Shown: in pieces, positions 1-64,000 of the stretch
Position numbering within the stretch: position 1 is the first letter of the stretch
Layout of the letters: the number at the start of each line of letters is the position of its first letter
Assembly (NCBI GenBank): GCA_965277275.1
Contig: CBDICG010000002.1
Location: 2,322,850 to 2,386,849 of the forward strand
DNA from: Paracoccaceae bacterium
GTDB taxonomy: Bacteria; Pseudomonadota; Alphaproteobacteria; Rhodobacterales; Rhodobacteraceae
Direction: 5' to 3'
DNA length: 64,000 nucleotides
Notes under the pieces: model-generated
Told to the model about the DNA's origin: nothing
The model's input: the letters and a program-made list of their open reading frames with translations, nothing else
Database searches by the model: none
Made by a program: the position numbers and the translations under genes

Positions 1-624
1 TGAATCGTCGATCTGGTCGATGGCGTCGCGCCACTTCGTTTCGATCTCGCGCAGCGACGGCGTCGATGGCAGCGAGCGCTGGTAGAAGTTGGTGGCGAGA
101 TCCAGCATCGTGTTCGCGATCCCGAGCGCGGCTGCGAGCTGCGGCTGGCTGGCTGTCAGCGCGGCCTGCGCAAGGCTCACGATCTCGTTCTTTGGAAAGC
201 CGGGGCCGGGGTCGTTCGGGTCCAGCATCGTGTTGACCATGCGCCCGAGGGACTCGCGCACATCGGTCCGCCAGCCGCTGATCTGCGTCTTGAAGTCGTT
301 CCTGTCGTCGGTGAAGAGCTTGCGGTGGCCGTCGCCGTCGACAACCGTGGGGTCCTCGAAATCGATCTCCTCGATCGGGGTGCCATCGGCTTCCGCCTCT
401 GCCCGGATCAACTGATCCAGCAGGCCGTCCATCCGGTTCTGCGCGGTGTCACGGCGATCCCGGACGGCGGCGACGGCGGCCGAGTCCTGTTCGTCGAACG
501 TCCCGTCGCCGTTCACGTCGCGGCCGGAGCGCAGCAGCCCTTCCTTTCGCTCCAGTTCGGATTGCAGATCGGTCAGGCGGCCGCTGGCCGTTTCCATCCG
601 CTCGCGAATTTGTGCGGGGGTCAT
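1..624 (-). CDS. Hypothetical protein, 3'-truncated by the window edge (208 codons visible), with one EF-hand-like loop
   Basis: Not in the ORF track. ATG at 624-622 overlaps the upstream TGA (ATGA). Frame stays open to base 1: MTPAQIRERMETASGRLTDLQSELERKEGLLRSGRDVNGDGTFDEQD...; GC-rich third positions. Confidence 0.75.
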   Translation of the reverse strand, partial: MTPAQIRERMETASGRLTDLQSELERKEGLLRSGRDVNGDGTFDEQDSAAVAAVRDRRDTAQNRMDGLLDQLIRAEAEADGTPIEEIDFEDPTVVDGDGHRKLFTDDRNDFKTQISGWRTDVRESLGRMVNTMLDPNDPGPGFPKNEIVSLAQAALTASQPQLAAALGIANTMLDLATNFYQRSLPSTPSLREIETKWRDAIDQIDDS

Positions 625-1538
625 TGGGTGACCTCCTGCTTGCTCATCTCGGCCTCCAGAGCGTCAAGCTCGGCCTCGATGTCGCCGACCATGGTGGCGA
701 TCTGGGAGACACTGTCCCGCGCGCGGGTGCGCTGGCTCTCGGTGACCGTTTCCTGCGCGACCGACAGATCGTCCATCAGCCGCTCGGCACCGGTGAAGTC
801 GTTGGATTTCATCAGCTCGCCGAATTGGGCGATCTGCTGCTGGATGGCCTCGCGGGCGGGGGCTTCGACCTTTGCGATGGATTTCAGAAGATCCTTGCGC
901 ACCTGCCCGAACTCGGTGGTGAGGTCGCGCTTGGCGGGCTCCTTGCCGATCCTGACCGGGCCGTCCGACTGGGGATCGACGGGGCCTTCGGGCGCATCGC
1001 CATCGGGGCCTTCGGTCACCTGCGTGTTCATCTCGGGCGAAGGGCGCGTCTGGATCTCTTCTTCCTCGCCCTCCATCACGTCGGAGCCGGGAACGGAGAC
1101 ACCCTCCTCTTCCGTGGCGTCCGTCATGCGCTTGCGGTCGGCGCCGGCGGCCTGCGTCTCTTCTTCTTCGTCGTCGTCTTCGTCACCCACGCTGCCCGAC
1201 GGTGTGTTCATGATGACCTTGTAGGGCTGGCCGCGTTCGGTGAGCCACTTCTTGGCCAGCTTGGGAAGGTGCGACGGTGCGCTGTCGTCGACGCAGGTCA
1301 ACTCGATCACCTTGCCGGAGACACTCATCGTGCCCATCGCGCCCTTGGAGCCGCCGCCGACCTTCTTAGCGTTGCGCCACAGGACCTCGCAGTTTTTCTT
1401 CAGGTCGGTTTCGAGGACGAGCCCCTCCTTGCCCATGAGCAAGGCGAAGTTCACCGGCCTCTTCCGGGCGACAGCGATCTGCGTGCCGAGTGCTGTACCT
1501 TCTTCTTTCAGTTCAGCGGCTGATTTTTTCTTCGCCAT
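621..1538 (-). CDS. Hypothetical protein (305 aa): basic N-terminal domain, acidic linker, helical C-terminus
   Basis: GGAGG RBS before ATG, strong codon bias, ATGA coupling to the next gene. Confidence 0.85.
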   Translation of the reverse strand: MAKKKSAAELKEEGTALGTQIAVARKRPVNFALLMGKEGLVLETDLKKNCEVLWRNAKKVGGGSKGAMGTMSVSGKVIELTCVDDSAPSHLPKLAKKWLTERGQPYKVIMNTPSGSVGDEDDDEEEETQAAGADRKRMTDATEEEGVSVPGSDVMEGEEEEIQTRPSPEMNTQVTEGPDGDAPEGPVDPQSDGPVRIGKEPAKRDLTTEFGQVRKDLLKSIAKVEAPAREAIQQQIAQFGELMKSNDFTGAERLMDDLSVAQETVTESQRTRARDSVSQIATMVGDIEAELDALEAEMSKQEVTQ

Positions 1539-1914
1539 GGCGGTGGCCCCTCCTTCAGATGCAATCCGGTTTTCTCAAAATATGCAGGGGGAATATCCAT
1601 CCAATCAACCAAAGTTTACTCTCCGTAAGCCTTTTGCGAGCGAACCACCTTACGTGCTGTATCGATAGGGAAACTTGTGGTTCGGGCTGGAGGCCCCTGT
1701 CACGCGCCATAAAGGCCGCATGACCGCCCATGTTCCCGACCACCCAACGGGCGCGCTGGCCGCGAGGGCGATCAGGGCCCGCACGGCGCGTGTCTGTGCC
1801 CCTTTGGTCAGCGACCGCGCGCATGGTTGCCGCCCCAGACCGCCCCACGGCTCAGGTCACCCGATGGAAGGGGCAAGTGCGGCGCGGATCGGTTGGCCGG
1901 GTCGCCGAGCGGCG

Positions 1915-3525
1915 TCAGGCCATCCCGCCATAGGCGACGCCGGAGAGGCTTGCCATGTCCTTCTTCCAGGTCGTCAGATCGTCCTGGTTGAACTGCGACA
2001 GGTGATCGTGGCCGCATGCCCGTGCCATCACCTGCATCAGCTCGACGGACGCGTCGAAGAAGTTGGCGAGCTGGCGCGCGGACTTCTCGACCACGAGCCG
2101 GCTCACGAGCTCCGGCCTTTGGGTGGCAATGCCAACGGGGCAATTGTTGGTGTGACAGGCGCGCATGGCGATGCAGCCGATGGCCTGCATGGCGGCGTTG
2201 GAAACGGCGATGGCATCGGCCCCCAGCGCCATCGCCTTGATGAAGTCGGCGGGTTTGCGCAGCCCGCCGGTGATCACGAGGGTCACATCGTGCCGCCCGG
2301 AGACATCGAGGTGCCGGCGCGCCCGGGCAAGCGCCGGTATCGTGGGCACGCTGATATTGTCGCGAAAGAGGATCGGCGCCGCGCCCGTTCCGCCACCCCG
2401 GCCATCGAGGATGACGTAGTCGACGCCGACCTCAAGTGCCGCGTCGATGTCCTTCTCGATGTGCTGGGCCGAAAGCTTGTAGCCGATCGGGATGCCGCCC
2501 GTGCGATCCCGAACCTCGTCGGCGAATTCCTTGATCTGCGCAGGGTCCGTCCATTCCGGGAACCGCGGCGGCGAGATCGCGTCTTCGCCCTCCGGGATGC
2601 CGCGCACCTCGGAGATCTTGCCGTAGTTCTTGTGGCCCGGAAGATGCCCGCCCGTGCCTGTCTTGGCACCTTGCCCGCCCTTGAAGTGAAACGCCTGCAC
2701 CCGCGCAAGCTTGTCCCAATCGAAACCGAACCGCGCGGATGCCAGCTCGTAGAAGTAGCGGCTGTTGGCTTCCTGTTCCTCGGGCAGCATCCCGCCCTCT
2801 CCGGAGCAGATCCCGGTTCCCGCGAGCTGTGCACCACGGGCGAGGGCGAGCTTTGCGGGTTCCGACAGGGCACCGAACGACATGTCCGAGACAAAAAGCG
2901 GGATGTCGAGCTTAAGGGGCTTTTGCGCGTTCGGCCCGATCACGATGTCCGTGCCCACGGGGTCGTCGTCGAGCAGCGGTGCCTTGTGCAGCTGTGCCGT
3001 GAGCAGCTGCAGGTCATCCCAGCTCGGCAACTCGTCGCGCGGCACGCCCATCGACGCGACGACGCCATGGTGCCCCGTCTGCGTCAGCCCGTCCCGTGCA
3101 TATTGCTGGATCATGCCGTTCAAGGGCTCTTCCGCGGTGCCGTGGGACGTATCTGCGTAGAGCCCGAGGTACGCGTCGCGGTTAAAGGGTTGCGGATTGT
3201 CCTGCCCCCAGGCCGCGATCTCGTCTTCGTCGACCAGAATCGCATCGTCCTCGATCCAGGAGGAAAACTTGGGAAGCTTCTCGTCGTTGGCATATTCGGA
3301 GACGCCGGTGTCGAGCCGGTAGTCCCAGTCATGCACGCCGCAGATCAGGTTCCGTCCGCGGACAAAGCCATCCGACATCAGCGCGCCACGGTGCAGGCAT
3401 CGCCCGTAGAAGACAGAGACGTCTTCATCGAAGCGCACGACGACAAGATCGACCTCTGCGACCATGGCATATTGCGGATCCCGGTCGGGAAGTTGGCTGT
3501 AATTGGCGACGGCGACCTTTTTCAC
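1915..3525 (-). CDS. Rieske [2Fe-2S] domain + FMN-binding glutamate synthase family protein
   Basis: Rieske motifs RCLH and ICGVHDW; MSFGALS, SGEGG, FKGGQGAKTGTGGHLPG, CIAMRACHTNNCPVG ([3Fe-4S]). Start re-picked at GTG 3525 after GAGGA. Confidence 0.92.
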   Translation of the reverse strand: MKKVAVANYSQLPDRDPQYAMVAEVDLVVVRFDEDVSVFYGRCLHRGALMSDGFVRGRNLICGVHDWDYRLDTGVSEYANDEKLPKFSSWIEDDAILVDEDEIAAWGQDNPQPFNRDAYLGLYADTSHGTAEEPLNGMIQQYARDGLTQTGHHGVVASMGVPRDELPSWDDLQLLTAQLHKAPLLDDDPVGTDIVIGPNAQKPLKLDIPLFVSDMSFGALSEPAKLALARGAQLAGTGICSGEGGMLPEEQEANSRYFYELASARFGFDWDKLARVQAFHFKGGQGAKTGTGGHLPGHKNYGKISEVRGIPEGEDAISPPRFPEWTDPAQIKEFADEVRDRTGGIPIGYKLSAQHIEKDIDAALEVGVDYVILDGRGGGTGAAPILFRDNISVPTIPALARARRHLDVSGRHDVTLVITGGLRKPADFIKAMALGADAIAVSNAAMQAIGCIAMRACHTNNCPVGIATQRPELVSRLVVEKSARQLANFFDASVELMQVMARACGHDHLSQFNQDDLTTWKKDMASLSGVAYGGMA

Positions 3526-4033
3526 GTGCGTATCCTCGCGGTTGCGCGCATGTCGGTGCGCGCGTTTTCCCAATGCTTGACGGATCTACTTCTGCACAAT
3601 CGACGGCGCGTTGCATCCTTCTTGCTCCTGTTGCGACCAAGCGCGCGGGCCGCATGCCGGGGCGGCCTCCACGCGACGGGTGCGCGGATCAAAGGCGCGC
3701 GCCTCAAGTTCCTCCCCGAAGCGATGGCCGCTCTTGATGGCCGTCCCTCAAGGCTCTTGAAGCGGCCCCGCTGTGCTCGATCGGGAATGTCGGCATTTGC
3801 GCGCGAGCGGACCCAGCGATGGGTGACAGCGGATCGCGCGTGTCCCGCACCCCGTTGAACGACCCCCCCTTCCGCCTATCGAAGCCTCGCCCCCGAAGTT
3901 GCGAAATGTTATTCGCCGAACAGGTCAGGATTTCCGTAGGTGCGGATATCCGGTACCGTTAACCACCTGTTCCGGAGTATTGACCCAAAGGCACCACAAC
4001 ACGACTCCGGCGTACACGCAGGCTTGACTCAAC

Positions 4034-4049
4034 TTAACTATCCGTTAAC
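4034..4049 (+). promoter_or_regulatory. CtrA-type binding site TTAA-N7-TTAAC
   Basis: TTAA ctatccg TTAAC in an AT-rich region 97 bp upstream of csgF; perfect match to the alphaproteobacterial CtrA consensus. Confidence 0.7.
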
Positions 4050-4145
4050 GTCTGGGACCGTTGCTGGTGGGGATATCAGGCTGCGAAGCCTGTGTATGCA
4101 GCTGTTAAAAATGTTCTGCGGTGAGTGCGCTTAGGGGAATTTATT

Positions 4146-4568
4146 GTGAACAGATTCGTGCTGACGGGCGCTTTATTGGCGACCGCCATTTCCGGGTCGA
4201 CAGGTGCGGCTCAGGATCTTGTATTCGGCCATACCAACCCGACGTTTGGTGGAAACCCGTTCAATTCCAGTCATTTACTTTCGCTCGCTGACATCCAGAA
4301 TCCGTATACGGAGGAGGAGTCCACCGCGAGCACGGCGGCCAATTCGCAATCGGATCTTTTTGTCCGGCAGCTTCAAAGCCGTTTGTTGTCTTCTCTTTCA
4401 ACCGGCCTCACAGAGGTCATTACCGGTGCGGAGCCGGGCGATACCGACACCATTGTGATCGGCGACCAGCAGATCTTCTACGAGAGATCGCTGGAAACAA
4501 TCCGTGTCCAGATAACCAACCTTCTCGACGGATCTTCCACCGACATTGTTTTGCCTGTTGTGCAATAG
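4146..4568 (+). CDS. csgF: Curli assembly protein CsgF
   Basis: Signal peptide, then QDLVFGHTNPTFGGNPFNSSHLLSLADIQN (CsgF N-terminus) and FVRQLQSRLLS. GTG start after GGGGAA. Confidence 0.92.
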   Translation: MNRFVLTGALLATAISGSTGAAQDLVFGHTNPTFGGNPFNSSHLLSLADIQNPYTEEESTASTAANSQSDLFVRQLQSRLLSSLSTGLTEVITGAEPGDTDTIVIGDQQIFYERSLETIRVQITNLLDGSSTDIVLPVVQ

Positions 4569-4620
4569 GGCATCGCAAGCAAGTAGTGAGGGCAATTTTG
4601 AGCAGAACGAGGTCGGCGAA

Positions 4621-5601
4621 ATGGATTTCAGAGGGGTTCGGAAAGTCTTAGCCATCGGCGCGTTGTCCGTCGCGGCAACGGGCTGTGCGACTGTCGAAGG
4701 GCCGGTGGAAGAGCCCACCTCGCCCTCAACCACGGCGACACGCGCCGCCCTGTACCTGCTGCCGCCCCCGGAGAGCCGGGTCGACGTAGCGATTTATGAG
4801 TTCGAGGATGTGACTGGTCAGTACAAACCCGAAGTGTTCCAGACCCTCTCGCGGGCGGTGTCGCAAGGCGGCGATCAGATCCTGATCGACGCGATGCGCG
4901 ATACCGGTGCGGGGTCGTGGTTCCGGGTGATCGAGCGCGGCAACCTCAACAACCTGTTGCAGGAGCGGCGTGTCATTCAGGAGATGCGGCAGCTCTATCT
5001 CGGCGAGGAACAGATCAACCCCGCCGCCCTGCCGCCCCTCCTCTTCGCGGGAGTGATCGTCGAAGGTGGCGTCGTCGGGTTCGACACGAACACCACGACG
5101 GGCGGTGTCGGCGCGGGATACCTCGGGATCAGCGCGCGCTCCGAATACCGCAAGGACACCATCACGGTGAACCTGCGGACAGTCAGCGTGAAGACCGGCG
5201 AGGTGCTGGCGTCCGTGCGTGCCGAGAAGTCGATCCTGTCCACGAGCGTCAACGCCGCGGTCTTCCGCTACGTCGATCTCGATGAGATCCTGGAGGTCGA
5301 GGCCGGGCTGACGACCAACGAACCCGGCTCCATCGCGCTGACCCGCGCGATCGAGAAAGCGCTCTACAATCTCATCATGGAGATGGCAGAGGGCGATTAC
5401 TGGAATTTCAAGGATAGCGGCGCCGAAGAGGCCCTGCTTACCCGGCACAAGTCGGCCGATGGCGTGCTGACGGCCGATAATATTGACGAATTACCGAGTG
5501 CGCGTGCGCTCGACGCCCCGGCCCTCGCGCCGGTCGCGGCGAGCATCAACGCTGTAAAGGAGGTCTTTACGAGACCGAGAGTTCGCCCCGAAGCGGGGTG
5601 A
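4621..5601 (+). CDS. csgG: Curli secretion channel lipoprotein CsgG
   Basis: Lipobox AATGC; VAIYEFEDVTGQYKP, LSRAVSQGG, WFRVIERGNLNNLLQER, TTNEP. Follows csgF. Confidence 0.95.
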   Translation: MDFRGVRKVLAIGALSVAATGCATVEGPVEEPTSPSTTATRAALYLLPPPESRVDVAIYEFEDVTGQYKPEVFQTLSRAVSQGGDQILIDAMRDTGAGSWFRVIERGNLNNLLQERRVIQEMRQLYLGEEQINPAALPPLLFAGVIVEGGVVGFDTNTTTGGVGAGYLGISARSEYRKDTITVNLRTVSVKTGEVLASVRAEKSILSTSVNAAVFRYVDLDEILEVEAGLTTNEPGSIALTRAIEKALYNLIMEMAEGDYWNFKDSGAEEALLTRHKSADGVLTADNIDELPSARALDAPALAPVAASINAVKEVFTRPRVRPEAG

Positions 5602-5757
5602 AGAATTCGCCCTGAATCGGGGTGAAAAGAGGAGGGGGCGCGGCGTTCACTTGGCTGGACACCTACGGCGCCGCGCCCTGATCAGAAGGCTGCCATTCTG
5701 CAGCTGCCAACCTAGCACCTTGGGATGCCTAAGGTGCATATAGTCGAGGATTACCTC

Positions 5758-7311
5758 ATGACAAAGCACCTACTCGCTTCAACCACCGCAATCGCCCTGT
5801 GTGTTGCAGCACCGGCACTCGCCAACGACAGCTCAATTGGCCAGATCGGCGTCGGGAACCTGGCGACCGTGACGCAGATTGACGGCAACGAGGGTGATTC
5901 AACCATTACTCAGGATGGCGACAACAACGTGGCGACAGTCGTCCAGGCGGAGGATCCACTCGGAAGCGTTTCCTTTTCCGTACCGGCAAACGTTTCCATC
6001 ATCGACCAGCAAGGTGAAAATGCTCTCGCAAGCGTCGACCAGTTCAGCGAGAACCCGGGCGGCGTTGGGAACACTGCCGATATCGGTCAGAACGCAAGCG
6101 GCGAAGTGCCCGTCCCAGGCCTTCTATCTGGTGCAAGCCTGGACGCCAGCATCGCTCAAACGGGCGACGGAAACGACTCGTTCATCCGACAGTCGGGTAA
6201 TCCCGCAGATGATGCAGGCTCGGGCGTCTCTGCAAACAACGATCAGACTGGTCTGAATAACGCCTCGACGATCACACAGCGCATTGCGGCTGACGACATC
6301 GGCCTGCTCTCGGCCACCGACGTTGTCCAGACGGGCAATAACAACAACTCGAACGTTCGCCAACAAGGCGGCAACTCTTTGGTCACAGTGGCTCAGGATG
6401 GCAACGACAACGATTCCGATGTCCAGCAGGGCGGCGGCAGCGGCTCGCGCACTGCGATCGTGGAGCAGACGAGTGACAACAGCACCAGCCTCGTAAGCCA
6501 AGGCGCGGGTTCTGTGTCTGCGTTTGTGACCCAACAGGGCTCCAACCAGAATTCGGAAGTCCGTCAAAGCAACGGCGCGCCAGGTTCGGAGGCGACTGTT
6601 GATCAGAGTGGTGCCGACAATACGTCGGTCGTCGTGCAGGAGCGTTTCGATTCCGGCACCGATGCAAGAGACGCCGTTGCCAACGTGATGCAGAGCGGCA
6701 CCAACAATATGAGTGACGTCCTCCAGCAGAACGTGCGCGCCGATGCGATGGTCACTCAGACGGGTGATGATGGCACCAGCGACATCGACCAGACCGACGG
6801 TGAGGATGTTATGGCTGAACTCATCCAAGGCGGCATGGGCAACAGCAGCACCATCGCTCAATCGGGTGATGGTCAAGACGCCACCGTGACTCAAACTGGA
6901 ACGGACGATGTCAGCAGTGTCACGCAGTCTGGAGACGCCAACTTCGCGATAGTCAACCAGCTCCTCGGCATGAACAACATGAGCACCATCACGCAAGATG
7001 GGACCACCCTTTCAGCGGATGTTACGCAGACCGGCACGAATGGCATGAGCACTATCATGCAGTCCGGCGTCGACAGCTCTGCGATCTTGACCCAGGAAGG
7101 TGACATGAACGTCAACATGATCACACAGAGCGGGAACTTGCAGTCTGCATCTGTGACCCAGGAGACGGACGACAACACGAGCACCATCACCCAAAGCGAT
7201 GGCGGCGGCATTGGCGGCAACATCGCGACCGTAACTCAAGTGGTTACGAACGGGAACACGTCGACGGTGACCCAGTCCGGAACCGGCAACATCGCCACGG
7301 TGATGCAGTAA
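5758..7311 (+). CDS. csgA: Long curlin subunit 1 (CsgA-like, 517 aa)
   Basis: Sec signal (APALA/NDS), then many ~22-aa N-x-[AS]-x-[IV]-x-Q-x-G repeats. ATG after GAGGA. Confidence 0.88.
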   Translation: MTKHLLASTTAIALCVAAPALANDSSIGQIGVGNLATVTQIDGNEGDSTITQDGDNNVATVVQAEDPLGSVSFSVPANVSIIDQQGENALASVDQFSENPGGVGNTADIGQNASGEVPVPGLLSGASLDASIAQTGDGNDSFIRQSGNPADDAGSGVSANNDQTGLNNASTITQRIAADDIGLLSATDVVQTGNNNNSNVRQQGGNSLVTVAQDGNDNDSDVQQGGGSGSRTAIVEQTSDNSTSLVSQGAGSVSAFVTQQGSNQNSEVRQSNGAPGSEATVDQSGADNTSVVVQERFDSGTDARDAVANVMQSGTNNMSDVLQQNVRADAMVTQTGDDGTSDIDQTDGEDVMAELIQGGMGNSSTIAQSGDGQDATVTQTGTDDVSSVTQSGDANFAIVNQLLGMNNMSTITQDGTTLSADVTQTGTNGMSTIMQSGVDSSAILTQEGDMNVNMITQSGNLQSASVTQETDDNTSTITQSDGGGIGGNIATVTQVVTNGNTSTVTQSGTGNIATVMQ

Positions 7312-7324
7312 TCGCGTGACCTGG

Positions 7325-7353
7325 CCCTGCCCGCGATGTGCGGGCGGGGTTTC
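7325..7353 (+). terminator. GC-rich hairpin followed by T-rich tract after curlin 1
   Basis: CCCTGCCCGC-gatgt-GCGGGCGGGG then TTTCT. Confidence 0.5.
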
Positions 7354-7382
7354 TCCTGTGTTTCTTTTGAAAGGATAGGGTC

Positions 7383-8615
7383 ATGACACGTACCCTTACG
7401 ACGACGACGGCGCTCGCGCTCGTCCTTGCGACGTCCGCCTACGCCAACGACAGCACCATCAGCCAGATCGGCGCCACGAACTTTGCGACTGTCGATCAGA
7501 CCGGCGGCAACAACGGCACATCCAACGTCAACCAGACCGGCAGCGATGATTTCGCCTCGGTCACCCAGTCCGACGGTCCGGGTGGCTCGAACAATGCGGA
7601 CATCGATCAGCTTGGTGGTTCCGGAGTTCAAACCGCGACCATCACGCAGTCAAACGGTTCCACGGGCGGTTCGAGCGCGACCGTCGGGACTCCGGGTGGG
7701 CCGACCAACAACGCAACCATCCTGCAGGACTCTGTGCAGGGGGGTAATGAGGCGGTCATCGATCAGGATGGCGACGGGAACTCTGCGTGGGCCCAACAGG
7801 GACCGGGCGCGGCATTCAACGTCTTCCCGCCGTTTGGTGGCGGTCCCACGACGCCGGGCGACATTACCAACAGCTTCTCCATCATCGATCAGAATGGCTC
7901 GTCCAACATGGCGACCACAATGCAGATCGTCGGATCCAATGGTGGTGACAACAATCTCGCCGATATCCTTCAGTCCGGTACAAGCAACGAAGCAGCTATC
8001 AAGCAGGGCACCGGCGCGATCAACTCTGTGTGGTTCATCCCCAATCCGGCTTCCAACGACAACAATAACACTGCCTTCATCACGCAAAGCGGCGTCGGCA
8101 ACTTCTCCGACGTGGAGCAAGGCGGCGAGTCCGGTAGTGCGTCCTCGACCCAGGGCGGAAACGATAACGAGTCGACCATCGTTCAATCCGGGGGCCTTTC
8201 GGGCCTTGGGAACTCCGCAAACGCCGTGCAGTCCGGCGATCGCAATACCAGCACCATTGTCCAGAGCTCGTCCGATGGCGATCTGCCGGGTGTTCCGGCA
8301 GGTACAACGGCCGAGGTGTTCCAGGACGGAAACGACAACAACAGCATGATCACGCAGCGTCCGCTGGGCGGTCACTTTGCTGACGTTTCTCAGGTTGGCG
8401 ATATGCTGACGAGCACCATCACTCAGGACGGTCTGCTCAACACATCGCTGGTCACTCAGGAACTGGCCAACAACACCAGCACGATCGAGCAGAACGGCGG
8501 CGGCATCGTCGATCCGCTGTTCAACCTGGCAGAGGTCAACCAGGTCGCAACCGCGGGCAACACGTCCTTCGTGTCGCAGAGCGGTGCGTTCAACGTCTCG
8601 ACGGTGAACCAGTAA
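7383..8615 (+). CDS. csgA: Long curlin subunit 2 (CsgA-like, 410 aa)
   Basis: Signal peptide (SAYA/NDS); curlin Q/N repeats; termini resemble curlin 1. Confidence 0.88.
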   Translation: MTRTLTTTTALALVLATSAYANDSTISQIGATNFATVDQTGGNNGTSNVNQTGSDDFASVTQSDGPGGSNNADIDQLGGSGVQTATITQSNGSTGGSSATVGTPGGPTNNATILQDSVQGGNEAVIDQDGDGNSAWAQQGPGAAFNVFPPFGGGPTTPGDITNSFSIIDQNGSSNMATTMQIVGSNGGDNNLADILQSGTSNEAAIKQGTGAINSVWFIPNPASNDNNNTAFITQSGVGNFSDVEQGGESGSASSTQGGNDNESTIVQSGGLSGLGNSANAVQSGDRNTSTIVQSSSDGDLPGVPAGTTAEVFQDGNDNNSMITQRPLGGHFADVSQVGDMLTSTITQDGLLNTSLVTQELANNTSTIEQNGGGIVDPLFNLAEVNQVATAGNTSFVSQSGAFNVSTVNQ

Positions 8616-8624
8616 CCAACCCTG

Positions 8625-8650
8625 CGCCTCGCCCGGAAACGGGCGGGGTG
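8625..8650 (+). terminator. GNRA-loop hairpin after curlin 2
   Basis: CGCCCG-gaaa-CGGGCG with extended stem; weak U tract. Confidence 0.4.
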
Positions 8651-8849
8651 TCTTACCCGGGCGTCCGCTTGGCGGGTGTCCTGCCGGGGGAGGGGTGTTG
8701 TCGGAACGGGCCACACCTCTCTTCCAACCGGCGCCACGGATCACCATATCGTTTGTGACGGGCGCCCTGTCTTTGGTATGATTTCCCGGCGGGACACGCG
8801 CCCGCCCGCAGCGCGGCCGATGCACTGCCCCTCGCGATCCAAGAGTGAC

Positions 8850-9506
8850 ATGATGAAACGCACAGTCCTCCTCTCCCTTCTTGCGACGGCGCTTTCCGCC
8901 GGGCCGATGCTCGCCAGCGACAACGTTGCCCAGATCACGCAGGATGTCGCCGCCAACTCCGCCACCATCGACCAGACGGAGGCTGCGGGCGGCGAGGTGA
9001 CTGTCGAGCAGATCGGCGCGGAGAACTCCACCGTCGTGACGGATGTCGGCACCGAGAGCGCCCTGCTCGTCGATCAGCGGGGCGAGGCACAGAGCGCGTT
9101 TGTCCGCCTGAGCGGCGTCAACAACCAGGGCGAGCTGAGCCAGGCCGGTGAACGCAACATCGCCGATCTTGCGATCTCGGGCGAGGTGAACACCTTCTCC
9201 ATCAGCCAGTCGACCACGCCGAACACGCGCCACGTCAACGGCAACGAAGTGGTGCTGGAACAGGCCGGGTTCGGAAACACCGCGCTGCAGACGCAGATCG
9301 GACGCGACAATCAGATGACCCTGCGCCAGAACGGTGTGTCGAACCATGCCGACCTTCTTCAGGATGGTGACAGCAATATCATGACACTGGAGCAGTTCGG
9401 CGATCAGAACTCGGCCAGCTTGCAGCAATTCGGCTTCTCGGCGCCGTCGATCTCGATCACGCAGACCGGCGGGATGTCTGTGCAGATCACCCAGACCGGT
9501 CAGTAA
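8850..9506 (+). CDS. csgB: Curlin subunit 3, shorter (CsgB-like nucleator candidate)
   Basis: Signal peptide MMKRTVLLSLLATALSAGPMLA; curlin repeats richer in R/E/L; last curlin in the operon. Confidence 0.75.
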   Translation: MMKRTVLLSLLATALSAGPMLASDNVAQITQDVAANSATIDQTEAAGGEVTVEQIGAENSTVVTDVGTESALLVDQRGEAQSAFVRLSGVNNQGELSQAGERNIADLAISGEVNTFSISQSTTPNTRHVNGNEVVLEQAGFGNTALQTQIGRDNQMTLRQNGVSNHADLLQDGDSNIMTLEQFGDQNSASLQQFGFSAPSISITQTGGMSVQITQTGQ

Positions 9507-9510
9507 CGGG

Positions 9511-9930
9511 ATGCAGGCAAAGCGCGTCTCTGCCCTTTGCTTGCTGGCCACGGCGGCCCTGCTTCCGGGCACGGCCCTCGCCCAGAGCGGGAGCGATGCA
9601 TCCCGCGTCGAACAGATCGGGCCGACTGAATCCGCCCCGACGGTTGTCGAGGAGATCGACAGCGCCACGCTGCCCGCGCGTGTGGCGCGACCACCGACCC
9701 CCCAGAGCGACGATCCGTGTGACGCCCCGCGCGAGAGCCAGAGCCCGGATGTGGCGGCGGCCTGCGAGGAGGCGGAGCGCTTCTTGCTGCTGAACAGGCG
9801 CCCTAAGGTCGGTCAGGACAGCGTCGTCGTGCGAGATGAGGGTGTCTTCATCCGCATTGAATCGAAGGATGGGTCGTCGGAAATCAACCTCGGAACGGGT
9901 GTGCCGAGCTTACGCAATTCAACGAGATAG
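9511..9930 (+). CDS. Secreted hypothetical protein in the curli operon
   Basis: Signal peptide (GTALA/Q), Pro-rich middle, Cys pair (DDPCD...AAACEE). 4 bp after curlin 3, 9 bp before csgH. Confidence 0.8.
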   Translation: MQAKRVSALCLLATAALLPGTALAQSGSDASRVEQIGPTESAPTVVEEIDSATLPARVARPPTPQSDDPCDAPRESQSPDVAAACEEAERFLLLNRRPKVGQDSVVVRDEGVFIRIESKDGSSEINLGTGVPSLRNSTR

Positions 9931-9939
9931 GAACGCGCC

Positions 9940-10305
9940 ATGAAGGGTCTTCTGGGATTATTCTCCGCCATCGGTCTGATTGCGACAACGGCGCTCGCCA
10001 ACGAGGACAAGGGCGCCTGGGTCGACGCGACGCGTGACGGGAACATGGTGCGCCTCGAAGTGTTCGCGGCGCTGCAGGCGGGGGAAGGCGGACGCTACGA
10101 ACTGACCGCCACCAAGCAGGGCACGAGCGGTCGGTCGATGAACCGCCAGGCCGGGAATGTCCCTGTATCCGATGGCTCAGCCCGTGGTCCGATCAGCACA
10201 TCGAGTTTCTCGGTGGAGCGCGGCGCGACGCTGGAGGTCGAGCTCCGGGTCGTAAGTGCGTCCGGCGAGGTCTATGAGGATGTCGTCTCGATCGTCGGGG
10301 AGTAG
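9940..10305 (+). CDS. csgH: Curli chaperone CsgH-like protein
   Basis: Signal peptide; RYELTATKQGTSGRSMNRQAG matches the CsgH Y-x-L-x3-K-x-G-x-SG-x-S-x3-Q-x-G pattern; operon context. Confidence 0.8.
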   Translation: MKGLLGLFSAIGLIATTALANEDKGAWVDATRDGNMVRLEVFAALQAGEGGRYELTATKQGTSGRSMNRQAGNVPVSDGSARGPISTSSFSVERGATLEVELRVVSASGEVYEDVVSIVGE

Positions 10306-11197
10306 GCTCGGCTCCACGCGGGCGGCGTCTCGTCCGAGGGCTGCGCCTGGATTGCAGCCCGGCCCACAGCTCTCTCGCCCAATCTGTGCGACGGATACGC
10401 GATTGGCGTGCGGATGCAGCGGGGGTCAGCCCGATCCCGAACGCGGTTTCCCGATTGGCAACAAGGCGCGCCCGAGCGCGGGAAAATCCCTTTGCGCTGC
10501 GCGATGGTCCTAAGGGCATAGGGAGCAAAGAGGCGACCCGTTGCATACTGGCCTACTCTCCGCCCCGACGCGCCTCGCGTGCCCGCTTTTTGCCGGATCA
10601 GGCGCATCTGCCGCGACTGATCCGGGCGACAGCAAGTGACACGGCAACGCAGTGGCGGACACCCCGTGCGCCCGCTTTCGCCAGCCTCCCCCGTTCACGG
10701 GCGAGCGTGGTCCATCGTGGGCTTGCCCACCACCAACGTGCCTTCGTAGCCTTCGCAAGGGGCGCAACGAACTACGCGCGCATCCCTCTCTGACCGCCTC
10801 CGACCGTCGCTTCCGCCCATCGCGCTGTGTCGCAGATCATCGAGCCTGCGCTCGGAATGCACCGCACGAAAGCCGCGCGCCGCGTGCCAAAACGCGGGGC
10901 GCGCGCATCTCTGCGCATCTGCTGGCGGATCGATGCCGACGCCTCGCGGCCGCAAGCGCTTGTATGTTGGGGCCTTCATGACCTTTGCCCATTGCTGCCA
11001 CGTTTTGTCCATATCCGGATGCTCATGATCCTGCCTACAACGCTTGGGGAGGCGACTATGCTGCACAGAAGGCTGCCACTTCTGGTATCTCTGAACTTGC
11101 AGGCAAGGCCCGTCTTTCGGCACCGCGGATGCGATGCCGGAGCCGTAAGAATTTCGGCCGTCAGCGCGATTGCGACCAACAGCATGAGGCGACCGAT

Positions 11198-13654
11198 ATG
11201 AGTCTATTTCAGGCCGCACCACACCGGAGCATTTCCGACGCCGTGGCAGATCTCTGGCAATCACCGCCGGACGCCCTGAGCAGCTTCACGGCTGCTGGGG
11301 CCCTTATGAGAATCCCGGACGATCTGGCCGTCGTGTCGTCCGCCAACCTCGCAGACATGGATCTTGTCGCCCATCCGGGGGGATGCGGCTGCTTTGGCTG
11401 CGGCGTGCGCGATGACGACGAGGGCGCCGGAACCGGGCCTGTCCTGGTGTCTTCGAGCCTGCAGGCGGCCTCGCTTCAGGATCTGGCCGACTACTTGCGC
11501 GAGGGCTACTGGTCCGACTCCAACTGGTACTCTTTCAACTGGAACATGACCGGGTCGGGCAGCAACTCCAATTCCGGTGAACTCCTCTATAATCTGAGCG
11601 GGTACGACTTTTCCGATGAGATCTACGATCGGGAAGACACGAACGGGATCTCGAATGCGCGCAAGGAACTTGTGCGCGACAGTTTCGATCTGTTTGAAGA
11701 GGTCTTGGGGATCAACTTCACCGAGACGACGTCGCAGGACCCGAGCGACGTGGATTTCTTCTTCTCGGATAACGACGGTGGAGCCTACGCCTCGACGTGG
11801 ATCAACACGTCGTCGGGTACAAGCTCTATCAGTTTCGTCAACGTCGCCGCGGACTGGAGCGGAAGCACGTCGACCTTCGACGACTACACGCTGCAAACCA
11901 TCCTGCACGAGATCGGTCATGCGCTCGGCCTGGGACACCAGGGGAACTACAACGGCTCGGCCGGGTATCCGGGCAACGCAAAGTTTGCCAACGATTCCTG
12001 GCAGGCGTCCATGATGTCGTATTTCTCACAGAGCGAGAACTCGACGATCCCCGCCGACCGCGAGTTCCTCCAGACGCCGATGTCGGTGGACTGGCTGGCC
12101 CTCGAAGAGATGTACGGCGATCAGAGCTTCGGTGGCACGACCTTTGGGCTTCAGAATGCCTTCGAGGGCGATACGGTCTACGGGTTCAACACGAATATCA
12201 GCGCGTCTGTCAGCGAGATCTGGGCCCTCTTCGCCGACTACGCGGATCGGACCGCCTCGACGATTGTCGACGGCGGCGGAAGGGATACGCTGGATTTCAG
12301 CGGCTATTCCGAGAACCAGCGCATCGACCTGCGGCCATCGTCGACCAACTCGACGACGCCCGTCTCGTCCGATGTCGGCGGCCGGGTCGGGAACCTGACG
12401 ATTGCCGTGGGAACGGTCATCGAAAACGCTGTAACGGGCTCGGGTGACGACACGATCACCGGCAACGACGCGGATAACCTGATCGTTGCGAATGGCGGCG
12501 ACGACACCATCGCGGGTGGTCTGGGCGATGACACGATCGAAGGTGGCGGCGGGACGGACACGCTTGTGCTCGGCGCAGACCTCGAGTCGACGTCCATCTC
12601 GCAGCAATCTGCCGACAGGTGGATCTTCTCGCTGGAAGGCGGGACGCGGTACGACGCAAGCTCCGTGGAGTTCGTACAGTTTACCGACACGACGGTTGCT
12701 GTCGACGATCTCGAGGAAACCGGGGATGTCGAGGAGCCGGAGCCCGTTCTCCCGGGCGATGCCCTCACCGACTTCACGGATGACGGCACCAGCGACGTGC
12801 TTTGGCGCGACGGCGCGTCCGGGCGCACCGGCTACTGGGAAATGGATGGCGGAGCGCGCACGTGGAACGAAGTCGGCACCGTCACCACGGCATGGGACAT
12901 CGTGGGTTCGGGCAACTTCTCGGGCAGCAGCGCAGATGACGTTCTTTGGCGCAACACTGAGACGGGCCGGACCGGCTACTGGGAGATGGACGATGGCGAC
13001 TTCACCTTTGTCCAGCTCTCGACTGTCGGCCTGAATTGGGATGTCTTCGGTGTCGGCGACTTCGACGGCAACGAACAGGATGACATCCTGTGGAGAGATA
13101 CCGATTCCGGTCGGGTCGGATACTACCGGATGGAGAACGGCAATTTCACCTGGACCCCGCTCTCGACCGTCTCCGAGACCTGGCAGATTGTCGGCACCGG
13201 TGACTTCGACGGAAACGGTCAGGATGACATTCTTTGGCGCGACACCGCCACGGGTCGGACCGGATACTACGAGATGGACGGCAGCGAGTTCTCCTGGAAC
13301 GAGCTTGCGACTGTCGATCTCGACTGGAAGGTCGTTGGCACCGGCGATTTCAATGGCGATGGCGAGGCCGATATCCTCTGGCGCAACACCGAATCCGGGC
13401 GCAATGGCTATTGGGAAATGACGGATGGCGACTTCGCGTGGAGAGAGATTTCCGGCGCGAGCGGCAACTGGGAAGTCGCGGCAACGGGCGACTACTCCGC
13501 CGACGGGAGCGACGACATCCTGTGGCGCGACACGAACTCCGGCCGGACCGGTTACTGGGACGTCGACGGATCGTCCACATCATGGACAGAGTTGGGCGTT
13601 GTCGGCCTGAACTGGGATGTCGAGGGAACCGCACCGGATCCGTGGTGGGTCTAG
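11198..13654 (+). CDS. Serralysin-like M10 zinc metalloprotease with RTX repeats and six C-terminal FG-GAP/VCBS-like repeats
   Basis: HEIGHALGLGH, Met-turn SMMSYF, GDTVYGFN, GGxGxD repeats, six 48-aa D-F-x-G-x-G-x-D-D-I-L-W-R repeats. Start uncertain (11198 has GAGG). Confidence 0.9.
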   Translation: MSLFQAAPHRSISDAVADLWQSPPDALSSFTAAGALMRIPDDLAVVSSANLADMDLVAHPGGCGCFGCGVRDDDEGAGTGPVLVSSSLQAASLQDLADYLREGYWSDSNWYSFNWNMTGSGSNSNSGELLYNLSGYDFSDEIYDREDTNGISNARKELVRDSFDLFEEVLGINFTETTSQDPSDVDFFFSDNDGGAYASTWINTSSGTSSISFVNVAADWSGSTSTFDDYTLQTILHEIGHALGLGHQGNYNGSAGYPGNAKFANDSWQASMMSYFSQSENSTIPADREFLQTPMSVDWLALEEMYGDQSFGGTTFGLQNAFEGDTVYGFNTNISASVSEIWALFADYADRTASTIVDGGGRDTLDFSGYSENQRIDLRPSSTNSTTPVSSDVGGRVGNLTIAVGTVIENAVTGSGDDTITGNDADNLIVANGGDDTIAGGLGDDTIEGGGGTDTLVLGADLESTSISQQSADRWIFSLEGGTRYDASSVEFVQFTDTTVAVDDLEETGDVEEPEPVLPGDALTDFTDDGTSDVLWRDGASGRTGYWEMDGGARTWNEVGTVTTAWDIVGSGNFSGSSADDVLWRNTETGRTGYWEMDDGDFTFVQLSTVGLNWDVFGVGDFDGNEQDDILWRDTDSGRVGYYRMENGNFTWTPLSTVSETWQIVGTGDFDGNGQDDILWRDTATGRTGYYEMDGSEFSWNELATVDLDWKVVGTGDFNGDGEADILWRNTESGRNGYWEMTDGDFAWREISGASGNWEVAATGDYSADGSDDILWRDTNSGRTGYWDVDGSSTSWTELGVVGLNWDVEGTAPDPWWV

Positions 13655-13847
13655 CGCGGTCAGCGTGAAGTGAGGGCGGCGCGCCCGCACGTGACGTGCC
13701 GTCGCGCCGCCCTCGACCCACCGCCAGCTGTCATACGTCGCCGCGAGCCTCTCGGGCAGCGCCGAGGCGTCTTTCCCGCACGTTGCTCCTAAGGGAGGGG
13801 ATCGCGTCGAAGTGCGCCTTGCGAACAGGCAGCCACATCGCATCTTC

Positions 13848-13994
13848 CCCTGCGCCCTGCGCCCTGCGCCCTGCGCCCTGCGCCCTGCGCCCTGCGCCCT
13901 GCGCCCTGCGCCCTGCGCCCTGCGCCCTGCGCCCTGCGCCCTGCGCCCTGCGCCCTGCGCCCTGCGCCCTGCGCCCTGCGCCCTGCGCCCTGCG
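13848..13994. repeat. Heptamer tandem array (CCCTGCG)x21, perfect
   Basis: Counted directly: 147 bp, between convergent genes. Confidence 0.97.
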
Positions 13995-14202
13995 TCGCCA
14001 TCCTGCCGCTCGACACGCCTTTGGGCCGCAAGCGTGAGATCGACCGATCCTCCAGCGACGCAGATAACAGCGACCTGTGCGGTCTTGCCCTTCAGTACTC
14101 TGTTGCGCCGCCCGGCCTGCGCCATCTCCCTCGCGCCCCGCAATGATCGGGACCGGAACGGGCGGGCCATGAAAGCGGTCCCGCCCGTCGCTTGGCGCAT
14201 CC

Positions 14203-14712
14203 TCAGAGGGGCTGCGCATGGGTCCGTGCCACCCACAAAAGCCCGAAGAGCAGCAGCGCGGCGGAGGCGGCACAGGCCGCTGTCCGAACGGAGTTCCAGA
14301 ACGTCCAGACGGGGACATACTTGTGGACCCAGTATTCCTGCGCGGCCTCTGAAGCGGCGTCCATGCCGGCAAGGGCTTCGTTCATCGGAACGTTGAACAG
14401 GACCGTCACGCCAAAGCAGCCAAACAGGTAGGTCAGGCCCGCCATCATGATGAGTGTCCCCGCAGGCCCGCCCAAAACGAGCGCCCCATAGCCCGCGAAG
14501 ACAAGCGAAAGGGCTGCCATTCCGAGAAAGAGCGCCATGAAGATCCAGCGAAATACCTCGCGGTTGATCGCCTGCATCGCTTCGAGCCCGCCATGCCCGC
14601 CCGTCGTGGCGAGCGAGCGCATCACGAAGTCCGAAAACGCGAGGAAGGCGCCGCCGATCAAGGCATAGCTCACAACGGCACCGTGCAAGAGTAGAAAGAC
14701 TCCCGAGACCAT
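14203..14712 (-). CDS. DUF1772 / anthrone oxygenase family membrane protein
   Basis: GAFLAFSDFVMRSL, AMQAIN, FNVPMNEALA, WTFWNSVRT. ATG after GGAGG. Confidence 0.88.
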   Translation of the reverse strand: MVSGVFLLLHGAVVSYALIGGAFLAFSDFVMRSLATTGGHGGLEAMQAINREVFRWIFMALFLGMAALSLVFAGYGALVLGGPAGTLIMMAGLTYLFGCFGVTVLFNVPMNEALAGMDAASEAAQEYWVHKYVPVWTFWNSVRTAACAASAALLLFGLLWVARTHAQPL

Positions 14713-14771
14713 CTCCGTCCCTCCTTGGAAGGGGAGCGGCAGCAACCTGCCGTCTCCCGCCATTGATTGGG

Positions 14772-15599
14772 TTACGCGGCTGTCGACCAGGCACCGGCCC
14801 GGGCGGCGGCGGCGGCGAAGGCAGCGAAATCGCGGGGGGGGCGGCCAAGCGCGCGCTGAACGCCATCGCTCACCCGTTCGTTGCGGCCGTCGAGCGTCTC
14901 GCGTGCGATCGCGGTGAAGACGTCGGCGACGAAGCCGCCGCCCGAGGCCGCAACATTGGCGTGAAACTCCTCGAACGAGATCGGCACATGGCGGATCGGC
15001 CGGCCTGTTGCCCGGCTGAGTTCTCCGGCCATGTCGGCCCAGCTCATCAGCCGCGGCCCCGTCACTTCGTAGGTTTCACCCGCATGGCCTTCCTCGGTTA
15101 GGGCAGCGACAACGACGTCCGCAATGTCGTCGATGTCGATGATCGGATCGGTGATGGCGCCCCCCGGCATGGGAAGCACCCCCGCAAGGATCGGATCGCG
15201 CAGATACCCCTCGGAGAAGTTCTGTGCGAACCATGTGGCGCGCACGATCGTCACCTGCGGTCCGGCTGCCTTCACGGCCTCCTCGCCCAGTTTGGCGTGG
15301 TGTTCTCCCCGGCCCGAGAGCAGGACGAGCCGCTCGACGCCCGCCGCCTTGGCCTGGGCTGCAAGCGCTCCGACCTTTTCGACGCCGCCCGGGAAGGCGA
15401 GGTCGGGAAAGTAGGTCACGTAGGCGGCGCGCACGCCCTCCAGTGCAGGCCCCCAGGTCTCTTGGGCCTCCCAGTCGAAGGGGATGGCCGATTTGCGCGA
15501 TCCGCGGCGGACAGTGTGGCCAAGCGTGTCGAGCCTTGCGGCGACGCGGCGCCCGGTCTTGCCGGTGGCGCCGATAACGAGAATGGGTGCGGTAGACAT
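14772..15599 (-). CDS. NmrA-like NAD(P)H-binding atypical SDR
   Basis: ILVIGATGKTGRRV, VLLSGRGE, WFAQNFSEG, GRPPRDF. Confidence 0.92.
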   Translation of the reverse strand: MSTAPILVIGATGKTGRRVAARLDTLGHTVRRGSRKSAIPFDWEAQETWGPALEGVRAAYVTYFPDLAFPGGVEKVGALAAQAKAAGVERLVLLSGRGEHHAKLGEEAVKAAGPQVTIVRATWFAQNFSEGYLRDPILAGVLPMPGGAITDPIIDIDDIADVVVAALTEEGHAGETYEVTGPRLMSWADMAGELSRATGRPIRHVPISFEEFHANVAASGGGFVADVFTAIARETLDGRNERVSDGVQRALGRPPRDFAAFAAAAARAGAWSTAA

Positions 15600-15704
15600 G
15601 GTGTGTTCCCCTATGTGTCAGTTGATGACCAAGGGGTAAGACACGAAGCATCCGCGCGTATTGATCGCGCCTGCCAGCGTTTTGACCTTCGGCGCCAATT
15701 GGCG

Positions 15705-16709
15705 TCAGGGTGCGCTTTGCTTCTTTCGGTAGCTTGCCGGGGTCTCTCCCGTCCAACGCTTGAACGCGCGCGTAAAGGCGCTCTGCTCGGAGAAGCCTGT
15801 GAGAAAGGCGATTTCGGCCAGGGAATACTGGTTTTCCCGGAGCATCCCGAGCGCGAGTTCGCGCCGTGTTTCGGCAGTCAGGGTCTGGAAGGTCACGCCG
15901 TGTTCGGTCAGGCGGCGGTGGAAAGACCGTGCGCTCAGCCCCAGCCCGCGCGCGATGTCCGCCATCTTCGGCAGGCCCTCGCTGAGCGCACGGGCGATGG
16001 CATCCCGCGCCGTGCGCACAAGTGCAGCGTCTTCCCGGATCTCGGAGAGTTCCCTGTCGAGATGCGCGATCAGGAACCGCGTGATGCCCTCGTCACCGAG
16101 GCGGTTGGGCTCTTCCAGCGACGCGCGCGACAGCAGCATCGCGTCCTGATCGGCGCCAAACCGAACCGGGCAGCCGAAATAGGCCTCGTGTTGGTGAACG
16201 TCTTTTGGGCCGGGATGTTTGAAGCACACCTCGAGGGGAGCGAATGACCGGTGCGTCACCTGCCGGGCCAAGGACACACCGCTGGCCAGATCCGCCTCGA
16301 TCGACAGGCGCATGCCCAGCCGGCGCGCGCCTTCCCTGTGCTCGACGAACCAGGCCCCCTGTTCGGTCTCCTGCACCTCGTAGCGGACGATACTTGTCCA
16401 GAGGCGCGCGTATCGCGCAACGCGCGAGAAGGATCCCAAAAGGTTCGGCGCCGCCTTCCACGCGAGCCCCAGCGCGCCGTATTCGTCGGGCCGCATGGAG
16501 TCACCGACCGTCAGCGGCAAGGCGGTGATGTCCATCTGCTCTGCCATGAGCTCGAGCATGCCGTAGTAGGCATCCTCCGAGAGCATGATCTTGGGATCCC
16601 AGGGCCCGTCCGGATCCAGCGCGACGGAGTCCAGCACCTGCCGTGCGTCGATCGCATCGCCTGCCGTCGCGACGACCTTGCGTGCGAAGAGCGAGGTGAC
16701 TTCACCCAT
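15705..16709 (-). CDS. AraC family transcriptional regulator
   Basis: YGALGLAWKAAPNL ligand domain; C-terminal LGLSARSFHRRL and IAFLTGFSEQSAFTRAFKRWTG. Confidence 0.95.
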   Translation of the reverse strand: MGEVTSLFARKVVATAGDAIDARQVLDSVALDPDGPWDPKIMLSEDAYYGMLELMAEQMDITALPLTVGDSMRPDEYGALGLAWKAAPNLLGSFSRVARYARLWTSIVRYEVQETEQGAWFVEHREGARRLGMRLSIEADLASGVSLARQVTHRSFAPLEVCFKHPGPKDVHQHEAYFGCPVRFGADQDAMLLSRASLEEPNRLGDEGITRFLIAHLDRELSEIREDAALVRTARDAIARALSEGLPKMADIARGLGLSARSFHRRLTEHGVTFQTLTAETRRELALGMLRENQYSLAEIAFLTGFSEQSAFTRAFKRWTGETPASYRKKQSAP

Positions 16710-17104
16710 ATTGACGGACCCAGGCGGACACCGCGGCGCATCCGGTACAGGCGGTGGGCACGCGATCCCGACCCGACCGAGGGCGCGCTGCGCCGTGCGC
16801 GATCAGACGAAGGCCAGCGCCTCGTGCTTTACCTGAGAGCCCGCGCCCCGCCGAAGGGTCTTGTTGTGTTCTGGTCATTGCGAGCCCCTGTTTGCCACAA
16901 AAGGCAAGGGGCCCCGCTGCACAGGCCCCGTCGCCGACAATGCCACTCCGTGGGCCCCCACGGAAAGGGATCTTTGGCGCGCGTGAGCTGGTCGGAAAAA
17001 GATTTGCCGGTATCGCGTCCAAACATGTCATAGTGACGTTGGGTAATGGCGGTTTGCTTCGTGCGCGTGGTTCTTGGTTCAGGGCACCATCAGCGGGGGC
17101 AAGA

Positions 17105-17806
17105 ATGGCATCAAACGACACGATCGGTTCTGGCGGTTTTGGCGGTTCTGGCGGTTCTGGCGGTTCTGGCGGTTCTGGCGGTTCCGGCAGCTTCGAGGCC
17201 GAGATGCGGGCCGCGCTGTTTGACGCGCGGCGGTCCATGCGCACGCGCCGTTTCACCCAGGACAGCCCGCTGTTGCCGGATATCTGGCTGGCGTTCGCCG
17301 CCGCTCCGAGTGCTCCTCTCGACATGCTCATCAATCCAACGCGCGGCAAGCGCACAGGCATGGTCGCGCAGGAAATGCGCGGTCTCGTCGAGGCATTGCG
17401 CGATACCGGGCGGTCCGACGAGGCCACCGTGCGGGGAAGCTGGGGCACCGCCGAGCCGCGTATCGTCCACATGCCGGGAATGATCGTCGCGCGGCTCTAT
17501 TTCAACGAGCTGATGCGCATCGTCCTGCCCAGTACGAATTGGTGGGACACACAGATGGGCCTGCTCGATGGCGGCCCGTTCAGCCGTGCCGAGCGTGATG
17601 AGAACGGCTCCGAAGCGGAGCGCCACCACCTCTTCAACGCCGCCCAGATCAACAAGCTGATCGATGTCTACGACGCAGTCGTGGCCGAGGATCAGCCGCT
17701 CGAGACGATCAAGTCCCTCCAGCCGCCGCCCTACGAGTTTCTCAAGCTCATCGAGGTCGCTGCGCTGGTCGTCGGGCGGCATCTCGAAGGGCAGATCGAG
17801 GCATGA
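17105..17806 (+). CDS. N-terminal part of an S8 peptidase gene, ends at an in-frame TGA
   Basis: ATG after GGGGG RBS; GS-rich start, then RFTQDSPLLPDIWLAF...LYFNELMRIVLPSTNWW. Same frame as 17840..19216. Confidence 0.75.
   Translation: MASNDTIGSGGFGGSGGSGGSGGSGGSGSFEAEMRAALFDARRSMRTRRFTQDSPLLPDIWLAFAAAPSAPLDMLINPTRGKRTGMVAQEMRGLVEALRDTGRSDEATVRGSWGTAEPRIVHMPGMIVARLYFNELMRIVLPSTNWWDTQMGLLDGGPFSRAERDENGSEAERHHLFNAAQINKLIDVYDAVVAEDQPLETIKSLQPPPYEFLKLIEVAALVVGRHLEGQIEA
17126..17188 (+). repeat. 9-bp in-frame tandem repeat (GGTTCTGGC)x7, two variant units, encoding a Gly/Ser tract
   Basis: Counted directly. Confidence 0.92.
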
Positions 17807-19216
17807 GACGAAGACGCCGCATCCGCTATTCTGCACCCGGTGCGCCTCTTCGCGTCGCTCTACGAGAAGTGGCCCGCCGACCCGACGCAACCCCGCTCGC
17901 GCGCCGTCATCTGGAACGTCACGCGCAACAGAAAGGCCGATCCGGCGATCGAGAAGTCGGTCAAGGCGATGAAAGCCGATGCGGGCCGAATGCTCTTCAG
18001 CATCGATTGCAGCGCGCTGCGCTGTGCCGTGATCGACAGCGGGATCGACACGCTGCACCCCGCCTTCCAAAACCGCGAGCCCAGGTCCGGCGAGCCTCGG
18101 TCGCGCGTCATTGGAACCTACGATTTCGGCGATCTGCGCTATGCCCTCGACCCGCGCTTTCTGGAAAAGCTGCGCGACCTCGTGCGCACCGGAACGCAGC
18201 CGCCGAGCGAGACCTCCCCGAAACGCGAGGATCGCGCCCTTGCGCGCACCCATCGCCGCTTTTCGGGCTACGATGCGCCGGGGACGGCGCAGATCCGCGA
18301 GGACCGTCTCGCGGACTACCTCCAGCTTGTGATTGACCGCGCCAATGCCGGGCTCGAGATCGACTGGGCCGTGGTCGAACCGCTCATCCACGAGCCCCTG
18401 ACGGACACCGTCGCTCCGCCTCCGCCGCGCCTCCCCCACGGGACGCAGGTCGCCGGGGTGCTGGCCGCCGATCACCCGCAAGCGGATGGCTCGCGGCTGG
18501 CGGGCGTTTGCCCGGATCTGCGCCTCTACGATCTCCGCGTCGTATCCGAAACGGAGGACAACGCGACAACCGTCGCGGCACATGATTTCGAGGTCATCGC
18601 GGCGCTGAAGTTTCTCGGGCACCTGAACGGGCGGGCCGACGAGCCCGCTGTGCACGCGGCCAACGTATCGGTCTCGATCCCGCATGACGTGTCCCGCTTT
18701 GCCTGCGGGCGCACACCCATCTGCGAGGAATGCGAGCGCCTCGTATCCTCCGGCGTCGCGGTCGTCGCTGCGGCGGGCAACTCCGGCTACAATGACGACG
18801 AGGATGTGGATGCCCGGTTCTACCGCTCCGGTTCGATCACGGATCCGGGGAATGCCGAGCTGGTGCTGACCGTTGGCTCGACGCATCGCGAGATGCCCCA
18901 CCAGTATGGCGTCAGTTACTTTTCGTCTCGCGGACCGACCGGCGATGGCCGGCGCAAGCCGGATCTCGTCGCTCCGGGGGAAAAGTTGAGCGTTCCGGCG
19001 CCGGGCGGGCGCCTCGATATCGTGGACGGAACGAGCTTCGCCGCGCCGCATGTCACGGGGGCCGCGCTCCTGATGATGGCCCGGCATACCGAGCTGATCG
19101 GGCGCCCCCAGCGCATCAAGGAAGTCCTGTGCAGCTCCGCCACGGATCTCGGCCGGGAGCCCTATTCGCAAGGCGCCGGCATGCTCGATGTGCTGCGGGC
19201 GCTGCAATCCATTTGA
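17807..19216 (+). CDS. S8 subtilisin-like serine protease catalytic domain (continuation after TGA; possible GTG start 17840)
   Basis: Triad intact: AVIDSGID, PHGTQVAG, AAGNSG, GTSFAAPHVTG. No signal peptide. Confidence 0.9.
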   Translation, partial: DEDAASAILHPVRLFASLYEKWPADPTQPRSRAVIWNVTRNRKADPAIEKSVKAMKADAGRMLFSIDCSALRCAVIDSGIDTLHPAFQNREPRSGEPRSRVIGTYDFGDLRYALDPRFLEKLRDLVRTGTQPPSETSPKREDRALARTHRRFSGYDAPGTAQIREDRLADYLQLVIDRANAGLEIDWAVVEPLIHEPLTDTVAPPPPRLPHGTQVAGVLAADHPQADGSRLAGVCPDLRLYDLRVVSETEDNATTVAAHDFEVIAALKFLGHLNGRADEPAVHAANVSVSIPHDVSRFACGRTPICEECERLVSSGVAVVAAAGNSGYNDDEDVDARFYRSGSITDPGNAELVLTVGSTHREMPHQYGVSYFSSRGPTGDGRRKPDLVAPGEKLSVPAPGGRLDIVDGTSFAAPHVTGAALLMMARHTELIGRPQRIKEVLCSSATDLGREPYSQGAGMLDVLRALQSI

Positions 19217-19231
19217 GAGGAGAATTGAACA

Positions 19232-22200
19232 ATGGCCAAGTTTACAATGGTCGCCGACGGGTTCGTGCCCAAGAAGGTGAAGGTCGCGCAGGGGCTGAAG
19301 ACAGGCTATGCGCCGAAGTCAAAGCGCACCCGGTCCGGCCTGCTCTCGGTGATCGGCGACGACGAGCGCAGCCGGTTCACCGACACGCATCTTGCCCCCT
19401 GGCGCATGATCTGCTCGCTGCGCATTCACGCGGCCTCCGGCGCGGTCATGATCGGAACGGGCTGGCTGATCGGCCCGAGGACGGTGCTGACGGCTGGCCA
19501 CTGCATCGCGACCCGCGAGCACGGTGCCCATGCCCGGATCGAGGTGATGGCCGGGCGCAACGGAGACGTCTTTCCGTTCGATACGAGGGTCGTCGACCAT
19601 GGCCGCATGGAGGTGCATCCACGCTGGGCCAACGGCTTCGATCCGGATCGCGATGTCGGCGTGCTGCATCTTCCCGATGAGCTTGGGCGCGAGACGGGAT
19701 GGTTCGCCACGGCCACCCCGACAGACGGGGAGCTCGCAGGACTCTTGGTGAACGTCGCGGGCTACCCGGGCTCGATCGAGGTCGGGGGCAGGCGCACGCG
19801 CGTCAACGGGCGCGAGCTGTGGTGGCACGCGGACGCCATCGCGCGGTCCGACGCCGAGCGCATCTTCTACGCCACCGATACGAGCGGCGGGCAGAGCGGC
19901 GGCCCGGTCTGGACAGCGACCGATCAGGGCGGCGCTCCGATCGGGATTGCCGTTCATGCCTATGGCGCGACGCAGCTGCGTCTGCCGGGCGGGCTCGCCC
20001 CCGCCATGGCCAACTCCGCGCCCCGGATCGACGCGGATCTCGCGGACCGCATCACCGACTGGATCGCGCAGAGCCATGCCATGGCCGAGATGGCAGCTCC
20101 ACCCGCGCCTCCGCACGGCACTTTCGGGTCGGGCATAGCCTCGGGCGCCGGGGCAGGAAACGGCTCCGGTGGCAGGCAAGGCGGAGGAGGCGCCGGTGGA
20201 GGGAGCGGCGGCGGTGGCCATCCGCCAACGGGCGGCGGTGGCAACTCGGACGGCGGAGGCGGTCGCAGTGGCGGCGGCAGCGGCGGCGGCGATGGCGGCG
20301 GCGGCCCGATCGACATCACCGAGCTGATGCGCCGCGTCTCGGATCCCGACGTCCCCTGGTCCGAGGTGGCGCCCTATCTCGCAGAAGACGAGACCTTTTC
20401 GCAGCCCTTCTCCCCGCGCTATCGCCTGTCGCCCGGTCCGGGCCAGCCGGTGCCGGAATCGGCGGCCGCACTCGATTGGCTCAATGCCGCCATTCGCGCC
20501 CGGCGACGGCGCCAGTTCAACCGGGACACGCGGCGGCGCCCCGGGGACCGCCGGATTGTCACGGACGGCGATTCCTGGTTCCTCCACCCGCTCATCACCG
20601 AAACATGGGGCGTCCTGCGCCCCCGCTATCTCGCGCTGAGCCTCGATGGTGCGGGCGACCTGGTCGAGGATATCGCGCGGGAGCGGCACGCAATCGCCGC
20701 AGCCCGCGAGATCGGAGCGCTGGCCGTCGTCCTCAGTGGCGGCGGGAACGATGTTCTGGCCGGGGGCGCCCTCGAAGAGGTTCTGACCGTTGGCGATGGG
20801 CAGGACCCGCGGACCTACATTGATCTCGCCGCCTACCGCGCCAAGGTCGACGCGGTTGTCGACGATCTGGGCGGCTATGCCCGTGCGCTGCTGACCGGCA
20901 ACGTCGGTCTGCACGTCTTCATGCACGGCTATGACCGGCCCCGCCCGATGCCCGGAGGCAAATGGCTGGAACGCCCGATGCGCGACCGGGTGCCCCCCGC
21001 GCTTCAGGCGGGCGTTGTCGGCCACATGATCGACGTTTTCAACGACGCGGTGGCAGAGCTTGCCGCCGATCTTGGCAGCCGCGCGCACTACGTCAACATG
21101 CGCGGTGCCGCGCCGCATCCCTGGTACGATGAGATCCACCCGAGCGACGCTGGCTTCGTCGAAGTCGGTAACCGGATGGATGCCGCAATCCGTGCCGCCC
21201 TTGGCGAAGCGGCCCCGGAGTTCGCAGGCAGCGCGCTGCCGCCCCTCGCCCCGCACCTGATGCGCAACGTCGAGGACGCGGACGAGGCCGTCGCCCGCCG
21301 GCGCTATATCGCCCGGATGACGGAGGCGGGCCATCCCGTGCTTTCGGTGCGTCCACTGGGCATGCAGGGGCCGCAGCCCGAGAGCGTCGCGCGCGTGCCG
21401 GGCAGGGAGCGCGTCGTCCTGCCCGCTGGTACCATGGCGGCGACAGAGGGGCTGGACTTCGGCGACGATGTCGCTCTCGAAGTCGTTCTGGGCGCGCCGG
21501 ATTTCCTTGCCGCCCGGTTCCTGCGCGATGGCGCGGCGCGGGCCTCTGCCGTCTGCCGCGTGCGCCTGCCCGGCGGTTTCGGCTCCGGCTCGTTGCTAAG
21601 GGGCGACGTGATCCTGACCAACCACCACGTCCTGCCCGATGCAGCCACGGCGGCGCAGGCGATTGCGGAGTTCGACTTCGAGGAAGGCGGCACGCCGATC
21701 CCGGTGCGCCTCGAACCCGAGAGGCTCTTTATCGCAAGCGAGGGGCACGACTTCGCGCTGGTCGCCTGTGACGCGTCGGCGCTCGCCGGGGTAACCCCGA
21801 TCGATCTTCCGCTCGAGCCATCGGGGATCGTCGAGGGCGCGCCGGTCAACATCATCCAGCACCCCGCCGGACGCCAGAAAGAGGTCGCGCTGCGCAACAA
21901 CGACGTGCTCTCTGTCCTCTCCGGCACCATGCGCTATCGCACGGATACGGAGGGTGGCTCCTCCGGCTCGCCGGTGTTCGACGATTCCTGGCGGCTCGTG
22001 GCGCTGCACCGTGCCGGTCTGGCGGGCGCCTTCAACCAGGCGGTGCGGATCGAGGCGATTGCCGGGTTCCTCGAGGCGCGCCTCGCCAACGGCGACATCG
22101 CGAACGCCACGCTCCTGCGCCAGGTCCTGCAGGGAACGGCGCCGGAGCTTGGGTTCTTCGGGCGGGCCGGGGCTTTCGACACGCTCACGCCCGAAGTCGA

Positions 22201-23146
22201 GCTCCCGAGTTTCACGGGAGACGGCGTTTTCGCGGATGTCGGGTTCTGGAACATCCAGGATTTCTTTGGCGACCCCTCGGAGGCGCGCATACGCCGCGTG
22301 GCCGAGCTGCTGACCGACATGAACATGGATGGGATGGGCCTGATGGAAGTGTCCGAGGCGCCTGTTCGGGCTCTGGCGGCGCGGATGAACGCGATGGGCG
22401 GCAATGTCGGCGTGCTGGCGTTCGACACCGCCGGGACGCGGGACCACGCGTTGCTCTTTGACCGCGACACCACCACCGTGCGCCTGATGCGGGAGGTGCT
22501 GGATCGCCATGCCGGTTTGATCGGAGAGCGCATCCAGGGCCGGCTTGTCTTCCCGCGTGAACCGCTCATCGCGGAGGTGCATGTCGGAGACGCCCGCTTC
22601 GTGATGATCGTGGTGCATCTGAAATCCAAGGCCGGCAGCAACAAGCCCTTGTCAGAACGCCGCCGCCGCCGCGCCGCCGAGATCCTGACGATGATCGTCG
22701 ACGATATCCGCACGGATACGGGCCTGCCCGTGGTCATTGGCGGCGATTTCAACGAGGCGCTCGATACCGATGTGCTGTCGAGCCTCACGGATGCGCCCGG
22801 CCACATGACCCTCACCGCGGATGACCACGAGGATGGGGCCATCACGCTGCTCAACCCACGGTTCGCCTCGCTGATCGACCACGTGATCGTGGCCGGTGAC
22901 CTGCAGCTTGGCGACATCGAGGATGACGACCTCGCCATCGTGCGGTTCGACCGCTCGATCTCGGATTTCGTCGACACGCTCTCGGATCATACACCGCTGG
23001 TGATGCGCGTCGTGATGCGGGACGAGGCGGTGCCCCGCCAAGTGCCGGGCGATGGCGCAGGCGGATCCGCTGGCGGCGGCGGCGAAGCGCCCGACGCGAT
23101 CGACATTCCGCAGGGCGCGAGCGCAGTCCGGGTCAGCTTCGACTAG
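19232..23146 (+). CDS. Multidomain protein: V8-like trypsin / Gly-rich linker / SGNH hydrolase / trypsin / EEP nuclease-phosphatase
   Basis: LTAGHC..DVGVL..TSGGQSGGP; GDSWF..GGGND..DEIHP; TNHHV..DFAL..TEGGSSGSP; WNIQ..MEV..VHLKS..GGDFNE..IDH..LSDH. Strong GAGAGGAG RBS. Confidence 0.88.
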   Translation: MAKFTMVADGFVPKKVKVAQGLKTGYAPKSKRTRSGLLSVIGDDERSRFTDTHLAPWRMICSLRIHAASGAVMIGTGWLIGPRTVLTAGHCIATREHGAHARIEVMAGRNGDVFPFDTRVVDHGRMEVHPRWANGFDPDRDVGVLHLPDELGRETGWFATATPTDGELAGLLVNVAGYPGSIEVGGRRTRVNGRELWWHADAIARSDAERIFYATDTSGGQSGGPVWTATDQGGAPIGIAVHAYGATQLRLPGGLAPAMANSAPRIDADLADRITDWIAQSHAMAEMAAPPAPPHGTFGSGIASGAGAGNGSGGRQGGGGAGGGSGGGGHPPTGGGGNSDGGGGRSGGGSGGGDGGGGPIDITELMRRVSDPDVPWSEVAPYLAEDETFSQPFSPRYRLSPGPGQPVPESAAALDWLNAAIRARRRRQFNRDTRRRPGDRRIVTDGDSWFLHPLITETWGVLRPRYLALSLDGAGDLVEDIARERHAIAAAREIGALAVVLSGGGNDVLAGGALEEVLTVGDGQDPRTYIDLAAYRAKVDAVVDDLGGYARALLTGNVGLHVFMHGYDRPRPMPGGKWLERPMRDRVPPALQAGVVGHMIDVFNDAVAELAADLGSRAHYVNMRGAAPHPWYDEIHPSDAGFVEVGNRMDAAIRAALGEAAPEFAGSALPPLAPHLMRNVEDADEAVARRRYIARMTEAGHPVLSVRPLGMQGPQPESVARVPGRERVVLPAGTMAATEGLDFGDDVALEVVLGAPDFLAARFLRDGAARASAVCRVRLPGGFGSGSLLRGDVILTNHHVLPDAATAAQAIAEFDFEEGGTPIPVRLEPERLFIASEGHDFALVACDASALAGVTPIDLPLEPSGIVEGAPVNIIQHPAGRQKEVALRNNDVLSVLSGTMRYRTDTEGGSSGSPVFDDSWRLVALHRAGLAGAFNQAVRIEAIAGFLEARLANGDIANATLLRQVLQGTAPELGFFGRAGAFDTLTPEVELPSFTGDGVFADVGFWNIQDFFGDPSEARIRRVAELLTDMNMDGMGLMEVSEAPVRALAARMNAMGGNVGVLAFDTAGTRDHALLFDRDTTTVRLMREVLDRHAGLIGERIQGRLVFPREPLIAEVHVGDARFVMIVVHLKSKAGSNKPLSERRRRRAAEILTMIVDDIRTDTGLPVVIGGDFNEALDTDVLSSLTDAPGHMTLTADDHEDGAITLLNPRFASLIDHVIVAGDLQLGDIEDDDLAIVRFDRSISDFVDTLSDHTPLVMRVVMRDEAVPRQVPGDGAGGSAGGGGEAPDAIDIPQGASAVRVSFD

Positions 23147-23240
23147 CGATGAGGGGCCGCGCGCGGGCGCGGCTCATGCCGCCCACAGGGCATCCCACCC
23201 GCCGAGTGTCGGGGGAATGCGCCACACAGGGAGAGATGAC

Positions 23241-24680
23241 ATGGCCGGAACCAGAAAAGACATCGCCACGCTCGGCGGGGATTGGCCGGATGAGCTTTTA
23301 TGGTACGCGCGCGCCGTCGCAGAGCTGCGCACGCGGCCTCTGACAGACCGCACAAGCTGGGCCTATCTTGCCGCGCTGCATGGGTTGAACGGGGAGGGCT
23401 GGATCGATCAGGGGATCCTTCCCCAGAACACCCCGGCCCCGCCTCCCAACGAAATGCAGCTGATGTTCAACCAGTGCCAGCATGCCGGGTGGTTCTTCCT
23501 GCCGTGGCATCGCGGCTATCTTGCGGCGTTCGAGGCGATCCTCGGCGGCTGGATCGCCCAGCAGGGCGGGCCGCAGGATTGGGCCTTGCCCTACTGGAAC
23601 TATCTCTCCGATGCCCCGGGCGCGCGGGATCTTCCTCCCGCATTCCGCGATGCGACCCTGCCCGACGGAACGCCGAACGCGCTGGCCCGGGCCGTCCGTG
23701 GGCCAGCCACCACGCTTGGCCCGCTGCCCTGGACGGATTCCCGGGATATCACCTTGGCATCCCAGACCGCCGAGGCCTTTTACACATCGGATCCGGGGGG
23801 GCTCGGGTATGGCGGTCCGATCAGCGGCTTTGCCTCGCAGGGGAACGCCTTTGGCGCGGTGGAGAATGATCCCCACAACCTTGTCCACGTGATGATCGGC
23901 GGCGGGACAGCGCAGGGTCAGCAGGCAGGCTGGATGCTCGATCCCGACTTTGCCGCCCTCGATCCGGTGTTCTGGGTGCATCACTGCAATATCGACAGGC
24001 TCTGGGCGGCCTGGATGACCGACCCGACACATGTGCAGGAAGTCTCTGCCGCCTGGGGCAATGGCCCGTTTCCCCGCCGCTTTGCTATGCCCTCCGCCGA
24101 TGGCTCCGGGATCGAGACATTCGCGCCCGAAGAAACGTTGCCCAACGGGGCGCTGGCGCCCGATTATGACGATCTCACAGCGGGCACGGGCATCCTGCCC
24201 GCCCCCGAGATCGCTGCCGCCGCCCCGCCTGCCCGCCCTCCTGCGCCGCTGCTGATCGGTGCAAACGATGCGCCGCTCACCGTGGACGCCGAAGCCCGGA
24301 CAACCCAGCTCGCCCTGCGGCGCGCGCCCGTCCCCGAGCTTGCGTCCGCCGTGCCCGCGCGCGTGTTCCTCAGTGTCGAAGGGGTACGCGGCCAAGCCCC
24401 GAGCGGCGTGCTGCGCGTCTCGGTCTCCGCGCCGGGCGGCGAGGAAGCGTTTCGCACCGCCATCGCCTTCTTCGGCCTCGGCAAGGCCTCCCGGACAGAC
24501 GGCAGCCATGCGGGCAACGGTCTTGCCGCGACGGTCGATGTCTCGGCCGAGCTGGGCGCCCTCCTGGCCGAGGGCGGCGCGGCGCTCGATGCGCTCGACC
24601 TGGCCCTGGTGAGGCCAACCGATGGAGAGCCGCCGATCACGGTGGATCGTATCAGCCTGCACACCCAGCCGGGCGCCTGA
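23241..24680 (+). CDS. Tyrosinase (type-3 copper protein) with C-terminal extension domain
   Basis: CuA: ALHG..CQH..FFLPWHR. CuB: PHNLVH..DPVFWVHHCNIDRLW. No signal peptide. Confidence 0.92.
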   Translation: MAGTRKDIATLGGDWPDELLWYARAVAELRTRPLTDRTSWAYLAALHGLNGEGWIDQGILPQNTPAPPPNEMQLMFNQCQHAGWFFLPWHRGYLAAFEAILGGWIAQQGGPQDWALPYWNYLSDAPGARDLPPAFRDATLPDGTPNALARAVRGPATTLGPLPWTDSRDITLASQTAEAFYTSDPGGLGYGGPISGFASQGNAFGAVENDPHNLVHVMIGGGTAQGQQAGWMLDPDFAALDPVFWVHHCNIDRLWAAWMTDPTHVQEVSAAWGNGPFPRRFAMPSADGSGIETFAPEETLPNGALAPDYDDLTAGTGILPAPEIAAAAPPARPPAPLLIGANDAPLTVDAEARTTQLALRRAPVPELASAVPARVFLSVEGVRGQAPSGVLRVSVSAPGGEEAFRTAIAFFGLGKASRTDGSHAGNGLAATVDVSAELGALLAEGGAALDALDLALVRPTDGEPPITVDRISLHTQPGA

Positions 24681-24681
24681 G

Positions 24682-25455
24682 ATGCGCAGCGCGCGCGCCG
24701 CGTGGGCCCAGCTGCGGACCGGTCCGCTGCCCGTGCTGCTGATCCTCAGCCTCCTTGGCTTCATCGCGCTCGGGGTCATTCCCGGCGCCGCGGCCGCCGC
24801 CGTATGCGGGAGCCTGCGCCTCGCCGATCTGTGGTCCCTCGGTGGGCCGGCGCTCACGGGGGTGAGCCCTGCATCCGTAGCGCTCGACTGGGGGGTCATG
24901 GTCGTCGCGATGATGAGCGTCGTGATCACGCCGCAGGTGGCCCATGTCCTGCGCCTGAGCCCTCCGCGTGCCCGGGGTGCCGCGGCGGCCTCCGTCTATC
25001 TCGGCTTCCTGTCCGTCTGGCTTCTGGCGGGGGCGCTCCTGCTGCCGCTCGGGATGCTCCATGTCCAGACAGCGCCCGGTGGCCTTGCGCCGCTTCTGGC
25101 GGTCGGGTTCGCGCTTGTCTGGAGCGCCTCTCCTCCGGCACAGGCCGCGCGCAACCGGTGTCACCGGCTTGGCCGGGTCGGCGGGTTCGGGCCACGCGCG
25201 AGGTGGGACAACGCGCGGATCGGCATCCGCACCGGCCTCTGGTGCGTTGCCGCATGCTGGCCGGTCATGCTCATCCCGCTCACGATCGGCGGGGCAGCGC
25301 ATGTGCCCGCGATGGCCATTGCCGCGCTCTATCTCCTGCTGGAGCGGATCGGGCCCCCGGCCCCTGTCCGCTGGAGCCTTCCCCCCGTGATCTCGCTCGT
25401 CCGGCAGGCCCTCCTGCCCGTTGCAAGAGTCCGCCGCACCAGCCGCGCCATCTGA
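24682..25455 (+). CDS. DUF2182-like putative metal-binding integral membrane protein
   Basis: DWGVMVVAMM, ARNRCH, GLWCVAACWPVM, HVPAMA..LLER; several TM segments; 1 bp after the tyrosinase. Confidence 0.8.
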   Translation: MRSARAAWAQLRTGPLPVLLILSLLGFIALGVIPGAAAAAVCGSLRLADLWSLGGPALTGVSPASVALDWGVMVVAMMSVVITPQVAHVLRLSPPRARGAAAASVYLGFLSVWLLAGALLLPLGMLHVQTAPGGLAPLLAVGFALVWSASPPAQAARNRCHRLGRVGGFGPRARWDNARIGIRTGLWCVAACWPVMLIPLTIGGAAHVPAMAIAALYLLLERIGPPAPVRWSLPPVISLVRQALLPVARVRRTSRAI

Positions 25456-25589
25456 AAAGCCGCAATGCCGTGCTCCCACGGCGCGCGCATTGCCCAACCC
25501 CGGCCACCGCACAGCCCGCTTCATCTTCTGTTCCCACCGCCTCACCGCGCCTGGATCTGCGGGGGGCAGTCCGCGAATGTCTTCCTGCG

Positions 25590-25604
25590 TTAACCGAGGC
25601 TTAC
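25590..25604 (+). promoter_or_regulatory. CtrA-like site with one mismatch, TTAA-N7-TTAC
   Basis: TTAA ccgaggc TTAC about 50 bp upstream of the Hint/RTX gene. Confidence 0.4.
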
Positions 25605-25655
25605 GAGGTCGCGCGTAAGGTCCATGCCACCGCCCCCGATCCGGAGCCGACTGGC

Positions 25656-27581
25656 ATGCCGCTCTACCTGTTTTCCGGCTATGCGCCGAGCGATTTTCAG
25701 ACCATCCAAGGCTCGACGCCGGGCAGCCAAGCGTCAAAAATGTTGCGCGTACCCGACGACACGACGCACGCCTTCGAGGTCAACGATGACGACGGGATGC
25801 TATCGGGATCCGGCGGGTCGGTCAGGACCGCGGGCGATACAAACCAGAAAGCCAGTGTCTACCAGGGCAATGCCGCCGCCGCCTCAGGCACAGTGTATGT
25901 ACAAAGTGTTATGTCCTTCGAAGATCAGGCTGGCACGCCCCACAAGGCCTACCTTGTGGGGATCGAGGAGAGCGGCGAACGCTTTTATGTCTTCGAAGCG
26001 CCGCCACCGGCGGGTGGAACGGATCTCACGGTCATCTCGTCGTCCCCACCTCCGAGCGAGGGCGTCGCCTATTCCGCCCTTGCCGGCAACGACATCCGCG
26101 ATTCGGACGCGCGGCCCGCCACGGATGCCTCGGGGAACGAGTACATTGCATCCGGCTCCGGGGATGACGCGCTCACCACGCGCGGCGGAAACGACACCGT
26201 CGACGCAGGGGAAGGGAACGATACCGTCACCGCCGGAGACGGCGACGACAGCATCGAAGGCGGGGCAGGCAACGATTCGCTCGACGGCGGCGCCGGGAAC
26301 GACACGCTCTCGGGGGGAGCAGGCAATGACACGCTCCATGGCGACGCCGGCAACGACCAGATCGACGGCGGCGCGGGCAGCGACATCATCTATGGCGGCG
26401 AGGGCAACGACACCCTCGCTGGCAACGAGGGCACCGATTGTCTGCGCGGGGATGCCGGCAACGACGTCATCTTCGGCGGCGCCGGGGACGACGCCGCGAC
26501 CGGAGGGGCAGGCAACGATACGCTCTACGGCAACGACGGGGCGGATGTTCTCTATGGCGGCGACGGCGACGACTTCCTGATCGGGGACGGTGGCAACGGC
26601 GAAACCGGGAACGATACGCTGATCGGTGAAGCCGGAGATGACACGCTGTTCGGTCAGGGCGGCGATGACGTCATGACCGGTGGAAGCGGCAACGACTTCT
26701 TCCTTGTCAGCGCGGGCAACGACACGATCACGGATTTCAACGGGGGCAATACCGGATCGATCGATGACCGCGACCTGATGAACAACGACTTCGTCAACTT
26801 GTCGACTTACTACGACAACCTCAGCCAGGTGCGCGCCGACCACGCCGATGACGGCGTCCTGAACCAGTCAAACACGTCTGACAGCCACGGAAACGCGGTC
26901 GATTACTCGGATAACACCCAGTTCGGGGCCTCTTCCCTGACAATGCAGGGCGCAACTTCGCAAAGCTTTACCTACGACACCACGGGGCTGGAGTGCTTTG
27001 CGTCGGACACCCTTATCGACACGCCGAAAGGTGCGGTGCGGGCAGGGGCGCTCCGTCCAGGGGATCTCGTGACGACGCTCGATCATGGGCCTCAGCCGCT
27101 CCTGTGGGTCGGGGTGCGCCGGCTGGAGGGGCATCACCTCAGGGGCAACGTCAGGCGCCGTCCTGTCCTTGTCCGGCAAGGGGTGCTGGGCGCCCGCCGC
27201 GATCTCTTCGTGTCGCGCCAGCACGGGCTGGTTGTCGGCGATAACCTCTCCCGCGCGATCCACCTCTGCCGGACGATGAAAGGGGTGCGTATCGCCCATG
27301 GCAAGCGGCACGTCACCTACGTGCATCTCCTGTTCGAGCGCCATCAGATCGTCATATCCGAGGGCGTGCCGAGCGAGAGCTTCTATCCCGGGCCGAGCGC
27401 GCTCCGGACAATGGCCCCCGAGGCGCGCCGCGCGGTGCTGCGGCTCTTGCCGGGTCTGGATCGCCCCGAGGCCACGACCGGTTTCGCGGTGGTGCGCGCG
27501 GTCTACGGCCCCACGGCGCGGCCCTTTGCGCCGCCCCGGCGGGCTGCCGCCGAGCGGCCCGCCCTCGACATCGCCTCCTAG
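25656..27581 (+). CDS. RTX Ca-binding repeat protein with C-terminal Hint (bacterial intein-like) domain
   Basis: Many GGAGNDxL nonapeptides; ECFASDTLIDTPKG..GDLVTTLDHG..YVHLLFERHQIVISEGVPSESFYPG. ATG after GGAG. Confidence 0.92.
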   Translation: MPLYLFSGYAPSDFQTIQGSTPGSQASKMLRVPDDTTHAFEVNDDDGMLSGSGGSVRTAGDTNQKASVYQGNAAAASGTVYVQSVMSFEDQAGTPHKAYLVGIEESGERFYVFEAPPPAGGTDLTVISSSPPPSEGVAYSALAGNDIRDSDARPATDASGNEYIASGSGDDALTTRGGNDTVDAGEGNDTVTAGDGDDSIEGGAGNDSLDGGAGNDTLSGGAGNDTLHGDAGNDQIDGGAGSDIIYGGEGNDTLAGNEGTDCLRGDAGNDVIFGGAGDDAATGGAGNDTLYGNDGADVLYGGDGDDFLIGDGGNGETGNDTLIGEAGDDTLFGQGGDDVMTGGSGNDFFLVSAGNDTITDFNGGNTGSIDDRDLMNNDFVNLSTYYDNLSQVRADHADDGVLNQSNTSDSHGNAVDYSDNTQFGASSLTMQGATSQSFTYDTTGLECFASDTLIDTPKGAVRAGALRPGDLVTTLDHGPQPLLWVGVRRLEGHHLRGNVRRRPVLVRQGVLGARRDLFVSRQHGLVVGDNLSRAIHLCRTMKGVRIAHGKRHVTYVHLLFERHQIVISEGVPSESFYPGPSALRTMAPEARRAVLRLLPGLDRPEATTGFAVVRAVYGPTARPFAPPRRAAAERPALDIAS

Positions 27582-28244
27582 GGCTCCCCGCCACCTTTCC
27601 CCGCCGGATCCACCCATCTCCGCTCTTGGTCGGTCTCAGCCAGACCCGCGCAACTGGGCGCGATCGCGCATGGTGCTCATACGCCGGAGTGAAGGCACCG
27701 TGGCCCGGAAATCCCTGTAGGACCATGCCCGTGCCATCCTCCCATCATGGCGGAGCGTAGCGCTCCGCCGAATGCGCAAGAGTAGGCCCCGGCGGCGCGC
27801 TTGAGCGGCGCACGAGATCCATGGGCGCACGTGCTGGATGCGGGTGGTTCGCGTTGTGCGTCCGCGATGCGGTGCGGGGTCGTGGCACAGAGCGCGCGGC
27901 AGGGCCCTGCTCGGGCAAGGCCGCAAGCGGGGCAGACCCCTTATGCCCGCAGGCGGTCGCAGATCGAAACGCGGGGCAGCCTTGCCGGAATGCCGCGCCC
28001 ACCCCGTCGCGACCATTGACGCAGCAAGTGCCGGTGATACCACCCCGAAGGCGTGCAAGGGCATGCTGTCCTTCGGGGACGCCCTGTTCGGGCGCGTGCG
28101 CGACCGGACCACGATCTGCCAGGGGAACGAAACGGTGCTCTTGAACGCGATCCATCCCAGCCAGCGCAAGCATCCCCTGCGGGACGCTTGCACCCGTACG
28201 CGCCCGGTTTTCCGGCGCGCGCCCCTGACCGGGGAAGACCCGGC

Positions 28245-29453
28245 GTGATTACTTTCACCGGCGCGCGGGTCTTTCTTCGCAATGAGATCGTCGAGACGAC
28301 GCTGACCATCGACGAGGGCCGCATCGCGGAGATCGGGGGCGCCGTCCGGGGCACCGAGGTCGCCGCCCCGGGGCGCCTGCTGGCTCCGGCGTTGATCGAC
28401 GTGCATGGCGATGCGTTCGAACGCCAGCTCATGCCGCGCACCGGCGTGTTCTTCCCGGTCGAGCAAGCCGTGCTGGAAACGGACAGGCAGCTTGCGGCCA
28501 ACGGGATCGCGACCGCCTACCATTCCATCACGCTGAGCTTCGAACCCGGTCTGCGGAGTGTCGCGACCGCGCGCCGGATCATGGAGTCGATCCGCAGCCT
28601 CGCCCCGCGCCTTACCGTCGAGAACAGGGTCCAGCTGCGGTGGGAGACGTTCGCCCACGAGGCGCTCGACACGCTCGATTGGGCGTTCGAGGCGCCGCTC
28701 AAGCCGTCGCTCGCCTTCAACGACCACCTGTCGATGGGCCTGCGCAGCTTCGACACACCGATCCAGGAGCGTCTGTGGGAGCACAACCCGGCCTACGCAG
28801 TGGTCGATCTGGAAGACCCGGAGCTGCCGCACCGGCGCTGGGCCAAAGTCGCGGCGCGCACCGGAATGGATCTGCCGGAGTTCATGGCGATGATCCGCGA
28901 GGTCTGGGCGCGCCGGCCCGACGTCGTGCCGACGATGAAGGCCCTCGCAGCGAAGGCACGCGCGCGCGGCATCCCGATGCTCAGCCACGACGATACGCAG
29001 GCTGAAACGCGGGCGTTCTATCGCGGGCTGGGCGCAACGACCACGGAGTTTCCGATGACGATGCCCCCGACGCAGGACGCGCGGGACAACGGCGACCTGA
29101 TCGTCTTTGGCTCCCCCAACGTTGTGCGCGGCGGCAGTCACATCGGCTCACTCGGGGCGGCGGATATGGTGGAGGCGGGGCTCTGCGATCTTCTGGCGTC
29201 CGATTATTACTACCCTGCGATGCTCGCCGCCATCGCCCGGCTCGACCGCGAGAAGCGCGCCGGGCGTCTTGCGCTCTGGTCGCTCGTCTCGTCTGGCCCG
29301 GCCCGGGCGATGGGGCTGACGGATCGCGGCGAGATTGCCCCCGGCAAACGCGCCGATCTCGTGCTGGTCGACTGGCCGCCGGGCGGAATACCGGCAATCC
29401 AGGGGACGTGGGTCGCGGGCCGGCCCGCCTATCGCGCTGTTCCAGCGGGGTAA
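28245..29453 (+). CDS. phnM: PhnM-like amidohydrolase (alpha-D-ribose 1-methylphosphonate 5-triphosphate diphosphatase paralog)
   Basis: LIDVHGDAFERQLMPR, SHDD, EFP, GSPNVVRGGSH, LASDYY, GKRADLV. GTG after GGGGAAG. Confidence 0.85.
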   Translation: MITFTGARVFLRNEIVETTLTIDEGRIAEIGGAVRGTEVAAPGRLLAPALIDVHGDAFERQLMPRTGVFFPVEQAVLETDRQLAANGIATAYHSITLSFEPGLRSVATARRIMESIRSLAPRLTVENRVQLRWETFAHEALDTLDWAFEAPLKPSLAFNDHLSMGLRSFDTPIQERLWEHNPAYAVVDLEDPELPHRRWAKVAARTGMDLPEFMAMIREVWARRPDVVPTMKALAAKARARGIPMLSHDDTQAETRAFYRGLGATTTEFPMTMPPTQDARDNGDLIVFGSPNVVRGGSHIGSLGAADMVEAGLCDLLASDYYYPAMLAAIARLDREKRAGRLALWSLVSSGPARAMGLTDRGEIAPGKRADLVLVDWPPGGIPAIQGTWVAGRPAYRAVPAG

Positions 29454-29529
29454 AACCAACGGGCCCGCGCGACGTGCGGTCAGACGCCCCATACCGGAGC
29501 CGGGACCAGTCTCGTCACGCGCCGCTGCG

Positions 29530-31035
29530 CTATTGCGCGACTGCGGCGTTGAGAACTGGGGCGCAGGGCGCTTCCAGCTCGGCTCGGGAGACACTTTGCA
29601 TTGCCGACGGGTCGCTCCAGAGAAGATGCCGCGGCTCGGCCTCCACGAACGGGAGCGTTTCGCCCGACAGTGCCGACAGGATCGCGCGATAGACGTTCAC
29701 CGTCGAAAAACCGGGCGCTTCGTAGGCCGCTAGCGCCTCTGTCACGCCCGGCACGTCGCTGTAGACCGCCACGAAGGTGCGCAACCGCTCGCCCATGCAG
29801 GTCAACGCGGGGCTCTCCTGATCGAGATAGGCGCCGGGGCCATGATCGCCGTGGATCACCACGATCCTGGGGCCTTCGGGCAGCGCATCGAGCTGCCGGA
29901 GCAAGGCGCCTTCGATAAAGAGCGCCTTTTCGCGGTATCCGACCTTGTAGGCATCGCGGCGTTCCGCGCTTCCGGCGATCAGGTGGCTACCGTCGAAGTA
30001 GCTGTAGGACTCCGACTCGCGAGGGCTTCCGTCGGCCGCCAGTGTGAAGGGCGGGTGCGGCGCAATGAGGTGCTGGTAGTAGAAGAAGGGCTGCGGCAGC
30101 TCCGCCAGTGTCCCCGGTGCAAGAGCTTCAAGCAGCATGTCGTTGTGGATCGCGCCGAAGTAGTTCCCGGCCCCACGCAGAAGATACGTGTCAAGCGGGG
30201 AGAGCGCCAAGCCATCACCGGTCACGCGCTGAGCGCCGCCAAAGTCGACGAAGGCATAGCCGCTTTCGGCCCGCGCAAAAGTGTAGCCCGCCGCCTCGAG
30301 GGTCGCCGGAACGGGCCCGTGCCGGATCGTGTGGGCGAGATCCCCGCGCAACCGGATCGGCGCGCGCCCGTCTGCGCCCATGTCGACGGGCGCGCCGGAA
30401 AGCACCGACGCCATCGAAGGCAACGTCTGGCTGTAGGGTGTCACAGCGTCTTCGATCACCACGAAGCCGCGTTCCTGCAGCGCACCGAAGAACGGTCCGG
30501 TGTCGTGCTGGTAGATGTCGGCGAGTGTCTCGGAGGCACCGTAGCCGTCGAGGACGATATGCACGATCGAGGGCGTTTCGCGCAGTGTGAGGTCCCCCAG
30601 GTCCGGAAACTCGGGAGCAACATCCACCACCGCGCGCTCCGCTGTCTGGAACTGTACGGCAGGGCTCACGGCGCCGTAGAACAGCACCGCACCGGCCACC
30701 ATCAGAACAAGCGATGCGTTCTCGTAGGCCCGCGATCGGTCGACAATGGCAGCCAGCAGCGCCACGCTCCCGATCACAAGGGGGATGAAGGGATGCACCT
30801 GCGTCAGCAGCACCCCCAGCGCCAGGATCGCGGCCGCGACGCTCGCCTTGGCGGGCGTGTAGCCCAGCCGCTGGAGCCCCAGCGCCGCGAGCGCCACCAC
30901 AAGCACCGCCACAAACGCGGCGCGGTGTGCGTCCCACAGCGCGTAGGAGCCCCCGAAGAAGGCCCACGCCTTGTAGGGCGCCACGGCCACGAGGAGCATT
31001 GCGCCGTAGGGCAGGGCCCGCATCAGGCGTATCAT
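29530..31035 (-). CDS. Membrane protein with C-terminal alkaline-phosphatase-superfamily (LtaS/sulfatase-like) domain
   Basis: N-terminal TM helices; HIVLDGY, YSQTLPS, HLIAPHPPF, VIHGDHG. ATGA-coupled to the upstream gene. Confidence 0.82.
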   Translation of the reverse strand: MIRLMRALPYGAMLLVAVAPYKAWAFFGGSYALWDAHRAAFVAVLVVALAALGLQRLGYTPAKASVAAAILALGVLLTQVHPFIPLVIGSVALLAAIVDRSRAYENASLVLMVAGAVLFYGAVSPAVQFQTAERAVVDVAPEFPDLGDLTLRETPSIVHIVLDGYGASETLADIYQHDTGPFFGALQERGFVVIEDAVTPYSQTLPSMASVLSGAPVDMGADGRAPIRLRGDLAHTIRHGPVPATLEAAGYTFARAESGYAFVDFGGAQRVTGDGLALSPLDTYLLRGAGNYFGAIHNDMLLEALAPGTLAELPQPFFYYQHLIAPHPPFTLAADGSPRESESYSYFDGSHLIAGSAERRDAYKVGYREKALFIEGALLRQLDALPEGPRIVVIHGDHGPGAYLDQESPALTCMGERLRTFVAVYSDVPGVTEALAAYEAPGFSTVNVYRAILSALSGETLPFVEAEPRHLLWSDPSAMQSVSRAELEAPCAPVLNAAVAQ

Positions 31036-32438
31036 CGCGCGCGTCTCTCGAACTCGTAGATCACCCGTCCGCTGGCGCTTACGGGCGTTGCGCTGACAAT
31101 GGTCGCACACCGCGACAGCGCCGCCTTGAACGCCTCTTCGGTGTAGTCGTCGAAGATATCCTCGCGCAGGCGCAGCATGGCTTGCACCGTTGGGTCGGAT
31201 TTCGGGACGTACTCGATCAGGCCGCGCGGTGCGCGGGCCACGATCCACGCCACAAGCTGGTCGAGCGGCGTGTTCTTGGCGATGGCGAGGTGGTGGATGA
31301 AGGCCAGTGCCGACACGCCGTCCGCCTGTGCGCGGCTGTCAAAGCCGTCGCGCTCCGCCTGCGCCCAGCCCTGGCCGGGGCTCGGATTCGCGGCGTCGAG
31401 GAAGAGCGGCAGGAGCGGCAGATCCTTGTCAACCGCGCGCTGATACGCCTTGTCGAGCGCGTCGGTATCGAAATCGAAGCCCACGGCGCTCTGCGCCCCG
31501 CCCTCAAGCGCGGCCTCGGCGAAATATCCGCTGTTGCACCCCAGATCGATCATCAGTCCGGGCCGATGCCGCGCCGCGAAGTCCGCCACGACAGCCCGCT
31601 TTTGTGCTGCTTCGTCGTCGGAATAGGTGTTTGCGTCGGCATAATCGGCCCAGACGGAGGGGTCGGTGTCCTTCGGGCGCATCCCGGCAATCCAGCTGCG
31701 GAGCTGGCGCAGGAGCCCTTCGTAGCCGCGCTTCGGCAGGCCCTTCCCGGCGCTCGGCCCGGAGGCGGCCTGCAATGCGTCGCGCTGCGTGCCCTTCTGG
31801 TAGCGCGCGGGCAGGAAGACATGCGCCGCCATGCGCAGCGACAGCCGCTTTCGCAGCGGCAAGAGCCGGGCGATCTGGTCGGTGCCGATGCCCTCCAGCG
31901 CACCGCGATACCAGGCGTTGTGGGTGATCCCCAGTTCGGAGCGCAGCAGGAGCGGGTTCAGGAATTGCTCGCAGAACTGGCCATGCGCGGCCCAGAACTC
32001 GCCCTCGGTGTAGGGGCGGAAGGACAGATGATCGATGAAGACCGGCCGATGCCCGTCGAACTGGACGTTGTAGGCGGTCGCGTCGCTGAGCGTCAGCCCG
32101 GCCTCCAGCGCGTCGAGCGCGATGTCGAGGTGCAGGAGTGCCGCCGCCCGAAGCTGCCGGAACGACCATTCGTAGGGGTACGAGATCAGCGGCAACCGGG
32201 GATGCTCGAGCACGTAATGCGCCGTGGGAAAGAGCGTCGCCAGCTCGGGATCGGACAGCACCGAAAACGGCACCAGCCGTCCGTCGTCGACCAGCCGATC
32301 CAGAAAGCCGGTCTCGCGCACGGCGGCAAAAGCCGTGGCACCCGCCGCCGTCACGGTCCGCAGGATGCGGCCCTCATGCTCGTAGACCCGCCCCGCGGGA
32401 TCGCGGAACGAGCCGGCAACCGCCCAGTCGAGGCTCAT
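31032..32438 (-). CDS. Kinase-like N-terminal domain fused to a class I SAM-dependent methyltransferase
   Basis: LSDATAYNV and VFID resemble D-x4-N and DFG; C-terminal IDLGCNSG, GFDFD, LAFIHHL. ATGA overlaps at both ends. Confidence 0.8.
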   Translation of the reverse strand: MSLDWAVAGSFRDPAGRVYEHEGRILRTVTAAGATAFAAVRETGFLDRLVDDGRLVPFSVLSDPELATLFPTAHYVLEHPRLPLISYPYEWSFRQLRAAALLHLDIALDALEAGLTLSDATAYNVQFDGHRPVFIDHLSFRPYTEGEFWAAHGQFCEQFLNPLLLRSELGITHNAWYRGALEGIGTDQIARLLPLRKRLSLRMAAHVFLPARYQKGTQRDALQAASGPSAGKGLPKRGYEGLLRQLRSWIAGMRPKDTDPSVWADYADANTYSDDEAAQKRAVVADFAARHRPGLMIDLGCNSGYFAEAALEGGAQSAVGFDFDTDALDKAYQRAVDKDLPLLPLFLDAANPSPGQGWAQAERDGFDSRAQADGVSALAFIHHLAIAKNTPLDQLVAWIVARAPRGLIEYVPKSDPTVQAMLRLREDIFDDYTEEAFKAALSRCATIVSATPVSASGRVIYEFERRAR

Positions 32439-32665
32439 TGCTCGGGTCCGGCCGGCGTCTCTGCGGGTTCGCGGCCCAGAAGCCGGTTGAAGAACGCGCG
32501 TACCTTGGCGATGTAGACGCCCGCGAGCGTCGCCGCCGCTGCGATCCCACCAATGAGGGATTGCACGATCAGCGTCCCCGTGGCCGGGTCGATATAGGCG
32601 TGCGCCGGCATGGTGCTGGCCAGGCTGGCAATCAGGGCAAGGTTTGCGAGTGCGATCTTTTGCAT
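32435..32665 (-). CDS. Small membrane/secreted protein (HAYIDPATG type, 76 aa)
   Basis: Signal-like N-terminus, AYIDPATG, one hydrophobic helix; GAAGGGG RBS; ATGA coupling. Confidence 0.8.
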   Translation of the reverse strand: MQKIALANLALIASLASTMPAHAYIDPATGTLIVQSLIGGIAAAATLAGVYIAKVRAFFNRLLGREPAETPAGPEQ

Positions 32666-32882
32666 GATGTTTCCCCTTCACATCCGGTCCCGACCGCTTT
32701 CACGCCTGAAGATGGCGAGATTGAGCCACAAAGAGGGATTTGTCAGGCGACAGGGGACAATGCCGTTCAATTCCGAGCGCTGAGCGCGAAAGCAGTGCCA
32801 ATGCCACCACCGAGGCGATGGCATTCTGCTCTCCGTTCCGTGGCCCTGTTGGCTCCGGGGGTCCCGATAGCGCTGCCGGGGC

Positions 32883-35800
32883 TCAAACCATCGCGACGTC
32901 CGTGAACGCGAAGTTCGCCTCGCTCAATCCCGCCAGCTGCACATCCTCGAAGGTCACCGAGCCGCCGTCCGAGAACGAGAGTTGCGCGTTGCCATCCGCC
33001 GCGCTGGCCAGTGCCAGCGTGTCGTAGGTCAGGTCGAAGCCAACGAGCGACACGACATCCTCGGCGACATCGAAGTCCGTGATCGCGTCGGCCCCGTCCC
33101 CTTCGGCGACCACGAACAGGTCTGCACCCCGGCCCCCCGTAAGGACATCATCGCCCGCGCCGCCGATCAGGATGTCGTCACCCCGCTGTGCGACGAGGGT
33201 GTTCGCCGCATCCGAGCCGCGCAGGATATCATCGCCGTCTCCGGAAACCGCATTCTCGATCGCACTGCCCGCCGAGAGCGTCACAAAGGTTTGCCCGCCC
33301 ACCGTGCTGCTTGCCCCGGCAGCAAGGCTGACATCCAGATCGCCCGTCATCGCGGCCATGTTCAGCCAATCCGCCCCACCGTCCGTATCGTCGAGCAGCA
33401 CGCGGGCGGGATCGTCCGCAGGCGCGGTCGGGGTACCCCCGGCACCGTCCGGAACGGACGCCGCGAAGACCTCATCGGTGTAGTGGTAGGTGTCATCGCC
33501 AGCATTGGCCGAAGCGATCTCGGCGCCGTACCACGTTATCTCGAAGGCTTCGAGCACCGCGCCGCCCGTATCCGGGTCGATGATCTCCAGCGTCCAGAGG
33601 CCGTCGCCCGACGCCGTCTCGCCGAGGAACGCTTCGGCCCCGAACGACCAGTCGAGCGGGCCCACGGGCGCCTCGCCGTCGCCGAGCACCTGCACCCGCG
33701 TGCCCGATGCCGAGGTCAGGAATACGTCGACGGAGGAATCCGACAGGGTCAGCGACACGTAGACATGCTCGACCCCCATCGCGACCGCACTCAGATCAAA
33801 CGTCAGCGGCAGCGAGGCACCCACCGCCTGCGGCCCGGCGGAGGCCACCAAGTAGCTCATCTCGTTGGCGCTCGTCTGCGCGACGTCGAAGAGACTCCAC
33901 GCCTCGGCCATCCGGACGGCGGCGTTGACGTTGACGATGCCGAAGCCGTAATCGGGCGAGAAGTGCATCCCGCCGCCGTTCCAGTTCTCCGCGCCGTTCT
34001 CGACCCAATCGAAGTCCGTGCTGCCGAAGAGATCGTCGAAGATGCCGCCAATGATGCTGCCGCTCGTCGGGTCCTCGGGGTCGCTGAAGGTGGCGGAGAG
34101 GGCGAGGATGTTCTGCACATCGCGCCAGCCGAGCCCCGGCGCGGCTTCCAGCATCAGCGCCGTGACGGCCGATACGATCGGCGCCGAGGCCGACGTGCCG
34201 CCAAAGCCCGTCAGGCTGCCGGTGCCGGTGTAGTCGCCCTCGGCGTAGCCCGCCGAGCCCATGAGGTCGGTCGTCAGTACGCCGCGGTCGAGGAACAGCT
34301 CCCCGCTCGACGGCGCCGTCACCAGCACGTTCGCGCCGTGGTTGGAATAGGACGCCGCCGCCCCGCTCTCGCTCACGGCAGCCACGGTGATCGAATGGCG
34401 CGACGCGTCGATCAGGTCGCCCGAAGAGTTCGCCGTCGCGTTTCCGGCGGACTTGACGAGGATCGTCCCCAGCCCGTCGCGCCCTGTCGTTGAGGCATGG
34501 TCGAAGGCGATGAGCGTCTTGCCGAAGAGGTCGGCGGGCGCGGGATCGTCCGGCTCGAAGCCGGGCGAGGCGCCCCAGCTGTTATTGACCACATCGAACG
34601 CGGCCATCTGCATGACGGCCTCGAAGTAATCCGTCAGGTCCGGCGAATTCGCGCCCGCCACCCCGTCGATGATGTTGACCCCGGTGATGCTGGCGTTGAA
34701 CGCACCGCCGACGATCCCCGTCCCGTCCGCCTCTGCGGCGATGATCCCGGCCACGGCCGTTCCGTGCGCGGCGGTACCGGTCGAGGGGTCGAGCACGTTG
34801 CCCGCCACGGTCACGTGCATGCTGGCGTCGTAGTTGCCGTCGAGGTCCGGGTGGCTCCACTGCACCCCGTCGTCATAGATCGCGACGGACACGCCCGCGC
34901 CGGTGTAATCCACCCAGATCTCTTCGATCGTGCCGATGGCCTGCAGGTGCCATTGCTCGGCGTAGCGGTCATCGGTGGGGGTGAAGCGAGGCGGGGCGGA
35001 CGCGAGCAGAATGTCGGTCACGCCCCAGTTCCACGACGGATCGCCGATATAGCGGAATTCGATCTCGTTTGTGCCCGGCACCTGCGCGGCGGCGGCAATG
35101 TAGAAGTCGTGTTCCGAGAACGCATCGTTCGATCCGCCCGGCAGGATGCCGTAGGAAACGCCGTTGACGAACACCTCGATCTCGTCCGCCGCGTCCATGT
35201 CCCACGCGCGGAAGCTCAGGAGCAGATCCTCGCCTGTACTCTCGAAGATGGCCGTTGGGCCTTCGGTGTCGGACAGGCCGTTCAGCCCGCGCCCGAAGGT
35301 GGCATCCGCCGTCTCGCCGATCACCAGTTCCAGATCGGGGATGTCGGGGGGCGGTGGCGGGGGTGGGGGGGCGACGTCGAGCAGGATGTCCGTCACGCCC
35401 CAGTTCCAGTTGGACGCACCGATGTAGCGGAATTCGATCTCGTTGGTGCCGCTGAGCTGTTCGCCCGCCGGGATCAGGATCTCGACGTCGTTGAACCCGT
35501 TGTTGGAGCCTTTCGCGACCACGCCGTAGGACGCCCCGTTGACGAAGATCTCCACTTCGTTCGCCGCGTCCATGTCCCATGCGCGGAAGGTGAGCAGCAG
35601 GTCCTCACCGGTGCCCTCGAACGTCGCGGTGCGGCCCTCGGTGTCCGTGAGGCCGTTGAGGCCCTTGCCGAACGTCACGTCCGACATCTCACCCAGCACC
35701 AGCGCAAGGACACCGCCCGTTGGCTCAGGGTCCGGAGCGACGTCGAGCAGGATGTCCGTCACGCCCCAGTTCCAGTTGGACGCACCGATGTAGCGGAATT

Positions 35801-36827
35801 CGATCTCGTTCGTGCCGGAGAGCTGTTCGCCCGCCTGGATCAGGATCTCGACGTCGTTGAACCCGTTGTTGGAGCCCTTCGCGACCACGCCGTAGGACGC
35901 GCCGTTGACGAAGATCTCCACTTCGTTCGCCGCGTCCATGTCCCATGCGCGGAAGGTGAGCAGCAGGTCCTCGCCAGAGCCCTCGAACGTCGCGGTGCGG
36001 CCCTCGGTGTCCGTGAGGCCGTTGAGGCCCTTGCCGAACGTCACGTCGGCGGGCGCACCCAAAGCTAACGCGAAATCGCCTGAGGTCGGCTCGGGTGGTG
36101 GGGGGGCGACGTCGAGCAGGATGTCCGTCACGCCCCAGTTCCACCCTGCATCGCCGATATAGCGGAACTCGATCTCATTCGTACCGGAGAGCTGCTCGCC
36201 CGCCGGGATCAGCACTTCGTGCGTGTTGAACCCGTTGTTGGAGCCCTTCGCGACCACGCCGTAGGACGCGCCATTGACGAAGATCTCCACTTCGTTGGCG
36301 GCGTCCATGTCCCAGGCTTCGAAGGTCAGGAGCAGGTCCTCGCCCGTGCCCTCGAACGTCGCGGTGCGACCCTCGGTGTCCGTGAGGCCGTTGAGGCCCT
36401 TGCCGAACGTCACGTCCGCCGCTTCCCCGAGAACGAGGGCGAAATCCCCCGTGGTCGGGTCCTGCGGGGGCGCGACGTCGAGCAGGATGTCGGTCACGCC
36501 CCAGTTCCAGCTCGGATCGCCGATATAGCGGAATTCGATCTCGTTCGTGCCCGAGAGCTGGTTTGCGCCGGGGATCAGGAACTCGACATCGTTGAAGCCG
36601 TTGTTCACGCCCTTGGCCACGACCCCGTAGGACACGCCGTTGACGAACACCTCCACCTCGTTGGCGGCGTCCATGTCCCATGCGCGGAAGGTCAGGAGCA
36701 GGTCTTCGCCCGTGCTTTCGAAGGTAGCGGTAGGACCATCGGTGTCGGTCAGGCCGTTCAGACCCTTGCCGAAGGTCTCGGTGCTTGCCGCGCCAACGAC
36801 AAGGATCAAATCCGGATTGGTCGTCAT
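32883..36827 (-). CDS. Kexin-like S8 protease with five N-terminal ~122-aa repeats, P-domain and RTX tail
   Basis: IYDDGV, HGTAVAG, SAGN, GTSASAP; P-domain (GLWTLEIID); GGAGDDVLTGGRGADLF and ITDFDVAEDVVSL at the C-terminus. Confidence 0.92.
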   Translation of the reverse strand: MTTNPDLILVVGAASTETFGKGLNGLTDTDGPTATFESTGEDLLLTFRAWDMDAANEVEVFVNGVSYGVVAKGVNNGFNDVEFLIPGANQLSGTNEIEFRYIGDPSWNWGVTDILLDVAPPQDPTTGDFALVLGEAADVTFGKGLNGLTDTEGRTATFEGTGEDLLLTFEAWDMDAANEVEIFVNGASYGVVAKGSNNGFNTHEVLIPAGEQLSGTNEIEFRYIGDAGWNWGVTDILLDVAPPPPEPTSGDFALALGAPADVTFGKGLNGLTDTEGRTATFEGSGEDLLLTFRAWDMDAANEVEIFVNGASYGVVAKGSNNGFNDVEILIQAGEQLSGTNEIEFRYIGASNWNWGVTDILLDVAPDPEPTGGVLALVLGEMSDVTFGKGLNGLTDTEGRTATFEGTGEDLLLTFRAWDMDAANEVEIFVNGASYGVVAKGSNNGFNDVEILIPAGEQLSGTNEIEFRYIGASNWNWGVTDILLDVAPPPPPPPPDIPDLELVIGETADATFGRGLNGLSDTEGPTAIFESTGEDLLLSFRAWDMDAADEIEVFVNGVSYGILPGGSNDAFSEHDFYIAAAAQVPGTNEIEFRYIGDPSWNWGVTDILLASAPPRFTPTDDRYAEQWHLQAIGTIEEIWVDYTGAGVSVAIYDDGVQWSHPDLDGNYDASMHVTVAGNVLDPSTGTAAHGTAVAGIIAAEADGTGIVGGAFNASITGVNIIDGVAGANSPDLTDYFEAVMQMAAFDVVNNSWGASPGFEPDDPAPADLFGKTLIAFDHASTTGRDGLGTILVKSAGNATANSSGDLIDASRHSITVAAVSESGAAASYSNHGANVLVTAPSSGELFLDRGVLTTDLMGSAGYAEGDYTGTGSLTGFGGTSASAPIVSAVTALMLEAAPGLGWRDVQNILALSATFSDPEDPTSGSIIGGIFDDLFGSTDFDWVENGAENWNGGGMHFSPDYGFGIVNVNAAVRMAEAWSLFDVAQTSANEMSYLVASAGPQAVGASLPLTFDLSAVAMGVEHVYVSLTLSDSSVDVFLTSASGTRVQVLGDGEAPVGPLDWSFGAEAFLGETASGDGLWTLEIIDPDTGGAVLEAFEITWYGAEIASANAGDDTYHYTDEVFAASVPDGAGGTPTAPADDPARVLLDDTDGGADWLNMAAMTGDLDVSLAAGASSTVGGQTFVTLSAGSAIENAVSGDGDDILRGSDAANTLVAQRGDDILIGGAGDDVLTGGRGADLFVVAEGDGADAITDFDVAEDVVSLVGFDLTYDTLALASAADGNAQLSFSDGGSVTFEDVQLAGLSEANFAFTDVAMV
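34990..36815 (-). repeat. Five intragenic tandem repeats, period about 366-375 bp
   Basis: GCGACGTCGAGCAGGATGTC recurs at about 35371, 35737, 36106 and 36472; a divergent fifth copy near 34996. Confidence 0.92.
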
Positions 36828-37154
36828 GGCTCTGAACTCTCCATCTCAATCGGGACCCACCCGTCCGCGGTGCAGCTCGAAACATCTCGGGCCCACGGCC
36901 AAATCCGGGCCACGGGCGCATTCCCTGCGGTCAAGCAGGCAGGTTGAGCCTTCAGCGAGTCAAATCGTGGCGGTGCAGGGCGCCGGACTGTCGCAGGGCG
37001 TGGGAAGGTCTCACCGGAACATGCCGCATTGTTCGGTGAGGCAGGCCATCGGCGGAGGATGTCGAATCGAGCGCTGTCGCGGCGGTTCGCAAGGCTGGCC
37101 CAGCGGGTCACCCGCGTTTCGCACGGTGTCGGACGGGGCCGTCGCCCTATGCGC

Positions 37155-38462
37155 CTAGGCGTGCTGCGACGCGGGCCGGTGGTAGGGCTCCATAGCCACG
37201 GCCCCTGCGGTATGCCGCGCCGCGACCAGCGCAAAGACGCCCCACAGCCCGACGCTCACACCGACCCCGAGCAGGATCTGCGGCGCCGGGATGCCGAGAA
37301 GCGATGTCCAGTGAAACACGACAAAGCTCTGCGCCCCTCCGAAGAGAAGGATCAGCCCCATCGCCGCGCGCGGGCTGAACTGCGCCGCAAGGCCCGGCAG
37401 CATCAGGAGCGGCAGCACCATGTAGTGGATCCAAGCAAACCCACCGAAGAGCGTCATCACGAGGTACAGCATTCCGCCCGCAAGCCACACCCGCTCGCGC
37501 ACCGGCACCCGGCGCACCACCCAGAGCGAGATCCCGATGGCAGCGAGGGCGAGCACGGTTGTCGCCGTGGCGATCCAAGCGGGCTTCGGCAGCACCTGCG
37601 TGGCGGGAAGGCCGAACAGATCCACGCCGTCGAGCGCAGCCGCGGCCAGCCAGAGCACAGAGGACGCGCTCGCATTGATCCCGGCGAGAAAGACGACGCT
37701 GTCGAGTTCGGCCAAGGCAAAGAGGAACAGGCCATGGGCCTCGATCCCCGCAAGCGCGACGCTCAGCGCAAGGAGCAGCGCACCCGCGACAGCGAAGGCC
37801 CGCACCGCCACCCACATGCCGCAGACAGCGAACGCCAGCACCAGCAACCCGGGCGCAAGCTTGATGGCGGCGGCCACCGCCAGGAGCACGCCAGCCCAGT
37901 TTTGCCGCCCTCCCTGCGCCTGTTGCAGGGCAAGCAGGCACAGCGCGATGACGAGCGCCTGCGGTTGGCCGAGCGAGAAGGTGAAGAGCGTGGCGAGCGA
38001 TGTCTCAAGCAGCGCCACCGTCAGCAGCGCCAGCAGGATCGGCGACAGCGCTCCCTTCGGGATCATCCGCAGGCATGCATAGGCCCCGACAACAAGCGCT
38101 GCCGCATGGAGCGCATGGAAAACGTTGAAGAAATCCTGTGGGCCGACACGCTCGGCGATTGGCGCCAGCAAAGCGGCCCAAAGCGGCGGATAGACATAGC
38201 GGTTGAGCGCCTCGCCCGGATGTCCGAGCGCTGCGATCTCGGCGTCCCAGTCCGGCGTGACCCCGTAGCCGATGATGTGATCGGGTCCGGCATAGGCGGT
38301 CGCCCATGCGCCTTCGGCCACGAACCGCGCCGCGAGGTAGATTGCCGAAAGGTCGTCTCCCCAGACGCCCCAATACCGGATCGTCGCGGCCACGCCCCAC
38401 GCAACGAGGATCGCCAGCGCGGCGATGAATTGCGTGCGCTGTGTCGCGTCGTTTGCTTGCAC
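37155..38462 (-). CDS. Glycosyltransferase family 87 (DUF2029-like) membrane protein
   Basis: DDLSAIYLAA, YVYPPLW, LGQPQ, IKLAPG; about 10 TM segments. Confidence 0.82.
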   Translation of the reverse strand: MQANDATQRTQFIAALAILVAWGVAATIRYWGVWGDDLSAIYLAARFVAEGAWATAYAGPDHIIGYGVTPDWDAEIAALGHPGEALNRYVYPPLWAALLAPIAERVGPQDFFNVFHALHAAALVVGAYACLRMIPKGALSPILLALLTVALLETSLATLFTFSLGQPQALVIALCLLALQQAQGGRQNWAGVLLAVAAAIKLAPGLLVLAFAVCGMWVAVRAFAVAGALLLALSVALAGIEAHGLFLFALAELDSVVFLAGINASASSVLWLAAAALDGVDLFGLPATQVLPKPAWIATATTVLALAAIGISLWVVRRVPVRERVWLAGGMLYLVMTLFGGFAWIHYMVLPLLMLPGLAAQFSPRAAMGLILLFGGAQSFVVFHWTSLLGIPAPQILLGVGVSVGLWGVFALVAARHTAGAVAMEPYHRPASQHA

Positions 38463-38734
38463 GTCCTGCCCTCCTGGTCCGTGACGGTTCCGGCCGTGGC
38501 GCTACACTTGCCGCCCAATTCGGCCAGCGTTCGGTGGGAAAGCGGCAGGACAGGGGCAAATCGGCCCCCCGCTCGGCATGGCCCGTCGCGCCAATCTGTG
38601 ATGGACGGCCACATGTCCGCCCTCCGGCATCGTCATGCGCGCCCCTCTGCGCTAGATTTCCACTCAGCGCGAAAGGCGCGGCACCCGACGCCTTTTGCAC
38701 ACTCTTTCGGGCCTACGAAACAGGAGCGATCTGC

Positions 38735-40591
38735 ATGACCAAGGAAACCTACGGCTGCGCCTGCTGTACCGGCGGCTTTCACCGCATGTTCATGGAAAAC
38801 AACGCATTTCGCTCGATGGCGGCAGAGGCCACGGCCAATCCGGGCTGGTCGTGCAACTGGGGGGTCGATTTCATGAGCCTTGGGCGGCGCGACTTCATGA
38901 AGGCGGGCGCGGCCTCTGCGAGCCTCGCCGCCCTGATGCCCGGTGGCGCTGCCGCGCAAGCTGCCGATCCGGTGACCACTGTCTTCATCGGTGGCACGAT
39001 CCTGACGGTCGACGCCGCCTTTTCCGAGGCCGAAGCCATCGCCATCCGGGGCGAGCGTATTCTTGCCGTCGGATCTGAGGCCGACGTACGTGCCGCCGCC
39101 GGAGGCGCCGCAGAGATCGTCGACCTGCTGGGCAAGACGCTCCTGCCCGGCTTCATCGACTGCCACACCCACGTCGTGGCCGGGTCGATCGTCGACAGCA
39201 TCATGGAATATGTCGGCATGGCCCGCTACACGACGGCACAGGAGGTCCTCGGGCATATCGCGGCCCGCGCCGCAGAAGCCCCCGCCGGGGAGTGGCTTGT
39301 CTTCCGCAACTTCGACCCCGCCGTGCAGGAAGGCCCTGCCGCGCTGAACTTTGCCGAACTCGATCCGATCTCCACCGAACACCCGATCTTCATCATGAAC
39401 GCGTCCGGCCACATCGCCTACGCCAATTCGAAGGCCTTCGAGGTCTCGGACATTCCCGCAGATGTCGCCAACCCGCCGGGCGGTGAGTTCGTGCGCGACG
39501 CCGAAGGGCGCCTCACGGGGACGATCAAGAACAACGTCGCCTTCCTGCAGATCGCCTCGAACTACCCCGCAATGGCCACATCGGATCCGGTGGAGGGCCT
39601 GCTCACATTGCTCGACAAGTGGTCCGCCCTCGGCCTGACGACCGTCTCGGAGCTCAGCCTCGGCGCGCTCTCACAAACGCCTGCGGACACGCAGGTGATG
39701 GCCGCCGCCGCCCAGAGCGGCCGCATGTCCGCCCGCATCCGCGCCTACCCGTTCTACACGTTGGGTACCGAAGCGTGGGACGCCGCAGGCATTCGCCCCG
39801 GCTCGGGCACCGAACTCGCACGCGTCGCGGGCTACAAGCTCGTCGCCGACGGCTCCAACCAGGGCTACACCGGCCTGCAACGGGAGCCCTACCTCGGTAC
39901 CGAGGACGACCGCGGCCTTGCCTACATGAGCCCCGAAGAGCTCACCTCCGTCGCGCTGGAACGAGCCGAAAAGGGCTGGCCGCTGGCGATCCACGGCAAT
40001 GGAGACGCCGCCATCGACAGCATTCTCGATACCTGCGAGGCGCTGCGCGAGGCCGGGATCGACCTTGCCAATGTGCGCCCCCGGATCGAGCATTGCTCGA
40101 TCCTGCACGACGAACAGATCGCGCGGATGAAAGACCTTGGCGTCTCGGCAAGCTTCCTCATCGGCCACGTCTACTACTGGGGTGTCGCGATGCGCGACGA
40201 GGTCTTCGGCGCGGAAAAAGCCCAGCTCCTCGACCGCTGCCGCAGCGTGCACGAGGCGGGGATCGGCTTTACCCTGCACTCCGATTTCATGGTGACGGAT
40301 CCCAACCCGCTCCACATGATCGAGATGGCCGTTACCCGACGCACGTGGAAAGAGCCGGACTACGTCCTGGCACCGGAAGAACGGATCCCGGTGGAGGCCG
40401 CGATCCGCGCCGTGACATCCGAGGCGGCGTGGCAGCTTTTCTCCGATCACGAGGTCGGCAGCCTCGAGCCGGGCAAATTCGCCGATCTGGTGATCCTCGC
40501 GCAGGATCCGCGCGACGTCGCTCCGGATGGGATCAAGGACATCGCGGTGCTGGAGACGTGGATGAACGGGCAGCAGGTCTTTTCCGCCTAG
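38735..40591 (+). CDS. Tat-exported metal-dependent amidohydrolase (Amidohydro_3 / YtcJ-like)
   Basis: GRRDFMK Tat motif; PGFIDCHTH, IHGNGD, IEHCS, LHSD, GSLEPGKFADLVIL. Alternative ATG at 38873. Confidence 0.9.
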   Translation: MTKETYGCACCTGGFHRMFMENNAFRSMAAEATANPGWSCNWGVDFMSLGRRDFMKAGAASASLAALMPGGAAAQAADPVTTVFIGGTILTVDAAFSEAEAIAIRGERILAVGSEADVRAAAGGAAEIVDLLGKTLLPGFIDCHTHVVAGSIVDSIMEYVGMARYTTAQEVLGHIAARAAEAPAGEWLVFRNFDPAVQEGPAALNFAELDPISTEHPIFIMNASGHIAYANSKAFEVSDIPADVANPPGGEFVRDAEGRLTGTIKNNVAFLQIASNYPAMATSDPVEGLLTLLDKWSALGLTTVSELSLGALSQTPADTQVMAAAAQSGRMSARIRAYPFYTLGTEAWDAAGIRPGSGTELARVAGYKLVADGSNQGYTGLQREPYLGTEDDRGLAYMSPEELTSVALERAEKGWPLAIHGNGDAAIDSILDTCEALREAGIDLANVRPRIEHCSILHDEQIARMKDLGVSASFLIGHVYYWGVAMRDEVFGAEKAQLLDRCRSVHEAGIGFTLHSDFMVTDPNPLHMIEMAVTRRTWKEPDYVLAPEERIPVEAAIRAVTSEAAWQLFSDHEVGSLEPGKFADLVILAQDPRDVAPDGIKDIAVLETWMNGQQVFSA

Positions 40592-40855
40592 GGCCAGGCG
40601 GCGCGGGTGTCGGACACGAACACGCATGCAAAGACAGCCCGACGCCCCCGCCTGACACCGGCGCCAGCGCTTCGCCCGCCCTCATTGTTTCCGACACTGC
40701 GCCACTCACGGCAATTTCCCTCCATTGGCCGTGAATTGGGGTGCAATGGGGCGCGTCTGCTCCCTCATGCCCGCAAAATCGCCTAAATCCGGCGACACAG
40801 TTGCGTCGTGCGCACCGGGTAGTCGGGCGTACCCGCCCTTTGACCCCGAGGCCCG

Positions 40856-42322
40856 ATGGAGATCGTCCCGACAACGTTTCTGGCGCTGGCCGCGGTGGCG
40901 CTCCTTGTCTGGCTCGGGCCACGGCAGGGGCTCTGGGTCGTGCTCGCCCTGATGCCGTTCGGCGGGGCGGCGGCGTTCAACCTGCCCGCGCTGGGCGGCG
41001 CGACGATCGGCGTGACCGATCTCGCCGCGCTGTCGCTCTTCTGCCTCGTGCTGCTGACACACGGGGGCGCGGCGCGCTTTGTCGGTACGGCGCGGCCGTT
41101 CCAGCCGGGGTTCTGGCTCGTCTGCCTGATCTTCTGGTGCGCGGTGTCGGCGGTGTTCGCCCCGCGCCTCTTCGCGGGCGAAACCGAGGTCTTCAGTATC
41201 TCGCGCAGTGCCAACACCGAAGGGATCATCGCCATCCCGCTCCACCCCGGCACGGGCAACATCACCCAGCTCTTCCGGCTGTCGCTCGGGGTCATGGCCT
41301 TCCTCGCGGTCGCAACCGTCTTTCGTGATCGCCCGATGGTCCGCCCGGTCATGGTCGCGCTCACCGTGGCAACGCTCGTGCATGTCTCGCTCGGCTGGGC
41401 CGATGTGCTGACCCATGCCGCGGGCCTGCCCACGCTGCTCGACGCGATCCAGACGGCGAACTACGCCTTCCTCGACACGCACCGCATGCTCGGCTTCAAG
41501 CGGATGGTCGGCGGTTTCCCCGAGGCTTCGGCGTTCGGCACCTATTCCCTCGCCCTCGTTGCCTTCTGGCTGCACATCTGGATCGTGCGGCCCGAGACGC
41601 GCTGGGCGAGCCTCCTTCTGGCGCTCAGCGCCCTCGCGCTCCTGCGCTCCACCTCTTCGGCGAGCTATGCCAGTGCCCTTGCGTTTGCCGCGCTCTACGG
41701 CACGCTGATGATGCTGACCCACCTGCGGGACCGCGCGTCGCGGCGCGGTGTGGCCATGGCGGGGGGCCTGATGATCGCGGGCTGGATCGGTGCCGTCGGC
41801 CTTTTCGCCGCGTATCACCTCGCTGTGCCCGTCCGGGATTTCCTCGACATCGCCCTCTTCAACAAGCTCGACAGCGCGTCGGGCGTGGAGCGGTCGAGCT
41901 GGAACACCCAGGCGTGGCGCAACTTCCTCGATACCTACGGGATCGGTGCGGGGCTTGGCAGCGTGCGCGCCTCCAGCTGGTTCTTCGCGGCCCTTGGCAG
42001 TATCGGCCTGATCGGCACCGCGATCTACCTGTCCTTCCTTGGCAGCGTCGCCTGCGTCCCGAAGGGCAGCGACCCGGACCGCGCGGCCCTCATCGGCGCA
42101 CTCAAGACGTCATGTCTTGCGCTCTTCCTCGTGGCCCTGCTGACCAAGTCGACGCCCGATCTCGACGTCCCGTTCTTCCTGATGGCCGGGCTGATCGTCG
42201 GCCTGTCGCGCGGCGCCATGCTGGAGGAAAAGCGTACGGGCAGCGCGCCGCCCGTGCCGTTCAGCGGGGCGTGGATCCCGGCCGCCCCCATGCCGTCTGC
42301 GCGACGACATGCGCCACGATGA
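40856..42322 (+). CDS. Polytopic membrane protein, Wzy/O-antigen ligase-like
   Basis: 10 or more TM helices; RMVGGFPEAS, STSSASY, SGVERSSWN..GIGAGLGSVRASS periplasmic loop. Confidence 0.65.
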   Translation: MEIVPTTFLALAAVALLVWLGPRQGLWVVLALMPFGGAAAFNLPALGGATIGVTDLAALSLFCLVLLTHGGAARFVGTARPFQPGFWLVCLIFWCAVSAVFAPRLFAGETEVFSISRSANTEGIIAIPLHPGTGNITQLFRLSLGVMAFLAVATVFRDRPMVRPVMVALTVATLVHVSLGWADVLTHAAGLPTLLDAIQTANYAFLDTHRMLGFKRMVGGFPEASAFGTYSLALVAFWLHIWIVRPETRWASLLLALSALALLRSTSSASYASALAFAALYGTLMMLTHLRDRASRRGVAMAGGLMIAGWIGAVGLFAAYHLAVPVRDFLDIALFNKLDSASGVERSSWNTQAWRNFLDTYGIGAGLGSVRASSWFFAALGSIGLIGTAIYLSFLGSVACVPKGSDPDRAALIGALKTSCLALFLVALLTKSTPDLDVPFFLMAGLIVGLSRGAMLEEKRTGSAPPVPFSGAWIPAAPMPSARRHAPR

Positions 42323-42938
42323 GGCTGCCCACGAGCATCTCTCCGCCCTCTTCGAGCAGCTCCATGACCTGAACACGGAAGGCAAACGGGGGCAGCATGT
42401 TCTTGATCGCATCGACCCCCACCCCGAACGCCACGAGCACTGCGATCAGCAAGATGAGCCCGCCGACGGCGGCAATCCCGGCGCGCCGATCTACCCATAA
42501 CGCGTAGAGCAAAGGGCCTGCGAGCAGGACGGCAAATCCGCCGAAGACCACGAGTTCGCCCATGTCCTGTGCGTGCCCGCCCACGAGGCCGGATTGTGCG
42601 ATCACCGTTCCGAGCCGCTCGTGGATCTGGAGGAAGTCGTCGAGCGTCATCACGCACAGTACCAGCGCCATCGCGCCGTAGGTCGCGAGCCCGCTCCGGC
42701 GCCAGGCAAGTCCGAGCAGCACCGCGCAGAGCGCCCATTTCCCATAGCCGACCATCTCGGCGAGGCTCCAGTCCATCGCGATGTTCAGAAGCGGCGGGAT
42801 GCGTTCCAGAGTGATGCCCGCCGCGATGTGCAGGGCGATAAGGACGAGATCCACCGCAAGCAACCACGCCAGAACGGTGCGCTGCACAGGCAGGCCGCCG
42901 CTCGCACGCCATGGGATATTCACCGAGAGCTGGGTCAT
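42261..42938 (-). CDS. Hypothetical integral membrane protein
   Basis: About 6 TM helices; LDDFLQIHERLG, LLEEGGEM. Convergent 62-bp overlap with the previous gene. Confidence 0.75.
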   Translation of the reverse strand: MTQLSVNIPWRASGGLPVQRTVLAWLLAVDLVLIALHIAAGITLERIPPLLNIAMDWSLAEMVGYGKWALCAVLLGLAWRRSGLATYGAMALVLCVMTLDDFLQIHERLGTVIAQSGLVGGHAQDMGELVVFGGFAVLLAGPLLYALWVDRRAGIAAVGGLILLIAVLVAFGVGVDAIKNMLPPFAFRVQVMELLEEGGEMLVGSLIVAHVVAQTAWGRPGSTPR

Positions 42939-43618
42939 TGTGTGGTGCCGCTTCCCACGAATAGTCAGGAAATCAATCCTGCAACGAAAGCGCACTTTCG
43001 TGTCGTTGTCACATTTCGGCGCCCGATTGCCGCCAGCTACGAAACAGTGCCGCGTTGCTCGCCGGATTGCCTGTCAGTGCGGGGCAGTCGCGCGCCACTG
43101 ATGACACAATTCCAAGGATTCGGTGGTGCCCGCCTCGCTGTCTGGCCGTAGCGACGGTGGAGTCACCTCCAGCATGACCGGCACCCATGATCCGCCGCAA
43201 TCCGGGGGGATCGGCTCCGGGAGCGCGCAAGGCAGCGACGTTCATCATCACCCGGCACATGAGTGCGCATAGGCTCGTGCGGCCTGATCTGCCTCGATGC
43301 CGACGCGGCACCAGGGGGGCGGCGCACCTGCGATGGGTATTGGCATGCGCGGCTCCGGGCCGGACGACAAGGCGCCCGGGCGCGATGTCGCGACCGCGCC
43401 GCCACGCCGTGCACGCGTCGCGCTTCTGCCGTGCGCGCTCCCGGAGCCGCCCCTGTCCGACGACCTCACCGGTATCGCCACGCGCTTCGCCGATCCCGAG
43501 CGCGCCCGGGCCGGCGGCGTCAGCCTACGCCGCGGCCCACGTCATCAGCGAGGTCGGATCGTGAAGCAGCAAAGGCCGGCTTGCCCACCGCCCCCGTCCC
43601 AAATAATGGCCGGCTCCG

Positions 43619-44227
43619 CTAGGAGAGGTCTGCCGCGCCCAGAGCGCCGTCCCGCAGGAGCTTCTGCAGCACGTAGGCAACGCAAAGCGCGTCATCGAGG
43701 GCGTCGTGCCCCCGCAAGGGAGGGTGCTCGACCTTGTAGTAGGCAGCGAGCGTGTTGCTGCGGGTCTTGTTCAGGTCCTCATAGGGCATCCCGGCTCTGA
43801 TCAGCAGATCGCACGCATTGCCGAACTGCGTGACAGGCAGCGGCGGGGCAATACCGGCGACAAAGCAACTGATCGCCACGAGGTTGAATTCGTCCTTTCC
43901 CCAGGACCAGAGCGTCCCTCCATCGGCGAAGTCCGCCACGGCCGCCAGCACCTCGGCCAGCGGGGCGCCCTCCGCGTCGATCACGCCGTCCGATATGCCG
44001 GTCAGCCGGGTGAAGGCGGGATCGAGCGGCACGCGCACGCCGTCGCGCCCGATCGGGAGGACGTGACGGCGCAGGGTCTCGAGGATGGGAAACCCCTGTG
44101 CGAGGCCAAGCCGGACAAGACCGACCTGCGCCACGATCGGGTCGGGATCGCGCGGGCCGCACCAGAAGCGCGACGGCGCGCCCTCTGCCGTCAGAAACTC
44201 GCAGTCAAACACAATTGCCGTCTGCAC
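43619..44227 (-). CDS. DEDDh 3'-5' exonuclease family protein
   Basis: FDCEF, WGKD, HDALDDA. GTG 7 nt after GAGGAG. Confidence 0.85.
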   Translation of the reverse strand: MQTAIVFDCEFLTAEGAPSRFWCGPRDPDPIVAQVGLVRLGLAQGFPILETLRRHVLPIGRDGVRVPLDPAFTRLTGISDGVIDAEGAPLAEVLAAVADFADGGTLWSWGKDEFNLVAISCFVAGIAPPLPVTQFGNACDLLIRAGMPYEDLNKTRSNTLAAYYKVEHPPLRGHDALDDALCVAYVLQKLLRDGALGAADLS

Positions 44228-44284
44228 GTGCACTCTCCTCTCGTCTCACCCGGCCGTCGGCCGCCGCGAGGCCGCGTCCGGCGC

Positions 44285-44746
44285 TCACGACATTGGCACG
44301 AGGCGCTTTCCCATCCGCATCGGATCACCGCCCGCGATGGCGGTATACCCCTGCGCAAGATAGAACGGCTGCGCCGCCACCGTACTTTCCAACGTCGCGA
44401 CACGCGCCCCTTGCGCAAACGCGAGCCGCTCCAGCTCGCGCATCATGGCCTTGCTCACCCCCCTGAAGCGGGCCTCCGGCGCGACGTAGTTGACGACGAT
44501 CTCACCGGCAAAACTGACCATGCCGACACCGCAGAGCGCCGCCGCATCCTCTGCCACGATCAGCGCCGCATCGCGGCGCCCCAGCCACCCGGACCAGTTG
44601 TCGATTGTCTTGTTTGCCAGCCATGCCGCGAGCTCGGCGGGATCGTCGTGATGATCGGCGCGGCAAAGCTCTTTGATCGAGCGCCGGATCACATCCATCC
44701 CCGCCGCCGCATCGCCGTCCGTGGCTGGCCTAAGCTCCAGTGTCAC
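44285..44746 (-). CDS. GNAT family N-acetyltransferase
   Basis: NYVAPEARFRGVSKAMM, AQPFYLAQGY. GTG after GGGAGG. Confidence 0.9.
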   Translation of the reverse strand: MTLELRPATDGDAAAGMDVIRRSIKELCRADHHDDPAELAAWLANKTIDNWSGWLGRRDAALIVAEDAAALCGVGMVSFAGEIVVNYVAPEARFRGVSKAMMRELERLAFAQGARVATLESTVAAQPFYLAQGYTAIAGGDPMRMGKRLVPMS

Positions 44747-45113
44747 GCGTCCTCCCGAATGATCGGTGCCCGACCGGATCCCAAACCAGGGGGCCGGTCC
44801 GCCCTCAGCAGCGCGAGCACATATGCCCCCACAAAGCCCTGTTCGGCAGGGGGCAGGTGGCATTGACCGCTTGCTGATAGGTCCCGCCGAGCCGGTAGGC
44901 GTCCTGTTCACCCGCCCCATTTTACAGCCCCGCCCCAGCCCGAAACAACAGGCACATCTTGCTCGCTATCCTTCTCCCATGGGATGGGCTGGCCCAGGAT
45001 GCCGGAGCCACCGCCGGAGTTGCCAGTCACCACCAGCCCATGCACGATCCGCGGCGCGGCGCGGCAGTGCAGCGGGACCCGGCCTTGCAAGCGTCGATCT
45101 TCTCCCGCCAGAC

Positions 45114-45204
45114 CCGGTCGCCGGTCGCCGGTCGCCGGTCGCCGGTCGCCGGTCGCCGGTCGCAGGTCGTCGGTCGCCGGTCGCCGGTCGCAGGTCGTCG
45201 GTCG
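45114..45204. repeat. Heptamer tandem array (CCGGTCG)x13 with four variant units
   Basis: Counted directly: 91 bp; variants CAGGTCG x2 and TCGGTCG x2. Confidence 0.95.
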
Positions 45205-45278
45205 CCCGACTTGGCATCAAGCGCCACGACGCCCGCATCGTGCGTGTTGCACTCCTTGAAAAGCGAGCGGTGAGACAG

Positions 45279-45803
45279 GCGATCTCTTCCAACTGACGGA
45301 CGAGCAGATGGCGCGTCTGGAGCCCTGTTTCCCGAAGTCCCACGGCACGCCGCGGGTCGATGGCCGGCGCTTGCCGTCAGGGCTATTATCAACAATTCGC
45401 AGTGGGTTGCGCTCGTGTGGCGGCCCAAGAGAGCACGGTTCACACAAGACCCACGACAACCGCTGGAAACGATGGAGCGAGAAGGTTTGTTCGCACGGGT
45501 CCCGCCGTCGAATGCTTGCTTGCCGACCGAGGGTGCGATGCGGACTGGTTCCGCGAAGCCTTGCAGGTCAAGCGGTCACGCCCTGCATCCCCGACCGAAA
45601 GTCCCGCGGCGAGGCCGTCCGAAACGACAAGCGCCGCACCGCCCCTCTGGTGACATTGCTTCGCAATGCACGGCCAGGAAGTGACCAAGCTCATGTTCGG
45701 AAGGCTCAAGGATTGGCGGCACATCGCCACCGACCACGACCGCTGCCAGAAGGTCTTCTCGTCCGCCATCGCGCTGGCCGCAGCCGTCGTCTTCCGGCTC
45801 TGA
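45279..45803 (+). mobile_element. IS5-family transposase remnant with frameshifts and internal deletion
   Basis: DLFQLTDEQMARLEPCFPKSHGTPRVD..NRWKRWSEK joined directly to LLADRGCDADWFREAL..MFGRLKDWRHIAT..RCQKVFSSAIALAAAVVFRL. No inverted repeats recognised. Confidence 0.88.
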
Positions 45804-46204
45804 CCCTCACTGTGTCAGGCGCCTGGAACAGCGCTCGGCCCTCCCCGCAGGCGCCTGCGCCACGCCCCCGCTCTCGTTCCGCCCGATCCATCCGCGCCTC
45901 GCCGCCGCCGCCGGTCTTGCGCGGGCCACCCTCGCCGTCGATCACTGGCGGGCTCGCGCACGCCCCCGCCCGCCGTCGCCCCTGGCACGTCTCCCGCACG
46001 CCACCCGGGCCCCTGGCCTCGGCGTCAACGATGCCGCCCGCTGGTCTGCGGTATTGACGACGCGAACCACGTCGCCCCGTCGGGCGGCCGCATCGCCTCG
46101 ATCTTCGAGACCCACGGCCTCCCCATCTCTCAACCGAACGATAGGCGCCCGCGGCCCAATCGACCGCACAACTCACAACACATCGCGGGCGCCCGTTCCG
46201 GGGA

Positions 46205-46630
46205 TCAGAACGTGCCTTTCCAGATCAGCATCGCGCCCTTGTCGAAGTAGATCTGCCCCTTCTTGTCATCGATCTTGATCTTGCCCTCGAGGAAGAGGTT
46301 CTTCGACCCGAGCTTGATCTTGATCGTGTCGGCCTTGCCCGGCACGCTCGGCACACCTTCGAGCCGGATCGGCAGGAACAGGTCCTTCGGCGGTTTCTTG
46401 AGGTATGGCTTGAGGTCGAGCGGTTTGACCTTCTTCTCCTTGGACGCCTGCTTGTTGGCCTCCTGAACGGTCTTCTTCTTGACCTGCTCGAGGCACTTTT
46501 TGAGCTCTTTGGTGACCTTGGCGTCCATCTTGTTGGCCTTGAGCTGTTTCTCAAGGTCAGAGCACATCGTATCGAAGTCTTTCTCGATCTCCTTGACCGG
46601 GACTTCCTTCTCTTTGCCTTTGTCAGACAT
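46205..46630 (-). CDS. Lys-rich hypothetical protein (141 aa)
   Basis: GAAGGG RBS; consistent AAG/GAG/ATC codon use; intact among pseudogenes. Confidence 0.75.
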   Translation of the reverse strand: MSDKGKEKEVPVKEIEKDFDTMCSDLEKQLKANKMDAKVTKELKKCLEQVKKKTVQEANKQASKEKKVKPLDLKPYLKKPPKDLFLPIRLEGVPSVPGKADTIKIKLGSKNLFLEGKIKIDDKKGQIYFDKGAMLIWKGTF

Positions 46631-46868
46631 GCCAATTCCCTTCGTTCGCGTTTCCGGATCGTCGAATCTTCCGTAGAGGCAACATAGGGCCTGCGAGAAA
46701 GCGGTATAGTGCGTTCTCCAGGCCGGATCGCCCTGGTGGCGCCCCTTACGCCTAAAGTAGTACACGGCGTTGGTCCGGTTGGACTGGGGCTTACGCCTCA
46801 CCGATGGCCCCGGTGCGATCTTCAGGGCGCGACGCAGCGCGCGCCCTTCCCCGGAGGGTCCCATGCCC

Positions 46869-47520
46869 ATGGACCAGCTGGATCAGGCCGCCGCCGCCTC
46901 AGCAGCAGCCGCAAAGAGACGCTTCATCGCCAAGCGCTACGGGCATTGCATCGCCGATGAGCTCAAGGCACCCAACGCGGGCCGCTACTCCCGGAACACC
47001 CCGCCCGTCGCAGGCGCGATCTTCGGTGAGATTGGCCGCCCCGCCGCGTCCGACATCGACACCGCGCTCAATGCCACCCAACTTGGCGCCAACAGCGGAG
47101 GGCGGCACCTCGCCGACCGACCGCGCCAATAAGCCCCCCGCCATCGCTCAGCCCAGGACAAGCGACATCGAGACGCTGGCCCCCGCGCTCGCCGCCGACA
47201 ACTCCGTGGTGCTGAACGCTGCCGAGGAGACGCTCGCCTTCCTCCTGCACTGGGCCAAGAGGGCCGGCGACCCGCTGCCTGCGGGTGCGCTCGACATCGT
47301 CAGCGGCTTTGGTCTCGAGTGCGGCAAGCCGCACGCCACGTCGGACCCGATCGATATGGAGCCCTTCACCGGCGAGACGACGACAAGGCCGCCACATCAA
47401 ATAATACGCCGCAGAGAACATCATCCGGGTGACCCGGAAGATGAGCTGCAACTCCCCCAACACCTTCCACAAGCACGTGACGCAAGAGGTCGATCCGTTC
47501 TGCGACACCTGCCTCCCTGG
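46869..47520 (+). pseudogene. Aldehyde dehydrogenase (AldB/AcoD type) remnant
   Basis: KRYGHCIADELKAPNAGRY..GEIGR..DIDTAL; LAPALAADNSVVL; GALDIVSGFGLECGKP; FTGETTT. Stop at 47130-47132, frameshifts and deletions. Confidence 0.8.
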
Positions 47521-47739
47521 CCCAACCCGAGCGCCCAGTCGCCCCCGACGCCCCCGCAAAGCCCCGTTTTGCCACGCACTTTCCACCGGAACATGCCGGC
47601 CGACGCCCCGACCGCTCCTTCATCTTGGTCCAAATACCTCGGGGGAGCGCGCCGCCGGCGCGCGGGGGCAGCGCCCCCTCCATCGCTGCCCCACAGCCCA
47701 CAGCCCCCCAGGGTGGCAAATGCGCCCTTGGGCTGCGTC

Positions 47740-48450
47740 GCCGGTCCTTTGGGAAACGCCCTCAGCGCCACCGTTTCGAGCGGCATGGGGCGCAGCACTG
47801 GCCCTGTCGCAGCGCAGGCCTCGCGCGGGGCTTCCGAGCGATCCGCCGAGATGGTCCGCACCTGAACCTCACCGAAACGCTCCACGAGGTCGCGGGCCAT
47901 CGCCAGCCCGGTCTCGTCGCCATCAAGCCGTTGATCCAAAAGCATCGCGTCGGGCGGGATGCCGGGATCCACGATAGGGCTCAGCACCTCCGCCGGGCTC
48001 GGGGCCCCCAGCGGCCCCACGCTGCAACCATTGTGCAACTCAGCAAGCGCCCCGCACACGATCAGCCCCGGGGCCGACACGGCAACAAAAGCGCGGGCAT
48101 ACGCGTCCGACCAACCGCCCCTTGAGGGTCCCTGCAAGGTGCTTGGCCAGCCGCGCGAAGGGCATCCCGCTCCGACAGCTTTCCGGGGCAGGCGGGTCAG
48201 GATCCGGAAGCGCTCGATGCGCCCCAACGGCCGGGTGTCCGCATCGAAGATCACCTCCCGGCGAAGGTTATCGCGCGTCGCGTGGATCATCCGCGCTTGT
48301 CCGTCAGGCAGATTTCCACGGTCCGGGCGCCCGGCGCGCATCAGGCCGGTCACGTCAGCCTGCACAATCACGATGCCGGCATTGGCGCTGCACTGCTCGT
48401 TGATCTTGAGCCGATGGTCACGTTTCTGCGCAGACCCGCAAACGCGAAGG
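47740..48450 (-). pseudogene. PAS-containing hybrid sensor kinase remnant (PAS + receiver, kinase core deleted)
   Basis: LKINEQCSANAGIVIVQADVT..QARMIHATRDNL (PAS-like); PDAMLLDQRLDGDETGLAMAR..ISADRS (receiver). Confidence 0.65.
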
Positions 48451-49052
48451 ACGGGTGCTTCTGCGGGTGCTTGTGCTGCCGGGTTGCCACCCGGGTTTGC
48501 CCTTCTTCCTTTCGAGGGAACGCGAAGCACCGGCTCTGGCCCACGCGGATCATGTAACCCCGGGCTGCCATCCCAACGCTGCGCTTCACGCGCACGTCTG
48601 GCAGCTTCGAGCAAAACCGCTCGGTGTAGAGCGAGAGCACGTCGCTCGCCCCGGGGAGCGCACGCCCCGCGCGCACTGCCTCCACCGCGCTAAAAGGAGC
48701 CGCCCGCGTCCCGGTCGTTGTACAGCAGACAGTGAGACCGTCCGCGGGAAGTGCCGAACAGGCGATGCACGGAGCGAAGGGCATGTGGCAAAGCGAAAGA
48801 GAACGGGACAGCAAGGTCGGGTTCAAGCACCGCGTGCAGCTCTCCCGCGAAGTGTGGGTGCGACGCGGGCAAGCGCGCTGTCCGGATTGTGGGGGCGCTA
48901 CAGACGCGTGCTCAAGGTCGCTGACAAGGGTCAGGGCGGGTATCGTGCAGGGCCGTGTGTATCAGGGAGCCAATCCTGGCCCCGCCGCTCGTGTCAGCCA
49001 CAAGGCCTTGATCGCATGTGGCGGGGCCAGGCCGATGGCGCGGTGGCCGCGA

Positions 49053-49535
49053 TCAGGCGCCTGCGCCCGCCCCATCCTCGCCCACTCCGTCCTTCTTGGC
49101 CCTGTCCTTGCTCACCACTCCCTTGCCTGCCCTGTCCTCATCCGTCCCGTCATCGCCCGCCAGATCGCTCAGGATCGGGCAATCGGGCCGTGCGTCGCCA
49201 TGACAAGACTCTACGAGCTCCCCAAGTGTTTCCCGCATGCCCTGCAATTGCGCGATCTTGCCGTCGATCGCCGAAAGATGCTCGCGGGCGATGGCCTTTA
49301 CTTGCGCACTCTCGCGCCCCTCGTCCTCGTACAGGCCCAAAAGCGCGCGGCAATCCTCGATGGAAAAGCCGAGCGCCCGCGCCCGGCCCAGAAACGCCAG
49401 CTTGTGCAGATCCCGTTCCGCAAACGCCCGGTAGCCGTTCGCACCGCGGGCCGGGCGGATCAGCCCGATCTCTTCGTAGTAGCGGATCGTCTTGGCCGGA
49501 AGGCCCGACCTTTCCGCCACTTCCCCAATATTCAC
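49053..49535 (-). CDS. cueR: Cu(I)-responsive MerR-family regulator CueR
   Basis: MNIGEVAERSGLPAKTIRYYE; CHGDARPDC metal loop; directly downstream of copA. Confidence 0.95.
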   Translation of the reverse strand: MNIGEVAERSGLPAKTIRYYEEIGLIRPARGANGYRAFAERDLHKLAFLGRARALGFSIEDCRALLGLYEDEGRESAQVKAIAREHLSAIDGKIAQLQGMRETLGELVESCHGDARPDCPILSDLAGDDGTDEDRAGKGVVSKDRAKKDGVGEDGAGAGA

Positions 49536-49544
49536 ATCCGCCCC

Positions 49545-52112
49545 CTATTCCGCTGGCTGCGCCCGCTCGGTGCGCGTCTCCGTTGGGGCGCCCGCTTCGC
49601 CTTGCATTAGCGGTGCATGTGCCTGCGCGGCGGTGACCGCGGGTGAGCCGGGCGCGACCCCCAGCACCGGTCGGAGCCGCCGCAGCCGCAGCGCATTGCT
49701 CAGCACCGACACCGACGACAGCGCCATCGCACCGGCGGCAAACATCGGCGACAGGAGCAGCCCAAACGCCGGGTAGAGCACACCCGCCGCCACCGGGATC
49801 AGCGCCACGTTATAGCCAAAGGCCCAGACGAGGTTCTGCCGGATGTTGGCCATCGTCCGCTGCGACACGGCGGCGGCGTTAACCACGCCGCGCAGATCCC
49901 CCGACATCAGCACGACATCGGCGGATTCGATGGCCACGTCGGTTCCTGTGCCGATGGCAATGCCGACATCGGCATGAGCGAGCGCCGGGGCGTCGTTGAT
50001 CCCGTCCCCCACGAACGCCACGCGGCGCCCGCCCCGCCGCAGCGCATCGAGCGCGGCGACCTTGTCTTGTGGCAACACGTCGGCAACGACGTCGTCGATG
50101 CCGGTCTCGTGCGCAATCGCGCGCGCGGTTTCTTCCTTGTCTCCCGTGATCATCGCCACGTGATAGCCCGCCGCGTGCAGTGCCCGGATGGCCTCGGCGC
50201 TCGATGGCTTCACCGGATCGGCGATGCCGGCGATGGCAGCCAGCCTGCCGTCGACCGCTGCGTAGATCACCGTCCGCCCCTGTGCCGCGAGGCCCTGAGC
50301 CGTTGCGCCAAACGCCGAGACGTCCACGCCCTCGCGCGCCATCAGCCGTGCCGAGCCCACCGCGATCCGGCGCCCCTCCACCTCTCCGCCAGCGCCCGTC
50401 CCGGCAACCACATGGAACCCGTCGACCGGTGGCACCGCGATACCGGCGGCGCGCGCCCGGCGCAGCACGGCGTCCGCCACGGGATGTTCCGAGCGGGTCT
50501 CGACCGCCGCGACCCAGCGCAACACGGCGTCCGCACCGAAGCCGTCCGCGACCTCCAGATCGGTGAGCGTCGGTTTGCCCTCGGTCACTGTCCCGGTCTT
50601 GTCAAACGCGATGACGTCGACACCGGAGAGTGCCTGCAATGCGTCGCCCTTCCGGAAGAGCACGCCCATCTCCGCCGCGCGGCCCGTGCCGACCATGATC
50701 GATGTCGGCGTCGCCAGCCCCATCGCGCATGGGCACGCGATGATCAGAACGGACACGCCCGCAACCAGCGCGAAGGTCAGCACCGGGGCGGGGCCAAGCG
50801 CAAGCCACAGCGCGACCGTCAGCGCCGCCACCCCCATCACCGCGGGCACGAACCAGAGTGTTACGCGATCCACCAGGCCCTGGATCGGCAGCTTGGCACC
50901 CTGCGCCTCTTCAACCATCCGGATGATCTGCGCCAGCGTCGTGTCCGCCCCCACGCGTGTCACCTGCATCGTCAGGCCGCCGGTGCCGTTCACCGTCCCG
51001 CCGGTGAGCCCCGCGCCGACGGTCTTGGTGACGGGGATCGGCTCTCCCGTGATCATGCTTTCATCGACCGTCCCGCCGCCTTCGGTGACAGCTCCGTCCG
51101 CCGGAATGCGCTCACCGGGCCGGATCAGCACCGCATCGCCGACCCGGAGAGCCGCGATGTCGACGTCGTGCGCCACCCCGTCGCGCAGCACCCGCGCCGT
51201 GCGCGCCTGCAGGCCCAGAAGCGCTTCGATGGCCGCCCCCGTGCGCCCGCGCGCCCGCGCTTCGAGCCACCGCCCCACGAGGATCAGAACGACAATCACC
51301 GCCGCTGCCTCGAAATAGACCGCCCGCACATCCGCGGGCAAAAGCCCCGGCAGGAACGTCGCGACCACGGAAAAGCCCCAGGCCGCGCCGGTTCCCACGG
51401 CGACGAGGCTGTTCATGTCCGGGGCGCCCTTCATCAGCGCGGGGATCCCCTTGGCATAGAACACCCGCCCGGGGCCAAAGAGAACAAGCGTCGCCAGCAC
51501 GAACTGGATGACCCAGGCGGTCTGCTGCCCGATCGTGCCAGCCACCCAATGATGAAACGCCGGCACAAGATGCCCGCCCATTTCTAGTACGAACACGGGC
51601 AGGGTCAGCGCGGCGGCAATGAGCGCGCCGCGCCGCAGGGCGTGCGCCTCCTCCGCCCGGCGGTCCGCGCGCGATGGCGCGTCGCCCCCATCGGAGACAT
51701 CGGCGGGATAGCCGGCCTCGGTGGCTGCGCGGGCCAACTCCGCCGGCGTGATAGCCCCTTCGAGGTAGGACACGGTTGCGCTCTCGGTCGCCATGTTCAC
51801 CGCCGCCGTCACGACCCCCGGTGCCGTAGCCAGTGCGCGTTCGGCGCGCCCGACGCACCCGCCGCACGACATCCCGCCGACGCGCAGGGTCACGTGGCCG
51901 ATCCGCGCAGGATAGCCGAGCTCCGCGAGCGCGGCGACCACGCCCTCAAGCGCTGCCGGACGCTCCAGCACCAGCTCCGCGCTCTGTGTCGCGAGGTTGA
52001 CGGACGCGCCGCGCACCCCGTCGAGCGCGACAAGCGCCCGCTCCACACGCCCCACGCAGGAGGCACAGGACATCCCGTCGATCAAAAGGCGGATGGGGGC
52101 GGGCGAGGTCAT
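49545..52112 (-). CDS. copA: Cu(I)-translocating P1B-type ATPase with two HMA domains
   Basis: GMSCASC, GMSCGGC, TGE, CPC, DKTGT, HP, GDGIND, YN..IP, MALSS. Confidence 0.97.
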   Translation of the reverse strand: MTSPAPIRLLIDGMSCASCVGRVERALVALDGVRGASVNLATQSAELVLERPAALEGVVAALAELGYPARIGHVTLRVGGMSCGGCVGRAERALATAPGVVTAAVNMATESATVSYLEGAITPAELARAATEAGYPADVSDGGDAPSRADRRAEEAHALRRGALIAAALTLPVFVLEMGGHLVPAFHHWVAGTIGQQTAWVIQFVLATLVLFGPGRVFYAKGIPALMKGAPDMNSLVAVGTGAAWGFSVVATFLPGLLPADVRAVYFEAAAVIVVLILVGRWLEARARGRTGAAIEALLGLQARTARVLRDGVAHDVDIAALRVGDAVLIRPGERIPADGAVTEGGGTVDESMITGEPIPVTKTVGAGLTGGTVNGTGGLTMQVTRVGADTTLAQIIRMVEEAQGAKLPIQGLVDRVTLWFVPAVMGVAALTVALWLALGPAPVLTFALVAGVSVLIIACPCAMGLATPTSIMVGTGRAAEMGVLFRKGDALQALSGVDVIAFDKTGTVTEGKPTLTDLEVADGFGADAVLRWVAAVETRSEHPVADAVLRRARAAGIAVPPVDGFHVVAGTGAGGEVEGRRIAVGSARLMAREGVDVSAFGATAQGLAAQGRTVIYAAVDGRLAAIAGIADPVKPSSAEAIRALHAAGYHVAMITGDKEETARAIAHETGIDDVVADVLPQDKVAALDALRRGGRRVAFVGDGINDAPALAHADVGIAIGTGTDVAIESADVVLMSGDLRGVVNAAAVSQRTMANIRQNLVWAFGYNVALIPVAAGVLYPAFGLLLSPMFAAGAMALSSVSVLSNALRLRRLRPVLGVAPGSPAVTAAQAHAPLMQGEAGAPTETRTERAQPAE

Positions 52113-52142
52113 GGCGGTGCGTTGGCTCCTTGCGTGACGTGG

Positions 52143-52173
52143 TATATAGAGCTTCCAGTCACTGGAAGCTCAA
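52143..52173 (-). promoter_or_regulatory. MerR-type copA promoter with CueR operator
   Basis: Minus strand TTGAGC-N19-TATATA; perfect dyad GAGCTTCCAG-tca-CTGGAAGCTC at 52149-52171. Confidence 0.9.
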
Positions 52174-52539
52174 GCCCCATCCCCGCATCGGGACAGATTG
52201 TCCGCCGTTCCCGCCCCCCGGTCCCCATCCACGGTCGGTCGTGGCCAGCGCGGCGTACCGCGAACCAGCCCCGCGCACCGCCCCCGCACCATGCCTGCAT
52301 CTGCGGCTGCCCCGCCCAATCGGACACCGCCAGTCCGCCGTGCCAGCATGCCTTGCCCCGCGCCCGCGGGTTCGAGTGCCGGTGGCGGGCTGGCCCACCC
52401 CGTGCCCCTCGAAGCCAGAAGCGCTGTCCCCAAGCCTGCCCTGCCACCGCTGCCCGGCGCCCCCTTGCCAGCCCCCCGGCACGCCTCTGCAAGGCTCGCA
52501 GCGGGGGGGGACAAGGTGGGGGCAGGCCCGCGAAGAGGG

Positions 52540-53712
52540 TCAGCCGATCCTCTCGCCGCCCCGCCAGACCCCCCGCACAACAGGGGTTTCGCCGTGCAAG
52601 CCCACCCGTACGAGATCCGCCAGCGCCCCCGGCGCGATGCGGCCGCGATCCGTGAGGCCCACGGCATCGGCCGGGTTCTTCGTGACGGTCGCGATCGCGC
52701 GGGGCAGGTCGCCCCAGATCTCGGCCAGCCGGAATGCGCTGCGCAGCAGGGCCGAGGGCACATAGTCCGACGAGACGATGTCCAGCAGGTCCGCCCGCGC
52801 GAGGTCCTCCGCTGCGACGTTGCCGGAATGCGAGCCGCCGCGCAGCAGATTGGGCGCACCCATGATGATCGCTTGCCCCCCCGCCCGGCAGGCCGCCGCG
52901 GCTTCGGCTGTCGTGGGAAACTCCGCGATCCGGGCGCCGTTCTGCAGGGAGGTCGCCACGTCGGCGTCGGTGGTGTCGTCGTGGCTGGCGAGCACGGCCC
53001 CGAAACGATGCGCGGCCGCCACCGTCGCGCGGTCATGGGCATCGCCGACCACGGCCCGCCGTTCGAGCCGGCGCGCGACCATCTCGTCGAACGCCGCGTC
53101 CGAGATCGCGTGCCGCCCGGTGTGATATCGCTTGAACGTCGGCAGATCGCGGAATTGTCGCTGACCGGGCGTGTGATCCATCAGGCTGACAAGGCGGATC
53201 CGGTCTTCGGGGCCGAACTCCGCCAACTCGTCGATCAGCGAAACCGAGCAGACCTCGGCGCGCAAATGCACCATGTGCCGGATCCTCAACGCCCCGGCGG
53301 CGCGCAGCTCTGCAAGTTCGCTCGCGACCTCACGGGCATAGCGGCTGAGGCCCCCTTCCCCCTTGTCCGATCCAACCCGCAGCGCGTCGAACACTGTCGT
53401 GATCCCCGTCGAGGCCAGCTCGCCATCGTGCGCGAGGATGGCCGCGAGGTGCGGAAAGTGGACACCGGGGCGTGGCTGCATGTGCCGCTCAAGGTTGTCC
53501 GTGTGCAGCTCGATGAGCCCCGGCAGAAGGAAATCGCCAGCGCAGTCAATCGCCCCATCGCGCGTTGCATCCGGCTCGATCTCGGCAATGCGATCCCCAA
53601 CCACGATGATCCCGCCCGTCAGGACGCGATCCGGCAGTACCAGCCGCGCATTCGCAAGCCGCAGTGGCGCCACGCGGGTGGAAGGTGGCGCGGTGGTCAC
53701 GGGTGCGGTCAT
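52540..53712 (-). CDS. phnM: Alpha-D-ribose 1-methylphosphonate 5-triphosphate diphosphatase
   Basis: PGLIELHTDNLE, SLMDHTPGQRQF, ASHDDT, GAPNLLRGGSHSGN, SSDYVP. Confidence 0.95.
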   Translation of the reverse strand: MTAPVTTAPPSTRVAPLRLANARLVLPDRVLTGGIIVVGDRIAEIEPDATRDGAIDCAGDFLLPGLIELHTDNLERHMQPRPGVHFPHLAAILAHDGELASTGITTVFDALRVGSDKGEGGLSRYAREVASELAELRAAGALRIRHMVHLRAEVCSVSLIDELAEFGPEDRIRLVSLMDHTPGQRQFRDLPTFKRYHTGRHAISDAAFDEMVARRLERRAVVGDAHDRATVAAAHRFGAVLASHDDTTDADVATSLQNGARIAEFPTTAEAAAACRAGGQAIIMGAPNLLRGGSHSGNVAAEDLARADLLDIVSSDYVPSALLRSAFRLAEIWGDLPRAIATVTKNPADAVGLTDRGRIAPGALADLVRVGLHGETPVVRGVWRGGERIG

Positions 53713-54107
53713 ATCAACCTCTCGGCCAGGGATGTGTCAGGGAATGCCGCACGGGGCATGCCACGGGCGGTCGTAGGCGAACAGAGGCGCGGCAGGACGG
53801 CAAGAGGCGCAGCAGGTCCCCGCGCCGATCTCTGTGCGGCAGTCGCCGGAGCCGTCACAGCCGTCGCACCCGAGCGGTCCAACGCACCGGCTCTGCGCGC
53901 CATGCGCAAGGCTGCTGCAACAGGCAGGCCCGATGCCCGGCCCCGGGCCAGCGCAGACGGCAGAGCCCGCGCAATGCGCGCGTGGTCCTCGCGGCCAACG
54001 CCCCGAGCCCGACGCCAACGCTCCTCACCGGATCGGACAGGCGCGCCCGCAAGGGCCAGGGCGTGGTCCACACGATAGGGCCTGCCCGGAGCGGCGCCCG
54101 ACCGCAT
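53709..54107 (-). other. Possible 132-aa Ala/Arg-rich ORF filling the phnN-phnM spacer
   Basis: TGATG overlap with the phnN stop and ATGA overlap with the phnM start; no recognisable motif. Confidence 0.3.
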
Positions 54108-54649
54108 CACGCCCGCACCCCGTCCAGGATCGCGAGGGCGGCGCGTACCGCGTCCTCCAGCGTTCCCTCGTTGCGGATCTCGTGCTGGTCCAGCCCGTCG
54201 GGAAGCGGAGCGCCGGGGCGGGCCAGCCGCGCCGCGATGTCGTCCGCCGTTTCGCGCCCCCGGCCCGCGAGCCGCGCCGCGAGCACGTCGGGCGACGCCG
54301 TCACGTGCAGGACAACGAGCGCCGGAAACACCCGCCCGGCCTCCGTCAGAACTCCGCGCGAGAGGTTCACGAGGCGCTCTGCTCCGGTCTGCACATCGGC
54401 CAAGGCAGACGCGGGGATGCCGTAGCACAGCCCATGTGCCTGCCACGTAAGGCAAAACTTCCCCGCCGCCCGGCGGGCCTCGAACAGAGCCGCGTCGATC
54501 CCCTCGAAGGGCTCTCCGCCTTTCTCCGATGGCCGGGTGATTGCCCGCCGCACCGGGTGCAGCGCAGGCCGCGCGGCGGCCAGCCCGGCGATCACGCTGT
54601 CCTTGCCGGCGCCCGAGGGGCCGACCACTGCGATCAGCCGGCCACTCAT
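54107..54649 (-). CDS. phnN: Ribose 1,5-bisphosphokinase
   Basis: [42 protein letters not shown]; ATGA-coupled to phnL. Confidence 0.95.
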
Positions 54650-55329
54650 GCCGCCCGATCCGGCGTGAAGGTCGAGACGTCGACCGCCCGGTCGCACACC
54701 CGAGCCCGCGCGTCCGCGTCGTGGAAGATGCCGACAATGGCCGCGCCGCGCTCCTTGGCTTCCTCGATGAGGCGAAGCACGACCTCGCGGTTGGCGCCAT
54801 CGAGGCTGGCGGTCGGCTCGTCGAGCAGCAGAGCGGGGTAGGGGTGGATGAAGCCGCGCGCCACGTTCACACGCTGCTGCTCGCCGCCCGAGAAGGTGGT
54901 GGGCGAGAGGGGCCAGAGCCGCTCGGGCAGGTTCAGGCGCGCCAGCAGCGCGCGCGCGGACGCCTCCGCCGCGTCCCGCCCGACACCGGTCGCGCGCAGC
55001 GGCTCGGCCACCACCTCGACCGTTGGCACCCGGGGGATCACCCGCAAGAACTGGCTGACGTAGCCGAGGGTCGTGCGCCGCAACTCCAGGATCTCGTGCG
55101 GGGCCGCGCCAACGACCTCCTGCCCGGCGACCCGGATCGACCCGGCTTCGGCGAGGTAATTGCCGTAGATCAGCCGCATCAGCGTGGATTTCCCGGCACC
55201 CGATGCGCCGGTCAGCGCCACGCACTCCCCCGCGCCAACTGTCAGCGTGGCCCCCTTCAGAACGGGGATCGCAACGCCCCCCTGATTGTGCAGCGTGAAG
55301 GATTTCGACAGGTCGGTCAGGTCAATCAT
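54646..55329 (-). CDS. phnL: C-P lyase ABC-type ATPase PhnL
   Basis: [51 protein letters not shown]. Confidence 0.96.
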
Positions 55330-55384
55330 CGGCAAAGGTCCTTCGGCGAGGGGGCAGTGCGTGCCGCCGGCCCCGGCACAACCG

Positions 55385-55690
55385 GTGCGCAGGCAAGCCC
55401 TTGCAGGCTGCCAGTGCCGTCTGCCCCCCAACCAGCCCGCCAACCCGCCCGGGGCGCGCGGGCGACATGTGAGCCGTAGGCCAGCCGCGCGGGCACACCG
55501 GGGCCCTGTGCAAAGGCAGGCCACGGAGGCCCGATGGGTGCGCAGGCAGGCCCTTGCATGCTGCCAGAGCCGTCTGCCCCCCAACCAGCCCGCCAACCCG
55601 CCCGGGGCGCGCGGGCGACAAGTGCGCCGTAGGCCAGCCGCGCGGGCACACGGGTGCCCTGTGCAAAGGCAATTGACGAAGGCCCGATGG
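55385..55690. repeat. Imperfect 153-bp tandem duplication (2 copies) in the phnK-phnL spacer
   Basis: Units start at 55385 and 55538; a third GTGCG begins at 55691. Confidence 0.9.
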
Positions 55691-55953
55691 GTGCGTTCCG
55701 GCGCACATCGCCCCACGCTGCAAGTGCGGGCCGGGCGCGTGAGGGCGGTGCACCGATCGGTGCTTCGCGTGGGATGGCGGCGCGGGGCAGCGCACGCGCG
55801 GCCTGCGCGCGAAAAGCCTTTCCGGCCCGCTCCCCAGTGCCGCTGGCGCGGCAGCCGTGCCGGCCATCGGCCGGGCGGCAGCAGGCGCGCGCCGCGTCAG
55901 GATGCGCGCCGGGCGATGAGCCGGATCTGGAGGAATACGCGATCCGCATCAGC

Positions 55954-56724
55954 TCACACCTGCAGGACCGATGACACGAGGAGCTGGGTATACGCATGTT
56001 GCGGATCGTCGAGCACCTGATCCGTCAGCCCGGCCTCCACCACATGCCCGTCCTTCATCACCATCAGCCGGTGCGCGAGCAGGCGCACCACGGCGAGGTC
56101 GTGGGTCACCACGATTGCCGAGAGCCCCATGTCGCGCACCAGACCACGCAACAGATCCAGCAACCGCGCCTGCACCGACACGTCGAGCCCGCCCGTGGGC
56201 TCGTCCATGAAGACCAGCCGTGGCCCGCTCACGAGGTTGCGCGCGATCTGGAGCCGCTGCTGCATCCCGCCCGAGAAGGTCGACGGCCTGTCATCGACCC
56301 GCGCCTCCGCGATTTCGACCCGCCCGAGCCAATCCACCGCCATGCCCCGGATCTCGCCGTAGTGCCGCGCGCCCACGGCCATCAGCCGCTCGCCCACGTT
56401 GCCCCCGGCGGAAATGGCCATGCGCAACCCGTCGCGCGGGTTCTGGTGCACGAAGGCCCAATCGGTGCGCCCCAGCATCCGTCGCTCCGGCTCGGTCATC
56501 GTCAGCACGTCGCGCGGCCCGTTGATCCGCGTGTCGAAGATCACCGCGCCCGCGTCGGGTACGAGGTGCCCCGCAAGGCAGTTGAGCAGGGTCGACTTGC
56601 CGGATCCGCTCTCCCCGACAATCCCGACGACCTCCCCGGGGAAGAGCTCGAACGTCACGTCGCGACACCCGACATGCGCCCCGTAGGTCTTGCTGAGGCC
56701 GCGAACGGACAGGAGCGGGGTCAC
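55954..56724 (-). CDS. phnK: C-P lyase ABC-type ATPase PhnK
   Basis: GESGSGKS, HQNPRDGL, FSGGMQQRLQIA, MDEPTGGLDVSVQA, YTQLLVSS. Confidence 0.97.
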   Translation of the reverse strand: MTPLLSVRGLSKTYGAHVGCRDVTFELFPGEVVGIVGESGSGKSTLLNCLAGHLVPDAGAVIFDTRINGPRDVLTMTEPERRMLGRTDWAFVHQNPRDGLRMAISAGGNVGERLMAVGARHYGEIRGMAVDWLGRVEIAEARVDDRPSTFSGGMQQRLQIARNLVSGPRLVFMDEPTGGLDVSVQARLLDLLRGLVRDMGLSAIVVTHDLAVVRLLAHRLMVMKDGHVVEAGLTDQVLDDPQHAYTQLLVSSVLQV

Positions 56725-57605
56725 GGCGCGCCCTCCGTCCCGGATGACACCATGGCCGCCATCGCCACCTCCCCTTCAAAGCCAGCCGCCCGGCGGCGCG
56801 CGCAGAAATCGGTGTCCGAGCAGGCATAGAGGCGCCCGCCCGCGTCGTCGGTGATGATCTCGTCGAGGTAGCTCTCTTCGGCCCCGCAGAGCCCGCAGGG
56901 GTGTGGCGCCTTCGAGGGATCGAAGGGGTGGTCGTCGAAGTCGAGGGACACGGCGCGCGTGAACGGGGGCAGGGCATAGATCCGCTGCTCACGCCCCGCC
57001 CCGAAGAGCTGCAACGCGCGGCTCTCGAGCTTGGGATTGTCGAACTTCGGGATCGGCGAGGGATCCATCACGTACCGCCCCTCGACCCGCACGGGATAGG
57101 CGTAGGCGGTCGATATGTGGCCGTGCCGTGCGATGTCCTCGTAGAGCTTGACGTGCATCGCGCCGTATTCCTCCAGCGCGTGCATCTTGCGCGTCTCCGT
57201 CTCGCGCGGCTCCAGAAAGCGCAGCGGCTCGGGGATCGGCACCTGGTAGACGAGGATCTGGTCGTCGCGCAGCGTCTCTTCGGGGATGCGGTGCCGGGTC
57301 TGGATGACGCTCGCCTGAGCCGTCACGGTTGTCGTCGCCACGCCTGCCGTTTTCTCGAAAAACTTGCGGATCGACACGGCATTCGTGGTGTCGTCCGCGC
57401 CCTGGTCGATCACCTTGAGCGTGTCATCCGGTGTCAGTGTGGCCGCCGTCACCTGAACGCCGCCCGTCCCCCAGCCATAGGGCATCGGCATCTCGCGCGA
57501 GGCAAACGGCACCTGGTAGCCCGGAATTGCGACAGCCTTGAGCAGAGCGCGGCGGAGCATTCGCTTGGTCTGCTCGTCGAGATAGGCAAAGTTGTACTCA
57601 GACAT
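56721..57605 (-). CDS. phnJ: C-P lyase glycyl-radical/radical-SAM subunit PhnJ
   Basis: YNFAYLDEQTKR, PYGWGTGG, CGLCG..ACSDTDFC (CX2CX21C pattern). Confidence 0.97.
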   Translation of the reverse strand: MSEYNFAYLDEQTKRMLRRALLKAVAIPGYQVPFASREMPMPYGWGTGGVQVTAATLTPDDTLKVIDQGADDTTNAVSIRKFFEKTAGVATTTVTAQASVIQTRHRIPEETLRDDQILVYQVPIPEPLRFLEPRETETRKMHALEEYGAMHVKLYEDIARHGHISTAYAYPVRVEGRYVMDPSPIPKFDNPKLESRALQLFGAGREQRIYALPPFTRAVSLDFDDHPFDPSKAPHPCGLCGAEESYLDEIITDDAGGRLYACSDTDFCARRRAAGFEGEVAMAAMVSSGTEGAP

Positions 57606-57624
57606 CGCAAACCCCGAGGCCGGC

Positions 57625-57879
57625 ATGGCGCAATTGATCTTCAGCGTGGTGTGGACCCTCGGGGCCACGGTGGTGGCGATCGCGCTCTTTCGCCAAGCGG
57701 GTGGCGAGGGGGTCGGTGCGCTCGGCCTTGCGCTCCTCCTGATGTTTCCCGCGGCGGGTGGCTTCTTCATGTGGGAAAGCTGGCGCCGCCTGCGTCGGCG
57801 CCGCAGCCTGCGCCGCACCCGCGACCCGCGCGACGATTGGGACGCCTCCGATGGCGACGGGGACGGGGGCGGCGACTAG
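57625..57879 (+). CDS. Small two-TM membrane protein, antisense to the phn operon (84 aa)
   Basis: GAGG RBS; very high GC3 in this frame; two hydrophobic helices, Arg-rich stretch, acidic DGDGDGGGD tail. Confidence 0.75.
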   Translation: MAQLIFSVVWTLGATVVAIALFRQAGGEGVGALGLALLLMFPAAGGFFMWESWRRLRRRRSLRRTRDPRDDWDASDGDGDGGGD

Positions 57880-57881
57880 GC

Positions 57882-59315
57882 TCATTCCGCCACTCTCGGC
57901 GGCGGGCCGCCACGGGTCTCGGTGGCCGCGCCGTTCCCTGCTTCCGCATCGTCCGCATCGACAGAAGCGGAGGGCCCCATAGTTGGGTCGACAGGACCAA
58001 GGCCCGCAGCCATGCCGGGCGCATCCCCAGCGGTTGCAGTGGGGGGGCCAGCGGAGGCTCGCGGCGTGTCGGTCTGCGCTGTTCCAGCCGGGCTCGCGCC
58101 TGCGGGATCACCAGCGGCCGGGGCACCTTCAGCCGGCCCCGCGCGCTCCGGGTCAAGGGCCGTCGGCACCGCGCCATCCACACCCGCAGCGGCCTCTGCC
58201 TCGCGCCGTAGCTTCCGGATCAACTCCAGTTCGGACTGGAAATCGACGTAGTGCGGCAGCTTGATATGCTCCAGAAATCCGGTCGCCTGGATGTTGTCGC
58301 CATGGCTCAGCACGAACTCCGCGTCCTGCGCCGGCGCGTGGCTGGTGTCCTCGCCCAGCTCTTCCCAGCGCAGCGCGCGGTCCACGAGGCTCATCGATAT
58401 CGCCTTGCGCTCGGACCGGCCGAAGACGAGGCCGTACCCCCGGGTGAATTGCGGTGGCTCCGTCTTCGAGCCGATGAACTGGTTGACCGTCTCGCATTCG
58501 GTGAGCGTCACCTCGCCGATCTCGATGGCGAACCCGAGCTCCGGGATCTCTATCTCCACCGGCACCGCGCCGATCCGCAATTCGCCGACGAAGGCGTGCG
58601 TGCGACCAAAGCCGCGCTGGGTGGAATACGCCATCCCCAGCGTAAAGCCCTCGTCCGCCCGCGCCAGCGTCTGCAGCCGCAGCGCCCGCTCGGCGGGCAA
58701 TTCAAAGGGCTCGCGCGTGAGATCGGGTGGCTCCGCGCGGGTGTCCTCCGCGCCCTCGATCAATCCTTCCGCGTTGAGGAACCCGGTGACGTGCGGCACC
58801 CCCCCCGAGGGCGTCATCGGGGGTGTCTCTGGGAGCCCCTCGGGGGGAGCATCCCGCGCACCCTCCGCCGCGCTTCCGGCTGTGTTGCCCTCCGGGTCGG
58901 TCGGGCCCTCTGCGGCAAGCGCGAAATCAATCAGCCGGTGCGTGTAATCGAACGTCGGGCCGAGCACCTGCCCGCCCGGAAGGTCCTTGTACGTCGCCGA
59001 GATGCGGCGGTCGCATCGCATGGCTGCCGTCTCCACCGGTGTGGTGTAACCAAAGCGTGGCAAGGTGGTGCGGTAGGCGCGGACGAGAAAGATCGCCTCG
59101 ATCAGATCCCCGCGCGCCTGTTTGATCGCCAGCGCCGCGAGATCGGGATCGTAGACCGAGCCCTCGGCCATCACCCGGTCCACCGCCAGCGCCAGCTGCT
59201 CCCGGATCTGCGCGATGCTCAGCTCGGCAACAGCGCGGTCGCCCCGGCGCTCGTCGGCGAGCCAGTCGTGGGCGCTCTCGATCGCGCGCTCGCCCCCTTT
59301 TGCGGCCACATACAT
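57882..59315 (-). CDS. phnI: C-P lyase complex subunit PhnI with internal and C-terminal low-complexity additions
   Basis: MYVAAKGGE, RRISATYKDLPGGQVLGPTFDY, HGDNIQATGFLEHIKLPHYVDFQSEL. Confidence 0.96.
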   Translation of the reverse strand: MYVAAKGGERAIESAHDWLADERRGDRAVAELSIAQIREQLALAVDRVMAEGSVYDPDLAALAIKQARGDLIEAIFLVRAYRTTLPRFGYTTPVETAAMRCDRRISATYKDLPGGQVLGPTFDYTHRLIDFALAAEGPTDPEGNTAGSAAEGARDAPPEGLPETPPMTPSGGVPHVTGFLNAEGLIEGAEDTRAEPPDLTREPFELPAERALRLQTLARADEGFTLGMAYSTQRGFGRTHAFVGELRIGAVPVEIEIPELGFAIEIGEVTLTECETVNQFIGSKTEPPQFTRGYGLVFGRSERKAISMSLVDRALRWEELGEDTSHAPAQDAEFVLSHGDNIQATGFLEHIKLPHYVDFQSELELIRKLRREAEAAAGVDGAVPTALDPERAGPAEGAPAAGDPAGASPAGTAQTDTPRASAGPPTATAGDAPGMAAGLGPVDPTMGPSASVDADDAEAGNGAATETRGGPPPRVAE

Positions 59316-59319
59316 CGGC

Positions 59320-59886
59320 TCAGTTCACCTTTGTCGTGCGCGGCAAGGCGGCCACATGCGCCCCCGCCGTCAGGATGAAATCGAGCCCGAGCGGAAAGAT
59401 GCGCCGGTTCGCCTGAAAGGCTGCGCATTCGGGCAACGACAGATGGATGTCCGTCTCGATCCCCGGCCCGGTCAATCGTGCGCCGCTGGGCGCAAGCTCC
59501 GGCATCTCGACGATCAGGGTTGCCGAGCGATCGGGGTAGTCCGGCGTGCCGGGCGCGAACCGCCCGAGCGGCTGGAGTTTGGCCCACGGACCCACTGCAA
59601 ATCGGGCCTCCCGCGCGCCCACGAGGGGGGCGCCGGTGTGGAACGTCACCCAGCCGCGGATCTCGGCGGTGTCGAGTGGTCCGGACAAGTGCACAGGCGT
59701 GTCCGGATCGCAGAGCACCAGCAGCACCGTTCCCGCCGCCACGGAGAGCGGTGCAGGCGGCTGTGCTCCCGCGCAGGGGTGGATCGTCCCGGGGCGCGAC
59801 ATCGCCGCGAGCACGCTGCGAAACGCCACAGCCGCATCGCGCGGCGGGTCGGCGAGCCCGCCGCCCAAGGCCTCTGCCGCCGTCAT
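59320..59886 (-). CDS. phnH: C-P lyase subunit PhnH
   Basis: FRSVLAAMSRPG, LCDPDTPV, FHTGAP, GTPDYPDRSATL, LTGPGI, ALPRTT. Confidence 0.95.
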   Translation of the reverse strand: MTAAEALGGGLADPPRDAAVAFRSVLAAMSRPGTIHPCAGAQPPAPLSVAAGTVLLVLCDPDTPVHLSGPLDTAEIRGWVTFHTGAPLVGAREARFAVGPWAKLQPLGRFAPGTPDYPDRSATLIVEMPELAPSGARLTGPGIETDIHLSLPECAAFQANRRIFPLGLDFILTAGAHVAALPRTTKVN

Positions 59887-60332
59887 GCGCTCTGCCCCCG
59901 CGACATGGTGAAGAAATCGACCTTGGTTGCCGCGGCCCTGTCTGCCCGCGCCGCCTTGCGGGCGGTTTCCTCGGCGCGCAGCGGCGCCAGGACCGCTGCC
60001 TCGACCCGCGCCGCCGCCTCCGTCTGCATCAGCGCATCCACGAGCGCGGCCGCCCGTGCCCCGGCCTTGTCCCGGCCCTGCACGTAGCCATGCCCCACCG
60101 CGCCGCCTGCAAGGCGCAGGCTGCACCGTGTCACGGTCATTTCGCCGAGGTTGAACGCGGCTCCGACGGCGCCCGCGCGTCCGCGCAGCATGACGCTCCC
60201 GATCTCCGGCGGCCTCATCCACTCGAAGGGCGCGTCCAGCCCTGCGGCCTCGCAGAGCTGCGCCGCCCGGGCCCCGGAGCGGGCGAGAACGCCCAGGTTG
60301 GCGCGCCGTGTGTCTGTGGGAGCGTCTGTCAT
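59883..60332 (-). CDS. phnG: C-P lyase subunit PhnG
   Basis: PEIGSVMLRGRAG, FNLGEMTVTRC, GHGYVQGRD, AATKVDFFTM. Confidence 0.95.
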   Translation of the reverse strand: MTDAPTDTRRANLGVLARSGARAAQLCEAAGLDAPFEWMRPPEIGSVMLRGRAGAVGAAFNLGEMTVTRCSLRLAGGAVGHGYVQGRDKAGARAAALVDALMQTEAAARVEAAVLAPLRAEETARKAARADRAAATKVDFFTMSRGQSA

Positions 60333-60352
60333 CTCGACAACTCTGCCAGTTA

Positions 60353-60367
60353 CTATACAACTAGACA
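60353..60367. promoter_or_regulatory. Candidate PhnF (HutC/GntR) operator between divergent phnG and phnF
   Basis: CTATACAACTAGACA, an AT-rich imperfect dyad with GT-(C/A)TA(G/T)AC-like half sites typical of HutC-subfamily boxes. Confidence 0.5.
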
Positions 60368-60429
60368 CATTATGCATCAGGAGCGCCCGGCGCGCCACCG
60401 ATTTAGCGCAGTCAGCGGATGAAACCCCG

Positions 60430-61161
60430 ATGAAAGACGGCCCCAAAACTCCGCTCTACCGGCACATTGCCCAAGCCTTGCGCACCGACATTGCCGAAGG
60501 CGCCTACGCACAGGGGGAGAAGCTGCCGACAGAGGCACGGCTCGCCGCGCGCTTCGGGGTGAACCGGCATACGGTGCGCCATGCGCTCGGGGTGCTGGCC
60601 GAAGAGGGGGTCGTCCGCGCGCGGCGCGGCTCGGGCACGACCGTCATCGGCCAGCCGATCGACTACCGCCTCGGCACGCGTGTCCGGTTCCGAAGCAACC
60701 TTCTGGGCGAGGGGCTCGCACCCGACCGCGAGCTGCTGTCTGTCGAGCTGCGCGCGGCGACGGCACATGATGCGCGTGTGCTGAAGCTCGATCCGGGGGC
60801 GGACGTCTGTGTGTACCGCGCGCGTACCTTTGCGGATGGCGCGGCGATGGCCATTGCCGAGAGCCGCTTCCCCGAGCAGCGCTTGCAGGGTCTCTCCGAG
60901 GCGCTCAGAGAGACGAACGGCGTCACCCGCGCCCTCGCGCATGTCGGGGTGCAGGATTACACACGGGCCTCAACGCGGCTCACCGCCGAGCGGGCGAGCC
61001 CGTTCGTTGCGCTGCACCTCGGATTGTCCGAAGGCGACCCGGTGCTCTACGCCTCCTCGGTCAATGTCGACGCAGCGGGGCAGGTGGTGGAATACGGGCA
61101 GACATGGTTCGCGGGGGGGCGGGTCGTGCTGACCGTCGACCAGAGGGATTTCACGGGCTGA
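60430..61161 (+). CDS. phnF: Phosphonate metabolism regulator PhnF (GntR/HutC)
   Basis: KLPTEARLAARFGVNRHTVRHAL, RRGSGT, UTRA domain ending TWFAGGRV. Confidence 0.95.
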   Translation: MKDGPKTPLYRHIAQALRTDIAEGAYAQGEKLPTEARLAARFGVNRHTVRHALGVLAEEGVVRARRGSGTTVIGQPIDYRLGTRVRFRSNLLGEGLAPDRELLSVELRAATAHDARVLKLDPGADVCVYRARTFADGAAMAIAESRFPEQRLQGLSEALRETNGVTRALAHVGVQDYTRASTRLTAERASPFVALHLGLSEGDPVLYASSVNVDAAGQVVEYGQTWFAGGRVVLTVDQRDFTG

Positions 61162-61230
61162 CGCGTTGCGTTGCTGCCCCGCCCGGAGCGCGTGCCTTGC
61201 CATGCAGCCCGTGCCCGCGCTCCACTTTCG

Positions 61231-61314
61231 TCGCCCGTCGCCCGTCGCCCGTCGCCCGTCGCCCGTCGCCCGTCGCCCGTCGCCCGTCGCCCTTCGCCCG
61301 TCGCCCGTCGCCCG
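61231..61314. repeat. Heptamer tandem array (TCGCCCG)x12 with one variant unit
   Basis: Counted directly: 84 bp; variant TCGCCCT. Confidence 0.95.
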
Positions 61315-61636
61315 TGCCGCTTGCCCATGCCGCCCCACCTCCGTCGTTTCGCCACACGTCCCCGGCAGGATGTCCGGATCCCCGTGGCACCGCAGGCCCC
61401 CCGGCCCTTTCACGCAAGCGGACAGACGCGCCGGTCGGCGCACGTCCCACGCCGCAACCTCCCCCAGGCACATATCGCAGACCAGCCCCGCGACACCCGC
61501 CCCGGGGCCAGTCAGGATGCACGCCCGGCAGGTAGATCGCATTCGGCCTTTTACGAAGTGTGCATGAATTCGTGGTCTCCACGCAGGTATCGCTGCGGCG
61601 GAACGCCCGGCACATTGGAAGCCGCGCGCCTGACCC

Positions 61637-63847
61637 ATGGAGCCTCACATGTCCGCAAAGGGCCCTCTTGAGCAGAACGCCCAGCCAGCAAACGAGCGCA
61701 TAGAGGCCTACATTCGGTCGGCGACCGAAGCCGCCAACGTCGCGCTCTGGAGCACGTGCCCGGAAACCGGCGAGACGTGGTATTCCCCGACGTGGTTCAC
61801 CAACCTCGGCTTCGAACCCAATGCCTTTGTGCCGTCCTTCGACGGCTTCATGAAGCGCATGCATCCCGACGATCGCGCCCCGACGCTGGCCGCCTTCACG
61901 GATCTCGTCGAAGATCGCACGCGCACCTACTCCGCGGATTTCCGGCTCCGGGACGCCGCCGGGGAGTGGCGCTGGATCGGCGCGTCCGGCGCCAAGGTCG
62001 AGCGCGGCGGCGGCCTGCCCTACGTCATCTACGGAATGCAGATGGATATCTCCCGGCGCAAGGCGACGGAGGAGGAGCTCGCATTCACCGCCCGCACCGC
62101 GGAACAGCACCGCCAGCGCCTCGCCCGCCTCGCCGAGAACTCTCCCGCCGCACTCTTCGAGTTCAAGATCGACACAGACGGCACCGTCTCGCTGCCCTAC
62201 GTCACGGCCGGGGTCCACGACATCTTGAACGTGCCGCCCGAGGACGTCACCGCAGACGGCATGAGCGCCTTTCGCAACATCTTCGAGGAAGATGTCGGCC
62301 TGATGGGCCCCGCCATCGAGGATTCGCGGGTCAACCTGACCCCCTTCAAGATGCGCTACCGCGTGAAACGGCCCGATATGCCCGGCGGGTATATCTGGGC
62401 GCAGGCGAACTCCGTTCCCCACCGCGAGGCGGACGGCTCCACCGTCTGGTTCGGCAGCCTCTATGACGTCACCCTCGAAGTGGAGCGCGAAGCGATGCTC
62501 GCCCACGCGCGCGACAGCATGCGCCACCTTGCGCTGCATGACGGGCTGACCGGCCTGCCGAACCGCCGCCGGTTCGACGAGATCCTCAAGAGCAGGGCTG
62601 AAACCCACGATAACGCGGTGCCCGCCGCCGTGCTCATCCGGATCGACCTCGACCGCTTCAAGTTCGTCAACGATACCCTGGGCCACCCGGCGGGCGATGC
62701 TGTCCTGATCCACGTCGCCTCGATCCTGCAAAGCCTCCTCGGGCCGGATGACCTTGCAAGCCGCGTCGGTGGGGATGAGTTCTGCGTGATTATGCGCCAT
62801 GGCAAGACCGTGGAAGACGCCAAGAAGATCGTCACCGCGATCCAGGAGCGTCTCGCCGTCCCGTTCAAGTATCAGGGCAAGATCTGCCGGTTTGGCGCGA
62901 GCTTCGGCATCGCCTCGTCCGAACACGGCAACATCGCGAACGGAGATCTTATGTCGTTCGCCGATGCCGCGCTCTATGAGGCGAAAGCCGCCGGGCGCGG
63001 GCGGCTGGAGGTTTTCAGCAAGGACCTTTACGACGAAATCCTCGCTGGCAGGCGCATGGCCGCCGAGCTCGAAGCGGCGCTGGAATTGCGCCAGTTCGAG
63101 CCGTTCTTCCAGCCACAGATCTGCGCGCATACCGGCGCGCTTGTCGGGATGGAGGTTCTTGCCCGGTGGCAGCGCGACGACGGCACGCTGGTGCCGCCCG
63201 ACAGGTTCATGCCGATCGCCGAGCAGATCCGTGCGGTGCCGCTGATCGACAAGCTCATGGTCGAACGGGCGGCCGCCATTGTCGACGAGTGGATGGCCGG
63301 CGGGCTAACCCCTCCGAAGATGTCCTTCAACCTCTCCGCCGGGCGGCTGCGCGAGCATGGCATCGTCTCCGAGATGCGCAGCCTGCAGGACAAGGGCATC
63401 CAGATCGCGTTCGAGCTCCTGGAATCCATCCTTCTGGAGGAGGAGGATTGCGTCGTACGGTTCAACCTCGACCTCGCCCGGGACGCTGGCATTCACATCG
63501 AGATCGACGATTTCGGCACCGGTCACGCCTCCATCCTCGGGCTTCTGAATGTCAGCCCTGACGTGCTGAAGATCGATCGCCGCCTGACGGCCAATGTCGT
63601 CGAGACGGATCAGGCCCGTGATCTCGTCGCATCGATCCTCGGGATCGCCCGCTCTCTTGGCATTCGCACCGTCGCCGAGGGCATCGAGACCGAGGCGCAA
63701 GCCCATGTGCTGCGCGATCTCGGGTGCAACGTCTTTCAGGGGTACCTCTATGCGAGGCCGCTCGCCGCGCACGCATTACTCGACTGGGCCCGCGTCAACG
63801 GTTTCGTCGCGGCACCCCGTTCACCGAAGCGCGCCCGGCGCGGCTGA
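61637..63847 (+). CDS. PAS-PAS-GGDEF-EAL diguanylate cyclase/phosphodiesterase
   Basis: MHPDD and WRWIG (PAS_3); HDGLTGLPNRR, RVGGDEF; EVLARW, IDDFGTGHAS, VAEGIE, QGYLYARP. No RxxD I-site. Start may be 61649. Confidence 0.95.
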   Translation: MEPHMSAKGPLEQNAQPANERIEAYIRSATEAANVALWSTCPETGETWYSPTWFTNLGFEPNAFVPSFDGFMKRMHPDDRAPTLAAFTDLVEDRTRTYSADFRLRDAAGEWRWIGASGAKVERGGGLPYVIYGMQMDISRRKATEEELAFTARTAEQHRQRLARLAENSPAALFEFKIDTDGTVSLPYVTAGVHDILNVPPEDVTADGMSAFRNIFEEDVGLMGPAIEDSRVNLTPFKMRYRVKRPDMPGGYIWAQANSVPHREADGSTVWFGSLYDVTLEVEREAMLAHARDSMRHLALHDGLTGLPNRRRFDEILKSRAETHDNAVPAAVLIRIDLDRFKFVNDTLGHPAGDAVLIHVASILQSLLGPDDLASRVGGDEFCVIMRHGKTVEDAKKIVTAIQERLAVPFKYQGKICRFGASFGIASSEHGNIANGDLMSFADAALYEAKAAGRGRLEVFSKDLYDEILAGRRMAAELEAALELRQFEPFFQPQICAHTGALVGMEVLARWQRDDGTLVPPDRFMPIAEQIRAVPLIDKLMVERAAAIVDEWMAGGLTPPKMSFNLSAGRLREHGIVSEMRSLQDKGIQIAFELLESILLEEEDCVVRFNLDLARDAGIHIEIDDFGTGHASILGLLNVSPDVLKIDRRLTANVVETDQARDLVASILGIARSLGIRTVAEGIETEAQAHVLRDLGCNVFQGYLYARPLAAHALLDWARVNGFVAAPRSPKRARRG

Positions 63848-64000
63848 CCTTGCAACAGGCATCTGCGCGCCCCGGCCCCCAGCGCGCAAACGGGCCCCTT
63901 ACGGGAAGGATGTGAAGCGGTTCGCCCCGTTTGCCACCCGCGCCATCCTCAGCACGCCCAATCTGCGCTGATTGCCGGGCGCACCTCCGAAGCCTTGTTT

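Follow-up and report, generated by a model that had tools for sequence, protein, structure and literature searches.

Two groups of proteolytically activated bacterial effector systems have been described that are close to the locus considered here. System 3 of Kaur, Burroughs, Iyer and Aravind (2020, eLife, PMC7159879) is mostly alphaproteobacterial and combines multiple peptidase domains with NucA-like endonucleases. Its core of trypsin-like peptidases and a nuclease is sometimes joined by EAD1, STAND or S8 components, it carries peptidoglycan-attacking accessory effectors, and a proteolytic cascade has been proposed to deploy the nuclease; tyrosinase, haemocyanin and PpoB2 are not mentioned in that paper. 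The second group was reported in a preprint by Evans et al. (2025, PMC12642450), where one MBL clade (clade 3) is paired with S8 proteases. The MBL was shown there to be a zymogen dsDNase that opens after being cut twice; the S8 clade itself was not experimentally characterised in that study. A separate line of work concerns bacterial tyrosinases. In Marinomonas mediterranea, PpoB2 has been described as a tyrosinase copper chaperone (PMC2855505), and the ppoB tyrosinase is called SDS-activated in the title of a reference listed in the same paper. In bacterial tyrosinases that bear a C-terminal extension, removal of the extension activates the enzyme (PMC10526336).

In this work, we followed up an earlier reading of a window of 64,000 nucleotides from the genome of a Paracoccaceae bacterium. 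Four plus-strand genes are present at 17105-25455, encoding an S8 subtilase, a multi-enzyme fusion, a tyrosinase and a PpoB2-family protein (Table 1), and the gaps of 15, 94 and 1 nt between them are confirmed. Among the known protease-effector 'conflict' systems (Kaur 2020 System 3; Evans 2025), the locus ranks as a variant. Our preferred reading, for which we see about an even chance, is that it forms a proteolytically activated effector variant of the 'conflict' or abortive-infection type, with the tyrosinase as a likely further substrate.

Relation of the locus to described systems

The original prediction regarded the four-gene set as undescribed. This does not hold for the protease-nuclease part, which is covered by System 3 and by the S8-MBL clade of Evans et al.; the S8 protease and the fusion are homologous to parts of these published systems, in line with the earlier expectation. 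The link of such a protease system to type-3 copper oxidases, on the other hand, appears undescribed. The earlier interpretation as a whole is partly supported.

Like System 3, the locus encodes two trypsin-fold domains, the first of which shares homology with the V8-like trypsin of L236, a related locus with the full System 3 architecture, and one sister locus (L002) places a 640-aa NucA protein just upstream of its S8-fusion pair. In contrast to System 3, the window has an EEP domain in place of NucA, plus an SGNH domain, all within one 1304-aa protein, and its S8 is a separate gene of an MBL-associated family. Endonuclease_NS (NucA) is absent from the window genes by Pfam and present in L002, L226, L246 and L236. 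No Pfam match to EAD1, STAND or Death-like domains was obtained in the four genes or the 10 neighbours scanned. Genes for a sensor NTPase, an EAD or a TIR were likewise not detected in the window by Pfam or PADLOC. PADLOC v2 returned no system-level match, only generic catalytic-domain matches (subtilase, IetS, RT-Protease, Avs1b, LmuA), and none for the tyrosinase or PpoB2.

With the modules of Evans et al. the locus shares the S8 family, the conservation of a protease gene beside its effector gene and the logic of a latent death effector unlocked by site-specific cleavage. Unlike those modules, the window and its sister loci have no MBL; a fused sensor is not recognisable, and the window module gains an extra tier because its multi-enzyme effector itself includes two proteases. 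The two last genes resemble the Marinomonas mediterranea ppoB1-ppoB2 operon, in which a tyrosinase gene is at once followed by one for a PpoB2-family (COG5486) membrane protein; this likeness is one of gene order and family, and no protease genes are described in that operon. A further parallel is the arthropod prophenoloxidase (proPO) cascade, which likewise runs from serine protease to serine protease to a latent type-3 copper oxidase and on to quinones and melanin. However, the oxidase of the window is a PF00264 protein with a C-terminal lid and not an N-terminally cleaved PPO, it is predicted to be intracellular whereas the arthropod cascade operates in haemolymph, and neither CLIP nor Hemocyanin Pfam domains occur in the window proteins. 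The parallel is offered as an analogy of logic, not as homology of the cascade.

Table 1. Features of the four-gene locus (window coordinates).
Feature	Position	Strand	Remarks
S8 subtilase gene	17105..19216	+	703 codons; read-through translation; Pfam and PADLOC subtilase matches
S8 N-terminal part	17105..17803	+	233 aa; Gly-Ser repeat, propeptide-like domain, start of helical insert
In-frame TGA	17804..17806	+	cuts S8 between propeptide-like part and catalytic domain
3' ORF, S8 catalytic domain	17840..19216	+	starts GTG 17840; Peptidase_S8, E 2e-33
Fusion gene	19232..23146	+	1304 aa; gap 15 nt after S8; Pfam
Predicted propeptide of protease 1	19232..19345	+	38 aa; ends SGLL before SVIGDDER
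Protease domain 1	19346..20086	+	V8/glutamyl-endopeptidase-like; motifs TAGHC, GGQSGGP
Gly-rich low-complexity linker	20117..20335	+	sole poorly conserved stretch of fusion
SGNH/GDSL-type hydrolase domain	20549..21151	+	blocks GDSW, GGGND, DEIHPS
Protease domain 2 (Trypsin_2)	21482..22111	+	Trypsin_2, E 1e-31
EEP (endonuclease/exonuclease/phosphatase) domain	22229..23017	+	Exo_endo_phos, E 3.5e-9
Pro-tyrosinase gene	23241..24680	+	479 aa; gap 94 nt after fusion; Pfam
DUF7868 domain of tyrosinase	24252-24668	+	Pfam
PpoB2-family membrane copper chaperone	24682..25455	+	PF09948, E 7e-22; start 1 nt past tyrosinase stop

The S8 subtilase and the multi-enzyme fusion

The read-through product of the S8 gene aligns end to end with homologues of 707-727 aa (51-56% identity), and the motifs of its D/H/S triad (AVIDSGID, HGTQVAG, GTSFAAPH) are invariant in the homologue alignment. 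The Gly-Ser repeat at its N-terminus is found in the window copy only; the propeptide-like domain (RFTQDSPxLPDxW...) is kept in homologues, and 76 of 80 GTDB loci retrieved with an S8 alignment have this N-domain too. A PDB sequence search with the N-terminal region gave no homologue. The AF2 model of homologue P0145 (pLDDT 75, pTM 0.83) has ProN-Tk-SP 3afg as its best Foldseek match (685 columns), with pro-subtilisin E and CspC/CspA among the next ones, and as modelled the S8 N-domain is propeptide-like.

An MBL gene occurs in 74/80 S8-family loci, mostly directly downstream of the S8 gene, and these MBLs match the PADLOC LmuA, Avs1a and RTasMBL models (E 1e-48 to 1e-32). In a neighbour-joining tree the window S8 nests within the MBL-associated family, and the fusion-type S8s form one clade that is sister to alphaproteobacterial S8-MBL-Tle1 operons. 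Searches by tblastn with two MBL partners as queries gave no match in the window, L001, L002, L005 or L160, and the fusion sits where the MBL would be, 3' of S8. In one alphaproteobacterial subclade, the 1304-aa fusion replaces the MBL.

Full-length homologues of the fusion are rare, only three being found among 5.8 billion proteins. A same-family S8 lies immediately upstream in all full-length fusion loci (L001, L002-4, L005), and the closest S8 homologue (L284) has the same MAKL...SGLLSVIG start behind it, so that S8 and fusion are a conserved pair. The co-conservation of all four genes that was expected earlier is not observed: the three other full-length fusion loci lack both tyrosinase and PpoB2.

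The fusion is ordered as propeptide, V8-like protease 1, Gly-rich linker, SGNH, protease 2 and EEP nuclease/phosphatase, with Pfam matches to Trypsin, Trypsin_2 and Exo_endo_phos. As had been proposed, the catalytic residues of the three proteases, the SGNH and the EEP, together with the copper-binding histidines of the tyrosinase, are present and invariant among homologues. This includes all catalytic motifs of the fusion, with the SGNH blocks unchanged in four homologues and the N, E, D-N and D-H motifs of the EEP domain. The window SGNH matches Lipase_GDSL_2 below the Pfam threshold (E 5.8e-5; 24 bits, with the cut-off at 32.9), and two homologues (P0002, P0004) have precomputed PF13472 matches. 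Assembly contigs of other sequences accumulate at the Gly-rich linker.

Residues 40-245 of the fusion can be aligned with two mature enzymes, glutamyl endopeptidase 1p3c starting at its residue 2 and V8 protease starting at its residue 3. Because protease 1 aligns to mature V8-type enzymes from residue 40, residues 1-38 look propeptide-like. In the V8 family, the active enzyme arises when a protease of a different class removes the propeptide. The staphylococcal series aureolysin, V8 (SspA) and staphopain offers a comparison, as protease 1 aligns to mature V8 and leaves a 38-aa N-terminal extension; the staphylococcal enzymes, however, are secreted virulence proteases with signal peptides, whereas the predicted activator in the window is an S8 and the window protease is fused to other enzymes. 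The sequence GLLSV is invariant in four homologues and L284. At the predicted protease-1 cut, the P1 residue is Glu in all 56 relatives around which no S8 was detected. The S8-linked sequences differ: the window, L001, L002, L005, L160 and L284 have Leu, and L233 has Ala. This covariation rests on few independent events, because the Leu cases belong to one clade. At the level of sequence, a putative zymogen cascade is supported by the V8-type propeptide and by this covariation of P1 with S8 presence. The invariant Glu750-Val751 upstream of protease 2 is a candidate Glu-specific cleavage site, and in L236 and L238 the Trypsin_2-nuclease fusions are preceded by an analogous LE-R(V/I)I.

The S8 gene is interrupted by an in-frame TGA. 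The aligned position in homologues of ~710 aa is an unconserved, gapped linker across which they align, therefore pointing to one interrupted gene and not two. Contigs from runs X1 and X2, from two independent studies, span the site with zero differences, and four runs from the two studies contain no other letter; the TGA is therefore no one-off error. With the nonsense codon fixed, the first cascade step may fail in the window strain, where the cascade is probably disabled or attenuated. The locus may thus be a decaying remnant, with a truncated S8 and a system that, regardless of what it did ancestrally, no longer works in this strain, which we consider only slightly short of an even chance. 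The fixed TGA fits such decay, as does the lack of a Shine-Dalgarno-like sequence upstream of GTG 17840, which leaves no ribosome-binding site for re-initiation, and the S8 of related locus L160 is likewise split, over two frames. Against it, the downstream ORFs are intact, their codon bias is normal, catalytic residues are invariant, and low-level TGA read-through is possible. In addition, the stop falls exactly between the propeptide-like and catalytic parts, and subtilisin propeptides are able to work in trans during subtilisin folding.

The tyrosinase and its protease neighbours

The tyrosinase (PF00264, E 2e-33) consists of a catalytic domain with six copper-binding histidines (H47, H81, H90, H212, H216 and H247/248, all invariant), a linker and a C-terminal DUF7868 domain. 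Its full-length PDB homologue is 8b74_A (E 8e-53), and in related proteins DUF7868 co-matches PPO1_KFDV, the plant PPO C-terminal domain family. The last gene had been listed as one for a DUF2182 protein, which calls for a correction: PF09948, the former DUF2182, is now named 'PpoB2 copper chaperone', and the product has at least five TM-like segments in a crude hydrophobicity scan. DUF2182 being a tyrosinase copper chaperone, genes 3-4 therefore constitute a known melanin operon.

Such an operon is widespread and autonomous. Downstream of the tyrosinase gene, 77/80 tyrosinase loci carry a PpoB2 homologue but no such protease, and the fusion is absent throughout. The nearest relatives of the tyrosinase (59-61% identity) belong to autonomous tyrosinase-PpoB2(-M36-like) operons that contain neither S8 nor trypsin, no tyrosinase was found in the 80 S8-family loci (0/80), and, as noted, the other fusion loci lack it as well. 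These data, together with a 94-nt gap into which a promoter could fit, favour two unrelated neighbours, namely an S8-fusion conflict module and an ordinary melanin operon with its own promoter. We judge this unlikely in view of several recurring neighbourhoods. Relatives of fusion protease domain 1 adjoin a tyrosinase in 10/80 metagenomic loci (7/37 among loci of at least 4 kb), including one with the same order after S8 (L233, S8-trypsin-tyrosinase). The order is tyrosinase-trypsin-NucA in L226 and L246 and tyrosinase-trypsin-[trypsin-endonuclease I] in L238, and L236 again pairs tyrosinase-PpoB2 with System 3, here represented by a STAND NTPase alongside Trypsin_2-NucA, EAD1-trypsin and a V8-like trypsin. 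Type-3 copper proteins of an independent family recur beside S8-MBL modules: in ~12/32 bacterial loci, haemocyanin-like genes are no more than 10 kb away from S8, S8-MBL or trypsin-STAND genes, and several share a gene run with them. The haemocyanin-type proteins beside the S8-MBL module combine PF00372 and PF03723, the arthropod PPO fold, and haemocyanin/PPO-fold proteins by S8-MBL or trypsin-STAND-EAD1 runs occur in Actinomycetota, Bacteroidota and Acidobacteriota. Also, the plus strand of the 94-nt gap has no terminator-like site; the tyrosinase gene is preceded by a GGGAGAG ribosome-binding site. No reads came from the RNA runs. The earlier idea of a protease-activated latent type-3 copper oxidase gains independent support from the recurring neighbourhoods, but most tyrosinase loci have no such protease. 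The data suggest that such protease systems recruit melanin-forming copper oxidases repeatedly, in a way reminiscent of the insect prophenoloxidase cascade.

The proteins of the window had been placed in the cytoplasm. Scanned crudely for hydrophobicity and motifs, rather than with SignalP, the S8, the fusion and the tyrosinase showed neither a hydrophobic N-terminus nor a twin-arginine motif nor an RTX nonapeptide, which agrees with this for the window copy. The placement does not extend to other loci: in four cases elsewhere, a protease-linked tyrosinase has a Tat signal or a signal-peptide end although the accompanying proteases have neither, and for this reason a simple cytoplasmic substrate relationship is not universal. 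Many RTX-type secreted proteases are encoded in the window region.

Finally, it is quite improbable that the locus has no part in immunity and that its proteases are dedicated pro-tyrosinase maturation enzymes in an exported or lysis-released degradative set (proteases, esterase, nuclease, peptidoglycan hydrolases and melanin) serving antagonism, predation, nutrient scavenging or envelope/biofilm melanisation: the signal-bearing tyrosinases, the lipoprotein gene that occurs in L226 and L246, the presence of genes for peptidoglycan amidase and glucosaminidase at three fusion loci, the abundant RTX-type proteases and the M36-like peptidase gene of the closest tyrosinase operons, which suggests that pro-tyrosinases generally have a private protease, would fit it, but the S8, the fusion and the stand-alone trypsins have no recognisable signal peptide, Tat motif or RTX repeats, the MBL zymogens to which the S8 family is linked match models of defence systems, and related loci include STAND, TIR and EAD1 genes.

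A proposed cascade and its meaning

Under the preferred reading of a proteolytically activated effector variant, a trigger would free the S8 from its retained propeptide-like N-domain, and the S8 would then cleave the fusion after Leu38 (SGLL|SVIG), creating the free N-terminus that V8-type endopeptidases require. The active domain 1, probably Glu-specific, would in turn cleave Glu750|Val751, which may free or activate protease 2 and the EEP domain and split off the SGNH domain; an attack on the DNA and envelope of the cell would follow. The pro-tyrosinase, copper-loaded by PpoB2, would most likely be one more substrate, with Glu323 as a predicted, possible cut site for the V8-like domain, and once its C-terminal DUF7868 lid is lost, quinones and melanin would begin to form.

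A broader reading can be advanced only tentatively, and we consider it doubtful. Bacterial protease cascades built on S8 and/or V8-like trypsins might have proteolytically unmasked type-3 copper oxidases as their output, with 'melanisation' or the cross-linking by quinones as a death or immune effector. Under this doubtful generalisation, the oxidases could be either tyrosinases whose C-terminal lid is of the PPO type or proteins like haemocyanin/PPO, the cascades could often be wired to MBL nucleases, STAND NTPases and EAD1 adaptors, and the window could represent a compact four-gene version. It is equally tentative to suppose that the arthropod prophenoloxidase system may have had its evolutionary forerunner among such cascades.

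If the tyrosinase link is non-functional, what is left is a known module in a rare multi-enzyme form, the S8-fusion pair (~5 loci). If it is functional, quinone and melanin would be a chemically new output for prokaryotic protease-gated death or immune systems, whose outputs known so far are nucleases, hydrolases and pore formers, and the locus would supply the missing in vivo activator of latent bacterial tyrosinases. The haemocyanin/PPO-fold neighbours of such modules make the origin of the arthropod proPO cascade and of its protease gating directly testable.

The four-gene cluster and the interrupted S8 gene

Four genes on the + strand at 17105-25455 were confirmed as first described. They encode an S8 protease, a fusion protein (predicted propeptide, V8-like protease domain 1, linker, SGNH, protease domain 2 and EEP), a tyrosinase and a membrane protein. 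The last of these had been called DUF2182; the family assignment holds, and its current Pfam name is 'PpoB2 copper chaperone'. In a crude scan, PpoB2 contains at least five TM-like segments, while the three soluble proteins lack a hydrophobic N-terminus, a Tat motif and RTX repeats, in agreement with the absence of secretion signals noted at first. The SGNH segment of the fusion is sub-threshold (Lipase_GDSL_2, E 5.8e-5); its three blocks are unchanged across all four homologues, and PF13472 is on record for two homologues.

The in-frame TGA of the S8 gene is genuine, being unchanged in contigs of two independent studies and showing no alternative base in four runs. It falls in an unconserved linker between the N-domain (putative propeptide plus helical insert) and the catalytic domain, and the homologues are single 707-727-aa proteins which align across it. 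A selenocysteine codon or a two-gene design is unlikely, as the position is unconserved or gapped in these single-protein homologues. The window copy of the system may be inactive owing to this stop codon. GGC-rich repeats encoding Gly-Ser or Gly runs (17131-17190 and 20250-20305) are expanded in the window strain relative to homologues, and unrelated contig ends align to both.

The genes around the cluster encode an AraC regulator and an NmrA-like protein, together with RTX-type secreted proteins; three of the latter carry repeats typical of type I secretion substrates. No trigger or sensor was identifiable within the window, PADLOC gave no system-level match, and the window as a whole gave no match in Rfam and tRNA scans. 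A promoter and terminator scan, otherwise uninformative, found no + strand terminator in the 94-nt gap between the fusion and tyrosinase genes. The only RNA runs under the organism label of the window sequence are oligo-dT libraries; they gave about one read and no support for co-transcription. The ten runs containing the window sequence (X1-X10) share one organism label, and its oligo-dT RNA libraries suggest that the bacterium is associated with a eukaryotic host or culture. The GTDB species representatives do not include its genome, the best tyrosinase match there being 57%. One 58.6-kb contig of runs X1 and X5 aligns to 23928-24021 with 16 differences and is listed as a '321-nt skip' (23606-23928); most likely, it stems from another, divergent tyrosinase present in the sample and not from a deletion variant.

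Features of the window and of the comparison loci (L-numbers)
Feature	Position	Strand	Description
S8 gene	17105-19216	+	703 codons on read-through, one in-frame TGA at 17804-17806
Fusion gene	19232-23146	+	1304 aa; Pfam Trypsin, Trypsin_2, Exo_endo_phos
Tyrosinase gene	23241-24680	+	Tyrosinase with C-terminal DUF7868 domain
PpoB2 gene	24682-25455	+	PF09948
M10/serralysin-like metalloprotease	10985-13651	+	FG-GAP repeats, RTX
RTX + Hint_2 protein	25680-27578	+	
S8 + P-domain + RTX protein	32883-36824	-	1313 aa
Curlin-repeat protein	8676-9503		
M36-like third gene	L281 12287-13795; L282 9203-10714; L283 4969-6495; L009		~505 aa; marginal fungalysin (Peptidase_M36) match
Haemocyanin-like loci	L127 6980-8554; L169-L171; L197 3934-4824; L193 5312-7270; L180; L192; L191		

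The S8-fusion pair and its relatives

The fusion is extremely rare: among 5.8 billion proteins, three full-length homologues were found, with 49-53% identity. Its alignment against GTDB returned one full-length locus (Limibaculum, already known) and one SGNH-only match, a metagenome scan yielded no further full-length homologue, and an exact-sequence look-up of the window protein gave no record. In every full-length homologue locus, an S8 of the same family lies directly upstream of the fusion. At the locus of the closest S8 homologue (L284, 64% identity), the next ORF begins MAKL...SGLLSVIGADQR, as the fusion does. S8 and fusion together form a conserved module. The four-gene set is not conserved as such, since the tyrosinase and PpoB2 are absent from all other fusion loci and from L284.

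The neighbours in fusion loci are Amidase_2 proteins (two loci), an Amidase_3-glucosaminidase-ankyrin protein, a 640-aa Endonuclease_NS protein, and a CHAT protease with an EEP protein. An adaptor domain shared by such neighbours (amidases, NucA, CHAT, tyrosinase) was discarded, as all-against-all BLAST relates only the two Amidase_2 proteins. In a related MAG (L160 9896-12318), the S8 is split over two reading frames and followed by a stand-alone 277-aa trypsin with a GLL|SVIG junction; the split reflects either faulty assembly or a second inactivation.

A GTDB scan with the S8-family alignment returned 80 loci from many phyla. The N-terminal domain is common to 76 of them, and an MBL-fold gene of ~385 aa is present in 74, in most cases directly downstream of the S8. 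This partner matches the PADLOC models LmuA, Avs1a and RTasMBL (E 1e-48 to 1e-32). It is exactly of the protease-associated type described by Evans et al. (PMC12642450), who recognized three clades by protease partner (trypsin-like, caspase-like or S8) and reported that two cuts open the MBL, a zymogen dsDNA nuclease. Common additional genes in these operons are a patatin upstream and, downstream, a gene that varies between operons (for example Tle1-like or TPR-S). An NJ tree groups the fusion-type S8s in a single clade whose sister group is that of alphaproteobacterial S8-MBL-Tle1 operons; this fits a single exchange of the MBL for the fusion. The AF2 model of an S8 homologue, P0145 (pLDDT 75, pTM 0.83), resembles unprocessed pro-subtilases along almost all of its length (3afg with 685 aligned columns, pro-subtilisin E, CspC/CspA); the N-domain is therefore best read as a putative retained propeptide with a helical insert.

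Relatives of protease domain 1 were found by the metagenome scan in 80 loci. Among them, L236 contains a complete System 3, consisting of Trypsin_2-Endonuclease_NS, a V8-like trypsin, EAD1-trypsin, a STAND NTPase and an animal-haem-peroxidase-like gene. System 3 was described by Kaur et al. (PMC7159879) as a mostly alphaproteobacterial system combining a trypsin, sometimes with an S8, and NucA. The window module fits this description, but EEP replaces NucA. The original interpretation is supported in part. The S8-fusion pair is a rare and new form of the known protease-gated effector systems. The adjacency of tyrosinase-PpoB2 is not conserved in sister loci.

Sequence features of a putative zymogen cascade

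In the V8 family, activity requires a free mature N-terminus. The alignment of fusion residues 40-245 with mature glutamyl endopeptidases starts at residue 2-3 of the latter (VIGDDGR), so the 38 leading residues would correspond to a propeptide. This junction was extracted in 63 relatives. Where no S8 was detected nearby, the residue preceding the predicted cut (P1) is Glu without exception (56 loci), which fits self- or trans-processing by a Glu-specific enzyme. It is Leu in the window, in three loci with the full-length fusion (L001, L002 and L005), in L160 and in L284, and Ala in L233, all of which adjoin an S8; Glu is retained in three S8-linked loci (L228, L231 and L279). Both Leu and Ala at P1 suit subtilases, and the shift is therefore compatible with the first cut having been handed to the S8. 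Since all Leu cases fall in a single clade, few independent events lie behind this covariation.

Protease domain 2 is preceded by an invariant Glu750-Val751, and Trypsin_2-nuclease fusions elsewhere carry an analogous LE|R(V/I)I, suggesting that protease domain 1 may cut at this predicted site. Together, these sequence features are evidence for a multi-tier zymogen cascade.

Type-3 copper proteins beside the protease families

Tyrosinase-PpoB2 is a known, widespread autonomous operon. In the best 80 GTDB tyrosinase loci, PpoB2 lies downstream in 77 and the fusion is found in none, and the closest tyrosinase relatives (59-61% identity) belong to tyrosinase-PpoB2-M36-like peptidase operons; both results count against membership of the tyrosinase in the protease system. 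The M36-like protein may be a private activating protease. As a general tyrosinase partner it was rejected, since it occurs in few loci and is missing from the window and most tyrosinase loci. In the acidobacterial locus L063 (14711-19266), one of these 80, a TIR protein and a ParA-like-NB-ARC-TIR-Sel1 protein lie directly upstream of an S8 belonging to the window's S8 family, with a tyrosinase-PpoB2 pair 8 kb further upstream. For the tyrosinase, an AF2 model from 16 sequences (A2; mean pLDDT 62) was too poor to tell if DUF7868 blocks the active site.

Counting for membership, a tyrosinase adjoins the protease domain 1 relative in 10 of the 80 loci (7 of 37 among those of at least 4 kb); none was found in the 80 loci of an S8-centred control set. 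The order S8-trypsin-tyrosinase-trypsin in L233 equals that of the window. Other arrangements are tyrosinase-trypsin (L248, L206), trypsin-tyrosinase (L261), tyrosinase-lipoprotein-trypsin-NucA (L226, L246) and tyrosinase-trypsin-[trypsin-endonuclease I] (L238). In L236, a Tat-less tyrosinase with a PpoB2-like gene lies divergently upstream of System 3; the haem-peroxidase-like gene (18816-20420) ends that operon and is a second oxidative enzyme there. Five protease-linked tyrosinases, complete or nearly so, were scanned; all carry DUF7868, most PPO1_DWL, and two PPO1_KFDV, the plant PPO C-terminal domain family. All aligned protease-linked tyrosinases carry a Glu in the lid linker (Glu323 in the window), which is missing in the two closest M36-linked relatives; this is weak evidence for a candidate cleavage site around Glu323.

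Four protease-linked tyrosinases (L233, L248, L226/L246 and probably L238) bear Tat signals or signal-peptide ends. No signal peptide occurs on the trypsins of these loci, whose N-terminal extension of ~65-75 aa is conserved (M.(E/D)LKSV.KP...). With an exported tyrosinase and a signal-less trypsin, cleavage would precede or accompany export or follow envelope breakdown, or the process would serve maturation rather than immunity. The stand-alone V8-like trypsins of L201-L280 (e.g., L236 12439-13347, L226 4958-5851) share the N-terminus M-x-E/D-L-K-S-V-x-K/N-P, and their extension ends in Glu before the mature SVIG/TVIG. Candidate roles of the extension are a propeptide, a partner-binding tag or an export tag.

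The haemocyanin-like family is a second type-3 copper family behaving like the tyrosinase. About 12 of 32 bacterial haemocyanin-like loci have S8, S8-MBL or trypsin-STAND genes within 10 kb, and proteins of the haemocyanin/PPO fold, with Hemocyanin_M and Hemocyanin_C and intact Cu-binding His residues, lie in or beside S8-MBL or [trypsin-STAND]-[EAD1-trypsin] operons in Actinomycetota, Bacteroidota and Acidobacteriota. In a Solirubrobacterales patatin-S8-MBL-c27 operon, such a gene is inserted between the MBL and c27. Replacement of the MBL by haemocyanin in L127 was ruled out, the MBL gene being present and followed by the haemocyanin-like gene. Further arrangements are S8-MBL-haemocyanin-like (L197), haemocyanin-like followed by S8 (L180) and [trypsin-STAND]-[EAD1-trypsin]-haemocyanin-like (L193). 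Among the papers searched, none ties tyrosinase or haemocyanin to such protease-effector systems. The adjacency seen in the window matches a recurrent, apparently undescribed link of these protease families with type-3 copper oxidases.

Follow-up and report, generated by a model that had tools for sequence, protein, structure and literature searches.

A single in-frame TGA interrupts an S8 protease gene whose homologs are continuous

The DNA analysed here (the window) is a 64,000-nucleotide stretch of a Paracoccaceae bacterium contig. Two adjacent open reading frames (ORFs) in it, separated by an in-frame TGA, are on comparison with their homologs almost certainly the remains of one ancestrally continuous gene, encoding a conserved N-terminal domain (N-domain) and an S8 subtilase domain. 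The interruption probably reflects a young nonsense mutation by which the protease of a protease-effector module has been inactivated or strongly weakened.

Reading frame and homologs

Read directly, positions 17801–17842 are GCA TGA GAC GAA GAC GCC GCA TCC GCT ATT CTG CAC CCG GTG. The TGA in this stretch lies between a 233-codon ORF that begins at ATG 17105 and the S8 subtilase ORF that begins at GTG 17840 (Table 1). ATG 17105, the TGA and GTG 17840 are in one frame (17840 − 17105 = 735 = 245 × 3), and translation of 17105–19216 yields 233 codons, the stop and 469 codons, or 703 codons in total plus the terminal TGA. Across the junction the translation runs ...HLEGQIEA, the stop, and then DEDAASAILHPVRLF.... 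A sequence-only reading of this DNA had described one in-frame TGA, a shared frame and a 703-codon fusion, all of which were borne out by the sequence and its translation. The mechanical ORF list gives the two pieces as 16754..17806 and 17840..19216. The true start of the 5′ ORF may be ATG 17105, or ATG 17204 instead; the latter has GAGG 5 nt upstream and would give a fusion of 670 codons, and a 200-aa protein beginning there is present in the protein library (P0058). The tandem repeat near the 5′ end encodes (GSG)n if the start is ATG 17105 and belongs to the 5′ leader if it is ATG 17204. This repeat is missing from all aligned homologs and is predicted to be disordered, and Logan contigs break there.

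Table 1. Features of the interrupted gene and its partner (window coordinates)
Feature	Position	Strand	Evidence or remark
5′ half, N-terminal domain of the family	17105..17803	+	RFTQDSPLLPDIWLAF ... WW ... LKLIEVAAL; alternative start ATG 17204
9-bp tandem repeat (CGGTTCTGG x 7.1)	17125..17188	+	TRF
Nonsense codon, in-frame TGA	17804..17806	+	Sequence, plus contigs of X1, X2, X3, X5 and X6
Eleven in-frame sense codons (DEDAASAILHP) from the stop to the first possible restart codon	17807..17839	+	Homologous coding sequence without a start
3′ half from GTG: helix and beta-hairpin, then S8 catalytic domain; terminal TGA	17840..19216	+	
Partner gene, 1304 aa: two trypsin-like domains, GDSL-like segment, C-terminal EEP	19232..23146	+	Pfam

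When the fused translation, its stop written as X, was searched against proteins, about 50 homologs of 580–790 aa were found, covering 93–96% of the query. The best of them (P0002, 720 aa) had 64% identity to the fused query (E = 1e-281, 96% query coverage), and the sole 100% match was the 458-aa 3′ product (P0001). In the alignment the 5′ ORF corresponds to a conserved N-terminal domain (RFTQDSPILPDVWLAF, WW, LKLIRVAG) that occupies residues 1–230 of the continuous homologs, and the 3′ ORF to a helix (LVxAFxxLF), a hairpin (NR..S..AMKADAARRLF) and the S8 catalytic domain. Because both halves align to single continuous proteins, their in-frame arrangement is not a matter of chance.

The same continuity was seen at the level of genomic loci. 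A scan of one genome per species returned at least 589 stretches encoding relatives, distributed over many phyla, and 80 loci were kept. The 5′ half was found by tblastn in 76 of these 80, and the N-domain and the S8 domain shared one ORF in 75 of the 76 loci with a detectable N-domain; of the remaining kept loci, four had an N-domain that was undetected or cut off by a contig end, and one (L070) was frameshifted. Metagenomes supplied 55 further loci, 35 of them testable, of which 32 were continuous, bringing the continuous loci from genomes and metagenomes to 107 of 111 testable. Not one of the approximately 111 testable homologous loci was split at the position of the window's stop. Sporadic lesions were present at other sites: a TAG inside the N-domain (L100), the frameshift in L070, which is a metagenome-assembled genome (MAG), and a frameshift in an insert of the S8 domain in L123 and L135, which are identical in sequence. 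The database comparison of the fused translation, proposed by the sequence-only reading, therefore returned continuous homologs and not a consistent pair of separate genes. This result, together with the lack of a restart or recoding signal (see below), supports the earlier view of a continuous gene cut by one nonsense codon. The members of this family carry the N-domain and the S8 domain in a single polypeptide encoded by one uninterrupted ORF, which the TGA at 17804 breaks in the window; by its alignment to them, the window gene is a family member by descent that has been disrupted. No relative closer than 64–68% amino acid identity was found by the protein search, the genome scan, or metagenome scans with a degenerate DNA pattern or seeded with protein.

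The stop codon and its surroundings

Six public runs hold the locus, and Logan contigs were examined for five of them, X1 and X5 from study P1 and X2, X3 and X6 from study P2, together representing four samples at word depths from 2.7 to ~280. All five runs, assembled separately, agreed with the window over 17155–19400 with no differences and had the same TGA. Contigs of X2 and X6 matched the window over 15000–27600, with no differing letters around the stop. Thus, a stop that is premature relative to full-length homologs is present in the DNA itself, as expected of a nonsense pseudogene, and the same TGA allele was found across the four samples. Draft assemblies often contain single-base errors, and the evidence here consists of assembled contigs, not raw reads, in which a minority sense-codon variant could be hidden. 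However, an artefact masking a sense codon in the true genome would have to recur in five independent assemblies, from four samples and two studies, that reproduce 17155–19400 without differences, at a site outside any homopolymer or repeat. We regard such an artefact as hardly credible and the TGA as very likely real. The base-call or assembly error that had been offered as an alternative is refuted as far as contigs show, with zero differences among five runs and a sense codon in none of their contigs. The depth of X6 was uneven and looked RNA-like at first; chimeric contigs and loose ends starting with GATC suggest a Hi-C-type DNA library.

In the predicted structure the stop sits in a variable surface loop. 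Its equivalent is residue 231 of P0002, between helices 207–230 and 242–248 of the AF2 model; the full-length AlphaFold model of P0002 is compact and two-domain (pLDDT 80, pTM 0.87). The N-domain modelled alone by AF2 (pLDDT 81, pTM 0.76) is predicted to fold independently. A break at such a place might be compatible with function if the N-domain and the protease half were made separately, by termination and reinitiation at GTG 17840, 34 nt past the stop, and then reassembled non-covalently. The in-frame GTG close to the stop, the domain structure just described and the retention of all family signatures in both halves are consistent with such a split, and restart after nonsense codons without a strong Shine-Dalgarno (SD) sequence is known from classical lacI genetics. 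Against it, GTG 17840 has no ribosome-binding site, as had been noted from the sequence: the 22 nt upstream (cgcatccgctattctgcacccg) contain no purine-rich SD motif. Moreover, this codon corresponds to an internal residue, since HPV(R/T)L of the window aligns with HPVTL of the closest homolog, in which the Val is encoded by GTC. With no SD sequence at the GTG and no recurring split at this loop among relatives, the locus does not resemble a naturally split two-gene variant, and an exhaustive phmmer search with the N-domain found no clear class of stand-alone N-domain proteins, the short matches being scattered in length like contig-end fragments. We consider a functional split unlikely. A coupled restart at ATG 17803, which overlaps the stop (ATGA), was rejected: the frame that this codon opens is not that of S8, and its 177-aa ORF (17803–18336) is a shadow ORF of the kind typical at a genomic GC of 67%.

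UGA is the leakiest stop codon of bacteria. Leaky or regulated read-through, in which a few ribosomes insert, for example, Trp and the full-length activator is made at a very low dose, would suit a variable column where any residue is tolerated and a frame that stays open for 469 codons past the stop. However, no stimulatory structure was detected downstream: shuffled versions of the 86 nt from 17795 fold equally well (z = 0.03), and a search of 16500–19500 against Rfam gave no match at E up to 1. The TGA-G context of the stop at 17804 is also that of real gene ends in the window, the S8 gene and the tyrosinase gene both terminating in TGA-G, and TGA is the terminator of 7 of the 14 long ORFs there. 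No homolog has a stop at this position, and therefore it is not a conserved device. Read-through as the function of this stop is, in our estimate, very unlikely. Selenocysteine insertion or another programmed recoding event would likewise take advantage of the TGA, a Sec codon, and of the open frame that follows it. The downstream sequence offers neither a hairpin nor an Rfam match for such recoding, no tRNA gene, tRNA-Sec included, was found in the window, and homologs have neither Cys nor Sec at this non-conserved loop position. The probability of this explanation is negligible.

Between the two halves, no promoter-like or terminator-like site was found on the + strand. Three oligo-dT RNA runs of the labelled organism contributed 0 reads for transcription of the locus. 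The sequence-only reading had named read-through and a separately expressed regulatory domain as alternatives; both keep that standing, lacking positive evidence as well as a precedent in the family. Taken as one proposal, the idea that the stop is a working arrangement, giving either two polypeptides or full-length protein only by rare UGA read-through and so a low, safe dose of protease, appears quite unlikely. If true, the bacterium, which lives with a eukaryotic host, would have a naturally attenuated cascade whose protease activates a giant trypsin-GDSL-trypsin-EEP effector.

The residue replaced by the stop was also considered. The stop column belongs to a gappy, variable linker. Among the 19 aligned homologs it is filled by A, D, S, K or R or left as a gap; W and C do not occur. 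Opposite the stop the closest relative has GCG (Ala), within a variable loop that is unalignable, which makes it uninformative on the ancestral codon. The proposed origin from TGG (Trp) found no support here, the aligned column never being Trp and the closest relative having GCG. CGA, GGA, TCA, TGC and TGG are each one step from TGA, and all are possible ancestral codons.

State of the two halves

Apart from the stop, the gene is well preserved. Conservation was measured by a leave-one-out comparison with intact homologs, using columns at least 85% conserved. Of these, the window gene kept 17 of 18 in its N half and 145 of 153 in its C half, matching the intact homologs in rate; of the columns invariant among the other members it kept 11 of 11 and 103 of 104, respectively. 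GC3 was 0.79 and 0.82 in the two halves vs 0.83 in the neighbouring gene. The 3′ half is a Peptidase S8 domain by profile (PF00082, 116.3 bits vs a cut-off of 21.8, residues 74–458) and matches the PADLOC 'subtilase' model PDLC03014 (3e-36). The catalytic triad and oxyanion residues are all present, namely D311 (DSGID), H445 (HGT), N559 (AAGNSG) and S644 (GTSFAAPH), and all four columns are invariant in alignment A1.

No lesion other than the TGA is seen in the gene, which means either that the mutation is young or that selection still acts on both pieces; because no relative is closer than 64–68% identity, computation does not separate the two. The nonsense event is most likely recent, judged from these sequences, because nothing else has decayed: the conserved columns are kept and the partner gene is full length. 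Against a young inactivating mutation it can be said that the preservation of conserved residues in both halves would be expected just as well if two working polypeptides were under selection. The identity of the allele in four samples, which shows that this clone retains it stably, weighs on the same side.

The favored explanation, a young nonsense mutation, would operate as follows. An ancestral protein of ~700 aa would have consisted of the N-terminal domain, a linker and the S8 subtilase domain, and a single point mutation would have created the TGA in a poorly conserved surface-loop codon. Ribosomes would then stop after the N-domain, and the protease half would have no ribosome-binding site of its own, leaving the protease absent or present in traces made by UGA leakage or by inefficient restart at GTG 17840. 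If the normal role of the protease is to cleave and activate the latent effector encoded downstream, by analogy with protease-MBL nuclease pairs already characterised, the mutation would switch the cassette off without damage to the gene for the harmless proenzyme. We infer that the gene has lost its function, that the protease activates the effector and that the cassette serves in defence. The earlier suggestion that the stop silences a system is reasonable: in the conserved two-gene protease-effector cassette the S8 gene comes first, and the gene after it is intact.

The N-terminal domain, the partner gene and known systems

The N-domain belongs to no Pfam or NCBIfam family, and a Foldseek search of PDB folds gave no significant match (best E = 0.9). 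A match to DUF6426 (17.7 bits, below the cut-off) fell on the Gly/Ser repeat and is probably spurious. The best PDB matches of the full-length model were unprocessed pro-subtilases (3afg, 3whi and 6mw4, Csp proteins among them). The model resembles the pro-forms of pro-subtilisin E, Pro-Tk-SP and Csp proteases in the packing of its N-terminal part against the catalytic domain (pTM 0.87). In those subtilases the N-terminal propeptide serves as an intramolecular chaperone or inhibitor. Unlike them, the window protein has an N-domain (233 aa) with no detectable I9 fold and far larger than an I9 propeptide, and neither a signal peptide nor a setting for secretion is evident. The N-domain may be a sensor or an autoinhibitory domain, by analogy with sensor-protease fusions described in the papers cited below.

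The partner gene begins 15 nt past the stop codon of the S8 gene. It is full length and 52–55% identical to the partners of relatives, with invariant catalytic motifs, and the GDSL-like segment is found in the partner orthologues as well (order: trypsin, GDSL-like, trypsin, EEP). The same 1255–1309-aa partner follows an intact S8 gene of 707–727 aa in the nearest relatives, L083 (P0002), L081 (P0004), L082 (P0005) and L001 (a Limibaculum MAG). The partner is presumed to be a latent effector or a second-tier zymogen. Genes for a tyrosinase (tyrosinase-DUF7868) and an RTX-Hint protein lie further downstream in the window; neither was a conserved neighbour of the S8 gene in any of the 80 loci.

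Most members of the family have a different partner. An MBL-fold gene (~400 aa) was found downstream of the S8 gene in 71 of the 80 loci, on the same strand at a median distance of 14 nt, and its products match PADLOC LmuA (PDLC03854), Avs1a and RTasMBL, and NCBIfam Avs1a. MBL genes adjoining S8 subtilisin-like proteases have been described as clade 3 of the protease-associated MBL effectors, and trypsin-associated MBLs as zymogens cleaved by their own protease (bioRxiv 10.1101/2025.11.14.688446). In a Science paper, MBL nucleases of Hachiman and AVAST were reported to be proenzymes activated by the partner protease (PMC12799240). The protease-activates-effector logic has thus been demonstrated for trypsin-MBL and caspase-nuclease pairs (bioRxiv 10.1101/2025.11.14.688446, PMC12799240), and the clade 3 S8-MBL pairs are related to the trypsin-MBL nuclease pairs of Hachiman, AVAST, Lamassu and DRT (PMC12799240). 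The S8 protein of the window is in the same family as the proteases of the clade 3 pairs (bioRxiv 10.1101/2025.11.14.688446), and the layout is shared, with the protease gene first and the partner immediately downstream on the same strand. In contrast to the S8-MBL module, the neighbour in the window is a trypsin-trypsin-EEP protein with no MBL match, so that the S8 gene does not adjoin an MBL gene, and the protease gene is broken by a stop. In a small alphaproteobacterial clade the usual MBL effector has been exchanged for a multi-enzyme protein of ~1300 aa, which suggests a two-tier protease cascade. The role of the module is probably anti-phage, by analogy with the systems above.

The window gene resembles ordinary nonsense pseudogenes, including inactivated genes for defence or toxin activators, in having one premature stop in an otherwise intact conserved gene and no restart or recoding signal; no feature so far distinguishes it from them. 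The stop itself is an ordinary lesion and the S8-MBL pairing has already been described; the module variant and the N-domain are of more interest. The S8 family with this N-domain, which has no recognised fold, is very widespread in species-representative genomes, as the number of stretches encoding relatives indicates. If the mutation inactivates the protease, the locus would be one more predicted defence-type cassette disarmed by a single mutation in the activator, the cheapest off-switch, with the latent effector left intact. For annotation, the two ORFs (called as 200 or 233 aa and 458 aa) should be merged into a single S8 gene marked as interrupted, not listed as a hypothetical protein plus a short subtilase.

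A weak resemblance to a further system was also observed. Unlike the IetAS anti-plasmid/phage system, the window has no IetA ATPase partner and the N-terminal architecture of its protease differs; the S8 domain gave a weak PADLOC match to IetS (1.7e-07), far below its score with the generic 'subtilase' model.

The N-terminal domain and partners of the S8 family

The S8 family is widespread, with 425 representative clusters at E values up to 0.001. As a protein, its N-terminal domain (233 aa, 17105-17803) has no model in Pfam or NCBIfam, and no fold match was obtained in the PDB, yet its AF2 model is confident. In a small alphaproteobacterial clade of the family, the usual MBL-fold partner is replaced by a protein of ~1300 aa with trypsin, GDSL-like, trypsin and EEP domains, in that order. 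This architecture in the place of the MBL-fold protein suggests a two-tier protease cascade, with lipase and nuclease/phosphatase as the predicted end activities. The N-terminal trypsin domain of the large partner gave weak hits to Avs1b and LmuA, in their protease portions. Among the 80 S8-MBL genome loci compared, 21 carried a same-strand patatin-like phospholipase gene ~150 nt upstream, a candidate for a third component or for an alternative effector.

Features of the window and of homologous S8-family loci (L numbers)
Feature	Locus	Coordinates	Remark
~1300-aa partner	window	19232-23146	
~1300-aa partner	L001	8150-11917	
~1300-aa partner	L081	12216-16145	
~1300-aa partner	L082	12146-15979	
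~1300-aa partner	L083	3623-3778	
Patatin-like phospholipase gene	L004	8711-9889	
Patatin-like phospholipase gene	L032	8542-9702	
TAG	L100	618-620	within N-domain
Frameshift	L123/L135	about 6100-6204	same sequence
Frameshift	L070	about 10236-10246	
Metalloprotease-RTX-FG-GAP protein (M10/serralysin)	window	10985-13654	upstream of cassette
7-bp repeat	window	13848-13994	
9-bp repeat	window	17125-17188	
Tyrosinase with C-terminal DUF7868	window	23052-24680	first gene after cassette
RTX-repeat protein with Hint_2 domain	window	24702-27581	after tyrosinase

Disruptions in homologs and the 9-bp repeat

Single disruptions were also present in other family members (L100, L123/L135 and L070), each at a different place; these lesions may mark genuine pseudogenes, or else errors of sequencing in metagenome assemblies. 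In the window, the 9-bp unit CGGTTCTGG is repeated 7.1 times in tandem. The repeat encodes a (GSG)n tract, predicted to be disordered, at the N-terminus of the S8 N-domain ORF, or lies in the 5' leader of that ORF if translation starts at ATG 17204. None of the aligned homologs has this repeat. A change in its copy number would keep the frame, and contigs from short reads end at it.

Source of the sequence and flanking genes

Among runs X1-X10 (whole window), all those containing the locus share one organism label, under which oligo-dT RNA-seq also exists and, judging from GATC junctions in X6, what looks like a Hi-C library. In runs of ~0.9 Gb, the locus was covered to a depth of only 3-30x. 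Rather than being the labelled organism, the bacterium is probably a cobiont picked up in a project to sequence a eukaryote.

None of the tyrosinase, RTX-Hint_2 and metalloprotease-RTX-FG-GAP genes flanking the cassette is a conserved neighbor of the S8 family in the 80 loci. The listed tyrosinase ORF shares 95 nt with the gene before it, so translation probably starts further downstream. About 190 nt past the stop of the metalloprotease gene, apparently in intergenic DNA, the 7-bp unit CCCTGCG is repeated in tandem 21 times without a mismatch (100% matches); a minus-strand ORF across it reads as Arg-rich nonsense.

Follow-up and report, generated by a model that had tools for sequence, protein, structure and literature searches.

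The window, a stretch of 64,000 nucleotides from a Paracoccaceae bacterium, holds two co-oriented genes in an operon-like arrangement: an S8 subtilase gene and, 15 nt after its stop, an open reading frame of 1304 codons whose product carries two trypsin-like proteases (T1 and T2), an SGNH esterase module and an EEP domain, in the order T1, Gly linker, SGNH, T2, EEP. The features are as follows, with residue numbers below the 19232-23146 line referring to the 1304-aa protein.

17105-19216, + strand: S8 subtilase partner gene, 703 codons, with a ~290-aa N-terminal domain; Peptidase_S8, E 2e-33
17804-17806, + strand: in-frame TGA in the S8 N-terminal domain, codon 234, with homology on both sides of the stop
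19217-19222, + strand: Shine-Dalgarno-like GAGGAG, read from the sequence, 9 nt ahead of the ATG
19232-23146, + strand: four-enzyme open reading frame, 1304 aa, uninterrupted
19232-19345, + strand: propeptide-like extension at the N-terminus, aa 1-38, with the invariant G36-L37-L38 as its last residues (A1 alignment)
19346-20101, + strand: T1, V8/Glu-endopeptidase-like S1B protease, aa 39-290 (Pfam Trypsin, 1p3c match)
20117-20302, + strand: low-complexity linker rich in Gly, aa 296-357, which marks the junction of the fusion
20303-21211, + strand: SGNH esterase module, aa 358-660, including a ~85-aa N-terminal helical extension
21212-21478, + strand: SGNH-T2 connector, aa 661-749, ending in L749-E750
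21479-22126, + strand: T2, Trypsin_2-type S1B protease, aa 750-965 (Pfam, conservation in relatives)
22127-22228, + strand: T2-EEP connector, aa 966-999, with GFFGR at aa 974-978
22229-23026, + strand: EEP domain, aa 1000-1265 (Pfam, invariant residues)
23027-23143, + strand: C-terminal tail, aa 1266-1304, low in complexity at first and then with a conserved I-P-x6-V-x-V-S-F-[DT] end (A1 alignment)

A preliminary description had read four enzymes in this one frame, which is borne out with every landmark in place: the Gly tract (aa ~296-357, nt 20117-20302), GDSWF (aa 446-450, nt 20567) and DEIHP (aa 633-637, nt 21128) in SGNH, GGSSGS (aa 908-913, nt 21953) in T2, and WNIQ (aa 1006-1009, nt 22247) and LSDH (aa 1250-1253, nt 22979) in EEP. 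All four domains are present and appear catalytically competent, each catalytic set being intact and invariant across three orthologues (A1 alignment). The open reading frame is a real gene, because three full-length orthologues (49-53% identity), at least one of them alphaproteobacterial (a Limibaculum MAG), keep all four catalytic sets. The combination had been called unusual, and an architecture search found it to be rare indeed, in 4 clusters among 5.8 billion (5.8e9) and in 1 of 185,579 species genomes. Neither the 1304-aa protein (maximum KD19 hydropathy 1.48) nor the S8 protein contains a signal peptide or transmembrane segment.

The four enzyme domains and their junctions

T1 matches Pfam Trypsin (PF00089) over residues 68-257 (E 1e-13, 51.7 bits, cut-off 20.6) and the Bacillus intermedius glutamyl endopeptidase 1p3c (E 5e-12), with V40 aligned to residue 2 of the mature enzyme; its triad, H90, D141 and S222, is invariant in four orthologues (A1 alignment), and it shares 41% identity (E 9e-60) with the stand-alone trypsin that follows S8 in locus L013. 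A Glu-specific S1 pocket has Thr or Ser five residues before the catalytic Ser and His about 15-20 residues after it. T217 and H242 of T1, and T906 and H926 of T2, are candidates for these positions by comparison with V8 and SGPE; T1 is probably Glu-specific. A candidate activation cut lies at L38/S39. Subtilases tend to prefer a hydrophobic residue on the N-terminal side of their cut, and the T1 junction, which elsewhere reads E-[ST]/V-I-G, is L-L-S/V-I-G in the S8-paired fusion clade, with Leu in place of Glu; the stand-alone T1s paired with S8 in L013 and L015 retain Glu there, which weakens the argument that Leu marks an S8 site. The conserved Glu ahead of T1 and T2 could have a structural role instead of being a cut site.

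T2 matches Pfam Trypsin_2 (PF13365) over residues 784-925 (E 1e-31, 111 bits, cut-off 27.6), and its key residues are conserved in 60-63 of 63 relatives, including the triad H799 (62/63), D840 (63/63) and S911 (63/63). E750, at its start, occurs in 58 of 60 relatives, in which the junction takes the form [LFY]-E/x-[IV]-[IVL]-G, and E750/V751 is the candidate activation cut. Among 44 T2 relatives the same slots are filled by Endonuclease_NS, Endonuclease_1, amidases, lysozyme, EAD1/EAD5 or STAND, with Endonuclease_NS fused in 8 and EAD1, EAD5 and a STAND NTPase in one each; by homology, T2 is a member of the 'System 3' family of shuffled trypsin-nuclease proteins (Kaur et al. 2020).

The EEP domain matches Pfam Exo_endo_phos over residues 1006-1253 (E 3.5e-9, 37.2 bits, cut-off 24.5) and keeps the conserved residues N1007, E1039, H1129, D1172/N1174, D1216/H1217 and D1252/H1253. 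Its nearest solved relatives in a profile search are the EEP-domain protein 9sf9, EEPD1 and DNase I, with sphingomyelinases ranking lower, and nucleases fill its slot in T2 relatives; by its nearest relatives it is a candidate nuclease-type enzyme. The connector that joins it to T2 carries the GFFGR motif family-wide in a profile over 63 T2-EEP proteins.

SGNH is the least secure of the four domain calls and is supported by motifs, by a homologous module and by a predicted fold. The motif residues are S448 (GDSW), G503-N506 (GGGND) and D633/H636 (DEIHP), corresponding to blocks I (GDS), III (GxND) and V (DxxH), and GDSW, GxND and DExH are invariant in eight homologues. A full-length Pfam scan of the 1304-aa protein gave no match for the domain, and the middle segment alone scored 23.1 bits against the Lipase_GDSL_2 gathering cut-off of 32.9; the homologous module of P0010 lies above the Pfam cut-off (40.8 bits), and precomputed Lipase_GDSL_2 matches are listed for P0002 and P0004. 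Structure prediction, which the preliminary description had proposed as a check, yielded an AF2 model of moderate confidence (pLDDT 64 for the model, 70-90 in the core) whose predicted fold matches GDSL/SGNH esterases: in a Foldseek search against the PDB the first 42 matches are all SGNH/GDSL enzymes (8ik1, 7e16, 5mal, 4hyq and others; probability 0.97-1.0, TM to target 0.5-0.57). These include esterases, lipases, phospholipase A1 and carbohydrate or peptidoglycan O-acetyl esterases, a range that does not establish the 'membrane-attacking' role once suggested for the module. The connector from SGNH to T2 has pLDDT below 50 in the model and is poorly conserved except for its LPPLAPH and RRRY motifs.

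The Gly linker varies in sequence and length among orthologues (A1 alignment), and the segment that follows it begins to match P0005, P0006, P0008 and P0010 at their residues 2-4 and P0024, the same protein lacking T1 and the linker, at its residue 8. Stand-alone SGNH-T2-EEP proteins comprise P0024 and nine others. By these alignments the 1304-aa protein is a stand-alone T1 protease fused at the Gly tract to a stand-alone SGNH-T2-EEP protein, and the noted pattern of two proteases bracketing an esterase stems from this gene fusion and not from a designed bracket; the architecture is rare, but its component parts are not.

The S8 gene and its family

An S8 gene lies directly upstream of the four-enzyme fusion in 4 of 4 loci, and its orthologue is intact in L001, L002 and L004, where it is separated from the effector gene by 22-32 nt. 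The premature stop in the window is real: contigs of runs X1, X2 and X5 cover the site with 0 differences, so that independent assemblies agree on the TGA. Its counterpart in the intact L001 orthologue is residue 221, and it falls in a loop that connects two modelled helices of the N-terminal domain, for which no PDB fold match was found. Translation might restart at GTG 17840, which has no evident Shine-Dalgarno sequence before it, and would then yield a catalytic fragment of 458 aa. Because of this stop, the S8 trigger is probably dead and the module disarmed in this genome, the effector reading frame remaining intact.

The S8 family, N-terminal domain included, comprises at least 243 clusters and at least 583 metagenome matches. 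In 76 metagenomic loci the gene downstream is an MBL in 75 and a T1 in one, and the MBLs match the PADLOC models LmuA, Avs1a and RTasMBL (E 1e-33 to 1e-48). Further S8 and T1 pairs occur in L013 and in L015, a clean two-gene unit. In a neighbour-joining tree of 88 S8s, without bootstrap support values, the six that are T1-linked group together to the exclusion of all others, and within this clade the downstream T1 stands alone or fused. In L002 an Endonuclease_NS gene adjoins S8, and peptidoglycan hydrolases (Amidase_2, Amidase_3, glucosaminidase, lysozyme) are fused to or lie near relatives; such hydrolases would need access to the periplasm, which is as consistent with an exported toxin as with suicide lysis.

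Relation to known systems

T1 and T2 share the S1B fold signature of the V8 protease SspA and the Bacillus glutamyl endopeptidase (MEROPS S1B), and T1, which aligns from the 1p3c mature N-terminus, likewise has a propeptide-like N-terminal extension. S1B proteases are known to require a free N-terminus, and the V8 zymogen SspA matures by autocatalysis plus a last cut that another protease has to make, which is the logic proposed for S8 and T1. SspA and its relatives, however, are single-domain enzymes that carry signal peptides and are secreted, whereas T1 and T2 are internal to what is read here as a cytoplasmic multi-enzyme protein.

MARTX toxins combine several enzymatic effectors and an internal protease that could release them in one long polypeptide, a concept common to the 1304-aa protein. 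The likeness ends there: the latter has no RTX repeats, cysteine protease domain, secretion signal or homology to MARTX, and differs in protease type and genomic context.

That trypsin-nuclease pairs belong to conflict systems, as had been stated, is a known theme (Kaur et al. 2020). The multi-peptidase and nuclease 'System 3', for which a proteolytic cascade was proposed (Kaur et al. 2020, eLife 9:e52696), shares with this locus trypsin-like peptidases, a nuclease, an S8 peptidase, nearby peptidoglycan-degrading enzymes and alphaproteobacterial occurrence (the Limibaculum MAG orthologue), and T2 is homologous to trypsins that are fused in its relatives to Endonuclease_NS or, in one of them, to EAD1. 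In contrast, the core NucA (Endonuclease_NS) of System 3 is absent from the 1304-aa protein and the window neighbourhood, with EEP in its place; the protein has an SGNH esterase in addition, S8 is encoded separately, and the optional EAD1, STAND-bDLD2 and transmembrane segments were not detected in the protein or the locus. Neither EEP nor SGNH is mentioned in the System 3 paper.

MBLs associated with a protease are zymogens that two cuts activate, and one MBL clade ('clade 3') is associated with S8 (Evans et al. 2025, bioRxiv 10.1101/2025.11.14.688446). The S8 family in the window, N-terminal domain included, is the one found at LmuA/Avs1a-type loci, and both settings share a tight, co-oriented layout in which a putatively latent enzyme lies directly behind the protease; the experiments of Evans et al. 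concern the trypsin clade. The effector here, T1-SGNH-T2-EEP, is outside the described families (MBL, alpha/beta-hydrolase, Pepco, EACC1), and the protease gene, intact in L001, L002 and L004, is truncated in the window.

A proposed latent effector and its alternatives

With a probability of about one half, we consider the 1304-aa protein to be a cytoplasmic latent multi-effector of a two-gene protease-effector module with S8, of the conflict or abortive-infection type, released by a cascade. It is read as a latent cell-killing effector because relatives of its S8 partner nearly always precede a defence MBL nuclease zymogen. In the widespread module of S8 subtilase and MBL nuclease zymogen, the MBL effector would have been swapped for a V8-like T1, which would then have been joined through the Gly-rich linker to a pre-existing SGNH-T2-EEP protein of the trypsin-nuclease family.

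The cascade would run from S8 to T1 to T2, freeing the esterase and the nuclease. A trigger would act on S8, its conserved ~290-aa N-terminal domain being the likely regulator; S8 would remove the 38-residue T1 propeptide at G-L-L/S-V-I-G, exposing the free N-terminus, and T1 would cut after the nearly invariant E750, severing SGNH from T2-EEP and maturing T2. The freed esterase and EEP nuclease, possibly with the proteases, would harm the lipids or envelope and the nucleic acids of the cell that makes them. The earlier proposal of a self-cleaving polyprotein is reasonable as a processing model, but the protein does not stand in isolation, being the second gene of the S8 two-gene unit. Since S8 lies upstream in all four loci and its family is tied to an MBL zymogen (75/76), a first cut by S8 in trans is more likely than one by the 1304-aa protein itself.

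Processing beyond the N-terminus might not be needed at all: the protein could be a multi-enzyme effector whose auto-inhibition is relieved by S8 or another signal, for instance by removal of the propeptide alone, with four active sites working side by side and the proteases themselves toxic. The stand-alone S8 and T1 modules of L013 and L015 have no further effector, so that T1 itself must be the output there; direct fusions join T2 to many kinds of enzyme with no obvious need for release, and GFFGR gives the T2-EEP connector the conservation of a structural element. This reading is nevertheless rather unlikely, as a Glu almost always precedes the T2 N-terminus, the free N-terminus requirement argues that an internal T2 must be cut out to be active, and the long disordered connectors look like cleavable linkers. 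The unlikely case of an exported auto-processing toxin, MARTX-like in logic, would have S8 as the maturation protease and a non-Sec route, its internal proteases cutting the linkers so that the esterase and the nuclease or phosphatase act on competitor or host cells. The peptidoglycan hydrolases of relatives, which have their substrate beyond the cytoplasm, the variable C-terminal enzyme domains of relatives, which resemble those of polymorphic toxins, the RTX/T1SS-type proteins among the window neighbours and the C-terminal tail conserved among four orthologues would all suit it; however, conservation of the RTX neighbours does not extend to the other three loci, no immunity-like small gene is conserved downstream, neither protein has an RTX repeat or a known secretion or trafficking domain in addition to lacking signal peptides and transmembrane segments, and the S8 family is otherwise linked to an intracellular defence nuclease zymogen.

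That the frame is a decaying remnant without present function, an orphan becoming a pseudogene after S8 truncation, is improbable. The stop within the modelled N-terminal domain, the GTG restart with no evident Shine-Dalgarno sequence and the lack of a STAND or other sensor partner gene nearby in the window would fit such decay, but the 3.9-kb frame is undisrupted, keeps every catalytic residue and a good ribosome-binding site, and is identical in independent assemblies; moreover, this explanation concerns the state of the locus, not the function of the protein family. If the effector swap in the proposed latent S8 module is true, the output of the module would be a second and a third protease tier, an esterase and an EEP nuclease.

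A four-enzyme fusion protein and its relatives

Two adjacent genes form the locus:

17105-19216 (+): S8, a Peptidase_S8 (subtilase) gene
19232-23146 (+): four-domain open reading frame (ORF)

The four-domain ORF runs through 1304 codons without interruption, starts 15 nt past the S8 stop, and is preceded by a ribosome-binding site (GAGGAG, 9 nt before its start). The order trypsin (T1) - Gly tract - SGNH - trypsin (T2) - EEP put forward in the preliminary description is confirmed by Pfam, motifs, fold search and orthologue alignment, and every motif named there lies in this ORF at the position assigned to it.

Table. Pfam matches above the gathering score in the four-domain protein
Trypsin (T1): aa 68-257
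Trypsin_2 (T2): aa 784-925
Exo_endo_phos (EEP): aa 1006-1253

SGNH is the sole weak domain call of the four, being unreported in full-length Pfam and NCBIfam scans, scoring 23.1 bits against a cut-off of 32.9 when the segment alone is compared with Pfam, and giving only spurious RTX-like matches in a sequence search against the PDB. A homologous SGNH module, in P0010, exceeds the Pfam cut-off; GDSW, GxND and DExH are invariant in an alignment of eight such modules; and the first 42 PDB matches in a Foldseek search with an AF2 model of aa 358-745 (pLDDT 64, core 70-90) are all GDSL/SGNH enzymes. Segment scan, alignment and fold search together settle the assignment. Members of nuclease type (9sf9, EEPD1, DNase I) lie nearer to the EEP profile than sphingomyelinases do, and true nucleases occupy the EEP slot of relatives, so that a putative nuclease role is favoured for this domain.

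The fused architecture, called unusual in the preliminary description, is very rare: besides the query, a word-indexed search of 5.8e9 protein clusters retrieved just three full-length relatives (4 clusters in all), and when 185,579 species genomes were scanned by pattern a single carrier came up, an uncultured Limibaculum MAG. Of the gene's named relatives, this MAG is the closest. The three full-length orthologues (49-53% identity) keep all catalytic residues of all four domains, while in the alignment their Gly tract is swapped for unrelated low-complexity sequence of other lengths. With aa 358-1304 as the query, an exhaustive phmmer search matched 290 of 1.84e9 representatives at E <= 1e-30, and part of these matches were mapped for domains.

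Table. Architectures among the mapped phmmer matches
T2-EEP: about 50 proteins (among the top 150 matches)
SGNH-T2 or T2-SGNH: about 50 proteins
SGNH-T2-EEP: 10 proteins
T2-T1, with a TPR-S sensor domain: 7 proteins
T1-SGNH-T2-EEP: 4 proteins

One SGNH-T2-EEP protein, P0024 (939 aa, 51% identity), aligns end to end with the portion of the query past the Gly tract, and the SGNH module starts at residue 2-4 in four other homologues (P0005, P0006, P0008 and P0010), indicating that the four-enzyme protein is a gene fusion with the Gly tract as its seam. In 44 long T2 relatives surveyed with Pfam, the fused partners are Endonuclease_NS (8), Endonuclease_1 (6) and Amidase_2/3 (4), as well as lysozyme, Lipase_3, Peptidase_C11, EAD1, EAD5 and a STAND NTPase; T2 accordingly belongs to the shuffled trypsin-nuclease family ('System 3'). 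Viral contigs scanned with the T2 motif yielded no relatives, which leaves a phage origin without support. The Trypsin_2-EEP unit is apparently common and undescribed in the literature searched, and may represent an unrecognised common protease-effector fusion.

The subtilase partner and its effector slot

In 3/3 orthologous loci (L001, L002 and L004) an intact Peptidase_S8 gene (~710 aa) precedes the four-domain gene, co-oriented with it at a distance of 22-32 nt; its window copy is the S8 gene at 17105-19216. The gene before P0024 encodes neither S8 nor T1, so the S8 pairing goes with T1 rather than with SGNH-T2-EEP. It encodes instead an alpha/beta-hydrolase-like product with an AHSTGA nucleophile elbow (L014:3-1427, 10-nt gap); alpha/beta-hydrolases being another protease-associated effector class, T2 proteins may have partner genes of their own.

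The S8 family, defined by a conserved ~290-aa N-terminal domain, comprises at least 243 clusters and at least 583 metagenomic matches. The gene directly 3' of S8 was classified in 80 metagenomic loci, 76 of which had readable downstream DNA; it encoded an MBL-fold protein in 75 of these and a T1-type trypsin in the remaining one. Matches to the PADLOC LmuA, Avs1a and RTasMBL effector models (E 1e-33 to 1e-48) identify these MBLs, at the level of sequence, as the protease-associated defence MBLs of Evans et al. 2025, zymogens that two protease cuts convert into dsDNA nucleases and of which an S8-associated clade is on record (Evans et al. 2025). S8 is followed by a stand-alone T1 in L013 (41% identity to the query T1, E 9e-60) and in L015, a clean two-gene unit flanked by housekeeping genes. 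Neighbour joining of 88 S8 proteins, without bootstrap, groups the six T1-linked members (2 stand-alone, 4 fused) in an exclusive clade. On the simplest history, T1 took the place of MBL in the effector slot once and was then fused to an SGNH-T2-EEP protein.

The N-terminal domain (L001:7786-8661; window equivalent 17105-~17980) carries an invariant RFTQDSP...W motif and is modelled at pLDDT 85; Foldseek against the PDB found no fold relative (best E 0.17), and the model may represent an undescribed regulatory or sensor fold common to hundreds of S8-MBL modules. In two Acidobacteriota S8-MBL loci (L011:13200-16760 and L012:18029-20833) TPR-S and TIR-WD40 genes lie close by, which would fit a family that sits in defence islands.

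The gene pair and its neighbours in this genome

The window copy of S8 contains an in-frame TGA at 17804-17806 (codon 234/703), with homology on both sides, aligned to a loop within the modelled N-terminal domain. The TGA is identical in contigs of three independent runs from two studies, which span 17155-23300 (in run X5, the stop and its surroundings); sequencing or assembly error is rejected on this ground, and the stop is genuine, reflecting either a nonsense mutation or a gene that has been split. No Shine-Dalgarno sequence is seen in front of the next in-frame GTG (17840), and the S8 activator is thus probably disabled in this genome, the 3.9-kb effector ORF being intact. A 1-bp deletion at 19291 within the four-domain ORF, present in one X5 contig (2.7x) and absent from deeper assemblies, is most likely assembly noise. 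Gly/Ser-rich low-complexity tracts occur at 17129-17191 (S8 N-terminus, GSGGFGGSGGSGG...), 20117-20302 (fusion linker) and 23072-23110 (C-terminal tail), and are absent or different in orthologues; short extra contigs stack on two of the three in the read layout, suggesting GGC-rich repeat-like sequence elsewhere in the genome. The runs with this DNA (X1-X20) share one species label, under which oligo-dT RNA-seq libraries also exist, so the bacterium probably lives with, or contaminates, a eukaryotic host or culture.

Three further genes lie downstream:

23052-24680 (+): tyrosinase + DUF7868, directly downstream
24702-27581 (+): 959 aa, RTX calcium-binding repeats and C-terminal Hint_2
32883-36827 (-): second large subtilase, 1314 aa, with P-domain, RTX repeats and serralysin-type C-terminus

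Since the longest tyrosinase-DUF7868 ORF shares 95 nt with the 3' end of the four-domain ORF, its true start is probably a later Met; conservation of this gene does not extend to the other three loci. The RTX-Hint_2 product is a typical secreted, self-splicing-type protein unrelated to the four-domain ORF. Neither gene is part of the unit, as neither is shared across the four fusion loci. The second subtilase, which has no homology to the N-terminal domain of S8, is probably exported by type I secretion. An all-against-all comparison of neighbour genes in the four loci found only Amidase_2 shared (L002/L004) and no common adaptor or immunity gene. A peptidoglycan amidase gene adjoins the pair in 3/4 fusion loci, the window locus having none: Amidase_2 at L002:11910-12542 and L004:7065-7772 (55% identity between the two) and Amidase_3+glucosaminidase+ankyrin at L001:14014-17211, all without a signal peptide. 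GC3 frame analysis of the high-GC window did not discriminate genes.

A possible protease cascade

An intracellular role is favoured, since both the four-domain protein and S8 lack signal peptides and TM segments. The alignment of T1 with Bacillus intermedius glutamyl endopeptidase begins at residue 2 of the mature enzyme, which makes residues 1-38 of the four-domain protein a propeptide-like extension; the T1-related V8 protease is a zymogen that loses its propeptide by autocatalysis and a last cut by a different protease. Across all contexts of T1, E-[ST] precedes the predicted mature N-terminus (E-[ST]|V-[IL]-G-x-D-x-R), and the four S8-paired fusion proteins have an invariant G-L-L-S|V-I-G, Leu replacing the Glu of other T1 junctions. 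T2 starts directly after a near-invariant Glu ([LFY]-E|x-[IV]-[IVL]-G; E750 in 58/60), and Thr and His positions in T1 and T2 form what we take to be the S1B Glu-specificity signature.

The mechanism that we prefer, about as likely as not, is inferred in each of its steps. S8 would cut the candidate site L38|S39 and mature T1; T1 would then cut after E750, splitting SGNH from T2-EEP and maturing T2; and the esterase and EEP domain would then act. In its boldest form this reading is a three-tier serine-protease zymogen cascade in two adjacent genes, subtilase to V8-like T1 to V8-like T2, with the normal nuclease substrate of S8 swapped for a protease fused to T2, an esterase and a nuclease; that form is tentative, with a probability of roughly 30%.

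The four-domain protein might instead act as an unprocessed multi-enzyme effector, which is rather unlikely, although the stand-alone S8+T1 modules show that T1 can itself be the output. An exported auto-processing toxin, which we regard as doubtful, would fit the peptidoglycan hydrolases in and around relatives, the variation of enzyme domains in the manner of polymorphic toxins and the nearby RTX genes, but the four-domain protein has no secretion feature and the neighbour genes are not conserved. Each of these two readings is one testable step away from the preferred mechanism. That the gene is a decaying orphan, beside an S8 interrupted by a stop, is improbable, and its own frame is uninterrupted.

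The locus logic resembles that of S8-MBL protease-effector modules and of Kaur's System 3, the trypsin-nuclease system proposed to act via a proteolytic cascade (Kaur et al. 2020), but the defining MBL effector of the former and NucA nuclease of the latter are missing here. PADLOC gave weak protease-domain matches only (RT-Protease_XI, Avs1b, LmuA-protease) and no system-level match. EEP or SGNH partners are not mentioned in Kaur et al. 2020 or Evans et al. 2025, and the literature searched held nothing specific on TPR-S + trypsin, DUF7868, or trypsin-like + EEP in an anti-phage role; the protease-on-protease tiering proposed here is new.

The locus offers precise, cheap handles in two candidate cut sites, five catalytic Ser/His and intact orthologous gene pairs. 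Protease-gated effectors are becoming a dominant logic of bacterial immunity, and to our knowledge the cases characterised so far have one protease acting on one effector. The present locus suggests that the effector slot can go to another protease, giving a multi-step cascade with several outputs, and links S8-MBL modules to 'System 3' by a concrete path of effector swap and then gene fusion. If true, the cascade would parallel, in bacteria, those of initiator/executioner caspases or of complement; it would amplify, and would free two chemically different death effectors from one polypeptide.

Follow-up and report, generated by a model that had tools for sequence, protein, structure and literature searches.

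The region described here probably comprises two units: a subtilisin-like (S8) protease gene followed by a multi-enzyme precursor with stepwise, Glu-directed activation, and a separate tyrosinase gene paired with a PpoB2-type copper chaperone. The precursor, referred to here as the fusion protein, contains two protease domains whose Glu-type pockets are supported by comparison with known enzymes. A sequence-only reading had linked the fusion protein to the tyrosinase by a shared x-Pro-Glu cleavage code. The code is not supported, while uncapping of the tyrosinase by the fusion proteases is, by analogy, a candidate role. The window, defined here as the whole 64-kb stretch of DNA analyzed, contains the features listed in Table 1.

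Gene layout and conflict-system context

Table 1. Features of the region, numbered from the first nucleotide of the window; aa, residues of the respective protein.
Feature	Position	Strand	Details
S8 partner gene, N-terminal part	17105..17806	+	in-frame TGA 17804-17806
S8 (subtilisin-like) catalytic part	17840..19216	+	same frame as the 17105..17806 piece
Fusion gene	19232..23146	+	1304 aa; pro-region, protease 1, Gly-rich linker, SGNH module, protease 2, EEP
Predicted pro-region	19232..19345	+	aa 1-38; C-terminal end is the invariant GLL/S
Predicted activation cut Leu38/Ser39	19343-19348	+	before protease 1
Protease domain 1	19346..20080	+	aa 39-283; V8/BIGEP type; PDB match 1p3c
Gly-rich linker	20129..20305	+	aa 300-358; length differs among homologues
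Small N-terminal subdomain and SGNH hydrolase	20306..21196	+	aa 359-655; GDSW 445-449, GGGND 503-507, DEIHP 633-637 (aa); PVPE 20447-20458
Linker	21197..21481	+	aa 656-750; AAPE 21209, PQPE 21371; invariant Glu659 and Glu750 (21479-21481)
Predicted Glu-directed activation cut Glu750/Val751	21479..21484	+	before protease 2
Protease domain 2	21482..22126	+	aa 751-965; V8 type; PDB matches 1wcz, 1qy6
Linker	22127..22195	+	aa 966-988; TAPE 22136, LTPE 22184; invariant Glu988
Endonuclease/exonuclease/phosphatase (EEP) domain	22196..23017	+	aa 989-1262; Pfam PF03372, 3.5e-9
Tyrosinase	23241..24680	+	479 aa; ATG start 23241, ribosome-binding site GGGAGAG; core aa 1-300, linker 301-336, lid (DUF7868) 337-479; PAPE 24198, PVPE 24327
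Tyrosinase placeholder Phe411	24471-24473	+	
PpoB2-type copper chaperone	24682..25455	+	Pfam PF09948, 1.6e-21

The S8 gene lies immediately upstream of the fusion gene in the window and at all three homologue loci. Its catalytic part matches Pfam Peptidase_S8 (2e-33) and the PADLOC 'subtilase' entry (3e-36). Homology to the S8 proteins of the homologue loci, which are 707-727 residues in length, continues through the window TGA, and this in-frame stop is real, being the same in four independent runs.

The fusion family was compared as the window protein and three full-length homologues (four sequences, alignment A1). The catalytic-type residues of the EEP domain are invariant in this alignment. 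The SGNH assignment comes from precomputed Pfam Lipase_GDSL_2 matches on homologues P0002 and P0004. The SGNH module, beginning at residue 359, also forms the N-terminus of P0005, P0006, P0008, and P0010, the last of which joins SGNH, Trypsin_2, and S8 in a single protein. An AlphaFold model of residues 359-1304 is of low quality (pLDDT 59.5).

System 3 of Kaur, Burroughs, Iyer and Aravind (2020; PMC7159879) combines several trypsin/S8 peptidases with a NucA endonuclease as its core effector and is activated through a proteolytic cascade; EAD1 adaptors or a STAND NTPase are optional members. The window resembles it in having two trypsin domains with an S8 partner and in carrying the proteases and a nuclease-type effector on one polypeptide. 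Proteases related to those of the window are surrounded by EAD1, nSTAND1, TPR-S, NucA (loci L002, L050, and L101), and muramidase genes, and this setting of NucA, EAD1, STAND NTPase, TPR-S, and cell-wall hydrolase genes is a further likeness. Where System 3 has NucA, the window has EEP and SGNH, and its tyrosinase partner is absent from the published description. NucA (Endonuclease_NS) was not found in the 64 kb, and tblastn with the L140 and L101 proteins located no EAD1, nSTAND1, or TPR-S there, the matches being trypsin parts only. Because the window has no detected NucA, EAD1, or STAND gene, the assignment to System 3 is made through relatives only. On that assignment, the S8 gene and the 1304-residue precursor would be a two-gene module of these trypsin/S8/nuclease cascade systems.

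Protease domains and candidate activation cuts

Both protease domains carry a V8/BIGEP-type S1 pocket, a conclusion supported by residue-level alignment. The catalytic triads (His90, Asp141, and Ser222 in domain 1; His799, Asp840, and Ser911 in domain 2) and the pocket residues (Thr217, His242, and Gly245; Thr906, His926, and Gly929) are invariant in alignment A1, and both triads align to V8 and BIGEP in chymotrypsin-fold order. The best PDB match of domain 1 is the glutamyl endopeptidase 1p3c (3.6e-12), and the best matches of domain 2 are the V8 protease entries 1wcz and 1qy6 (3e-7). The Thr/His pairs on which the Glu-specific pockets had been proposed are where they were reported, in DTSGGQS (aa 216-222, nt 19877) and AVHAYG (aa 240, nt 19949) of domain 1 and in DTEGGSS (aa 905-911, nt 21944) and ALHRAG (aa 924, nt 22001) of domain 2. 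In the alignments, each Thr and His falls on its counterpart in V8 (Thr164/His184) and in the B. intermedius enzyme. Together with the PDB matches, this bears out the pocket type.

The further claim that the Thr/His pair defines a Glu pocket does not stand. Thr190, His213, and Gly216 are also found in Gln-specific 3C proteases, and BIGEP retains its specificity when His213 is changed to Thr; His213 is not the charge determinant (PMC5508998). In V8, BIGEP, and Esp, the mechanism involves Gly216 and the amino group of Val1, with the amino terminus supplying the charge (PMC5508998). The equivalents of Thr190, His213, and Gly216 are invariant in the fusion family and almost so across the wider families; among domain 2 family representatives, His926 is present in 150/150, Thr906 in 146/150, and Gly929 in 101/150.

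The triad and the Thr190/His213/Gly216 set are common to the window domains and to V8 (GluV8/SspA), BIGEP, and S. epidermidis Esp (MEROPS S1B, COG3591). The N-terminal (V/S)-(V/I)-(I/L)-G-x-D-x-R strand of the window domains aligns with the mature N-terminus of these enzymes, with Ser39 (domain 1) falling on residue 1 of mature V8 and BIGEP and Val751 (domain 2) on Val1 of BIGEP, and residue 1 is separated from the catalytic His by 48-51 residues. Like these enzymes, the window proteases are predicted to be made as a precursor with a pro-region. Unlike them, the window protein lacks a signal peptide, and its protease domains are embedded in a 1304-residue multi-enzyme protein.

Position 750 is Glu in 140 of the 150 domain 2 family representatives, and 140 of 160 domain 1 relatives have Glu just before residue 1 (position -1), where the window has Leu38. 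From these counts, cleavage after Glu is predicted for the window domains. It is very unlikely that the domains have instead a Gln or broader preference, with the Glu at -1 being structural and the fusion working as one uncleaved multi-enzyme toxin. The 3C proteases and the His213 result above are consistent with such a preference, as are the Gln found at -1 in three of 15 close domain 2 relatives and the presence of SplB and FAM111A among the weaker PDB matches of domain 2. However, every one of the best sequence matches of known structure is a glutamyl endopeptidase, the N-terminal motif is of the V8/BIGEP type in which the amino terminus supplies the charge, and Glu rather than Gln dominates the -1 position. 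The near-invariant Glu at the domain start could nonetheless have a structural role instead of marking a cut.

Under stepwise activation, a Glu-specific activity, whether from protease 1 or from protease 2, would cleave behind the near-invariant Glu750 and in this way activate protease 2. V8 requires aureolysin, whereas domain 2 and most relatives, with Glu at -1, are predicted to be self-activating. Protease 1, with Leu rather than Glu at -1, would depend on a different enzyme, for which the S8 protease conserved upstream is the likeliest candidate. Three of eight S8-adjacent loci have Leu or Ala at -1, against two of 152 others (p=8e-4), an association that covers about two independent lineages; the other five S8-adjacent loci retain Glu. 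With its real in-frame stop, the S8 gene may encode an impaired or split activator. Cuts at the conserved junction residues Glu659 and Glu988, and perhaps Glu409 and Glu972, could then release the SGNH and EEP enzymes. We infer every one of these cleavage sites from alignments.

Proline-glutamate motifs

All seven x-Pro-Glu motifs of the proposed code are present, with LTPE beginning one nucleotide before the position first given (22185). The earlier list lacked the PE dipeptides of LEPE/R (21710, within protease domain 2) and FAPE/E (24120). The motifs had been placed at domain junctions. This holds for AAPE, PQPE, TAPE, and LTPE, which are inter-domain, and for the tyrosinase PAPE, which lies in the core-to-lid linker. 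It does not hold for PVPE408, which is 50 residues into the conserved module beginning at residue 359, or for the tyrosinase PVPE366, which is in an internal lid loop between strands 353-359 and 374-384 (pLDDT 66).

In its full form, the code has the Glu-specific domains cutting the fusion at its PE junctions and the tyrosinase at PAPE/I and PVPE/L, thereby activating the tyrosinase. The Glu-type pockets are compatible with this, and Pro at P2 is tolerated by at least one glutamyl endopeptidase, Boc-AAPE having been bound in Glu-SGP (PMC5508998). Two homologues show an excess of PE (P0002, p=0.007; P0003, p=0.001). The window proteins do not: against composition-preserving shuffles, the fusion has six PE with 4.1 expected (p=0.22) and the tyrosinase three with 1.9 expected (p=0.31).

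Conservation also argues against a code. Of the five fusion motifs, only P408-E409 is found in all four family sequences; three of the four retain TAPE and LTPE, and AAPE and PQPE are lost. When the SGNH modules are compared, Glu409 is present in 8/8 sequences and Pro408 in 4/8. Neither tyrosinase motif is conserved among 117 homologues, where both Glu columns are mostly Ala and any PE occurs in the two motif regions in only 17 and 16 sequences, and both are missing from the characterized tyrosinase HcTyr1. The best conserved junction residues, Glu659 and Glu750, have no preceding Pro, and Leu occupies P2 in the family motif. Cleavage by such a code is therefore unlikely, and the pattern is better described as what Pro-rich linkers with Glu residues in them produce incidentally. 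Glu750/Val751 and Leu38/Ser39 are predicted to be better candidate processing sites than the PE motifs.

The tyrosinase and its neighbours

Sequence and model place the window tyrosinase among the lid-type latent enzymes coupled to PpoB2. It matches Pfam Tyrosinase (2e-33), and the six His ligands of the type-3 copper centre, His47, 81, 90, 212, 216, and 247/248, are invariant in 113 sequences. The AlphaFold model (pLDDT 94) includes the lid domain, and its Foldseek matches are 8B74 (HcTyr1, the closest), latent aurone synthase, and the pro-tyrosinase MelB. The lid-capped pro-tyrosinases used for comparison were latent aurone synthase, A. oryzae MelB, Ralstonia TYR 7XIO, and HcTyr1. The window enzyme has the same two-domain fold as HcTyr1 of Hahella sp. 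CCB MM4 (TM 0.82 normalized to 8B74), and its Phe411, invariant in the 113 sequences, aligns with the HcTyr1 lid placeholder Phe397. It differs from HcTyr1 in sequence (28% identity), in its PE motifs, and in its coupling to PpoB2. Removal of the HcTyr1 lid raises activity approximately 10-fold, and HcTyr1 also loses its lid slowly without a protease.

PpoB2 is the regular neighbour of this tyrosinase class, adjoining it in 78 of the 80 related genomes. A tyrosinase and copper-chaperone operon, PpoB1-PpoB2, is present in Marinomonas mediterranea, and the window resembles it in that a PpoB2 membrane protein is encoded immediately after the tyrosinase. We know of no protease reported in the Marinomonas operon; only the window has a protease fusion upstream. 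The tyrosinase and PpoB2 of the window would thus be a separate pair with a lid-capped latent tyrosinase.

It remains to weigh a functional link without the PE code, in which the fusion proteases uncap the adjacent tyrosinase at a linker Glu (for example, Glu323), making it a latent effector of the module. In the window, the two genes are on the same strand, 94 nucleotides apart, and the tyrosinase linker contains three Glu. A sister class of lid tyrosinases, located within trypsin/nuclease conflict systems (loci L047, L052, L062, L101, L136-L143, and L153), has been paired with proteases of the domain 1 type: 18 of 159 loci show the two side by side (8/80 metagenome and 10/79 genome), 17 of them with both genes in the same orientation. 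Given this pairing, the window adjacency may be functional. Locus L047 has the window order of S8, trypsin, and tyrosinase. Linkers of the protease-linked tyrosinases are Glu-rich (10.0% against 2.7%, p=3.6e-8; class range about 8-11%), and many have P-E 4-6 residues past the YxYD motif, a feature that also fits the PE code. Worth noting is that the stand-alone proteases paired with these tyrosinases all have (L/M)-E/(S/T)-V-I-G after a pro-region of 65-90 residues.

The window tyrosinase shares with the sister class an adjacent, same-strand domain-1-type protease. Its linker, however, is ordinary in Glu (4.9%, placing it 30th among the 117 of the PpoB2 class), and it has the PpoB2 neighbour found beside none of the 18 protease-linked tyrosinases. 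It is 59-61% identical to the best PpoB2-class members and 33-37% (tblastn best segments) to full-length protease-linked ones. Proteases like those of the fusion were found near the PpoB2-class tyrosinase in 0/80 related genomes, and a tyrosinase at 0/3 fusion homologue loci; the proposed link between fusion and tyrosinase is not conserved in either family. Window domain 1 is not particularly near the tyrosinase-linked proteases in sequence, and HcTyr1, the closest characterized relative, sheds its lid protease-free. Uncapping of the neighbour is plausible by analogy with the sister class and has no conserved support in its own family; as an account of the window, it is doubtful.

In the prophenoloxidase system of arthropods, a serine-protease cascade finally cleaves and thereby activates a latent type-3 copper phenoloxidase that is used in defence. 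The protease-paired tyrosinases of L047, L101, and L140 suggest a similar logic, by analogy only: the arthropod proteases are clip-domain S1A enzymes and the bacterial ones V8-like S1B enzymes of unrelated origin. Tentatively, some bacteria may run a prophenoloxidase-like defence cascade, with the window as a new recombinant in which a PpoB2-type tyrosinase was captured beside the S8 gene and the precursor. If so, sensor-coupled, V8-like Glu-specific proteases would activate themselves after a conserved Glu and then cut the Glu-rich linker of the tyrosinase. The freed tyrosinase would serve as a toxic or cross-linking effector beside nucleases, lipases, and cell-wall hydrolases.

Fusion architecture and protease pockets

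The fusion protein carries a pro-region, protease domain 1, a Gly-rich linker, an SGNH module, protease domain 2, and an EEP domain. This full architecture is rare. Four such proteins occur in a collection of 5.8 billion sequences, with the three full-length homologues having 49-53% identity. Homologues have a Lipase_GDSL_2 match between the two trypsins. A genome scan with the alignment of the four fusions returned only a Limibaculum locus that was already known and one partial SGNH match. Domain shuffling in more distant relatives puts the SGNH module boundary at residue 359, which corresponds to the N-terminus of P0005, P0006, P0008, and P0010. P0010 joins SGNH, Trypsin_2, and S8 in a single protein. 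An AlphaFold model of residues 359-1304, built from a 15-sequence alignment, has a mean pLDDT of 59.5 with the EEP domain mostly unmodelled. It was kept as a rough guide only, being too poor for fold search or linker exposure.

Features of the window, with fusion residue numbers where applicable
Feature	Position	Strand	Basis or remark
M10/serralysin-like protease, FG-GAP repeats, RTX	10985-13654	+	looks type-I-secreted
AraC regulator	15705-16709	-	divergent from the S8 gene
Gly/Ser repeat, S8 N-terminus	17150-17230 (aa ~125-150 of the S8 ORF)	+	reads GSGGFGGSGGSGGSGGSGGSGS; opposite strand reads PEPPEPPEPPEP
In-frame TGA, S8 gene	17804-17806		in a poorly conserved linker
GTG, S8 gene	17840		possible restart site for translating the catalytic part
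Fusion ORF, 1304 aa	19232-23146	+	ORF call
Fusion start	19232-19280		reads MAKFTMVADGFVPKK
Trypsin	fusion aa 68-257		Pfam
Trypsin_2	fusion aa 784-925		Pfam
Exo_endo_phos	fusion aa 1006-1253		Pfam
I-P-Q-G in fusion tail	23105-23116 (aa 1292-1295)		alignment of four fusions
Tyrosinase start (ATG), 479 aa	23241	+	GGGAGAG ribosome-binding site
RTX-Hint protein	24702-27581	+	directly after PpoB2; looks type-I-secreted
S8 protease, 1314 aa, P-domain and RTX repeats	32883-36827	-	looks type-I-secreted

Both ends of the fusion show short shared patterns. The start, which reads MAKLTPVTKG in the homologues, resembles an M-x-L-K-S-V-S-K-P-like motif that is conserved at the beginning of the pro-region in stand-alone domain-1-type proteases (loci L062, L052, L101, L111, L136-L143, and L153). 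No hydrophobic signal sequence is visible in these pro-regions. At the other end, the three homologues conserve I-P-E-(D/N)-V where the window has I-P-Q-G, and a short x-F-(D/T) closes all four sequences.

Among solved structures, domain 1 comes nearest in sequence to BIGEP, a glutamyl endopeptidase of B. intermedius (1p3c, 3.6e-12). Domain 2 is nearest to V8 protease (1wcz and 1qy6, 3e-7), followed by other glutamyl endopeptidases. The sequence-only reading had described a Thr/His pair in both trypsins as defining a Glu-specific pocket. Both residues do align onto the Thr and His of glutamyl endopeptidases, in all of which His213 and Ser/Thr190 are mandatory (PMC5508998). The direction of the claim is therefore right but overstated, since Gln-specific 3C proteases have the same pair and BIGEP specificity is unchanged by mutation of His213 to Thr (PMC5508998). 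Position 216 is Gly in V8, BIGEP, and Esp, where the substrate charge is offset by residue 1's alpha-amino group (PMC5508998), so the pocket forms only after propeptide removal. The equivalent residues in the window, Gly245 in domain 1 and Gly929 in domain 2, are invariant in the four fusions and point to the V8/BIGEP subtype. As predicted from these alignments, Glu-type pockets hold for both protease domains.

Candidate cut sites and the upstream S8 gene

Alignment suggests where the mature N-termini would lie. In domain 1, residue 1 of mature V8 and BIGEP is matched by Ser39; in domain 2, Val1 of BIGEP is matched by Val751. The spacing from these residues to the catalytic His is 51 in domain 1 and 48 in domain 2; in V8 it is 50 as counted from the alignment. 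Glu750, immediately before Val751, is invariant in the four fusions, and Glu occupies this position in 140 of 150 representatives (<50% mutual identity) of a family of about 6,900 members, within the motif L-E-(R/K/V)-(I/V)-(I/L)-G-x-x-D. In the domain-1 family, Glu is the residue before the predicted mature N-terminus (position -1) in 140 of 160 instances from 159 loci. Glutamyl endopeptidases with Glu at -1 self-activate, while V8 depends on another protease (PMC5508998). Such a Glu, shared family-wide by thousands of V8-like Trypsin_2 proteins of bacterial conflict systems, suggests that these enzymes are generally switched on by self-activation after Glu.

At -1 of domain 1, Leu38 replaces Glu in the four fusions. 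Leu or Ala takes this position in three of eight loci whose immediate upstream neighbour is an S8 gene, against 2 of 152 other loci (p=8e-4), a difference contributed by about two independent lineages. With the window and two more fusion loci included, the former count becomes 6/11, again from about two lineages. The gene upstream of the window fusion is an S8 protease by Pfam, and an S8 gene encoding about 710 residues lies directly upstream of the fusion in all three homologue loci. Their other neighbours include CHAT, EEP, Endonuclease_NS, and peptidoglycan amidases.

The best-supported mechanism, as predicted from sequence, is a relay of S8 and Glu-specific proteases. Its product would be the armed form of a precursor with four enzymes, of the type found in trypsin/nuclease conflict systems. 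The S8 protease would cut after Leu38 and switch on protease 1, and a Glu-specific cut after Glu750 would switch on protease 2. A weak motif argument is thereby replaced by two concrete predicted cut sites, Leu38-Ser39 and Glu750-Val751.

The S8 gene of the window is broken by an in-frame TGA. Homology to intact S8 proteins of 707-727 residues runs on either side of this codon, which is identical in contigs of four independent sequencing runs and thus is not an assembly error. The Gly/Ser repeat of its N-terminus is absent from the homologue S8 proteins. The only RNA runs that share the species label of the genome runs are very large oligo-dT libraries (26-36 Gb), which is unusual for a free-living bacterium; a eukaryotic host or a mixed sample may be what the label denotes. 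Such libraries are unsuited to bacterial operon mapping, and no use was made of them.

In Paracoccus sediminis DSM 26170 (L140), relatives of the proteases cluster with an nSTAND1 NTPase and EAD1 adaptors. In a MAG of Arenicellales (L101), the cluster contains NucA, a muramidase, and a TPR-S sensor. NucA is also a neighbour or fusion partner in loci L002 and L050. In 'System 3' of Kaur et al. 2020 (PMC7159879), a NucA nuclease is paired with trypsin and S8 peptidases, and firing is proposed to run through a proteolytic cascade. The clusters that hold relatives of both window protease domains are of this kind. The window differs in having EEP and SGNH where System 3 has NucA, and tblastn of its 64 kb found no EAD1, STAND, or TPR-S genes. 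On these grounds, it is regarded as a variant working like System 3 and not as a proven member.

Distribution of the x-Pro-Glu motifs

The sequence-only reading had proposed recurring x-Pro-Glu (PE) motifs at domain junctions as a cleavage code shared by the fusion and the tyrosinase. All of the listed motifs are present where they were placed, with the exception that LTPE starts at 22184 and not 22185. Two further PE dipeptides occur at 21710, within trypsin 2, and at 24120. The counts are at chance level in composition-preserving shuffles: the fusion has 6 where 4.1 would be expected (p=0.22), and the tyrosinase has 3 where 1.9 would be (p=0.31). Arg, Ala, Asp, and Leu each precede Glu at least as often as Pro does. 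An excess is seen in two of the three full-length homologues (P0002, 10 against 4.2, p=0.007; P0003, 15 against 6.2, p=0.001), mostly at non-homologous positions and in several cases within domains or Pro/Glu-rich tails.

Conservation was poor when the homologues were aligned. One motif, P408-E409, is invariant in the four fusions. TAPE and LTPE are each kept in three of the four, with Glu988 of the latter invariant. AAPE is lost, the invariant residue being Glu659 three positions upstream, and PQPE falls in an alignment gap. Among relatives of the module, Glu409 is kept in 8/8 and the preceding Pro in just 4/8. Linker Glu residues in the four fusions show no significant preference for invariance (4/14, compared with 39/273 among linker residues overall; Fisher p=0.12). 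In a 118-sequence alignment of the tyrosinases, the Glu column of PAPE contains mostly other residues (A52, P20, V14, and G10), as does that of PVPE (A42, I14, and T12), and any PE is found in these regions in 17/117 and 16/117 homologues, respectively.

Junction placement held for AAPE, PQPE, TAPE, and LTPE of the fusion and for PAPE, which lies in the extended linker between the tyrosinase core and the lid (the C-terminal DUF7868 domain), but not throughout. With the module boundary at residue 359, the fusion PVPE is 50 residues inside the module, and the AlphaFold model places the tyrosinase PVPE in a loop between two lid strands. The motifs do exist in the sequence but carry no statistical signal, and a PE cleavage code is highly improbable.

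Two classes of tyrosinase

The window tyrosinase consists of Tyrosinase and DUF7868 domains and is followed by a gene for the copper chaperone PpoB2 (Pfam). Its family exceeds 2,500 proteins, and homologues of 478-500 residues cover its full length. The AlphaFold model (pLDDT 94.2) shows an extended linker at residues 301-336. Foldseek matches include HcTyr1 of Hahella (8B74, TM 0.82), latent aurone synthase, Ralstonia TYR, and A. oryzae pro-tyrosinase. Phe411, an invariant residue, falls on the placeholder Phe397 of HcTyr1, in which the lid is shed without a protease and activity rises about 10-fold (PMC11609597).

The fusion and tyrosinase genes are on the same strand, 94 nucleotides apart, but the link is conserved from neither side. 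None of the three fusion homologue loci contains a tyrosinase, and three close tyrosinase homologue loci contain PpoB2 and no trypsin. When species-representative genomes were scanned with the tyrosinase alignment, 80 loci were obtained. PpoB2 is present in 78 of them, and within 8 kb no protease of the domain-1 or domain-2 type occurs in any. The Glu content of the window linker (4.9%, rank 30 of 117) is ordinary for the PpoB2 class. S8 genes near close tyrosinase homologues (L007 and L009) were set aside as evidence, being unrelated or only generically similar to the window S8. The one in L009/L010 (6475-7812, minus strand, 445 aa) is divergent, adjoins a close homologue of the window tyrosinase, and has 31% identity over 114 residues to the S8 of L005. 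The adjacency may reflect two modules newly recombined or may be coincidental, and activation of the window tyrosinase by the fusion's proteases is unlikely.

A sister class was found through the domain-1-type protease alone, in metagenome contigs (median 3.4 kb) and genomes. A lid-type tyrosinase adjoins the protease in 8/80 contigs and 10/79 genomes, including Paracoccus haematequi, P. sediminis, and P. yibinensis, and 17 of these 18 loci have both genes on one strand. PpoB2 is beside none of the 18. In L047, the order is S8, trypsin, and tyrosinase, as in the window, and then a second trypsin. Over the core, the full-length paired tyrosinases share 33-37% identity with the window enzyme, as tblastn best-segment values. 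Their proteases are stand-alone precursors with no evident signal peptide and a pro-region of 65-90 residues ending in (L/M)-E directly before (S/T)-V-I-G. Window domain 1 is not nested among these proteases and is as distant from them as from the rest, the tyrosinase-linked loci being scattered evenly along the ranking by similarity. Locus L111, from a Planctomycetota MAG, has a multicopper-oxidase-AhpC/peroxiredoxin fusion gene directly before the tyrosinase and V8-like protease (3664-8690), a row of three consecutive redox/oxidase functions.

The linkers of paired tyrosinases are rich in Glu, with a median of 10.0% against 4.6% in their own cores; PpoB2-class values are 2.7% and 3.1%. The linker difference between classes gives a Mann-Whitney p of 3.6e-8, ignoring relatedness. 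Tyrosinases of the Paracoccus group (L136, L137, L140, L142, and L143) contain APEAG or GVEAG four to six times per protein, and this pentapeptide looks like a repeated protease target. Its copies occupy the core-to-lid linker, the stretch following the first lid strand, and a C-terminal lid loop, with a tandem GVEAGGVEAG in L136. Several groups have P-E four to six residues past the YxYD motif.

Tyrosinase is mentioned in neither of two key Aravind-group surveys of trypsin/S8 conflict systems, and literature searches combining tyrosinase with anti-phage or protease terms returned no report of the pairing. Protease activation of tyrosinase looks real in the sister class, which partly rescues the idea of a fusion-tyrosinase connection, but stays hypothetical in the window. 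Pending demonstration of a link, annotation should treat the window tyrosinase-PpoB2 pair as an ordinary operon of the melanin type. If confirmed, protease activation of tyrosinase would give bacteria an equivalent of the phenoloxidase cascade of insects, and the enzyme would acquire a new function in bacterial immunity or in programmed cell death.
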